The position numbers and the translations under genes were made by a program. Shown one piece after another: positions 1-32,161 of a stretch of DNA of 32,161 nt. The first letter of the stretch is position 1. Each line of letters opens with the position of its first letter. The notes beneath the pieces are model-generated. The model worked only from the letters and a program-made list of their open reading frames with translations, was not told the DNA's origin and ran no database searches. Source of the stretch: Planctomycetota bacterium (GTDB lineage: Bacteria > Planctomycetota > Planctomycetia > Pirellulales > Lacipirellulaceae); assembly GCA_039190745.1 (NCBI GenBank), contig JBCCXZ010000045.1:1-32161 (forward strand), in the 5' to 3' direction.

Positions 1-45
1 CCTCGGCGCCAGCACCGCCACCACCCGCCCGACAGGCCCGCCGGC

Positions 46-74
46 TTCAGCCGCCGGGCGCCACGGGCCGATAC
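46..74 (+). promoter_or_regulatory. possible sigma28 (FliA)-type promoter for fliD-fliS
   Basis: GCCGATAC at 67-74 resembles the sigma28 -10 consensus GCCGATAA, with TCAG 16 nt upstream; lies ~140 nt before fliD, a typical FliA target. Confidence 0.35.
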
Positions 75-213
75 TAGAAGACACCCGGCAAACTTTTCCG
101 CCTGGGCAAAGCCCGCCGCCCATAACGGCGGCGTACCCTTAAGGGCCTGTTTCTAAGGGAAACTCTCCAAGCGAAACAAACGACCCGGGACGCCCAGAAC
201 TGGGCCCGAAGCG

Positions 214-3200
214 ATGGGAAGAATCACCTCGAACGTCGGCCTCGCCTCCGGACTGGATATCCAGTCGACGGTCGACCAGTTGATGCAGCTCAACGCGATC
301 CCCCGCGACAACCTGTTCAACAGGACCGAGGCGCTCAAGAGCGAGCAGGTCGCGGTCACGACCCTCAGCGCCAGGCTGGCGACCGTCCAGTTCGATCTCG
401 GCAAGCTCAACTCGACGTCGCTCTACAGCTCTCGGCAAGTTGTTTCCAGCAATGAGAGCGTCCTGAGCCTCTCGGTCGACAGCGACGCCACGCCGCCGGT
501 TGGCAGCTTCAGCGTCCGCACCGTGCAGACCGCCTCGTCGCAACAACTTGTCAGCCAGCGCTTCGACGCAGACGACATCGACCTCGGCACGGGCAGCTTC
601 TCATTCGGCGTGGGCGGCTTTGTGGACGAAGGCGCCTCGCTCGACAGCATCCGCTCCGGCGAGGGCTTCGACCGCGGCCAGATCCGCATCACCGACCGCA
701 GCGGCGAGAGCGCCGTGATCGATCTGAGCACCGCACGGTCGGTCGACGACGTGCTCGACGCGATCAACTTGCAGACAGAAATCAACGTCACCGCCGCCGC
801 CTCGGGCGACGCCTTCGTATTGACCGACGGCACCGGCGGGTCGGGCAACCTCACCGTCCAAGAGGTCTCCGGCGGCACGACCGCCGCTTCACTCGGGCTC
901 GACGCCATCGACGTCGCCGCAGACCAGGCGACCGGCTCCGACATCTTCGACCTCTACTCCGGTACCAAGCTCAGCGAGTTGAACGACGGCAACGGCGTCC
1001 GCATCGTCGAGGGCACCGACGACTTCACGATCACCGTGAGCGACGGGACCGAGATCGACGTCGATCTCTCGGGCGACAAGACGCTTGGCGACGTGATCGC
1101 GAGCATCGAAGCGGCCGTCGAAGAGCAGGGGGCCGGCAAGCTGACTGCAGCGATCGGCACGGGCGACCGGCTGGTCCTCACCGACGCAACCACGGGGTCG
1201 GGCGAGCTGACGGTTACCAGCAACGTCGGCTCAGCAGCCGCCGAACTCGGGCTCACCGGCCCGGCCAGCGGCAACACCCTCACGGGCGACGCCCTCGCCT
1301 CCGGGCTCAAAGACACCCTGCTCAGCAGCCTCAACGGCGGCGCCGGGTTCGACCAGCTGGGCGCCATCGACATCAACGGGACGCAGATCGACCTCTCGAC
1401 CGCCGAGACGCTCGGCGACGTCGTCGACCTGATCAACGCGTCCGGCGTAGCGGCCGAGGCCTCGATCAACGCCCAGAGGAGCGGCATCGCGATCACCGCC
1501 ACCGGGGGCGGGACTCTCTCGATCCAAAACGCGGGCGACTCTACCAACACCGCAGACAGCCTGGGCATCGCGACGACCGCCGCGACCGCCGCGGTCGACA
1601 GCGGGGCGCTCGACCGGCAGACGCTGAGCGAGGCCACCCTGCTCGCGTCCCTCGACGGGACAGACGAGTTCCTCCTCGGCGACATCCGCATCACCGACAG
1701 CAGCGGCGCCGTCGGCGTTTTCGACCTGAACACCGAGGGCAACGAAGCCCTCACCGTCGGCGACGTCATCGACCGCATCAACAACGACGGAAGCGTTGGC
1801 GTCACCGCGGCCATCAACAGCACCGGCGACGGCATCCTCCTCACCGACACCGCGGGCGGAACAGGAACACTAGGCGTCAGCGACATCAACGGCAACGTCG
1901 CCGAGCGGCTGAACCTCACCGGGGCGAGCACGACGGTCGATATCGAAGGCACGCCCACCCAGGTGATCGACGGCACCCGCCGCTACACGGTGGACGTGAC
2001 CGACCTCGAATCGTCCGCCACTTCGCTCGCCCTTTCGTCGCTTAAGGACGGCGCCGGCATCACGCTCGACGGCGACATCATCATCACCGATTCGGCCGGC
2101 GAGAGGCTCGCACTCGACCTCAACGGCTCAGACTCGGGGATCAAGACCGTCGGCGACTTCATCGACCTGATCAACAGCAAGGCCTCGCAGCAAGGCGTCG
2201 GCGTTACCGCCTCGATCGACGAAACCGGCACCGGCATCGCGATCACCGACACCGCAGGCGGCGACGACGATCTGACCGTCGCCGACATCGGCGGCAGCGT
2301 CGCGGCGAGCCTCGGCATCGCGGGCGAAACCGAGGACGGCGCCATCCAAAGCACCGGCCTGTTCTCCGCCGCCTCCGCAGGGCAGAACGCGCTGGAGAAC
2401 CTCGTCGACCGTGTGAACGAACTCAACGCCGGCGTCACCGCCTCGGTGATCGCCGACAACGGCGGTTTCCGCCTCGCGCTGACCGTCGACGAAGCCGGCG
2501 CCGGCAACGAGCTGCTCCTCGACCTGGGAGGCACAGCGCTCGAGTTTGAAGAGCTCATCTCCGCCGAGGACGCCCTAATCGTCTACGGCGAATCGGCGCT
2601 GCCGGGGTCGGGCCTGCTCCTTGCTTCCGAGACCAACACGTTCGAGGACGTCATCAGCGGCGTCACGCTAACCGTCAATACAGTGAGCGACGAGGCCGTC
2701 GAGGTGAACGTCACCGAGTCGGACACCGACCTGATCTCTGCCGCGAACGACTTCGTTGAATCGTACAACGTCCTCCGCAGCGAGCTCGACGAGCTAACCT
2801 CCTTCGACGAGGTTGACCTCACCACGGGCCTGCTCTTCGGATCCGGCGAAGCCCTCCGGGTCGAATCCGTGCTCGGCCGCATCCTGACCGACCGCTACCT
2901 CGGCCTGGGCGGCATCGCGTCGCTCGAGCAGGCGGGCATCAGCCTCGACGCCGACGGCAAGCTGTCGCTCGACCAGTCGAAATTCTCCGAGGCGTTCAGC
3001 GAGAACCCCGATTCCCTGAGGAGCTTCTTCACCGACGAAGCCGGCGGGTTCGTGGCCAGCTTCTCCGAAGCGATCGACCAGCTCGCCGGCGCCGAGAACT
3101 CGCTGCTCACCAACCGCAGCGACTCCCTGCAGCAAACGATCACCTCGAACGAGGAGCGGATAGGAACCCTCGACAGCCAGTTGGAGCGCGAGCGAGAGCG

Positions 3201-3318
3201 GCTCACGCTCGAATTCATCCAGCTCGAAACGATCATCGCGTCGCTGCAGCAAGATCAGAACGCCTTGGAGTCGCTCCAGCCGATTGCCCCGCTAAGCATC
3301 CAACGCAGAAGCCAGTAA
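214..3318 (+). CDS. fliD: flagellar filament cap protein (HAP2), extended with internal repeats, 1034 aa
   Basis: FliD_N-like start (GLASGLDIQSTVDQLM); C-terminal FliD features (SETNTFEDVISGVTLT, FVESYN, GISLDADGKLSLD, terminal coiled coil); followed by fliS. Confidence 0.92.
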   Translation: MGRITSNVGLASGLDIQSTVDQLMQLNAIPRDNLFNRTEALKSEQVAVTTLSARLATVQFDLGKLNSTSLYSSRQVVSSNESVLSLSVDSDATPPVGSFSVRTVQTASSQQLVSQRFDADDIDLGTGSFSFGVGGFVDEGASLDSIRSGEGFDRGQIRITDRSGESAVIDLSTARSVDDVLDAINLQTEINVTAAASGDAFVLTDGTGGSGNLTVQEVSGGTTAASLGLDAIDVAADQATGSDIFDLYSGTKLSELNDGNGVRIVEGTDDFTITVSDGTEIDVDLSGDKTLGDVIASIEAAVEEQGAGKLTAAIGTGDRLVLTDATTGSGELTVTSNVGSAAAELGLTGPASGNTLTGDALASGLKDTLLSSLNGGAGFDQLGAIDINGTQIDLSTAETLGDVVDLINASGVAAEASINAQRSGIAITATGGGTLSIQNAGDSTNTADSLGIATTAATAAVDSGALDRQTLSEATLLASLDGTDEFLLGDIRITDSSGAVGVFDLNTEGNEALTVGDVIDRINNDGSVGVTAAINSTGDGILLTDTAGGTGTLGVSDINGNVAERLNLTGASTTVDIEGTPTQVIDGTRRYTVDVTDLESSATSLALSSLKDGAGITLDGDIIITDSAGERLALDLNGSDSGIKTVGDFIDLINSKASQQGVGVTASIDETGTGIAITDTAGGDDDLTVADIGGSVAASLGIAGETEDGAIQSTGLFSAASAGQNALENLVDRVNELNAGVTASVIADNGGFRLALTVDEAGAGNELLLDLGGTALEFEELISAEDALIVYGESALPGSGLLLASETNTFEDVISGVTLTVNTVSDEAVEVNVTESDTDLISAANDFVESYNVLRSELDELTSFDEVDLTTGLLFGSGEALRVESVLGRILTDRYLGLGGIASLEQAGISLDADGKLSLDQSKFSEAFSENPDSLRSFFTDEAGGFVASFSEAIDQLAGAENSLLTNRSDSLQQTITSNEERIGTLDSQLERERERLTLEFIQLETIIASLQQDQNALESLQPIAPLSIQRRSQ

Positions 3319-3354
3319 CGCCCGCCAGACCTCCCCACCCCGCAGGAACCGGTC

Positions 3355-3840
3355 ATGAACCCCTCCAGCAGCCAGTACAACACCTCGCGCATCCTCACCG
3401 CCTCGCAGCCCGCGCTGCAGATGATGCTGCTCGACGGAGCCCTCCGCAACGGCCGGCAGGCCCTCAACAGCTGGGCCGAAGACAACTGGAGCGAGGTGGA
3501 TGCCCTGCTGGACAAGACCATGCAGATCCTCGAAGAGCTCATTCAGGCCGTTGCGGGCGGCCAGTCCGAGCTGTCGGCCCAGTTCGAAGAGCAGTACGTC
3601 TTCGCCTACCGCTCGCTCACTTCGTGCCGCATCAACCGCGACAAAGACCAACTCCTGCGGACGCTGGACCTGCTGAGCTACCAGCGGCAGACCTGGAAGC
3701 TCGCCTGCGAACGCCTGCAGGCCGAAGCCCCCGCCGAATCGACCCAGGCCGAAGACGAACCCGCCGGCCCCAAGCCGACGGCCGCACCACACTTCTCAAC
3801 AGACGTGATGCCCTCCGCGGGCCTGTCGATCGAGGCCTAG
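3355..3840 (+). CDS. fliS: flagellar export chaperone FliS
   Basis: Y..SRILTASQPALQMMLLDGALR matches FliS N-terminus; helical; W near the C-terminus; directly after fliD. Confidence 0.85.
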   Translation: MNPSSSQYNTSRILTASQPALQMMLLDGALRNGRQALNSWAEDNWSEVDALLDKTMQILEELIQAVAGGQSELSAQFEEQYVFAYRSLTSCRINRDKDQLLRTLDLLSYQRQTWKLACERLQAEAPAESTQAEDEPAGPKPTAAPHFSTDVMPSAGLSIEA

Positions 3841-4013
3841 CCCGGTCCGCGGTGAAGTCGCCCGGCGACTCTCGGTTTCTATAGTAGGCAGGCGTGCGCG
3901 GCAAATTGACCAGCCCGCACGGCCGGCTCTATGATGCCCGTCTTCGGATGCCCGGATCCGGCGGGCACCCGCCAGACCATCCCGAGTAGTGCATAGCCAG
4001 GAGCCGCCGTACC

Positions 4014-4883
4014 GTGAGTGTTGCCGAGAAGCAGTTGATCCGCGTCGGGCACAGCCCCGACCCCGACGACGCCTTCATGTTCCACGCGCTGGCGAACGAT
4101 TGCATCGAAACCGGCGGCTTCCGGTTCGAGCACGAGCTGGTCGACATCGAGACCCTCAACCAGCGGGCTTTTGAAGGCGAGCTCGAACTGACCGCCGTCA
4201 GCATCCACGCCTACGCATTCCTGCGAGATAAATATTTGCTCTGCAGCTGCGGCGCCAGCATGGGCGACGGCTACGGCCCGATGGTCGTCTCGAAAGAAGG
4301 CGGCGATACCGCTTCGCTCGAAGGCAAAGTAATCGCCGTCCCCGGCAAGCTGACGAGCGCCTTCCTCGGCCTGCAGCTGTGCCTCAACCGGGAGTTCGAG
4401 CACGTCCTCGTGCCGTTCGACGAGATCATCCCCGCCGTCGTCGCGGGAGAGTACAACGGCCAGAAGGTCGACGCCGGCCTCATCATCCACGAAGGCCAGC
4501 TCACCTACGGCGACCAACAGCTCCAGCTCATCGTCGATCTGGGCGTCTGGTGGAAAGAGCTCACCGGCCTCCCGCTCCCGCTCGGCGCGAACGCCATCCG
4601 CCGCGACCTCGGGCCCGAGGTGATCGACGAGGTGCAAACGCTGCTCCACCAGAGCATCGATTACGGCCTCAAGAACCGCCAAGAAGCCCTCGACTACGCC
4701 CTGCAGTACGGCCGCGATTTGGATAACTCCAAGGCGGACAAGTTCGTCGGCATGTACGTCAACGACTGGACGCTCGATTTTGGCCCCCGCGGCCGCGAAG
4801 CTGTTAAGCTATTCCTGAGGAAGGGCCATGAACAGGGATTCCTTCCCGAACTGGTCGCCCCCGAGTTCGTCGACCTGAAGTAG
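4014..4883 (+). CDS. mqnD: 1,4-dihydroxy-6-naphthoate synthase (futalosine menaquinone pathway)
   Basis: GHSPDPDDAFMFHAL, DIETLN, GxGYGP, IIHEG, LPLPLG, MYVN motifs; GTG start. Confidence 0.93.
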   Translation: MSVAEKQLIRVGHSPDPDDAFMFHALANDCIETGGFRFEHELVDIETLNQRAFEGELELTAVSIHAYAFLRDKYLLCSCGASMGDGYGPMVVSKEGGDTASLEGKVIAVPGKLTSAFLGLQLCLNREFEHVLVPFDEIIPAVVAGEYNGQKVDAGLIIHEGQLTYGDQQLQLIVDLGVWWKELTGLPLPLGANAIRRDLGPEVIDEVQTLLHQSIDYGLKNRQEALDYALQYGRDLDNSKADKFVGMYVNDWTLDFGPRGREAVKLFLRKGHEQGFLPELVAPEFVDLK

Positions 4884-5154
4884 CAACGACCCTCGTCTGC
4901 CCGGTGCTGAGCTGAGGCCATGTGCTCAAAAAGTGGTCGCGTGCTCGTGTCCCAGTACACTAACTCCCGTTGCGTCCTCAGCTCCCAGCCACTTTCGGGC
5001 TGGATGATAACTGAATGGTTCAACTAGCGAATCAAGGCTAGAACAGTCCGAAGCGTTTGAGTTGCTAGTTCGCTTTGACGAGCCCTACGTTTCTCGATCC
5101 ATGCGGAGGGCGAGTTGTTTCAGTATCTTGTAGTTTGAAGAACTGCCCAGGGCG

Positions 5155-5590
5155 ATGGCCAAAAACCGCTACGCCGAGGAGCAGATCGCGTTCGTGATAA
5201 GTAAGCACGAATCTGGTACGGCGATTGCCGATATCGTCCGGAAAATGGTGGGCAGCGAGCAGAGGTTCTACCTCTGGGAGAAGGAGTCCGCGGGGATGGG
5301 CGTCGCCGGGCTGCGATCTCTAGAGGGCCTCCAGGAAGAAAACAACAAGCTCAAGCAGCTGGTGGCAGGACTTTCGCTCGCCAAGAAGATGCCGCAGGAT
5401 GTCGCGTTAGAGAAATGTCTCAGCGGCGCTCGTTATGGCAGGCTTTGAAGCGACTACAGGTCCTTATAAGGCGAGAGAGCTTGGGCGTGCCGCATCGACT
5501 GCGGTACCCGCCCGAATCACCGCTACCAGAGCCGCCGCGACCAGCGAGCCAAGCTTCGCACCCGCTTGCACGACCGCATTCTCGCACCGT
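5155..5590 (+). pseudogene. IS3-family transposase remnant (orfA plus start of orfB, truncated)
   Basis: MAKNRYAEEQIAF...FYLW...LQEENNKLKQLVAGLSL is an IS3 OrfA HTH/zipper pattern; HRYQSRRDQRAKLRTRL at ~5518-5570 resembles the OrfB N-terminus; no DDE core follows. Confidence 0.8.
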
Positions 5591-5619
5591 AGCTGGTACA
5601 AGATCGGGTGAGGGGCACA

Positions 5620-7791
5620 TCAAGAGGTAGCGTGAGTTAAGAGTTCACTAGTGATATATTTGAGACTCTTTTCTTCACCGAGCAAGGGGCCCTGGCCGTA
5701 CTTGCAACCAATCGCCTTTAGGACTTCCAAGTGAGAGTGATCGGACACGCCCGAGTAGATAAGCCCTGCCTGGAGTCCCTCGGCGAGCGTTGCGACGACC
5801 TCCAGCTCCGCCGCAGGCTCGAAAGGCTGCTTTGCTCCTTGTGTCCTGCGCTCTCCGATCCTTAGGTATCCCTGCCTGGCAAGAGCCAGCAAAGAGAGAG
5901 ACACCCGCCCCAACTCGCAACCAGATAGCGCTATCGAGAAGCCTTCTTCGCCGAGCGCCGAAATCGTCGCGTGTTCGTCTTCGCTGAGCTGATCCATCGA
6001 GTGTTGCCAGAAGCTGAGGATGATGTCACGCGGGCTGATCCCCTCACTGCTGACAACCTCGGCAAGCGCCTCAGCACTGGCTTTACGGTCACTCCGCCAC
6101 GAGGCGTTCTCGAGTAAGAGCTTAACGCTGTCGAAGCGATCATCCTCGCGTCTCAAGAGGGCTAGTTGTGAGCAAGCCATCCGCAGGGTCTTCAACTCAA
6201 CAGCGGCCTCGATGCCGTTGTCCGAGGCAACTTCTGCAATCACACCGTGGCGGGCCTCATCGTACCGAGGGTGCCGCCACGCCAGACGGCACTCGAACGC
6301 TAAAAGGTCCCCGGACTGGACGTTTACAATCGGTGAACATAGGGTCTGGAGTGGTGAATCGGTCTGAGGCGTCTCTGCGGAGTCCACTAGAGCGTTGAGG
6401 TCTTGCAAGAGCGCGGATCGCATCTCGTCATCCTGCCGCATCTCCGGACTGAACGCGCGGTACCCGTTCTTTCCTTCTCGCTTAGCCTCGTACATTGCTC
6501 GGTCGGCCAATAGTAAGAGGTCTTCTACGGAACGGGCCTGCGGTGTAGGCAGAGTGATGCCGACGCTCGCGGACGGATTGATGTAGTGCCGTTCCAGGAG
6601 CAGGGCCGGTTTGGAGATGACGTCCACCAGCCGCGCGGCGATCGTAGACGCGGCGCGTTGGGAGTCGACGTCCTCGACGAGCACGGCGAACTCGTCTCCA
6701 CCGATTCGAGCGACAACGGAGTCTGCCTGCCGCACCGAAGATTCCAACGCCCGCGCTATGAGGACAAGCAGCTCGTCACCGGCTGCGTGACCGTAGGTAT
6801 CGTTTACACCCTTGAATCCATCGACATCGATAATAGCGACGGCAAAGGGGCGATCGGGATTCCGCAGGTACTGCTGGAGGCGGTGCGAAACTCTTTCTAG
6901 GAACAGTGCCCGATTAGGAAGCCCCGTCAACGCGTCCGCGGATTTACCCTCGGTAACGTCGGTGAGGGAGCCGGCCATGCGGACAGCTTTGCTGTCGGAG
7001 AAGACCGCTTTGCCCCGGCAGAGCATCCAGCGGTACTCGCCCAACTCGTGATGCATACGGAGTTCGACCTCAAAGCACTCTGTTTGTCCGGCCAGATGTG
7101 ATGTGAGGGCGTTGTGTACGCGTTTGCGGTCATTATCGTGAACCCGGGAAAACCAGTGGTTAGGCGAGTCTAAGTGCTCCAGCTCAGGCAGCCCAAGCAT
7201 CGCTTGCCAACGCGGCGAGAAGTAGACTGTTTCTTTGAGGATGTCCCAGTCCCAGATGCCGTCGTTCGTGCCCCGAACCGCAAGCGTGTACCGCTGCTGG
7301 CTCTCGGAGAGTTCCTGTTGAATCTGCTGGAGCCGCAGGTGAGTGCTCAGCCGCACCATCGAAGTTTCGGCATCGAACGGTTTAGTAATGTAATCGTTGG
7401 CGCCAGCCCTGAAGGCGGCGACGATGCTTTCGCGGTCGTCGTCTGCGGTCACCATCACCACAGGCAGTTCGGCTTCGCTAAAAGATCGCCGGACCTCGCG
7501 GAGCACCTCGAACCCATCCATGCCCGGCATAGAAACATCGAGAAGAACAACCTCGAAGCGGCGTTGCAGCAGGAGCTCTAAGGCGCCCAAACCGTCGTCC
7601 GCGGTATCGAAAGAGGCCCCTAGCTGACTGCAGATCTTACCCAGGATCAACTTGGATACTTCCTCGTCATCAACGATAAGCACACGCGACGAGCAAAACT
7701 GGCTGGGGTCTCGGAGCGCATCTTTCTCAGAGAGCCCGCTAGCCAGATTCATTAGGCATGGTTGTGTCTTCTGGTTTTCCCCGGACATCAT
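5620..7791 (-). CDS. response-regulator diguanylate cyclase: REC-PAS-GGDEF-degenerate EAL
   Basis: REC (VLIVDD, LLDVSMPGMDG, DYITKP); PAS (NDGIWDWD...YRWMLCRG); DALTGLPNR; intact GGDEF at 6688-6702; EAL-like C-terminus with mutated motifs; start chosen at ATG 7791 after a G-rich RBS-like run. Confidence 0.9.
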   Translation of the reverse strand: MMSGENQKTQPCLMNLASGLSEKDALRDPSQFCSSRVLIVDDEEVSKLILGKICSQLGASFDTADDGLGALELLLQRRFEVVLLDVSMPGMDGFEVLREVRRSFSEAELPVVMVTADDDRESIVAAFRAGANDYITKPFDAETSMVRLSTHLRLQQIQQELSESQQRYTLAVRGTNDGIWDWDILKETVYFSPRWQAMLGLPELEHLDSPNHWFSRVHDNDRKRVHNALTSHLAGQTECFEVELRMHHELGEYRWMLCRGKAVFSDSKAVRMAGSLTDVTEGKSADALTGLPNRALFLERVSHRLQQYLRNPDRPFAVAIIDVDGFKGVNDTYGHAAGDELLVLIARALESSVRQADSVVARIGGDEFAVLVEDVDSQRAASTIAARLVDVISKPALLLERHYINPSASVGITLPTPQARSVEDLLLLADRAMYEAKREGKNGYRAFSPEMRQDDEMRSALLQDLNALVDSAETPQTDSPLQTLCSPIVNVQSGDLLAFECRLAWRHPRYDEARHGVIAEVASDNGIEAAVELKTLRMACSQLALLRREDDRFDSVKLLLENASWRSDRKASAEALAEVVSSEGISPRDIILSFWQHSMDQLSEDEHATISALGEEGFSIALSGCELGRVSLSLLALARQGYLRIGERRTQGAKQPFEPAAELEVVATLAEGLQAGLIYSGVSDHSHLEVLKAIGCKYGQGPLLGEEKSLKYITSELLTHATS

Positions 7792-7887
7792 CGCCCCCCT
7801 TAGGAAATCAGTTGCTTCGGCGCTCGGTGTCTGGCCTCCTGGACCGTACACCTCTTGGCGTAGCTGCTACTGATCGTGTGTCTTTCG

Positions 7888-10800
7888 TTACGCATGAACT
7901 GGGTCGGGGAGTGTCTGGTCTGTCGCCGAGGGCGGGTCGCTGTTCCCGGCTGCCTTGACAAGCGCCTGGGCAAGCACCTCGGGCTGGACCGGCTTCGTCA
8001 GGTGGCCGTCCATCCCTGCGCCGTTGCATTTCTGTGTGAACTGCGGGCTGACATGGGCCGAGAGTGCGAATACGGGGGTTTTCGGACGCCCCTCTTCTTG
8101 CTCCAAAGCCCGGATTTGTTCTGTTGCGGCGAAGCCGTCGAGTTTGGGCATTTCGATGTCCATGAGCACTATGTCGAAGCGGCCTTGCCGGTAGGCGTCG
8201 ACCGCTTGCTGGCCATCGTCGGCTGTTTCCGCTTCGTGCCCCATTAAGCCGAGGATGCCCTTGGCAACTTCTTGGTTGACCGGGCTGTCGTCCGCGACAA
8301 GCACACGCAGCGGCCGGCATGCTGCAGAGGCTAGCGAGACCGGCCGAGCCTTGGCTCGGCGACTTGTTGCGCCCGTTGCCGAAAGCAGGGCGTCGACCAA
8401 CTCCTCTCGCTTCGCTGGCTTCATGACTGTGTTCCGGATGCCTAGCAGACGGCAGCACTCAACGATCTCGACGTTGCCGGCGGGCAGAACAGCAACGAGC
8501 GGGCGGTCCGCCTCGCTTCGTTTCCTCAGCCGTTCTCGCAGGCTGTCGATATCGGATAGATCGCTTGCGGCAACGTCCACGACAGCGGCGTCGACTGGTT
8601 CGAACTCTTCACCGGCGGGATGGCTGTCGGGGTGCAGGCCTCCGTCTCTGATTCCGACTGTTGAGGAAGCCCCGCAATCGGCGAGCAAGTCTTCGTAAGC
8701 TGCGAGCAAGACCGGGTCTTTCGCGACGATCTCGACGCGGAGGCCGTCTGCGGTTGCGGGCTGCTCCTCGGCTGCCGCCCCGTCGTCGGTGGGCGTCGCG
8801 CGTTTCAGCGGGATGTCGAGGTGGAAGGTGCTGCCCTGGCCTTCTTCGCTTTCTAGCCAGATCTTTCCACCCATCAACTCGGTCAGTTGCATCGAGATGG
8901 CAAGCCCCAGACCGGTGCCGCCATACCGTCTTGTGGTGGAGCTGTCTTCCTGGCGGAACGCATCGAAGATGACGCCCACCTTGTCCGCCGCGATGCCAAT
9001 GCCCGTGTCTTCCACCGTGAAGTGCAGCACGACGCCCCCGCCGCTCTCTTCGCCCTTCTCGATTCTGACGAGCACGTGCCCTTCCGCAGTGAACTTCACG
9101 GCATTGCTGACAAGGTTGACGACGATCTGGCGTATGCAGTTTGGGTCGCCTACCAGCCGCTCAGGCACTTCTGGAGCGATCGAACAGATCAGTTCTATCC
9201 CCTTCCCAAACGCCGGCACGGCAAGCAACCGGGCCGCGTCGATAACCACTTCGCGTAGACTGAAAGAGATAGCCTCTAGCTCCATCTTCCCCGCTTCGAT
9301 CTTCGACAGGTCGAGAATATCGTTGAGCAGGTTTAGAAGGGCGCCACCGGACTGTTTTACGGTTGTGAGATAATTCCGCTGTTGGTCGTTAAGGGGCGTG
9401 TTCAGGACCAGTTCGGTCATGCCCAGAACACCGTTCATCGGCGTTCGGATCTCGTGACTCATTGTGGCCAGGAACCGACTTTTTGCCTCATTAGCTTCCT
9501 CCGCGGCCTGTTTGGCCGTTTGCAGCTCCTGCTGGGCGTCGCGAAGCTCATTGGCTTTGCGTTCCAGCAAGTCGTTCGAGACGGCCAATTCTTCGGCCCT
9601 GGTTTCCGCCGCGGCGGTGCGGTCGGCGACGCGTTGCTCGAGTGTCGTGTTCAGATCTTGTAGCTTTGCGAAGCCCTCGGCGTTTTCGAGCGCGGCGCCA
9701 GCTATTGCCGCGATGAAATCGGCTAGCCTCTGCTCGTCGGCCCCGAATAGCCCGCTGATACGTGAGTGCACGACACACAAGATCGAAACGACGCGGCCAC
9801 GCACAAGTATGGGGACGCAGAGTTCCGAAGAGTTGGTCTCCAAGGTTGCATCCGTGGCCTGTGCGCGATCGAGGACCGTCGAGCGTTTGGCCTCGATAGC
9901 CTCTTCAGCAAGCGGGGGTGAGACTTGAAACGATTCGCCCCGGGCCTGCGCATCGGACTCGACGAGTTGGCCTTCGTTGTCGACCGACCAAACGTAGCAA
10001 CGCTCACCCCGGAGCAGGCGGAGAGCCGCTTCTTGAGCCTGCTGGTGAATCACATTTGGGTCGAGAGAAGACGCGATGCTTCGGCCAGTGTCGAGTACTG
10101 TGTCGAACCGGTCGATCAGCGAGAGGCTTAGCTTCTCATTGGAATCGACGGCTTCGTTGCGTTCGGCGGCGGCCCCTAACTCGGCGAGGATTATGCTCGC
10201 GCGGCGGGCGTAGTCCTCGAACCCGTCCCAGCCGGCTTCGGCGGCCACGCGGTGCGCTTCGAGCAGCGTTTCTGCGGCTTGCAGGCGCTCACCGAGCTTG
10301 TTGGCGTGGGACAGGCTTTTACCAAAGTAGTACCTGGCTCGCCGGCTCTCGCCGCGCATCGCCGAGACTAAGGCCAGCTCTCGGTAGGCTTGCGGGAGGT
10401 CGTTGCGGCAGATGAATCCACTCCGGATTGCGGAGCGCGCCGAGCGGGCCGCCTCCCGCAAGCAATGGAGACGTCGGTCCGGAACCGCGCGGGTGTCTTT
10501 TTGGGCCGCCAACCTGAACGCAGTTGCGCTCCACGCGTACGCCGGGAGCGTGTAGGCGTTCTTTACACCTGCGCCCGCTGCCGCGTCGAGTGCCCGCTCA
10601 AACTTCTGTGCGGCGGCCTCGAGCTGAGATTCGGCAATATGGCAAATGCCCTGGGCGAGGTAGACCTGACACGCGCCCTGTGCGTCGCTCCTCTCCCGCC
10701 TCGCCTCGAGTTCCATGACCTGGGCCGGGATACGGCCGGAGGAAGCCCGGGCCCAGACATCGAGGATGATGCCGGAGGCTTGTTCGTCGCCGGTTTCGAG

Positions 10801-13800
10801 CCCCGACTGTCGATTGAGCTTGGCCTCGGTGATCGCACCTTCGAGGTCGCCAAGGTAGTGGAGTGACGCCGCGATTTGGTAGCGGGCCATGTGGATCTGC
10901 CAGTAGTCGCCGAGCTTTTCGAGGACACGGATGGCCGACCGGCAGGATTCAATGCATTCTTGGAACCGCGACGCTGCGAACAGGGTGATGCCCAGGAAGA
11001 CTAGAGCCTGTCCTTTGCCCCAGGTGTCGTCGAGTTCCTCACGCATCCGGATGGCCTTCTTCGCGTAACGAACCCCTCGGCTGAAGTAGCCGATGATGCT
11101 CATCCCGGGGCCGTGCTCGGAGTAGGTCAGCGCGAGCTCTTCACTCGGGAGGTACCGCTCCCCCATGTTCAAGTTGCGGAAGTGGACCCAGAGCATCTGC
11201 ATCTGCTTCCTGGAGTACCAGCACCCGTGGGCGAGGCAACTGAGCAGCCGCATGGTGAGCCGTTCCGATTCGTCTGGGCGACGCTTGATGCGGTGGACGA
11301 ACAGCCTGGGGCACCACGTGTGCAGCACCTGGACGAAGCACTCCCAGCAAAGGAAGGCGAACAGGCTTGCGGTGTTGTTCGGTACCGTCTGACGCTGGAG
11401 CCGGAGCGCGTGCTCAAAGTTCTGTATCGCGTGCCCCATGTTGCCGCGTTTGAAGTGCAGCTCGCCGATCTTCCCGCGGATCGCGGCCAGCGGGCGCCCG
11501 GACTCTGCGAGCAGAGACGCTTCTTCGAACCACTTGCCGGCGTCTTCGTAGCGGCCGCGCAGCATGAGCACGTCGCCGAGCCCTTCTAGGATTTGCAGTC
11601 GATTATCGCGGGACGGCACCCCTCGCAGAGCGATGTGGTATTGCTGCTCCGCGATCTCGAGGGCGAACTGCGATCGGGCGCTCTCGGCGGCTTTAACCGC
11701 GAACTCGAAGGCGTCTTCGGGGCGGTCGCCTGCGTCGAAGTGGTACGCGATATCCGAAGCACGGTGCGGGTCTTCTTTCAGAAGGTGGCGTGCGGCGTTG
11801 AGGTGGTGGTCTCTGAGTGTCTGCTCGGGGAGGCTCTGGAGCACTGCCGAGCGGATCTTATCGTGAAAGAAAACGCACTCCGCCCCATCGGGCCGAACCC
11901 AAACAAGTTGCCGTTCCCTCGCGCGTTCGAGCGCATTGATCACTTCCTCGGCCGAGAGGCCGGCGAGCTGTTGAGCAACGTGCAATTCGAAGGTTTTCCC
12001 TAACACAGCACCGACGGCGAGCAGTCTTGTAGTTTCGGCAGGGAGCAACCCCAGGCGACGCGCGAGGACCGAACCGGCTTGATCGGACGAGCCCGCGTCA
12101 TCGAGAGCGGCGGGGTCTACCTCCCAACCGGAGTCTACGGGGCGGATCGCTTCGCACTCTACGAGGCCGCGCAGCACGGCGGACGCCATGAACGGGCTTC
12201 CGCCGGCAAGCCGTACTACCGTTTCAGCGGCTTCCTCTGGAAGCCCGCCGGCCATCGAGTCGGCGAGTTGGCGCACCTCGTCATCGCGGAGGGAAAGCAG
12301 CTTGATCGACGCGGTGGTTTTGACCTCTCGGAGCAGGTGGTCCTGCGGGATCTCGTCGGAGCGGAACGCGAGCACCAGCAGAAGTGAAGGTTCATCTACT
12401 CCTTCGGAGGCCTGCTTCGAGGCGATCCGTTTCAGCAGCCGGATAGTCAGCTCATCAGCCCATTGGCAGTCGTCGAGCAGGATGAGTGCCGGTTTGTCGA
12501 GCTTACCCAGCGCTTCCAGGAGCGCAACGAGCGCTTCGATAGTACGCGCCTCAGCCGTTTCATCGGGTGCGGAAACCGTAGAGTTCTCGACGCCGATGGC
12601 TGGCGCCAAGGCCGGGAGCGCTTCGACGATGGGGCCGATCTTGTCTCCCAAGATCCAGATCAACCGCCCGCGAAGCTCCGGGCGTCCGGAGACCTCGGAC
12701 ACAACCCCTTCGACCACGCCGTCGAGGAGCCGGTACGGCCTTGAGGAAACGTCGCTGGCGCCGTTCCCTCGGAAGACGCGGTATCCTTTCCTGGACGCCA
12801 CCCTGAGCGACTCTGCGAGGAGCCGAGACTTGCCGGCGCCGCTCTCGCCTTCGACGGACGCCACCACTTTGGCTCCTTCGGAGGCGTTTTGCATCGCTTC
12901 TTCGAGCGTCGCCAGATGCTCGGTTCGAGCAACGAAGGCAGGCTCGACTAGCGACGCCCTCTTGTCGGTCGCCCCGAGCACTATCGCGGGATCGGCGTCG
13001 CCGTTCTCGATGCTCGCAGATATCTTCTCGAGGTCCGCAAGAGCGGCATTGGCAGACTGGTACCGATCGCGGGGGTCTTTCTGCAGCAGACGCTGGACGA
13101 AGTCCTCTAGCACAACGGGCGCCGACAGACCCGGTCGAGACATCTCGGGGACCGGTTCGGTCATGTGTTTGAAGAGTACGGTGCCGACCGAATCCCCCGC
13201 GAACGGTGTCCGACCCGTGAGGCAGTAGTAGAGTAGGACGCCGAAAGAATAGAGGTCTGATGCGGGGGAGAGCCCTTCGTCGATAGAGCCCGCCTGCTCT
13301 GGCGAGGAGTAGAGCGCGACTTCTAGCGGCTGAAGTTTCAGCGGCGTGTCTGGCTCGACCGCGAGACACAGACCGTAGTCGGTCAGCACGACCCTCGCGT
13401 CGGCTTTCGTCGACAGGTCGACGAAGACATTCTCGGGACGCAGATTGCGGTGGAGAACCAGCAAGGCGTGCAGATCCCGGAGCCCGGCGAGGACCCCGCG
13501 CCCAACCGCAAGTGTGTTTTCGAGCGTCAGTGGACCGTGTCCCTGAAGCGGGGCGCCGTGAGCCGCTTGGCTCGCGAGCCAGCAATCTCCATCGGCCCGG
13601 AACACGCCAAGGCAGTTGCTGAAGTGGTTGCTCTCGGCCTTGGCTAATAGTCTTGCCTCGTGCCCCAGCCTCATCTCGACCGATGCGGAAATCGAATCGT
13701 CCGGTAAACGCTTGAGGACAATTGGCTTACCGGACTGCGTGTCCGAACCGTGGTAGTAAGACGCGCCCTGTCGGCTCCCGGCGAGTGCGGTGAGCGCGAA

Positions 13801-13878
13801 CCGTTCAGCTACCATGCGGGGCTCGAAGCGCGCACCGTGGTTGTCGTCCGCTCTGGGAGTATCGGACTCGGAAACCAT
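7888..13878 (-). CDS. soluble hybrid sensor: Ser/Thr kinase-like domain - AAA/STAND-type ATPase - TPR-like helices - GAF - HisKA - HATPase - pseudo-REC - REC (~2000 aa)
   Basis: IVLK, HRNLRPEN, DYG, SPEQ, SDLYSFG; Walker A GESGAGKS, Walker B LILLDD, GGSPF; FHDKIR; GAF (LCVPILVRGRVV); H-box MSHEIRTP, N-box NAVKFT, DTGIG, GGTGLGL; REC LVADD/DIEMP/KP. Start uncertain (13878 or 13815; ORF open to 14091). Confidence 0.9.
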   Translation of the reverse strand: MVSESDTPRADDNHGARFEPRMVAERFALTALAGSRQGASYYHGSDTQSGKPIVLKRLPDDSISASVEMRLGHEARLLAKAESNHFSNCLGVFRADGDCWLASQAAHGAPLQGHGPLTLENTLAVGRGVLAGLRDLHALLVLHRNLRPENVFVDLSTKADARVVLTDYGLCLAVEPDTPLKLQPLEVALYSSPEQAGSIDEGLSPASDLYSFGVLLYYCLTGRTPFAGDSVGTVLFKHMTEPVPEMSRPGLSAPVVLEDFVQRLLQKDPRDRYQSANAALADLEKISASIENGDADPAIVLGATDKRASLVEPAFVARTEHLATLEEAMQNASEGAKVVASVEGESGAGKSRLLAESLRVASRKGYRVFRGNGASDVSSRPYRLLDGVVEGVVSEVSGRPELRGRLIWILGDKIGPIVEALPALAPAIGVENSTVSAPDETAEARTIEALVALLEALGKLDKPALILLDDCQWADELTIRLLKRIASKQASEGVDEPSLLLVLAFRSDEIPQDHLLREVKTTASIKLLSLRDDEVRQLADSMAGGLPEEAAETVVRLAGGSPFMASAVLRGLVECEAIRPVDSGWEVDPAALDDAGSSDQAGSVLARRLGLLPAETTRLLAVGAVLGKTFELHVAQQLAGLSAEEVINALERARERQLVWVRPDGAECVFFHDKIRSAVLQSLPEQTLRDHHLNAARHLLKEDPHRASDIAYHFDAGDRPEDAFEFAVKAAESARSQFALEIAEQQYHIALRGVPSRDNRLQILEGLGDVLMLRGRYEDAGKWFEEASLLAESGRPLAAIRGKIGELHFKRGNMGHAIQNFEHALRLQRQTVPNNTASLFAFLCWECFVQVLHTWCPRLFVHRIKRRPDESERLTMRLLSCLAHGCWYSRKQMQMLWVHFRNLNMGERYLPSEELALTYSEHGPGMSIIGYFSRGVRYAKKAIRMREELDDTWGKGQALVFLGITLFAASRFQECIESCRSAIRVLEKLGDYWQIHMARYQIAASLHYLGDLEGAITEAKLNRQSGLETGDEQASGIILDVWARASSGRIPAQVMELEARRERSDAQGACQVYLAQGICHIAESQLEAAAQKFERALDAAAGAGVKNAYTLPAYAWSATAFRLAAQKDTRAVPDRRLHCLREAARSARSAIRSGFICRNDLPQAYRELALVSAMRGESRRARYYFGKSLSHANKLGERLQAAETLLEAHRVAAEAGWDGFEDYARRASIILAELGAAAERNEAVDSNEKLSLSLIDRFDTVLDTGRSIASSLDPNVIHQQAQEAALRLLRGERCYVWSVDNEGQLVESDAQARGESFQVSPPLAEEAIEAKRSTVLDRAQATDATLETNSSELCVPILVRGRVVSILCVVHSRISGLFGADEQRLADFIAAIAGAALENAEGFAKLQDLNTTLEQRVADRTAAAETRAEELAVSNDLLERKANELRDAQQELQTAKQAAEEANEAKSRFLATMSHEIRTPMNGVLGMTELVLNTPLNDQQRNYLTTVKQSGGALLNLLNDILDLSKIEAGKMELEAISFSLREVVIDAARLLAVPAFGKGIELICSIAPEVPERLVGDPNCIRQIVVNLVSNAVKFTAEGHVLVRIEKGEESGGGVVLHFTVEDTGIGIAADKVGVIFDAFRQEDSSTTRRYGGTGLGLAISMQLTELMGGKIWLESEEGQGSTFHLDIPLKRATPTDDGAAAEEQPATADGLRVEIVAKDPVLLAAYEDLLADCGASSTVGIRDGGLHPDSHPAGEEFEPVDAAVVDVAASDLSDIDSLRERLRKRSEADRPLVAVLPAGNVEIVECCRLLGIRNTVMKPAKREELVDALLSATGATSRRAKARPVSLASAACRPLRVLVADDSPVNQEVAKGILGLMGHEAETADDGQQAVDAYRQGRFDIVLMDIEMPKLDGFAATEQIRALEQEEGRPKTPVFALSAHVSPQFTQKCNGAGMDGHLTKPVQPEVLAQALVKAAGNSDPPSATDQTLPDPVHA

Positions 13879-14312
13879 GCCAAGTTTCTGTGTCGAGTTA
13901 CAGGCGCCGCAGCACTCAGCGACGGTGCGGTTTGACTCAACAAAACCATACGTTGTCACAGGATACGGACAGGCTTCGGTTAACCGAATTGTGGAGGGCC
14001 CTGCTCTCTCACTGCACTCCTCGAGCCTGGGAACGCCGTTGCAATCCTGATTGTTGTTGCAATCCGCAACACACTCAGAGAGGCCCGACACGGTGTTGTC
14101 TTGAAAAGGTCTGATGTGTGTGACGGACGTGCAGTCGGGTGGTTGGGTTGCCCCCCTAAAAAACCCCGGAAATTCCTTGGAACCCGTGCGACGAATGCGC
14201 TAGGATGTGCTCCCGACCAGACACCTCCATTGCAGCGGGATAGCAAAGGATGGTCCTTACGAAATGCGTTAAGCATTCCCCATCAATTCCGCACGTATCA
14301 GGTCTGTGAACA

Positions 14313-15848
14313 ATGAGAGATGTAGAAAGCCGCGCGGGGCTTACGTCGCCGCTTTTCGAGATCACATGGGAGCAAGACGTCGCGACGCGTATGGACCCGG
14401 CGCTGGTCACGTCTTTCCTACGCGAACAGGTGCCGGTCCTTGAGTTTGTGGATTGGCAGCTCACCTCCGTGAGCCCCGGCTCGGTCGAGGCTGTGCTCCC
14501 GCTCAATCCTCCTTCGACCAACCAGCACTTTACACATCAGGCGGCGTTGATCGTGCTGAGCGCTGATTACACGGGCGGCTCGGCGTTAGCAACACTGCTC
14601 TGGGGCTGGCCGGTCGTGGGGGTCCACCCGGTTGACTCTCCGGACTCCGTTTCGATGTGGCTGTTGAAGGCCGAGATGAAGTACCTGAGGCCTAGCACCG
14701 GAAACCTCACCGTGCGCGCCGAGGTCGACGAATCGCGACGCGAGAAGATTCAGAAGCGGTTCCTCAAGGGGAAACCGGTCATCGAGTCCCTGACGATGCA
14801 GTTCATGAATGACGACGAGATTGTAGCCGAAGGGACGTGCACCTACTTCCTGAGACAGTCCACGGCGCTGCGGAGCACCGGCGTCGATCCCGATAAAGTC
14901 AACACGCTCTATGCGCTGAAGCTAACCTCATCGGCAGAGATGATCGCCGGCGTCCGCGCGTTAGAGAGCGGCGGTCTGTTCGAGGACCCGTACGCGGAGA
15001 GCATGGCCGGCCAGCACGGCATGGCGGTCGCAGCACGCTTCTGTGAGCGGACCCCTCAACTCGGCAACATGGTGGCGGCGAGGACCAAGCACCTCGACGA
15101 CGTGATGACGAACTTCACAGCCGCCGGGGGAAGGGACATCGTAAACATCGGGGTCGGCTGGGACATGCGTCCCTTCCGTCTCAACCTTCCTGAAGGGACG
15201 CGCTTCTATGAACTTGATTTCCCAACCACGCTCAACGAACGGGAGTCCCGAATAGAAGCTCTCGGAATTCACACTCCCGAGGGGATCGAGCGGGTGTCGA
15301 TCCCTATCGACCTCCGGACGATGAACCTTCCCGAGACGGTTCGGGGCGCGGTGCCGGGCGACCGGCCTCTGTTGCTCGTCTGGGAGGGCGTGTCGATGTA
15401 CTTCGAAGAACAGGACGTCAAAGAAGTCTTGGTGAATATGCGGTCGCTCCTGAGCCACGAGGGCAGCCTGCTGTGGGTCGACATGGTCGACCGCGAGCCG
15501 GTGGTCAACCCAGCAGCGTTCCCAGGGTCGGTTCAGGACTTTATGCGGGGGATGCAGATCCTCGGAGAGCCTTTTATCTTCGGCAGCGACACGCCGGTCG
15601 AGTTTATCGAAGACTGTGGCTTGCGGTGCCTGGAGGTGGTGACGTCCGACGTGTACTTCCCGGATTCGGCGGAACCGGTCTACTCGATCTACCAGTTCTG
15701 CACCGTCGCCGGGGGAGTGACTCAGGACCAGCCCAAGACGTTCAAGCGTACCGACGTCCGGCGTCATCCGGGAAGCGTACCGCAGCCGCACTTCAACGGG
15801 TTTGCAGACGCGCCCGTCACGGCGGTGAAGCGAGAGCCCTCGAAGTAG
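14313..15848 (+). CDS. fusion of an N-terminal hotdog-fold (YiiD_C/PaaI-like thioesterase) domain and a C-terminal LCM/YktD/TcmP-type SAM-dependent methyltransferase
   Basis: N-half: VEAVLPLNPPSTNQHFTHQAALIVLSADYTGG...AEMKYLRP (hotdog pattern). C-half: IAGVRALES..LFEDPYA, ARTKHLDD, IVNIGVGWDMRPFRL, YELDFP, IDL, VWEGVSMYF (LCM-family motifs). Alternative start ATG 14391. Confidence 0.82.
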   Translation: MRDVESRAGLTSPLFEITWEQDVATRMDPALVTSFLREQVPVLEFVDWQLTSVSPGSVEAVLPLNPPSTNQHFTHQAALIVLSADYTGGSALATLLWGWPVVGVHPVDSPDSVSMWLLKAEMKYLRPSTGNLTVRAEVDESRREKIQKRFLKGKPVIESLTMQFMNDDEIVAEGTCTYFLRQSTALRSTGVDPDKVNTLYALKLTSSAEMIAGVRALESGGLFEDPYAESMAGQHGMAVAARFCERTPQLGNMVAARTKHLDDVMTNFTAAGGRDIVNIGVGWDMRPFRLNLPEGTRFYELDFPTTLNERESRIEALGIHTPEGIERVSIPIDLRTMNLPETVRGAVPGDRPLLLVWEGVSMYFEEQDVKEVLVNMRSLLSHEGSLLWVDMVDREPVVNPAAFPGSVQDFMRGMQILGEPFIFGSDTPVEFIEDCGLRCLEVVTSDVYFPDSAEPVYSIYQFCTVAGGVTQDQPKTFKRTDVRRHPGSVPQPHFNGFADAPVTAVKREPSK

Positions 15849-15904
15849 CCGGACTCAAAGCCTAACCGCATAGTCCTGCGTACTGCGAAGCTATCGAAAG
15901 ACAG

Positions 15905-17188
15905 TCATCGTGCGCCGAAGGTGCGCGTGAATCCGAAAGCGAGAGCGTGGGTGCGGTTGCGGTGGATGCTCTGGTCGAAGTCGCCGCCTACGAAGGCGCT
16001 TGTCCCGACTTCTACGGTTGGCCCGAACGAGTACATGTAAGCGGTGCTGACCTGCCAGCCCCGCCAGTCGAACCCGTACCCCAGCGAGAAGGCGTGCTCG
16101 AGTGCGCCCGGGATCCAGGGCGTGATCGTATCGTAGGGGATCGGGCTCTTGTGGTGGACGTAGCCCGCCCGGACGATATGCCCGCAGCCCAGGCGGTGCT
16201 CGACCCCGACGCGTGTCGAGACGGTGTCGACCCAATTGAGAGGGAAACGCTCGACAACGTTCGGCGGGTAGCCCGCATTGGTTGGCGAGCTGAGGTTGAT
16301 CTCTAGCGTATCGAACGCGTCCGACCAGTTGTACCAGATGACGTCGGTCGCAATGACGGTGTTCCGCGTGAGCTGATGACGAAAGCCGCCGCCGAAGGAC
16401 CTCGGCCACGTTACTTTTGTTTCCGCGTTGTAGTACGTCTGCCCTAGAGGCGAAACGAGTCCGACCTCACCATCGGCGTCGACCTCAACCTGCGAGAGGT
16501 AAGAGAACCCAACGGTTGTGCGATCAGTCAGCCGGCAACTGAGCCCCGCAGACCAGGTGATGCCGACGCCGTCGACCCCCAGGTCGAGAAGCGAAGGCAG
16601 CCCCGTCGCCGGGGCGCTCTGCAGCGTGTAAGGCCCCTCGAGGTTCACAAACGACAACCCCGGACCGAGCGTGCCGCCGATGGAGAGGAAATCATAATCT
16701 TCGGGCGTGTACGAGGCGCCGATGAGAACTTTGGTGAGCGACCCGAACGACTCGTACACCTGAGGCCCGCCAAACGGTACGGGGCCTTCGAGGTTGTAGA
16801 TCGAGCCAAATCCATTCGGCGTGTAGACGCCTACGCCCAAAGCCCACTGGTCGCTCAACCGCTCGACGTAGCCGATCTCGGGGATGGGGTACATCTGGTT
16901 CTGAGAGCGTTGTTGGGTGTTGTCGGCGTCCCCGTAGTCGAAGTGCGTAAACAGGAACGTGCCGCCGAGCTGCAGCATGGCGTCGCCTTCGATCTGCCCC
17001 ATCGCGGCGGCGTTGTCGTGCAGGATCGAAGTGTTGTCGGCGAAGCCGAGGTTTGTTCCGCCCCGCCCGATGCTCACAGCAGAGACGCCGTCGAGCGTGA
17101 TCCCGTCGGCGTGCAGGAGTTTCTCTGAGCAGAACGGCCCTGCCGCCAGGCAGAACGCGGTGAGAATGGTTCGCGTTGTAATCCGCAC
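15905..17188 (-). CDS. FadL/OmpP1-family outer-membrane channel for hydrophobic compounds
   Basis: Signal peptide (GTG 17188; RITTRTILTAFCLAAG...LHA|DG); SIGRGGT...DNTSILHDNAAAM hatch-like segment; GVGVYTPNGFG; alternating beta strands; aromatic C-terminal strand (AFGFTRTF). Confidence 0.85.
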   Translation of the reverse strand: MRITTRTILTAFCLAAGPFCSEKLLHADGITLDGVSAVSIGRGGTNLGFADNTSILHDNAAAMGQIEGDAMLQLGGTFLFTHFDYGDADNTQQRSQNQMYPIPEIGYVERLSDQWALGVGVYTPNGFGSIYNLEGPVPFGGPQVYESFGSLTKVLIGASYTPEDYDFLSIGGTLGPGLSFVNLEGPYTLQSAPATGLPSLLDLGVDGVGITWSAGLSCRLTDRTTVGFSYLSQVEVDADGEVGLVSPLGQTYYNAETKVTWPRSFGGGFRHQLTRNTVIATDVIWYNWSDAFDTLEINLSSPTNAGYPPNVVERFPLNWVDTVSTRVGVEHRLGCGHIVRAGYVHHKSPIPYDTITPWIPGALEHAFSLGYGFDWRGWQVSTAYMYSFGPTVEVGTSAFVGGDFDQSIHRNRTHALAFGFTRTFGAR

Positions 17189-17341
17189 AGTTTGCCCCCG
17201 CTGACACTGGCCGGCGCGTTCAGATTCGTGGTTACAGACCTTGCAACCTGTACAAAAGAAATCGGCTTTTCCTGCTTCCAGAGTGAGGCAGTACCCTGCT
17301 GCCAAGGCTACGGCTTGGCCTCGGCAGGAAAGCTATTCCGA

Positions 17342-18418
17342 TTAGGCAGGTTCGAGCACCGCTTCCGCGACACTAGCCTGAGCGCCAGCAAGTACCGCCG
17401 GCGGTCCTTCCCGGCCGGGGGCCGCCTGCAGCTTCTTAGAAACCGCCACGAATTCGCTTTCTCGAGCGAGAAAGGCTTCGACGACGCGGTCGTCGAAATG
17501 ACTGCCCGCCCCGTCCAGCACGATTTCCTTGGCCTTTTCGTGGCTGAACCGGTCTTTGTAGATACGCTTCGAGCTCAAAGCGTCATAGACATCTGCTAAA
17601 GCTGTGATGCGCCCGCACAACGGGATCTCTTCGCCCGACAAGCCGAAGGGGTATCCTTGGCCGTTTACTTTTTCGTGATGAGAGAACGCAATGTCTTTCG
17701 CTAGCTGCAGATACCTGGCGTTTGGGCTTGTCTCCAACGCTGTTCGGAGCGTTTCCCCGCCGATGGTAGTGTGCTGCTTCATGACCTCGAACTCCTGCGT
17801 GGTCAGCTTGCCCGGCTTGAGCAGCACACTGTCAGGTATCCCGACCTTGCCGATGTCGTGCAGAGGTGCAGTGAGGTAGATCATCTGGACATAATCGCCG
17901 TCGATCTCTTCCGCGAACTCGGGCCATCCGGAGAGTTCTTCGGCGAGGATACGGCTGTACTCTCGCATCCTCTCGAGGTGTAAACCGGTTTCGATATCTC
18001 GAGACTCTGTGAGCTTTGCCAGCGTGAACAGCAGCGTGTCGCGCGTTTCAAGTGACAAGACGCGTTCACCTGTTCGAAGTCTAACCCGTAGCTCTTCGGG
18101 CTCAAAAGGTTTGACCAGGAAGTCGTCTGCGCCCGCCCTCAGGCCTCCCACCAAGTGGTCCATGTCCTTGTGGGAGGTAAGCAGAATGAAGTAGATGTAA
18201 CCACCCCACTGCCGTTTTCGGATCTGGCGACAAAGATCGTCACCGTGCATGCCGGGCATGCTCCAATCGGAGATCACGAGGTTGTACTCACCGGTCCGGA
18301 TGAACTCGAATCCTTCAATCCCGTCGGTTGCGCAGGTGACCTCGTAGCCGTAGTGGTGGAGAGCGCCTTTGAGCAGTTCCAGCGAAACAAGGTCGTCGTC
18401 GATCACAAGCACCTTCAT
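17342..18418 (-). CDS. REC-HD-GYP c-di-GMP phosphodiesterase response regulator (RpfG-like)
   Basis: REC (VLVIDDD, SDWSMPG, DDFLVKP); ETGLHLER, LHDIGKVGIPD, HHEKVNGQGYP, ADVYDAL. Confidence 0.93.
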   Translation of the reverse strand: MKVLVIDDDLVSLELLKGALHHYGYEVTCATDGIEGFEFIRTGEYNLVISDWSMPGMHGDDLCRQIRKRQWGGYIYFILLTSHKDMDHLVGGLRAGADDFLVKPFEPEELRVRLRTGERVLSLETRDTLLFTLAKLTESRDIETGLHLERMREYSRILAEELSGWPEFAEEIDGDYVQMIYLTAPLHDIGKVGIPDSVLLKPGKLTTQEFEVMKQHTTIGGETLRTALETSPNARYLQLAKDIAFSHHEKVNGQGYPFGLSGEEIPLCGRITALADVYDALSSKRIYKDRFSHEKAKEIVLDGAGSHFDDRVVEAFLARESEFVAVSKKLQAAPGREGPPAVLAGAQASVAEAVLEPA

Positions 18419-18471
18419 GGCTTTCCTCGCTTGGCGTCGCTAGACAACCTGTGCCGCGTTATGCGGGCTGA

Positions 18472-18870
18472 TCAGCTAACCTGCTCAGGCGCGAGCGGTT
18501 CGTCTTGTTCTCGACCGCCTGTGCCCATTAAATCCGACAACTGATCCCAACCTTCCCGTAGCCCGCTAACGCCCTCCCGAGAAGCCGGTGCGTCCATCGC
18601 CTTGGAGGCCTGGCAGAGGTCTTCTGCGATTTGGCTCAATCCGTCGGCTGAGGCGTTGGCAAACGCACCCTTCAGTCGATGGGCGATACCGTACACCTGT
18701 TGGAAGTCCTCGTTCTGGACAGCCGCTTCGATTGCCTCAATGTCTGGTTCACAGCGCTCGCTGAGGATATCCAATATGCGGCTGGCGAATTCAAGATTCC
18801 CGAAGCAACGATCCAACAGTGTGTCGACGTTGACTGCGCCCGAGTATCTGTCTAGGTCGTCGTGCAGCAT
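18472..18870 (-). CDS. stand-alone Hpt phosphotransfer protein
   Basis: Helical 132 aa with AHRLKGAFAN (H-x-L-K-G Hpt motif); first gene of the Hpt-HD-GYP-FadL run. Confidence 0.88.
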   Translation of the reverse strand: MLHDDLDRYSGAVNVDTLLDRCFGNLEFASRILDILSERCEPDIEAIEAAVQNEDFQQVYGIAHRLKGAFANASADGLSQIAEDLCQASKAMDAPASREGVSGLREGWDQLSDLMGTGGREQDEPLAPEQVS

Positions 18871-19199
18871 GAGAGTGCCTCAACAAATCCCTCTGATCAC
18901 TCGGGCTCGCCTCGCTAGCGACCTGCAGTGCCGCTAGGGCATTGACGAAAAGAACAATCTCCTCGCGGCTATGCGTCATACAAGCATAGGCTCTATTTGA
19001 TCTTGGAAAGCTCCAGAAGGACCGATTCCTCCTTTAACTCTGCCAGTTGCCGCATACTGGTATGGCTCCTGGGACTCACTCAAATCGCACAATCGATATT
19101 ACTTAACCCTCACCCCAATCTTGTGCCAGCGGTAGTCTGAAGGCATGGCTTTATCTCTTCTCTCTTGAGAGGAGATATGGAGCCGAGAATTTCTCAGGC

Positions 19200-19950
19200 G
19201 TTCGGTGTATTTGCCGAACGAGTAATGATGCCTGAACGTGTCGTAGCACCTACTCCACTGCTCGATAGCAGTTTGTCGAACTCTCTCTTACCAGCAGCAG
19301 GTCGCGTAGGCGACCGTTGAAGCTCTCACGCCATTTTTAGAAGACGCCGGCCGTTCTCCTAGGGAGAGCCACGCTAGAGGAATAGCTTTATCGCCATGGT
19401 GCCGGTGAGCCACTTTCGAACACTCATCGCTGTGAACTCCCGTCCGTTGTCACTACGCAGGAAGCCAGGCGCACCACGGTCGGCAAACAGGCCGCTGAGC
19501 CGCTCCAGTACGTCCTCGCCCTTGAGTTTCCCGACCGGGTTGATCGCGACACGCCCACGGGTGTGCTCGTCGATCAGCGTCGACACCCGGAAGCCCCTGC
19601 CGTCGCTGGCTTGGTCGGAAACGAATCCGTATGTTCTAGAAGTGATTGGGGGACGTCGGACTGAGCCGGACGCATGAAACTTCCACCAGCCACAGGCGGC
19701 TACGCATCGCCAGCAGCTTTGTGAGCTTGGCGTTCTCCTGCTCCAGCTGCTTCAGACGCTCGCCTGATCCATTCGCAGGCCGTCGCGGTCTTCGAAAGGA
19801 CTCGGCTTACGCGAGCGGATCAGCGTCCGCACCGCAACGCCACTCTTCTTATCGGCTAACTCCTGGATCGTCCACCTGAGACAAGCCCCTCCGCCTCGCG
19901 GAGCTTCGATTTGAATATGCTCTGCCGTGTACTTCTTGCCAAGTGCCACC
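19200..19950 (-). pseudogene. degraded IS3-family transposase (orfA and integrase-core fragments)
   Basis: Fragments RLKQLEQENAKLTKLLA (~19705-19760), FRVSTLIDEHTR...RGAPGFLRSDNGREF (~19430-19600), GSP*ENG and ESFNGRLRD (~19300-19370); stops, frameshifts and internal deletion; ends approximate. Confidence 0.85.
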
Positions 19951-20253
19951 TTTTGCCCCCCCTTAAGCTGCGTCCTGACGCCCGGCGTATCTTATGCTAG
20001 GGAGTTGCCTCGTAACTTGGGAAGCTAGGTCGACCCTGGCCCAACCTTCCCTCAATTCCCGTCCGCAACCCAGACGAATCCATACCCATGCTACCAAGAC
20101 ATAGTGTTGCGACATCGCAAGGCCGATGCCAGAATAAGTCAGTATAGCGTTGGCTTTGTTTGCCAGACACGCAACTGGAAGGAACCACAACCCACACGCC
20201 ACTCCGCCAAGCCCAACCAACCCCGCCTCACAGCAATCGATCGGCGACGTTCC

Positions 20254-21153
20254 ATGGCTGAACCCCAAGTCATCCGCTTTTGCCCCGAGTGCAGCTCACG
20301 CGTCCAAGCCCCAGAAAGCGTCTTCGAGGGACCGTGTACCTGCCCCACGTGCGGCAAGCATGTCCAGTTCTTCGATTACCCTCGGGAGCCCACCCCGAAA
20401 CCGAGCATCCCCAAGCAGACGAAGCCCAAGACATCGGCCGACCTGCTTGTGAGCGTCTCACTCGGCCTGGCTGGCTTGTTCGGCATCGGAGCCCTAGTCG
20501 CATTGCTCGCCGGCTTCGGCGGCGTCTCCGCTGTACTGAGCCTGCTAGGCCTGGGTGCCGCCGCCGGCTTGGTTGTCCGCTACGCCGGCCTGCGACAGCA
20601 AGTGCTCCGAGCAGGCGAGATGATCGAACGCACCGAGCGTTCGCTCAAGCTCAGCAACGCCAAGATCGAGTCCGCCGCCAAGGTGAACCAAGGCCTCAAG
20701 CAGAACTTCAATGTCCTCGTAGAGGAGGAAGCGCGCCGACTCGACGCCGGTCTGGCCCAACGGATTAAGGAAGTCGAAGACGCTGAAGCCCACGCCAAGG
20801 AACTGCTCTCCATCGCCGAGCAACGGACCGCCAAAGTGAAGAACCTAGGCGAGCGGCTCATGACTGAGGCCTTCGACAACCTCCGCAAGGGCGTCACACC
20901 GGTAAACTTTGCCGAGCGACGGCAGCGCCTCCGCGAAGCGGTCGAGTTCTGTAACAAGAACGACTGCTTTATCAGCAAGGCGCGGGAAGAGGAATTCGCC
21001 TCCGAACTGACCGAGTTCTGTAACGCTAACCGCCAAGAGTTGCCCGACTCGCCGCCGACCGGAGCCGGACGGGCGATGGAGTCGACCTTGGTTGAAGACC
21101 CCGAAATCGCACAGCTCATGAAAGACCCCGAAGCGCCTAAGACGCTAGATTGA
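20254..21153 (+). CDS. hypothetical membrane protein: Zn ribbon, two TM helices, coiled coil
   Basis: CPEC...CPTC at the N-terminus, a long hydrophobic Gly/Leu hairpin, then charged heptad-like helices; C-ending codon bias from ATG 20254. Confidence 0.75.
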   Translation: MAEPQVIRFCPECSSRVQAPESVFEGPCTCPTCGKHVQFFDYPREPTPKPSIPKQTKPKTSADLLVSVSLGLAGLFGIGALVALLAGFGGVSAVLSLLGLGAAAGLVVRYAGLRQQVLRAGEMIERTERSLKLSNAKIESAAKVNQGLKQNFNVLVEEEARRLDAGLAQRIKEVEDAEAHAKELLSIAEQRTAKVKNLGERLMTEAFDNLRKGVTPVNFAERRQRLREAVEFCNKNDCFISKAREEEFASELTEFCNANRQELPDSPPTGAGRAMESTLVEDPEIAQLMKDPEAPKTLD

Positions 21154-21188
21154 TCGGCTAGCAGCCTCCTCAACGGAATACGAGTAGC

Positions 21189-21404
21189 ATGGATTCCTCA
21201 AGCGACCCGCGGGAGAGCGACCTCGTTCGGTGGTTGCGTGAGCAAGGCCACGGCGAGGCTGAGGTCGAACGGATTATGGAGAAGGTTAAGGAGTACGACG
21301 AGAAGACAGTCCGAGAATCCGTATTTGACTCTCTAGAAAGCGGCTCGTTCGATATCGCAAAGATCATCGACGAGGCCCTCGGGCAGGACGAGCCTGAAGG
21401 TTGA
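21189..21404 (+). CDS. small acidic hypothetical protein (71 aa)
   Basis: ATG 35 nt after the preceding stop; amphipathic helical sequence. Confidence 0.65.
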   Translation: MDSSSDPRESDLVRWLREQGHGEAEVERIMEKVKEYDEKTVRESVFDSLESGSFDIAKIIDEALGQDEPEG

Positions 21405-21433
21405 TCGATCCTGCCGGGATCTCCATTAATGCA

Positions 21434-21461
21434 AGCGGGCCCGGCTTTCGCCGAACCCGCT
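21434..21461 (-). terminator. probable intrinsic terminator of trxA (may be bidirectional)
   Basis: Minus strand AGCGGGTTCGGC-GAAA-GCCGGGCCCGCT (12-bp stem with two G-U pairs) followed by TGCATTAAT; lies between convergent genes. Confidence 0.6.
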
Positions 21462-21493
21462 CTAGTTACTTCTTACTTCAGCTTGCTGGCGAA

Positions 21494-21817
21494 CTACGCC
21501 TTGGCGGCGTCGATCGCTTCCTGCAACCGTGCCTTCGGCTGCACGCCGACGAACCGGTCGACCACCTCACCGTTCTTGAACACCATCAGCGTCGGGATGC
21601 TGTTCACGCCGTAGTTCTGAGGCGAACCGGGCGAGTCGTCGATGTTCAGTTTAGTGATCTTGGCGCTGCCGTCGTTTTCGGACGCGAGTTCTTCGACCAA
21701 CGGGGCGATCTGGCGGCAGGGGCCGCACCAGGGGGCCCAGAAGTCGACGAGCACGGGGCCGTCGGCTTGCAGGACTTCGCTCTCGAAGTTGGCGTCGCTG
21801 ATTTCTTGGATAGCCAT
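21494..21817 (-). CDS. trxA: thioredoxin
   Basis: VLVDFWAPWCGPC, GVNSIPTL; 107 aa; GGAG RBS. Confidence 0.97.
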   Translation of the reverse strand: MAIQEISDANFESEVLQADGPVLVDFWAPWCGPCRQIAPLVEELASENDGSAKITKLNIDDSPGSPQNYGVNSIPTLMVFKNGEVVDRFVGVQPKARLQEAIDAAKA

Positions 21818-22129
21818 AACATCTCCTCCGATGCTGCTGAGGCCCGCTGGGTTGGGTGCCGCCGTAGGTTTGGCTGCCCAGTCTTAAGGCCGCTTCGTCA
21901 AGGGTGACGAACGCCTGTGCACATCCTTACACGCGGTACGTGTGGAATGAATGGATGGTTCGAGGCCTCCGTGTTTTTGCAGGTGGACCGGATTATCAGG
22001 GGCAGGGCGGGGACTGTCAACGAACGCCGCGGGTGCGGGGCTCCGCCGGGCGAGTTGATCGGCGGGGGGGATTCGGGGATATTGCGGCGGCTGTTCCCAC
22101 CACCCGCCGAGCCCGCACGGAGTTTCTCG

Positions 22130-22708
22130 ATGGTCCGCACCCCCAGCACGATGCTGCCGCTCGGCACGCAGGCCCCCGATTTTTCTTTGGTCAACGTGGA
22201 CGGGACTACCGTCTCGCTGGACGATTTCTCCGAATCGCCGGCTTTACTCGTTATGTTCATCTGCAATCACTGCCCCTTCGTGATCCACGTGGCGGACGAG
22301 CTGGCCCGGCTGGGGCACGAGTACCAGGCCAAGGGCGTCGCGGTCGTGGCGATCAGCTCGAACGACGTGGCGGGCTACCCGGCCGATTCGCCGGAGCAGA
22401 TGGTGGCGGAGGCCGAGGCCCGTGGTTATGTGTTTCCGTATCTGTACGACGAGACGCAGGAAGTGGCGAAGGCGTACACGGCGTCCTGTACACCGGACTT
22501 CTTCTTGTTCGACGGCGACCGGAAGCTGGTTTACCGGGGCCAACTCGACGCGAGCCGGCCGGACAGCGGCGTGCCGGTGACGGGGGCCGACCTGCGGGCG
22601 GCGCTCGACGCGGTGCTGGCGGGTGAGCCGGTGGCCGAGGATCAGAAGCCGAGCATCGGGTGCAACATCAAGTGGCGGGCGGGGAACGAACCGGATTATT
22701 TTGGATGA
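22130..22708 (+). CDS. thioredoxin-fold AhpC/TSA-like redoxin
   Basis: LGTQAPDFSL, FICNHCPFV, FPYLYDETQEVAKAY.A.CTPDFF, YRGQLD, PSIGCNIKW; start set at ATG 22130. Confidence 0.9.
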   Translation: MVRTPSTMLPLGTQAPDFSLVNVDGTTVSLDDFSESPALLVMFICNHCPFVIHVADELARLGHEYQAKGVAVVAISSNDVAGYPADSPEQMVAEAEARGYVFPYLYDETQEVAKAYTASCTPDFFLFDGDRKLVYRGQLDASRPDSGVPVTGADLRAALDAVLAGEPVAEDQKPSIGCNIKWRAGNEPDYFG

Positions 22709-23197
22709 TTCGGTTCGGTTGATCGTGCTCGCTCCGTTCTGATCTTTTGGCGCCGCTGGGGCTGACACGCGTCTGAGGGACGAAAGTGCTCTCTTTTGGC
22801 CGGGGTGGTTTTCGCTTCCCCAGCGACTCGTAGAGTCGCGGCTATTGGGGCGTGGACAAAAGACGCCGGGTTTTGTGCGAAGAGCGTTTGCAGAAGTCGC
22901 TCGGCACACGAAAGCGTGCGTCGCTGGAAGTGCTTCTTGCGGATGGCCTTAGGTGGCTTCCGGGCTGACGTACGTCGGGCGGGTTCTGCACGCGGGCTTC
23001 TTGTGCTTAGGGACGAAAGAAGACTCACGCAGAGGCGCGGAGACGCAGAGAGCTCGCAGGCCGCCCTCTGGTTAAGGGCAGGCAGCTCATGGCTTATTTG
23101 CTGAGTTTCCAAAGAACTGCGGCTCGACCGCGAATACCTGTATATCAGAACAGGTGGCCATTTTCAATGAGAAGGGGTGGGAGCGGGGGCACACAGG

Positions 23198-23221
23198 GCC
23201 GTCGACCCGTAGGTCGACGGC
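23198..23221. repeat. perfect 10-bp hairpin, REP-like
   Basis: GCCGTCGACC-CGTA-GGTCGACGGC, flanked by TAG on the right. Confidence 0.5.
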
Positions 23222-23381
23222 TAGGAACGCCAGGAAGCGTTAACCGCTGCGGAGTGACGGCGGCGGGCCAGGCAGGAAGCGAATCACGAGTAGATTGAGA
23301 TGAATCCATTGCGCGGTACCATCTGAGACGAGGTATCTATAGCATCGTCAGGCTCAAGTCACGACAGGGTTGTCCGGCTCG

Positions 23382-26186
23382 ATGGAAGATCAAGACACAC
23401 CGCCAGACAACGAACCTACGGCATCGTCGGTACCTAGCTGGCAGCGGCGTTTTGAAGGCCGAGAGGCTGAGCTGCATCGCCTCAAAGATGCGTGGGTACG
23501 AGTTCTCCAGGAGCGGCAGCCCATCATCCTGCCAATCGTCGGCGCCACCGGCGTTGGCAAGACCCGGCTTGTCCAACAGTTCTACGCTTGGCTCAGCACC
23601 GAGTATGACGACGCCGAGCCCCAGGGTCACTGGCCCGACTCGCTGAATATCGGCCGCTCTCTCGACTACACGCCCGACCTGCACGACTGTCAGCCGCTCA
23701 ATCTCCTGAACAAGCCCATGCCTTTCCTCTGGTGGGGCGCGCGCTGGCACGACCCGACCGAGCGCAACCGGCCGGCGGCTTCCGGCGAAGGATTCGAAGG
23801 CTCCTGGCCGCTGCTCAAGGCCCACGCCGCCGTCCGCCTCACCCTCCAGGAAGCGCGCGACCAACGCCGCCAAAACGCATCCGCCGCCGCCGAGAGTATT
23901 GTCCGCACCGCCCTCGCCGCGGTCCCGTGGGCAGAACTGCCGCTCGCGGTAGCCGACGCCGGCCAGAGCATCTACAAGCTCCTCAGCGGCGTCGCAGCAG
24001 AGCGGCGGCTCAGCGCCGAAGCCCTCCAGCGGGTGCAGGTCGCCCTCACCGCGCTCGACCAGCAGTTCGAGCAGAGCGTAGCATCCGCTTTCAACCTTTT
24101 CCTGCGGCCCAATCACAACGAATCGCCCCCCGCCCCGGCTGTGCTTTTCCTGGACGACGCCCAATGGGCCCGACCGTCCGCTGTTCGCCTGTTGGGGCAG
24201 CTCGCCCGGGGCCCCGTGGCAACCGGAGCCGCAAGCCCCGACCAGTCCCCGCCCCCCTGGCCGGTCCTGATCCTGATGACCTACTGGCCCGATTGCTGGA
24301 ACGAGCACCAGCCGCCTGCCGCATCCAACGCCGAGCTACAAAACCCGCGCGATTTACTCTCGGCCCTCGAAGACGGCGGCCCCGTCCGGGTCCAGGCCCC
24401 GATGAGACTCGACGCCTTTGGGGTGGATCCACGCGCCGGCTCGGAGCTGCGCCCGATGATCCGAGAGGCCTTGCCGGGCCTGACTGCAGAACAGCTCGCC
24501 CGCCTCGACGCGGTCGCGGGCGGCAACCCCCGCCTCTGTGTGGAACTCCTGAAGCTCATCACCAGCGACCAGCGCATGTTCGTCGGCTTCGACAACCAGA
24601 ACCGCCTCGAAGAGAGTCAGCTCGCCCGGCTGGAATCTTTCCCCGCTGGTACGGAGCTCTACCGCGTGATCCAGGCGCGGCTCAACGAGATGCCGACGAT
24701 CCGCGAGGCGCTCGCCGCGGCTACACTCCAGGGGCCTCGTTTCCTTACCGAGTTGGTTGCGGAGGTCGCAGAAGACCTCCCTCTCCCTCCCGGCGTCGAC
24801 GAGAAGCCCGCCGCTGTCCGAGCTGGGCTCTTGCGAGCGATCGACCCCGAAGCCCTCGCCGAGCAGGTCGGCCCGACCACCTGCCGCTTCCCCGAAGCCA
24901 TCTACTTCAGGGTTTGCAACGACTACCTCCGCGAGTTTCCAGGCCTCCGCGACGCCCTGGCCCGGGCGGTCCGTGGGCGTCTCGCGGCGTGGGTCCGCGA
25001 CCGGCGCGAACAGGATCTGTCGACCGAAGAACGGCTCGTCTTTCTCGGCATCGCCGCCGACACCCTCGACCCCGGCCTGGCCGGGGACGACGAACACGCC
25101 GAAGCTTGGCAGGACGCCTTGATCCGCCTGCTCGCCGAATTGCACGCCCAGCAGGCTCCGGCCGATCTTCGCAACGATCGGCTTGCCCAGCTCTTTACTC
25201 TCCGCCCGCCAGAACAACATGCCGCGGATTGGGTGGCTCGCTACGGCCCTGCCGGCATCGACCCGGTCTTCCGGCTTGCCTTCTATCTTCGGCCTGACGA
25301 CGCCCTGGTTATTGCCGAAGCCGTCCGCCGACACCTCCAGACCGGCGCCCCGCCGACCGACGCCCAATCACTGCGGAGCGTGTCGATCTCGCTCGAAAGG
25401 GTAGGCGACGCGGTGCGGAAGCAAGACCCTGAGCGTGCGCTGCGACTCTACGAGGAGTCGATGGAGATCCGCCGCGGGATCGTCGAGCGTTTCGGCAAGG
25501 ACGCCCAGTCGCTGCGCGGCGTGGCGGCCTCTCTCTACAGGGTGGGCGACGCGGTGCGGCAGCAAGACCGTGAGCGTGCGCTGCGGCTTTACAAGGAGTC
25601 GATGGAGATCCACCGAGGGATCATCGAGCGTTTCGGCGAGCACGCCCAATCGCTGCGGGACGTGTCGGTCTCGCTCAACAAGGTGGGCGACGCGGTGCGG
25701 CAGCAAGACCCCGAGCGTGCGCTGCGGCTCTACGAGGAGTCGATGGCGATCCGCCGCGGGATCGTGGAGCGTTTCGGCGAGGACGCCCAATCGCTGCGGG
25801 ACGTGTCGATCTCGCTCGAAAGGTTGGGCCACGCGGTGCGGCAGCAAGACGCCGAGCGTGCGCTGCGGCTCTACGAGGAGTCGATGATGATCTGCCGCTG
25901 GATCGTGGAACGTTTCGGCGAGGACACCCAATCGCTGTTCGACCTAGCCGTGAGCTTGGTTCGCATTGGGGAGATAGAAGCAACGCGGCGGCGGGCGTGC
26001 TGGGGTGAGGCGGCCACTTGGACACGGGCTTTGATCGACCGCTACGGAGGTCGGCCCGACTGGGTTGCGGGCATGCAGGCGCTTCTCAGCTTGCGGCCGG
26101 AGTGGATGGACGCGGCGGACGAGCCGGGTTGGCGAGAGTGGTGGCGGGGCGTAACGGGCGAACCCGACTTGCCGCCGATACGGTAG
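23382..26186 (+). CDS. NLR-like (STAND/AAA_16) ATPase with C-terminal TPR repeats
   Basis: FEGREAEL, Walker A GATGVGKT, Walker B VLFLDDAQW, GGNP motif; four 47-aa TPR-like repeats near the C-terminus. Confidence 0.85.
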   Translation: MEDQDTPPDNEPTASSVPSWQRRFEGREAELHRLKDAWVRVLQERQPIILPIVGATGVGKTRLVQQFYAWLSTEYDDAEPQGHWPDSLNIGRSLDYTPDLHDCQPLNLLNKPMPFLWWGARWHDPTERNRPAASGEGFEGSWPLLKAHAAVRLTLQEARDQRRQNASAAAESIVRTALAAVPWAELPLAVADAGQSIYKLLSGVAAERRLSAEALQRVQVALTALDQQFEQSVASAFNLFLRPNHNESPPAPAVLFLDDAQWARPSAVRLLGQLARGPVATGAASPDQSPPPWPVLILMTYWPDCWNEHQPPAASNAELQNPRDLLSALEDGGPVRVQAPMRLDAFGVDPRAGSELRPMIREALPGLTAEQLARLDAVAGGNPRLCVELLKLITSDQRMFVGFDNQNRLEESQLARLESFPAGTELYRVIQARLNEMPTIREALAAATLQGPRFLTELVAEVAEDLPLPPGVDEKPAAVRAGLLRAIDPEALAEQVGPTTCRFPEAIYFRVCNDYLREFPGLRDALARAVRGRLAAWVRDRREQDLSTEERLVFLGIAADTLDPGLAGDDEHAEAWQDALIRLLAELHAQQAPADLRNDRLAQLFTLRPPEQHAADWVARYGPAGIDPVFRLAFYLRPDDALVIAEAVRRHLQTGAPPTDAQSLRSVSISLERVGDAVRKQDPERALRLYEESMEIRRGIVERFGKDAQSLRGVAASLYRVGDAVRQQDRERALRLYKESMEIHRGIIERFGEHAQSLRDVSVSLNKVGDAVRQQDPERALRLYEESMAIRRGIVERFGEDAQSLRDVSISLERLGHAVRQQDAERALRLYEESMMICRWIVERFGEDTQSLFDLAVSLVRIGEIEATRRRACWGEAATWTRALIDRYGGRPDWVAGMQALLSLRPEWMDAADEPGWREWWRGVTGEPDLPPIR
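25359..25922 (+). repeat. intragenic tandem repeat, 4 x 141 bp (47 aa), plus a divergent partial fifth unit
   Basis: Units start at 25359, 25500, 25641 and 25782 (partial at 25923); each contains ACGCGGTGCGG...CAAGAC...GAGCGTGCGCTGCG...AGGAGTCGATG...CGTTTCGGC. Confidence 0.95.
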
Positions 26187-26214
26187 TTTGAGTCGCGGTG
26201 TGGCCGCGGTCATT

Positions 26215-27342
26215 TCAAACCGAGTCACTGGTCCGCGAGACCTCGGTCAGTCGGCGGACGATTTCTGGAGGGCTGTCGGTTTCTTCGAGGATTTGGAGTT
26301 GCCGCTGCGCCCAGCTGGGGGAGGCGGCGATTTGGCGGCAGTGGTCGAGGCGGTTCTCGCAGCCTAGCGACGCGGCGGTCGGGGCGAGCTGTTCGGTGAG
26401 GCGGTCGGTGATCTCGGCGACGCTGCCGACGTCGTAGGAGAAGGAGTCGACCAGCGAGGCGGCGGTGCCGAAGCGGGTGGCCCGCCACTTGTTCTGGCGG
26501 ACCATCATGGGGTGGCAGTCGTGTTGGTACGTACCGCTGTCGATCTCGTCGGACAGGGCTTTGACGAGGCACTGCACGAGGGCGCCGATGGCGAGCGTGT
26601 CTTCGAGGTTGCCGGGCATATCGCAGATGCGGACCTCGACGGTGCCGAAGCGGTGGTGGGGGCGGACGTCCCACCAGATCTCGCGGATGGTGTTGATGAA
26701 GCCGGTGTCGACCATGTGGTTGACCAGCCAGACGTACTCGCTCCAGTTGCGCATGAGGGTGGGCAGGCCGGCAGTGGGGAGGCCTTCCATCACCTTCGAG
26801 CGGTGCGACATGAGCCCCGTGTTGCGGCCCTCCCAAAAGGGGCTGCTGCTGGAGAGGGCGAGCAGCACCGGGAGGTGGCGGAGGATGCGGTCGCAGATCA
26901 TGACGGCCTTGTCGCCGGAGTCGACGCCGACGTGCACGTGGAGGCCGAAGGTGACCAGCCGGCGGGCGAGTTCTTGGAGCAACTCGACGAGCTGGTGGTA
27001 GCGGGGGTCGTCGGTGACTTGCTGGTTCTTCCAGAGGGAGAACGGGTGCGTGGCGCCCCACCAGAGGCGGAGGCCCGCGTTGTCGGCGGCGGACTGGACT
27101 TGGAGGAGTTTTTGGCGGAGGTCTTGTTCGGCTTCGTCGACGGTGCGGCAGACGCCGGAGTTGATCTCGACGACGCACTGCATTAGCTCGGGCTTGAACT
27201 GCTCGCCGAGGGCGCCGTGGAGTTGGTCGGCGATGAGGTGGTAGGCGCTGGCGAGTTCCATCGATTGGCTGTCGACCAGGCCGAGCTCGAGTTCGAGGCC
27301 GAGGGTGGGATAGTCGTTGGACTGGAAAGAAAGTTTATCCAT
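26215..27342 (-). CDS. YbdK-family carboxylate-amine ligase (glutamate-cysteine ligase 2 type)
   Basis: TLGLELEL, KPELMQCVVEI, GATHPF, GLHVHVG, SSPFW, IWWDVRP..RFGTVEVRICD, NKWRA.RFG. Confidence 0.93.
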   Translation of the reverse strand: MDKLSFQSNDYPTLGLELELGLVDSQSMELASAYHLIADQLHGALGEQFKPELMQCVVEINSGVCRTVDEAEQDLRQKLLQVQSAADNAGLRLWWGATHPFSLWKNQQVTDDPRYHQLVELLQELARRLVTFGLHVHVGVDSGDKAVMICDRILRHLPVLLALSSSSPFWEGRNTGLMSHRSKVMEGLPTAGLPTLMRNWSEYVWLVNHMVDTGFINTIREIWWDVRPHHRFGTVEVRICDMPGNLEDTLAIGALVQCLVKALSDEIDSGTYQHDCHPMMVRQNKWRATRFGTAASLVDSFSYDVGSVAEITDRLTEQLAPTAASLGCENRLDHCRQIAASPSWAQRQLQILEETDSPPEIVRRLTEVSRTSDSV

Positions 27343-27360
27343 GGAAGAGCCTGAGTCTTT

Positions 27361-27433
27361 TGTAGGAGGGCTCTCTGAGGCCGATTTCGCTCTGCCTTTG
27401 ATACCGCTATCGGCCTCGGAGAGGCCTCCTACA
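27361..27433. repeat. GTAG-type REP doublet (REPIN-like)
   Basis: TGTAGGAGGGCTCTCTGAGGCCGAT (27361-27385) and its inverted copy at 27409-27433 (2 mismatches in 25); the right copy has the internal palindrome GGCCTC-TCC-GAGGCC. Confidence 0.75.
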
Positions 27434-27443
27434 GGTTGTCATT

Positions 27444-28709
27444 CTAACTTCCCGTGTCTGGGCGTGGATCGGCAAGGGCAATCGCGGCGCGGGTGAGGAC
27501 GCGGACGCCGATGGCGAGGGCGGATTCGTCGATGTCGAACTCGGGCGTGTGCAGCGGCGTGGGCGGCGCGTCGGGCCGGGCCGTGCCGAGGCGGAACATG
27601 CTGCCGGGGGTGTGCTCGAGGTAGCAGGCGAAGTCCTCGCTGCCCATGCTTGGGCGGGCGATGATGTGCAGGCCGTCAGGGCCGACGACCTGCTCGGCGG
27701 CCTGGCAGACGATGCGGGTGACTTCGGGGTCGTTGAGGACCGAGGGGATGCTGGCGCGGAAGTCGAGCCGGATCTCGGTGCCGGTGAGCTCGCTGACGGC
27801 GCCGGCGATACGGCGGATTTGTTCGAGTGTTTGTTCGCGGACGCGGGCGTCGAGCGTGCGGACGGTGCCGTCAACGGCAACGGAGTCGGGGATGACGTTG
27901 GCGGCCATGCCGCCCTCGATGCGGCCGAAGGTGACGACCACCGCGTCGAGGCTGTCGGTGGTGCGGGGGATGAACTGGTAGACGGAGTTGATGAACTGGG
28001 CGGCGGCGGCGATGGGGTCGCGGGATTCGTGGGGGCGGGCGGCGTGGCCGCCTTGGCCGGCGATTTCGACGTGGATCGATTCGCAGTGGGCGGTGAGTGC
28101 TCCGTCGCGGACGCCCACTTCGCCGACTTGGCGGGAGGGGTCAACATGCAGGCCGAGGACGTAGTCGACACCCTCAACGGCCCCGGCGGCGACCATCTCG
28201 CGGGCCCCGGTGGCGGTCTCCTCGGCGGGCTGGAAGATCGTCCGCCAGGGGACCGGCCAGGGGAGGCGGTTGGCTTCGGCCAGGGCGGTGAGCGTCGCCG
28301 CGGCTCCGTAGACCATCGCGGTGTGGGCGTCGTGGCCGCAGGCGTGCATGACGCCTTCTGTTTGGCTACGGTATTCGGCTTGCTTGCGGTCGTGGATGCG
28401 GAGGGCGTCGATGTCGGCCCGTAGCGCGATCCGCGAATCTCCGTCGCCGCCGCCGTCCGCGATCACGCCGCAGCCCTCGGGGCCCATGCGGACGTCGGCA
28501 GGCAGCTCGCCGAGGAGCTGGTAGAGGTGCAGGCTGGTCTGGAGCTCTTCACCGCTGGGCTCCGGGTGCGCGTGCAGGTGGCGGCGGAGCTTCAAACAGC
28601 CGTCAAGCACTTGCGCGACTGCGGCGTCGATTTCGGTTTCGAGCTGTTTCGAGAGCTGATGCAACGACGCCTCGCCAGTGCTCCCGCGATGACCTCGGCT
28701 CAGCACCAC
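27444..28709 (-). CDS. M20D-family amidohydrolase
   Basis: RRHLHAHPE, RADIDAL, MHACGHDAH, FQPAEE, GGHAARPH, SEDF, LH.PEFDIDE; start codon uncertain. Confidence 0.92.
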   Translation of the reverse strand: MVLSRGHRGSTGEASLHQLSKQLETEIDAAVAQVLDGCLKLRRHLHAHPEPSGEELQTSLHLYQLLGELPADVRMGPEGCGVIADGGGDGDSRIALRADIDALRIHDRKQAEYRSQTEGVMHACGHDAHTAMVYGAAATLTALAEANRLPWPVPWRTIFQPAEETATGAREMVAAGAVEGVDYVLGLHVDPSRQVGEVGVRDGALTAHCESIHVEIAGQGGHAARPHESRDPIAAAAQFINSVYQFIPRTTDSLDAVVVTFGRIEGGMAANVIPDSVAVDGTVRTLDARVREQTLEQIRRIAGAVSELTGTEIRLDFRASIPSVLNDPEVTRIVCQAAEQVVGPDGLHIIARPSMGSEDFACYLEHTPGSMFRLGTARPDAPPTPLHTPEFDIDESALAIGVRVLTRAAIALADPRPDTGS

Positions 28710-29371
28710 AGGCAGACGAGGGTCGCGGCTACTTCAGATCGACGAACTCTGGGACTACCCGTTCGGGAAGGAATCACTGCTTGTGGCCGCCCGTGACTAA
28801 CTCCTTACCGCAAGCTGACGTAGGGCTCAAGGAACCATCCCGGGTCTTCGACCGCTGGCAGTTCGGCCGCCAACACCACTGACCCCGCAGCCTGTTAGAC
28901 GACTGACTGCTGCGGACGTAGTCGCCGTTGCCTTGGTCCGTTCCGGAGTCTTCTCCGACCATGCACTAATGGCTTGCCCCGCCGAGCCAACCCGACGGAA
29001 ATCATAGGCTCAGATACTACCAATCAGATCAGACTTTTTTATTAGCAAAGCCATCTTTGCCGTAGCCTTGCGGGGGTGGTTGCCCTCTGGTGTGGGGTTC
29101 GGTATATTGCGTGATCACCAAGGCGTCGCCGATTCCAAGTTATTTTCTGCCCACTACCCTACAGGCACGTACAGGACACTTTAGGCTGGTTTCCTGTGGA
29201 GTTGCAGGTCGTCAGGGTACTGGTGCTAAGAGCCTTCCAAGCCGTCGAATCCGGAATCTTGAGTTCTCGATTTCGGTATCCGTTTTGCCGTCTGGGAGGG
29301 CAAGACGATGGGCACAAGATTTAGGGACAGCCCTTCGCGGTCATCGGACAGAACCTAGAGAATTACTATGA

Positions 29372-29445
<74 letters not shown>

Positions 29446-29518
29446 CTTTCTCTAAGTCCTGCTGATACCTTACTTTAGGTAACCCGCCGGCTTCGGTGGT
29501 GCGGCTCGTTTTCGAGCG

Positions 29519-29585
29519 CAAAGGGGTAGTCAAAGGGGTAGTCTGCTCCCGCAAAGGGGTAGTCGCCTCGGGTACTACCCCCTTG
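29519..29585. repeat. 12-bp repeats CAAAGGGGTAGT (3 direct, 1 inverted); putative integrase arm-type sites
   Basis: Exact copies at 29519-29530, 29531-29542 and 29552-29563; inverted copy with one mismatch at 29574-29585. Confidence 0.8.
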
Positions 29586-29613
29586 GCGGTCTCCCAGCGA
29601 GCGAGCTACCACC

Positions 29614-30873
29614 ATGCCCCGTCTTCAGCACCAGCCCCCTAAGTACCGGCTGCACAAGGGTTCTGGCCAAGCGGTCGCCTCCCTCAACGGCCGCCGCGTC
29701 TACCTCGGCAAGCACGGCTCCGACGAGAGCCAGAGACGCTACCGAGAGCTTCTCCAGGAGTGGGAACGGAACCGCCGCTCCCAAAGTGACGCCCCGCCCC
29801 AAGCGGTCCTCGTTAGTGAGGAGAGCTTGGCCAACGTCGTTACGCCCAAAGCTCTGCGAGCCAAGCGAGCAGGGGGCGTCCCAATCACGCTTGACGAACT
29901 GATCTTTGTCTACCGACGGCACGCGCGGGCCTACTACGTCAAGAACGGCAAGGTGACCCGCGAGGCCGAGATGGTCGTCGAGGTCACCGACCTGCTGGGC
30001 CGCAAACACGGTGACGAGTACGTGGACGATTTCGGGCCGGTCAAGCTCGATGACTTCCGCGACGATCTGATCACGGACAAGGACTGGTCGCGGGGCTACA
30101 TCAACAAGCAGGTCACCCGCCTGATTGCGATGTTCAAGTGGGCGGTCGCGAAGGAGCTCTGCCGACCCGAGGTCCACGCGCGAATCGCTGCTCTTGGGGG
30201 CCTCAAGAAGGGACGCTCGGCGGCGCGCGAGACCCCGGGGGTCACCGTCGTCGAGGACGCTCGCGTCGACGCGGCGCTCCCTTTTTTGCCGGAGATCGTC
30301 GCCGACATGGTTCGATTCCAGCGACTCACCAGCGCGCGGCCCGGCGAGGTCTGTTCGATCTGCCCGTGCGACATCGACCGCCGCGGCGAGGTGTGGGTCT
30401 ACACGCCCGACGAGCACAAGACCGAGCACCACGAGAAACACCGCCGAGTCTTCATCGGGCCTCAGGCCCAGGCCGTGCTCACCCGATACCTCTTGCGGCC
30501 CGGTGACCTGTTCTGCTTCTCGCCCGCCGAGTCGATCGCCAGGGCGCGGCGGCGACAGCGCGAAGCCCGCACGACGCCGCTCTCGTGCGGCAACCGCGCC
30601 GGCACCAACCGTGCCTCCAAGCCCAAGTGGCGGCCGTCGTCTCGCTACAAGGTGGCAAGCTACCGACTGGCCATCCGCCGCGGATGTGAGAAGGCGGAGG
30701 TTAAGGTGTGGACGCCCAACCAGCTGCGCCACTCTGCCGCCACCGAGATCCGCGAACGGTACGGGTTGGAGGCGGCGCAAGTCATCTGCGGGCACGCGAC
30801 GGCCGACGTCACCCAGGTCTACGCCGAACGTGATTGGCGGCTCGCGGTGCGCGTCGCCAAAGAGATGGGCTAA
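29614..30873 (+). CDS. tyrosine recombinase/integrase
   Basis: N-terminal arm-binding-like segment (YRLHKGSGQAVASLNGRRVYLG); ARPGE (R), HKT (K), PNQLRH, CGH, TQVY (Y); adjacent to tRNA. Confidence 0.93.
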   Translation: MPRLQHQPPKYRLHKGSGQAVASLNGRRVYLGKHGSDESQRRYRELLQEWERNRRSQSDAPPQAVLVSEESLANVVTPKALRAKRAGGVPITLDELIFVYRRHARAYYVKNGKVTREAEMVVEVTDLLGRKHGDEYVDDFGPVKLDDFRDDLITDKDWSRGYINKQVTRLIAMFKWAVAKELCRPEVHARIAALGGLKKGRSAARETPGVTVVEDARVDAALPFLPEIVADMVRFQRLTSARPGEVCSICPCDIDRRGEVWVYTPDEHKTEHHEKHRRVFIGPQAQAVLTRYLLRPGDLFCFSPAESIARARRRQREARTTPLSCGNRAGTNRASKPKWRPSSRYKVASYRLAIRRGCEKAEVKVWTPNQLRHSAATEIRERYGLEAAQVICGHATADVTQVYAERDWRLAVRVAKEMG

Positions 30874-31148
30874 CGCCCGGATTTTTCGTAGAGGGCCTGT
30901 CGCAGCTGCTCAGCGACCGGCCGCTGATCGCTTGAGCACGGGTCGTCCTGCAGAAACCGCTGCAGGGCGACCCGTGTTGTGTAACGCACGCCCCCAACGA
31001 GCCGAGACTCTAGCTTCTTGCCCCGCGCGCCTTTGGTGACCCACCGGTAGACGGTCGAGTAATGGGTCTTTTTGCCGCGGCGGCGTGGCAGGATCGCGGG
31101 GACGTCACGCAACGCAACCAGGTCGTTGCCGGTCGGGTCGGCGTTCAT
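30870..31148 (-). CDS. DUF1580-like winged-helix protein, probable excisionase/recombination directionality factor
   Basis: LPRRRGKKTHYSTVYRWVTKGARGKKLES..VGGVRYTT..AL.RF; GGAGG RBS; ATGA overlap with the upstream ORF; converges on int. Confidence 0.75.
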   Translation of the reverse strand: MNADPTGNDLVALRDVPAILPRRRGKKTHYSTVYRWVTKGARGKKLESRLVGGVRYTTRVALQRFLQDDPCSSDQRPVAEQLRQALYEKSGR

Positions 31149-31330
31149 TGCGTGTCCTCCCTTGGGACCGCCTGGTCGCCCCCGGACGCCGCGATGCCGG
31201 CGTCGACCAGGGCGACGATTGCCTCGCGGATGTGGGGCGGCAAAAAAGGCCAACGCGAACGGACGTAGTCGGACGAATGGCTGCGCGGCGTTGGCGCGCG
31301 TTCCGTCCTCGGTGTGTTATCTGCCGGCAT
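31145..31330 (-). CDS. small hypothetical protein with WPxLPxxIRxAIxAL helix
   Basis: AAGGAGG RBS before ATG 31330; stop overlaps the next start (ATGA). Confidence 0.6.
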   Translation of the reverse strand: MPADNTPRTERAPTPRSHSSDYVRSRWPFLPPHIREAIVALVDAGIAASGGDQAVPREDTQ

Positions 31331-31553
31331 CGGTCCCTCCTTGCTCGAAGATCCAGGTGTGAGCGAGGTCAGCCGCCTTCGCGACCAGCGGCAAGTCGTC
31401 ACGCCCGTAGGACGAAGATTCGCTCCAGCGGTCGCCATTGCGAAACAGACGCGTGAACGTGACGCTGTAACGGTCGCCGGCTTTGGTCTGATTCCGCCAG
31501 ACAGCATCCTTGATCAGGCCGAAACGGACCTCGTGGGCGGGTTTCTTGGTCAT
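31317..31553 (-). CDS. small basic beta-rich hypothetical protein, possibly nucleic-acid binding; in frame with an upstream Zn-finger segment
   Basis: MTKKPAHEVRFGLIKDAVWRN...YSVTFTRLFR..DRW..SSSYGRDDLPLVAKAAD.AH.WI; AGGAG RBS before ATG 31553. Confidence 0.65.
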   Translation of the reverse strand: MTKKPAHEVRFGLIKDAVWRNQTKAGDRYSVTFTRLFRNGDRWSESSSYGRDDLPLVAKAADLAHTWIFEQGGTDAGR

Positions 31554-31808
31554 TGGTCGGGCTCCTGGCTGTCTGGTTGGAGAGGCTTCGGTGTCAGTGG
31601 TTTCGCGGCGGCGCTGTTGTCGCTCCAGGTGGGGCTGGTTGGGCGCCGGACCGTTCTTGTTTGCCTTGGCGTCGCCCAGTCGCCCGTAGAACTTGCCGCA
31701 GGCGCGGCACTCGACGCGACGGACTTGTTCCGTTTCTCGGATCACCCAGCTACCGGTCGTGCGGCCGTCGGCGTCGATCGCATGCAGCGTGTGGTCGCAC
31801 CGACTCAC
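31554..31808 (-). CDS. Cys/His Zn-finger-like segment (CDH...CRAC) starting at a coupled GTG; reads without a stop into 31553-31317
   Basis: GGAGG RBS and GTGA start/stop overlap at 31805-31808. Confidence 0.5.
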
Positions 31809-32002
31809 TGTGTTCCTCCCGCGGGCTGACGCTTTTTGGCGTATCGACGCCATGGAGGCACGCCGTGGTCGGTCAGGACTCGGTCGCTACCGCAGCGGGG
31901 GCACTGCTTGACTGGTGCCGCGGCAAACCACTTCGCCGTGCAGCGGCGGCACGTCTGGTAGGCAGTGGGTGGTCCGCCAGATTTACTGGAGTTGGTCGCC
32001 AT
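31805..32002 (-). CDS. small Zn-ribbon protein (65 aa)
   Basis: CRRC...CPRC; start overlaps the end of the methyltransferase gene and stop overlaps the next start. Confidence 0.55.
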   Translation of the reverse strand: MATNSSKSGGPPTAYQTCRRCTAKWFAAAPVKQCPRCGSDRVLTDHGVPPWRRYAKKRQPAGGTQ

Positions 32003-32161
32003 ACACGGTCCAGTCGGGGCTGAGTGGGAGCTGCCGGCCATACATCTCCAGGTAAGGCCCTGGGCTAACCGACTCGATGAGCTGACGCACCGCCTCGGGC
32101 TTCTGGCTGTGCCGGCTCCGCTTGGCCGACATCCAGCTCATCTGAGCGCGGTCGGCGAAGC
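31983..32161 (-). CDS. MT-A70-family adenine methyltransferase, 3' end only (5' part outside the window)
   Basis: Hand translation FADRAQMSWMSAKRSRHSQKPEAVRQLIESVSPGPYLEMYGRQLPLSPDWTVYGDQLQ* matches the MT-A70 C-terminal HSxKP...LELFAR...W..WGN pattern; absent from the ORF track. Confidence 0.8.
   Translation of the reverse strand, partial: FADRAQMSWMSAKRSRHSQKPEAVRQLIESVSPGPYLEMYGRQLPLSPDWTVYGDQLQ

Follow-up and report, generated by a model that had tools for sequence, protein, structure and literature searches.

A candidate methyl-ester signalling module of Pirellulales combining a methyltransferase, a FadL-type channel, a soluble STAND-type hybrid kinase and c-di-GMP enzymes

The window analysed here is a 32,161-nucleotide stretch of a planctomycete genome (assembly GCA_039190745.1, contig JBCCXZ010000045.1), and its positions 5620-18870 hold six contiguous open reading frames. 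A preliminary description had proposed that these form one block of a hotdog-methyltransferase fusion, a FadL channel, a giant hybrid kinase, an Hpt protein and two c-di-GMP enzymes. ORF analysis and Pfam searches bear out the block, its domains and its coordinates. As had also been claimed, the genes for the kinase (7888-14091, minus strand) and for the fusion (14313-15848, plus strand) are divergent, and by the longest ORF they are separated by 221 bp (14092-14312). The kinase probably starts at an internal ATG, at 13878 or 13815, and its orthologues align from residue 37-93 on; with the ATG at 13878, the intergenic region begins at 13879 and measures about 430 bp. The Rfam search found no family in this region, such as a c-di-GMP riboswitch, sigma-70-like sites number 0 against 2.2 expected, and no motif in it is kept past the closest relative.

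The kinase is composed, in order, of pseudokinase, STAND NTPase, TPR, GAF, HisKA, HATPase and REC domains (Pfam: Pkinase, AAA_16, TPR, GAF, HisKA, HATPase_c, REC), with a Walker A motif, GESGAGKS, at residue 415 and an H-box, HEIRTP, at residue 1546. The N-terminal Pkinase domain had been overlooked in the preliminary description; its HRD motif reads HRN, which marks it as a predicted pseudokinase. The description of the kinase as soluble is upheld, since a crude Kyte-Doolittle scan finds no membrane-helix-like stretch of 19 residues outside the GAF domain. It is the sole full-length gene of its architecture in the genome, and our literature search found no relevant paper on this architecture, as judged by title or abstract.

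The 511-residue fusion consists of a hotdog domain resembling MadB, YiiD_C and PaaI (about residues 30-185) followed by an OPCMT-like methyltransferase of the LCM/TIGR00027 type (about residues 200-470), and its structure model has a mean pLDDT of 82.3. The methyltransferase half lies above the curated cut-offs of both families, with 100.9 bits against 22.3 for PF04072 (LCM) and 106.6 bits against 93.55 for TIGR00027. Its fold matches are ML2640c, Rv0731c and LCMT-1, the two mycobacterial proteins ML2640c and Rv0731c being the best by sequence as well as by fold. According to the available part of the study of these proteins, both have been demonstrated to methylate small-molecule carboxyl groups in vitro, and OPCMT-like enzymes accept many carboxylic acids, for which a role in carboxylic-acid homeostasis was proposed (PMC10193983). 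In a profile alignment to 2ckd_A, residues R257, G282, D302, D333-L334 and E358-G359 of the fusion correspond to the SAM residues Arg90, Gly115, Asp135, Asp164-Leu165 and Glu189-Gly190 of ML2640c, and these SAM-site positions are invariant or almost so in 35 sequences, while Ala113 and Ser114 of ML2640c are replaced by G280 and V281. The carboxylate landmark Tyr194 of ML2640c corresponds to the invariant Y363. The other landmark, Thr20, is not covered by the alignment; the place expected for it holds a conserved T205-S206-S207...R215, as judged by eye only. The fusion thus shares fold, Pfam and TIGRFAM family, SAM residues and the Tyr194 landmark with the mycobacterial enzymes (ML2640c, Rv0731c, MnMT2-6), although these, as far as the available part of the source describes them, are stand-alone proteins of about 300 residues (PMC10193983), whereas the methyltransferase of the window follows a hotdog domain in one protein and is part of a signalling module.

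For the hotdog half, the YiiD_C family (PF09500) gives 21.6 bits, under the Pfam cut-off of 27. Fold matches are PA5026 (1sh8 also matched), 1t82 and MadB (8ayv, TM 0.80 normalised to the target), and the N-terminal half aligns weakly with the PaaI-type thioesterase 3e1e (E 0.068). The motif STNQHFTHQ...D85 is invariant. Within it, N-x-H-x-T (N70, H72, T74) resembles the catalytic loop of the Mad proteins by eye; N70 is invariant in 30 diverse fusions, and its match to Asn45 of MadB is likewise by eye only. MadB and MadA (YiiD_C, PF09500) are malonyl-ACP decarboxylases (PMC8666670), and the hotdog fold of the fusion is like theirs, although the fusion stays below the family cut-off. Since these nearest characterised fold relatives are decarboxylases and not thioesterases, thioester hydrolysis by the fusion is a guess. 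The fusion as a whole is predicted to synthesise a methyl ester.

Downstream of the fusion gene lies the gene for a FadL/TodX-family outer-membrane channel (15905-17305, minus strand; FadL/Toluene_X, PF03349, 102.7 bits against a cut-off of 29.7), which probably starts at a GTG at 17188, where the N-terminus is signal-peptide-like. FadL-family channels are importers. No other PF03349 gene was found in the genome, and the channel could serve general uptake. It is followed by the gene for a REC-HD-GYP response regulator (17342-18418, minus strand; Response_reg 90.5 bits, HD_5 81.4 bits, and HD), which shows HDIGK, GYP and the Asp context of the receiver and is the predicted c-di-GMP phosphodiesterase output, and by the gene for a stand-alone Hpt phosphotransfer protein (18472-18870, minus strand; 49 bits) whose HxxKG motif reads HRLKG. 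On the other side, 36 bp beyond the end of the kinase gene, the gene at 5620-7851 (minus strand) encodes REC, PAS_3 and GGDEF (142 bits) domains and an EAL domain (86 bits) that had also been overlooked. The GGDEF motif is intact at residue 384; the EAL domain is degenerate, with neither an EAL nor a DDFGTG motif. The protein is likely a diguanylate cyclase, serving as a lineage-specific second output. The relay residues are in place, namely the H-box, the HxxKG motif of Hpt, the receiver Asp contexts, HD together with GYP, and GGDEF. Pfam finds no DNA-binding domain in any of the six proteins, no crotonase/enoyl-CoA hydratase domain of the RpfF type among 22 window ORFs scanned and, among the window ORFs, no exporter gene in the module.

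The neighbourhoods of related fusions delimit the conserved part of the locus. In 17 of 17 distinct loci whose fusion is at least 55% identical, all five of the genes for the fusion, the giant kinase, Hpt, REC-HD-GYP and FadL are present, in two gene orders; the kinase gene is always divergent from the fusion gene, and the Hpt gene always adjoins the HD-GYP gene. The linkage that had been predicted for these genes thus holds throughout the close loci, and the grouping is far beyond chance, although the loci are kin and the counts overstate their independence. None of the other flanking genes of the window is conserved with the related loci. The FadL count comes from an HMM built from the module FadLs, with the family confirmed by family search in 5 genomes. 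Earlier counts of 7/12 and then 11/17 loci, obtained by tblastn with the window FadL, were wrong, as every locus that had seemed to lack a FadL has a diverged one just beyond its HD-GYP gene. A GGDEF homologue follows the kinase in only three of the 17 related loci (L005, L012 and L019). Therefore, of the claim that opposing c-di-GMP enzymes are paired here, the presence of both genes stands, but the GGDEF gene, found in 4 of 18 loci including the window and carrying a degenerate EAL domain, is a local feature and not part of the core. Aeoliella strains and Pirellulimonas nuda are culturable carriers.

The link between fusion and kinase also recurs at greater distance, with fusions of 37-41% identity. 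Among 26 dereplicated metagenome clusters with fusions 35-41% identical, retrieved with an 8-sequence fusion alignment (a diverse alignment of 30 sequences was too variable), the fusion adjoins a homologous giant kinase in 15. FadL is found in 11 of these 15 clusters and in 1 of the 11 that are kinase-less. Fusions without the kinase comprise these 11 clusters and locus L029, and at one kinase-less metagenome locus a KAS III gene directly follows the fusion. A search of 400 other genomes sampled across the phylum turned up no full-length fusion; matches there are to the methyltransferase domain only, all of them from query residue 197 or higher.

Sister loci carry the set of kinase, Hpt, HD-GYP and, mostly, FadL genes without the fusion, and in 13 of the 20 examined the same divergent slot is occupied by a class I methyltransferase of about 370 residues. 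A methyltransferase of this kind, which we call PhcB-type, lies somewhere within the locus in 16 of the 20 (E<=1e-5), and FadL is present in 15. PhcB is the family behind the methyl-ester quorum signal of Ralstonia. The assignment of the sister-locus enzymes to this family rests on a Paraburkholderia protein and its relatives in Cupriavidus as well as on source names, and not on Ralstonia PhcB itself: over 338 residues, the enzyme is 24% identical (E 2e-18) to a Paraburkholderia methyltransferase encoded by a plasmid-borne phcBSRQ-like operon, and this protein in turn is 68% identical to Cupriavidus proteins and bears the same name as 16 of 120 homologues among the matches listed, "EF 3-hydroxypalmitic acid methyl ester biosynthesis protein" (JGI). 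NCBIfam gives no informative name for these PhcB-like methyltransferases. Of 300 genomes of the order, 69 have the kinase, 14 the fusion and 27 a strong PhcB-like methyltransferase; the kinase is present in 26 of these 27 and adjacent in 24. In about 30 of the 69 kinase-positive genomes neither methyltransferase was detected with the two queries, and no methyltransferase at E<=1e-5 was found at L041, L042, L043 and L046, the loci of G429, G644, G550 and the second kinase copy of G598.

The fusion and the PhcB-type enzyme have no detectable similarity (best E 0.54), and in the genome of the window we found no PF12147-type methyltransferase and nothing with the PhcB-like query. On this distribution, two unrelated methyltransferases serve one module, the fusion and the PhcB-type enzyme interchanging. 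The statement that the system uses none of the known synthase types is accordingly true of this locus, but the module family mostly carries a PhcB-type synthase, which makes it a relative of Phc-type signalling and not an unconnected system. Between the kinases accompanied by the fusion and those accompanied by the PhcB-type enzyme, only 1 position in 2067 is fixed and type-specific, so that no sensing or ligand-binding domain is singled out.

We propose that the five-gene module, together with one lineage-specific gene, is a methyl-ester signalling circuit feeding into c-di-GMP, and we give this reading an about even chance (roughly 0.5). The cytoplasmic fusion would convert an acyl thioester, presumably acyl-ACP or acyl-CoA, to a hydrophobic methyl ester, which the FadL-type channel would carry across the outer membrane. 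If the product leaves cells and re-enters them, the signalling would be of the quorum type. The soluble pseudokinase-STAND-TPR-GAF hybrid histidine kinase would then sense the methyl ester and start a phosphorelay, probably in the order His, Asp, Hpt, Asp, that ends at the REC-HD-GYP phosphodiesterase and changes c-di-GMP. The relay would have a second target, of opposing effect, in the REC-PAS-GGDEF protein of this organism and a few relatives. That the signal is a methylated acyl compound, as the preliminary description had it, gains independent support on two counts, from the PhcB-type methyltransferase occupying the slot of the fusion and from the match of the methyltransferase half to proven small-molecule carboxyl methyltransferases.

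The same set of genes could instead respond to hydrophobic acids from outside, with FadL importing environmental fatty or other carboxylic acids, the methyltransferase converting or detoxifying them and the kinase reporting to the c-di-GMP network. A family of known importers, represented by the only FadL found in the genome, and a cytoplasmic kinase would fit such a role, as would the wide range of carboxylic acids accepted by OPCMT-like enzymes and the homeostatic function proposed for them in the available part of the source (PMC10193983). The fused hotdog domain, however, points to a thioester substrate of intracellular origin, the interchangeable partner is homologous to a known signal synthase, and a KAS III gene accompanies the fusion at one distant locus; we consider this explanation rather unlikely.

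The cue might also never leave the cell, with the lipid or SAM state made known to the kinase by the methyl ester or by enzymatic flux, and FadL being linked for another reason, for instance precursor supply. Because the kinase is cytoplasmic, nothing requires the molecule to leave. Neither the enzyme nor the kinase has a signal peptide or a membrane segment, the ligands of STAND and GAF sensors are usually cytoplasmic, and the module has no exporter gene. Against this stands the behaviour of FadL, which tracks the pair of kinase and methyltransferase (17/17 close and 15/20 fusion-less loci, and 11/15 distant clusters versus 1/11 kinase-less ones). This pattern is difficult to account for unless something passes the outer membrane, and a purely intracellular cue seems distinctly unlikely. 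A circuit with no small molecule at all, in which the methyltransferase modifies a carboxyl group of the kinase or of a relay protein in the manner of CheR or LCMT-1, appears very improbable. The founding members of the LCM fold do methylate the C-terminal carboxyl of proteins, LCMT-1 is among the fold matches of the fusion, the CheR SAM domain weakly matches the PhcB-like protein of L050 (E 0.0011), and the enzyme gene always adjoins the kinase gene in the 17 close loci. Yet the closest matches are small-molecule enzymes, whose landmark Tyr is invariant in the fusions, the hotdog domain and FadL would be left without a role, and both unrelated methyltransferase families would need the same protein target.

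Among the closest known systems is Phc of Ralstonia. There, in the available part of the source, the product of PhcB is methyl 3-hydroxymyristate or methyl 3-hydroxypalmitate (PMC13220807). In Phc as in the module of the window, a gene for a SAM-dependent methyltransferase accompanies one for a two-component sensor. A fatty-acid-type methyl ester is the product class in Phc and the predicted one here, and the methyltransferase of the sister loci is a PhcB homologue. The two differ in that the synthase of the window is unrelated to PhcB, and in that its sensor is a soluble pseudokinase-STAND-TPR-GAF hybrid of about 2000 residues, whereas Phc has a membrane kinase; in L050, the PhcS-type kinase includes a membrane region resembling MASE8. 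Moreover, a FadL gene belongs to the module, and the predicted output runs through Hpt to HD-GYP and c-di-GMP, in contrast to the PhcR/PhcQ-PhcA transcription route of Phc with its LysR regulator PhcA. What is new relative to Phc is the different predicted synthase and the putative soluble STAND-type receptor kinase. The DSF/Rpf system of Xanthomonas consists of the synthase RpfF, the hybrid kinase RpfC and the REC-HD-GYP protein RpfG. It resembles the module in that a fatty-acid-derived signal acts on a REC-HD-GYP phosphodiesterase by way of a phosphorelay from a hybrid kinase, as is predicted here. Differently from it, the window has no crotonase-type RpfF among the main ORFs scanned, the kinase is soluble, Hpt is separate and the predicted chemistry is that of a methyl ester.

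The locus is likely to be an undescribed chemical signalling circuit with a logic related to the Phc quorum sensing of Ralstonia. Our literature searches (PhcB; quorum sensing, methyl ester, histidine kinase) found no planctomycete cell-to-cell signalling system described, as judged by title or abstract. More tentatively, and with odds somewhat short of even, we suggest that Pirellulales, and organisms seen only in metagenomes, produce a lipid methyl ester of their own, take it up by a FadL channel dedicated to it and sense it in the cytoplasm with a giant STAND-type pseudokinase-histidine kinase wired directly to c-di-GMP turnover. This would be an undescribed quorum-sensing architecture with a swappable synthase, PhcB-type in most lineages and the fusion here. 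If this is true, a single locus would provide the phylum with a signal, its synthase, its channel, its receptor and its output, all open to testing, and the widespread, uncharacterised Pkinase-AAA_16-TPR-GAF histidine kinases would receive their first ligand hypothesis. Methyl-ester signalling of the Phc type would reach far outside Burkholderiaceae, and a second, unrelated enzyme family could fill the role of PhcB. A lipid signal would then be tied directly to c-di-GMP and hence to the switch between biofilm and motility.

A methyltransferase, a FadL protein, a soluble sensor kinase, an Hpt protein and a REC-HD-GYP protein compose the conserved unit of this locus. The window spans an entire contig (32,161 bp) from a genome of 3.9 Mb that is 95% complete, and six ORFs take up positions 5620-18870. 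All six genes of the preliminary description were recovered there by Pfam with the domains it had stated, together with additional EAL and pseudokinase domains. The 511-aa fusion (14313..15848, + strand) combines a YiiD_C-like hotdog half, a weak match below the cut-off at 21.6 bits, with an LCM methyltransferase half (100.9 bits), and also matches TIGR00027. The 2067-aa giant kinase ORF (7888..14091, - strand) contains Pkinase, AAA_16, TPR, GAF, HisKA, HATPase_c and REC domains. The remaining module genes encode FadL/Toluene_X (15905..17305, - strand), REC-HD-GYP, Hpt and REC-PAS-GGDEF proteins; in the last, the GGDEF motif is intact and an EAL domain is present without its EAL and DDFGTG motifs. 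ATG 13878 and GTG 17188 are likely the true starts of the kinase and FadL, respectively. The kinase had been proposed to be soluble, and a crude hydropathy scan indeed finds no membrane-helix-like stretch outside the GAF domain. Its Walker A and H-box are intact, and its Ser/Thr-kinase-like domain has HRN in place of the catalytic HRD. Since the Asp is missing in 21 of the 23 related kinases (36 searched) in which the site was located by pattern, this domain is considered to be a pseudokinase.

Relatives of the fusion protein are found in Pirellulales planctomycetes (Aeoliella, Pirellulimonas and Thermoguttaceae). A scan with one genome per species yielded 14 loci, 12 with full-length fusion relatives (57-85% identity) and two with weak methyltransferase matches only; in all 12, the giant kinase is divergent from and adjacent to the fusion, accompanied by REC-HD-GYP and Hpt. 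Of 300 further Pirellulales genomes sampled, 14 carry the fusion, and the kinase, Hpt and HD-GYP genes occur at 13 of the 14 places fetched; the exception, in genome G670 (37% identity), is surrounded by unrelated genes. Eight of these 13 loci duplicate those of the first scan, leaving 17 distinct loci. tblastn had located FadL in no more than 11 of these loci, a count overturned by a family search, which placed a PF03349 gene just past the HD-GYP gene in all five apparently FadL-less loci checked, and by an HMM built on the module FadLs, which detects FadL in 17 of 17. The proposed co-occurrence of fusion, FadL, kinase, Hpt and HD-GYP therefore holds in every distinct locus, with the reservation that these counts are not independent trials because the loci are kin. 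Two gene orders are found: that of the window (leftward kinase, rightward fusion, then leftward FadL, HD-GYP and Hpt) and another with a leftward fusion followed by rightward kinase, Hpt, HD-GYP and FadL, implying that the linkage outlived rearrangement. Of the paired c-di-GMP enzymes proposed earlier, REC-HD-GYP is the conserved member; a GGDEF gene downstream of the kinase is restricted to the window and, among the 17 related loci, to L005, L012 and L019. None of the window's remaining genes is common to the related loci. Genome G546 (L013/L028) has stops or frame shifts in each of its fusion, kinase, HD-GYP and FadL genes, and in G678 (L007/L026) the kinase alone lies in two frames; these broken genes could be whole-module decay or assembly errors.

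In loci without the fusion, the position of this putative synthase is mostly occupied by a second enzyme. Full-length relatives of the kinase sensor region (residues 93-1500) are present in 69 of the 300 genomes, compared with 14 for the fusion. We fetched 20 kinase loci from genomes without the fusion; most keep Hpt and REC-HD-GYP, 15 keep FadL, and in 13 a class I methyltransferase of ~370 aa is encoded divergently from the kinase, in the place of the fusion. The gene order of L030-L034 is identical to that of the window, with this methyltransferase replacing the fusion. An HMM of the 13 sequences detects a copy at another place in L045 and in L047, gives a weak match in L044, and gives none in L041, L042, L043, L046 or any fusion locus. 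Sixteen among the 120 homologues listed bear the JGI name 'extracellular factor (EF) 3-hydroxypalmitic acid methyl ester biosynthesis protein'. The enzyme shares 24% identity across 338 aligned residues (E 2e-18) with a Paraburkholderia graminis plasmid methyltransferase, whose gene comes first in an operon continuing with membrane histidine kinase, receiver and receiver; that protein is ~68% identical to Cupriavidus proteins and has the same EF name in JGI and NCBI records. We thus assign the ~370-aa enzyme to the PhcB type, the final link to Ralstonia PhcB being made by names and family membership within Burkholderiaceae. The planctomycete proteins do not have approximately the first 115-130 residues of the 468-aa Burkholderiales protein: in the alignment of L037 5403-6518 with L050 5614-7020, the match begins at its residue 130.

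A strong PhcB-like match occurs in 27 of the 300 genomes, 26 of which also have the kinase, with both genes adjacent on one contig in 24. Taken with the fusion loci, these counts indicate that a methyltransferase of either unrelated family is the constant companion of the kinase. The fusion and PhcB-like queries found neither methyltransferase in ~30 of the 69 kinase-positive genomes. Genome G598 has two sister kinase copies, L030 with PhcB-like methyltransferase, FadL, HD-GYP and Hpt, and L046 with none of these nearby. The claim that no known synthase type is used stands for the window fusion, which has no detectable similarity to the PhcB-like methyltransferase, but not for the sister loci, which carry the PhcB-type enzyme; a search of the window's genome found no PhcB-type methyltransferase.

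In a kinase tree from a quick IQ-TREE run, with SH-aLRT as the only support measure, a single starred clade nested among PhcB-linked kinases consists of 15 of the 16 fusion-linked kinases, and the 16th is placed in an unresolved fork. The tree is not congruent with taxonomic families. Distant metagenome kinases form their own clade, implying at least two changes of synthase type. No kinase domain displays changes specific to the fusion- or PhcB-linked type.

The wider fusion family comprises 85 cluster representatives at E<=1e-30 in an exhaustive profile-free search. A metagenome scan with eight fusion representatives gave 62 loci. Those with a length of 6 kb or more, 42 in number, group into 26 clusters when the limit is set at >=95% nucleotide identity. 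In 15 clusters the fusion adjoins, divergently or co-directionally, a giant kinase that shares 35-41% identity with the window's; FadL is present in 11 of these 15 clusters and REC-HD-GYP in four. Among the 11 clusters lacking a kinase match, FadL occurs in one, at L091, a locus with only 518 bp of upstream sequence. Eight kinase-less loci were scanned against Pfam (features at L081 5815-8532, L098 4579-8384 and 10368-11342, and L108 6948-8141). The fusion is divergent from an ECF-sigma and Ser/Thr-kinase pair in two of them, and in a third, L108, a gene upstream encodes a Ser/Thr kinase but a sigma factor could not be recognised. Such neighbourhoods may represent a second route wiring the same enzyme to signalling. 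In L098, a KAS III (FabH-like) gene directly follows the fusion, overlapping its stop.

Several features hint at lateral movement of the module: its patchy distribution, its G+C (0.57-0.64, below the 0.65-0.69 of the flanks), a tRNA gene (29372-29445; Rfam, 58 bits) followed by a phage-integrase-family gene (29614-30873), and an IS3-type transposase orfA fragment (5155-5448) 170 bp off the module end. Beside the module, ORFs of 93, 349 and 168 aa (19396-21907) have no Pfam or NCBIfam match and no counterpart in any related locus, the 85%-identical L012 included. The window further encodes a FliD flagellar cap protein (214-3318) that is unusually long at 1034 aa, a large middle insert separating its usual N- and C-terminal domains, with FliS after it, and a second STAND-type protein (23370-26186; AAA_16 and TPR, 938 aa) without kinase domains.

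The structure model of the fusion is confident (mean pLDDT 82.3, pTM 0.78). Its methyltransferase half is nearest to ML2640c and Rv0731c, followed by human LCMT-1. According to PMC10193983, the first two catalyse carboxyl methylation of a small molecule in vitro and possess a large hydrophobic pocket, with Thr20 and Tyr/Phe194 as family landmarks. By profile alignment, the SAM-site residues correspond to fusion R257, G282, D302, D333-L334 and E358-G359, and Tyr194 to Y363; Thr20 lies beyond the aligned part. These SAM-site residues and Y363 vary little or not at all among 35 relatives, and Y363 is unchanged across 30 far more diverse fusions. Protein methylation, with LCMT-1 as the next neighbour and these small-molecule enzymes as the closest, seems very improbable. 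The nearest folds of the hotdog half are PA5026, 1t82 and the malonyl-ACP decarboxylase MadB; judged by eye, its invariant STNQHFTHQ...D motif is similar to the N-x-H-x-T catalytic loop of Mad proteins (PMC8666670), and this half also has a weak alignment to a PaaI-type thioesterase (E 0.068). The simplest chemistry using both halves would free an acid from an acyl thioester and then O-methylate it; decarboxylation or mere acyl-ACP binding by the hotdog half is possible.

Gene linkage, synthase interchange and conserved catalytic and phospho-acceptor motifs are direct observations. For product, traffic, binding and phosphotransfer, we infer a circuit in which the fusion or PhcB-like enzyme would make a hydrophobic methyl ester, the putative ligand of the kinase, with c-di-GMP breakdown by REC-HD-GYP as the predicted output; the REC-GGDEF protein would add an opposing output in the window's lineage. 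Against this circuit weigh the ~30 kinase-positive genomes with neither methyltransferase by these queries, the occurrence of fusions without the kinase, the lack of type-specific changes in any kinase domain and the kinship of the related loci. FadL, moreover, is represented once in the window's genome and could act there in general uptake. Sensing of imported acids appears unlikely. A purely intracellular cue, which would suit a soluble kinase but make the linkage of FadL hard to explain, is a little less likely still.

Ralstonia Phc quorum sensing is the nearest described system: the module has the same logic and its sister loci the same synthase family, but the window locus departs from three of four defining features of Phc, namely synthase family, membrane receptor and PhcA-type output. 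The likeness to Rpf/DSF is confined to the REC-HD-GYP endpoint. Our literature search found no paper tying planctomycetes to PhcB, on this module or on the giant kinase architecture. New elements are a soluble receptor kinase of the STAND type accompanied by a stand-alone Hpt, a hotdog-carboxyl-methyltransferase synthase, and two synthase families replacing each other within one module. It is a real, conserved and apparently undescribed signalling module, whose predicted function would make it a variant of methyl-ester (Phc-type) signalling.

Follow-up and report, generated by a model that had tools for sequence, protein, structure and literature searches.

The window analysed here, the whole 32,161-nt stretch of contig JBCCXZ010000045.1 (GCA_039190745.1; Lacipirellulaceae, Pirellulales), carries a gene for a 511-aa protein (14313..15848, + strand; one copy in the assembly) that fuses a hotdog domain to an LCM-type methyltransferase. 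We propose, with about an even chance of being right, that this fusion is the signal synthase of a module whose other members are a hybrid kinase, a FadL channel, an Hpt protein and an HD-GYP regulator. An acid set free by the hotdog domain would then be esterified by the methyltransferase. The gene context speaks for the first part of this proposal, a possibility already raised in the original prediction: the fusion is found beside two types of receptor, is accompanied by FadL, and changes places with a methyltransferase resembling PhcB of Ralstonia. The proposed order of the chemistry fits the residues retained in the hotdog domain, but the nearest folds to that domain are MadB decarboxylases.

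Architecture and active sites of the fusion protein

The hotdog domain (residues 12–186; 14346..14870, +) is YiiD_C/DUF4442-like, with a family-specific GWPVVGVHP insert C-terminal to the hotdog helix and a predicted active-site segment running from N70 to D85 (14520..14567, +). It is followed by an LCM/TIGR00027 SAM-dependent methyltransferase domain (residues 198–468; 14904..15716, +) and by a weakly conserved C-terminal tail (15723..15845, +), in which model confidence is low from residue 495. The fusion had been predicted from the letters of the gene, and the structure model bears this out: it is confident (pLDDT 89.8) and combines a MadB/PaaI-like hotdog with an LCM/TIGR00027 methyltransferase, both folds being present and the SAM motifs intact. 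The N-terminal hotdog fold, on which the prediction depended, was recovered in structure comparisons; of the Pfam families suggested for it, PF09500 stayed below threshold (21.6–25.9 bits versus 27) and PF03061 was unmatched. The suggested LCM family (PF04072) matched at 100.9 bits (cut-off 22.3) and TIGR00027 at 106.6 bits (cut-off 93.55), and the domain shows the LCMT-type fold with its SAM-binding motifs (Arg, GxGxD, ExD and EG).

A whole-protein search returned 342 matches; among the matches listed (120), query coverage is 87–100% and identity 52–85%, and the named relatives are Aeoliella, Pirellulimonas, Thermoguttaceae and other planctomycetes, the nearest (85%) being a Lacipirellulaceae assembly. 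With a profile of the hotdog domain, 195 proteins were matched among 1.84 billion representatives. Pfam scanning of 83 of the 150 listed profile matches found 60 with LCM, 2 PilZ–hotdog fusions and 21 short proteins, a mixture of fragments, forms that seem to stand alone and ordinary DUF4442 proteins. Atlas clusters of the family are for the most part from Planctomycetota and Chlorobiota, and a distant fusion member used as query retrieved Chlorobiaceae and one Methylobacterium protein. The PilZ fusions (P0168 and P0194, 469 and 306 aa) and the apparent stand-alone proteins (P0182, P0185, P0186 and P0195, 188–198 aa) possibly represent a c-di-GMP-linked form of the hotdog subfamily without the methyltransferase. 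In P0167 (892 aa), an unannotated 440-aa N-terminal region precedes the hotdog-LCM unit.

Mean column conservation among 121 close relatives is 0.83 for hotdog residues 61–130 versus 0.80 for methyltransferase residues 206–300. In a set of 52 diverse fusion members, N70 is invariant and position 85 is always acidic (Asp in 50, Glu in 2); W116 is kept in 51, T74 and H105 in 48 each and Q76 in 47, and position 72 is His in 30 and Asn in 13. The methyltransferase residues R257, D284, E358 and G359 are present in all 52, with G282 in 51 and G280 in 49.

As had been noticed at the outset, the hotdog motif is atypical, with NQHFTHQAA where N.HGT..GG is usual and an acidic residue retained in ADYTGG. 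PaaI members have the pattern HGG-x-IF-x-LAD, the Asp of which is proposed to be catalytic in the available text of PMC516016, and QAA-L-IV-L-SAD of the fusion stands in the same register. Two features of PaaI/4HBT-II thioesterases, an acid in the helix nine residues past the HGG His position and an upstream Asn or Gln, are thus found (D85 and N70), and the 15 residues between them equal the spacing of Gln32 and Glu47, the pair used by SaPaaI according to the portion of PMC13114782 available. Unlike these thioesterases, the fusion lacks the HGG motif: QAA occupies positions 76–78, and His falls outside the four commonest states at position 76 (n=52). The MadB decarboxylase is described, in the text available from PMC8666670, as requiring Asn45, with assistance from His47 and Thr49 and with a completely conserved Phe51. 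By motif spacing, rather than superposed coordinates (as for the PaaI equivalences), the first three correspond to N70, H72 and T74 of the fusion, but Phe51 is replaced by Gln76 and Asn43 (97% in Mad) by Ser68. The fusion further differs from the MadA/MadB malonyl-ACP decarboxylases (PF09500) in its invariant acid at position 85, its extra insert and helix, and its methyltransferase. Judged by its sequence, the hotdog domain does not qualify as a canonical PaaI, since QAA stands for HGG, or as a Mad protein, since Q76 stands for Phe51, yet it keeps an Asn/Asp pair of the thioesterase type.

These residues bear on the best-surviving alternative, which we consider unlikely: that the fusion is a signal synthase whose hotdog domain performs some other chemistry, such as Mad-like decarboxylation of a malonyl-type thioester, dehydration, isomerisation, or the binding and presenting of an acyl-ACP, so that the product is not the methyl ester of a plainly released acid. 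The closest structural matches of the domain are indeed MadB decarboxylases and not proven thioesterases, and the loss of HGG points the same way, but the departures from Mad at Phe51 and Asn43 and the invariance of acid 85, as expected of class II thioesterases, count against this alternative.

For the second domain, the methyltransferase shares its fold and SAM motifs with the LCM family (LCMT1/PPM1, TYW4, ML2640 and Rv0731c) but differs from it in the N-terminal hotdog and the signalling context, at approximately 15–22% identity in structural alignments. The closest solved bacterial relatives, ML2640 and Rv0731c, are themselves titled putative, so the assignment of carboxyl methylation rests on LCMT1/PPM1/TYW4; by this analogy, the domain is a putative methyltransferase of carboxylates. 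TcmP is also an LCM family member, and a methyltransferase forming fatty-acid methyl esters (FAME) is known from mycobacteria.

The module and its conservation

Divergent from the fusion gene is a hybrid kinase of approximately 2,000 aa (7888..14091, −; true start probably 13878 or 13815), the candidate receptor, with the order Ser/Thr pseudokinase-STAND/AAA ATPase-TPR-GAF-HisKA-HATPase-REC. Hydropathy gives no membrane span, and the protein is predicted to be cytoplasmic. Its Ser/Thr domain is predicted to be a pseudokinase in all 22 full-length orthologues, the HRD Asp being missing in 19 and the DFG Asp in the remaining 3, and the His box is present in 21 of 21 full-length copies. Conservation on the sensor side peaks at TPR residues 1010–1109, a candidate ligand site. 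An accessory REC-PAS-GGDEF-EAL gene (5620..7851, −) lies directly downstream of the kinase; 3 of the 25 other loci carry a close orthologue. Convergent with the fusion gene are genes for a FadL/OmpP1/TodX outer-membrane channel (15905..17305, −; probable GTG start at 17188), a REC-HD-GYP-type response regulator with predicted c-di-GMP phosphodiesterase output (17342..18418, −) and an Hpt phosphotransfer protein (18472..18870, −).

Elsewhere in the window, fliD, fliS and a menaquinone-biosynthesis (VitK2_biosynth) gene lie at the left end (214-4883), and a phage-integrase family gene (29614-30873) lies near the right end. A second AAA ATPase-TPR (STAND-like) protein of 938 aa (23370-26186, +) is unrelated to the kinase; its gene converges on genes for glutamate-cysteine ligase (GCS2) and an M20 peptidase.

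The fusion protein matched 60 of 401 Pirellulales genomes, 24 over both domains (including the window's own genome and one frameshifted copy) and 36 over the LCM part only; the TPR region of the kinase is present in 93 of the 401. The kinase occurs in 23 of the 24 fusion genomes, less than 6 kb from the fusion in 22 and split by a contig end in the 23rd, and the genes around the pair usually include FadL, Hpt and the HD-GYP regulator. Pooling of genome and metagenome sequences gave 109 loci in 77 groups at 90% identity, of which 54 are well flanked (at least 3 kb upstream and at least 2 kb downstream). These 54 groups have a STAND kinase and FadL (38), a STAND kinase only (6), a CqsS-type kinase only (5), a CqsS-type kinase and FadL (2) or neither (3), for totals of 44, 7 and 40 for STAND kinase, CqsS-type kinase and FadL, respectively; these counts overstate independence because the genomes are akin, and the sample is biased toward relatives of the window because its metagenome part comprises the best 80 of 129 loci. 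Kinases are absent from the neighbourhood in 3 of the 54 groups and also in G670. Frameshifts, which may reflect assembly error or decay, break each of three genes in G546 (L012/L063), those for the fusion, the kinase and the HD-GYP protein, into pieces and split the kinase gene of G678 (L006/L060) in two.

Exchange of putative synthases and receptors

Nineteen kinase loci were fetched from genomes without the fusion. Hpt (16), HD-GYP (16) and FadL (13) genes are largely retained in them, and 14 of the loci have, next to the kinase, a class I methyltransferase of another kind, with the motif KPxGYAGDY; in 9 of those 14 it is divergent from the 5' end of the kinase, like the fusion gene. One protein of this second family matches 57 of the 401 Pirellulales genomes at E 1e-15, none of which is a fusion genome. 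The family profile, some of whose genome matches are its own rows and one of whose rows is probably a wrong-strand frame, finds a member in 66 of the 70 genomes that have the kinase but no fusion: 51 have it less than 6 kb from the kinase, 15 elsewhere (13 of these on another contig) and 4 not at all. Kinship among the genomes makes these counts, too, less than independent. The hotdog profile matched 0 of 71 fusion-less genomes, with positive controls recovered in 5 of 5. Four of the 24 fusion genomes carry a distant second-family member far from the kinase, and in metagenome locus L117 the fusion and a second-family methyltransferase lie close together; the exclusion between the two holds for the kinase-adjacent slot and not for the whole genome. 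Profiles of the fusion and of the second family each fail to detect the other's proteins. Among the Atlas structure neighbours of the KPxGYAGDY family are PilZ- and cNMP-fused forms from Myxococcota and others.

Searching with the second family brings up a 468-aa methyltransferase encoded on a plasmid of Paraburkholderia graminis (profile E 3.3e-34, motif present), which heads an MT-kinase-RR-RR operon, with a 445-aa kinase and two receivers following. This protein has Arg22, as does PhcB, in which the available text of PMC6989110 describes the residue as conserved across Ralstonia, Cupriavidus and Paraburkholderia homologues; arithmetic from mutation coordinates in the same text places the starts of phcB and phcS approximately 1,417 nt apart, or close to 468 codons. 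The kinase His is at position 233, versus 230 for PhcS in the part of PMC11960443 available, but by residue number the operon mismatches PhcQ R154 (V) and PhcS L161 (F). From length, operon layout and Arg22, the second family is best described as PhcB-like, and not as proven PhcB orthologues, the reference being a protein not named as PhcB. The product of PhcB is given as methyl 3-hydroxymyristate or methyl 3-hydroxypalmitate in the available texts of PMC11960443 and PMC6989110. Since the fusion swaps with a PhcB-like methyltransferase beside the same kinase and FadL, its signal is likely a fatty-acid methyl ester.

Genes near the fusion in four distant loci are consistent with a fatty-acid substrate: a fatty-acid desaturase is directly downstream in L095 and L097, and FabH-like genes are nearby in L117 and L129. 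The L117 locus (327-7577) is a small biosynthetic cluster with no kinase in view: downstream of the fusion come genes for two methyltransferases of the PhcB-like kind, a fused E1 dehydrogenase and a lipoyl-FabH protein.

The fusion is also paired with a second type of receptor. In 16 metagenome loci, the fusion gene shares its strand with a kinase gene that lies 3' of it (with −20 to +15 nt between the two in 13 loci), and the membrane domain of these kinases matches a Vibrio campbellii kinase encoded beside an alpha-hydroxyketone synthase (E 2.6e-21). This arrangement occurs in Chlorobiaceae, known carriers of cqsAS, and others, and the fusion occupies in it the position taken by the autoinducer synthase in Ralstonia sp. 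and Cupriavidus records. Distant fusion members thus resemble CqsA and LqsA in lying directly 5' of kinases with a CqsS-type membrane domain, but the fusion system has no PLP synthase: cqsA was not found in the fetched fusion–CqsS-type kinase loci. The window's own genome has no CqsA over cut-off and, unlike the CqsA/CqsS and LqsA/LqsS systems, lacks the six-helix receptor, with no CqsS-type membrane domain found.

Proposed signalling route and its alternatives

In the route that we favour, an acyl-ACP or acyl-CoA thioester would be cleaved by the hotdog domain to yield a carboxylate of the fatty-acid type, which the methyltransferase would then turn into a methyl ester. The hydrophobic ester would leave the cell and enter neighbours through FadL, to be read by the cytoplasmic STAND-TPR hybrid kinase, which would signal via Hpt to the REC-HD-GYP protein and so alter c-di-GMP. 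The presence of FadL in the module points to a hydrophobic molecule; uptake of long-chain AHL signals by a Sinorhizobium FadL is described in the available text of PMC9938287.

FadL is an import channel, the receptor is predicted to be cytoplasmic and the module has no dedicated exporter, all of which would suit a system that sends no signal but methylates an imported hydrophobic acid, from other organisms or the environment, either for the kinase to read or to inactivate it. We regard this as improbable, as a thioester-handling domain suggests an internal acyl-ACP or acyl-CoA source and the fusion beside CqsS-type kinases sits where an autoinducer synthase would. Less probable still is that the fusion is a ligand-gated protein methyltransferase with a target inside the module, either the kinase next to it or some other protein, in the way that LCMT1 targets PP2A. 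The structural and profile matches to LCMT1/PPM1, the tight linkage to the kinase and the precedent of FapR as a non-catalytic hotdog sensor agree with such a role, of which modification of the kinase had been put forward originally. It is weakened by the pairing with two unrelated sensor types and by the replacement of the enzyme with an unrelated methyltransferase: one receptor with two unrelated enzymes, and one enzyme with two receptors, argue for a diffusible methyl-ester product over kinase methylation. Protein modification would also require the same target in each setting, and a comparison of C-termini showed no conservation among 23 kinases, 20 HD-GYP proteins or 21 Hpt proteins (a Leu-Val end is found in 6 of 20 HD-GYP proteins); a shared small product would account for both pairings. 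A general housekeeping role in FAME formation is unsupported, because 51 of the 54 well-flanked groups adjoin a sensor kinase.

Methyl-ester signalling by the fusion would resemble the Ralstonia Phc system (PhcB, PhcS/R/Q), as far as the available texts describe it, in placing a SAM-dependent enzyme beside a histidine kinase; the fatty-acid methyl ester signal is that of Phc and is predicted here. The resemblance extends to the PhcB-like family that fills the slot of the fusion in other Pirellulales. The fusion differs in having no detectable homology to that family, in its added hotdog domain and in its partners, which are FadL, Hpt, HD-GYP and a STAND-TPR kinase of the cytoplasm instead of PhcS/R/Q and PhcA. 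Such signalling is already known from Phc, and what is likely new here is a non-homologous synthase architecture and a new type of receptor; in the open-licence literature, we found no work tying planctomycetes to such signalling or such a receptor to methyl-ester signals. The wider picture, to which we give slightly less than an even chance, is of methyl-ester quorum sensing in Pirellulales with an NLR-like STAND-TPR cytoplasmic hybrid kinase as receptor, which FadL would supply and which would act on c-di-GMP. The synthase slot would be filled either by a PhcB-like enzyme or by an unrelated, self-supplying thioesterase–carboxyl methyltransferase, the latter working with CqsS-type receptors as well in other phyla.

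Roughly one in four of the Pirellulales genomes searched has the module, cultured genera (Aeoliella and Pirellulimonas) among them, so the signal can be sought directly. If correct, our proposal would provide the first class of substrates for a methyltransferase fusion of the bacterial TIGR00027 type and a lead to the ligands of the large STAND-TPR hybrid kinases. It would also add a second chemistry to the one known for CqsS-type receptors and offer oleochemical engineering a single-polypeptide route from acyl-ACP to methyl ester.

Plasmid-borne CqsS-type kinases were also seen in other settings. On Dyella and Rhodanobacter plasmids (L151 and L152), a CqsS-type kinase and a receiver lie beside DEAD/DEAH helicase, WGR-domain and thermonuclease genes, with no annotated synthase near the kinase. 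On Paraburkholderia caribensis plasmid NZ_CP013105.1 (L150, 3298-7044), a FabH-like ketosynthase, and not CqsA, is directly 5' of a CqsS-type hybrid kinase, and is a candidate third synthase for this receptor family.
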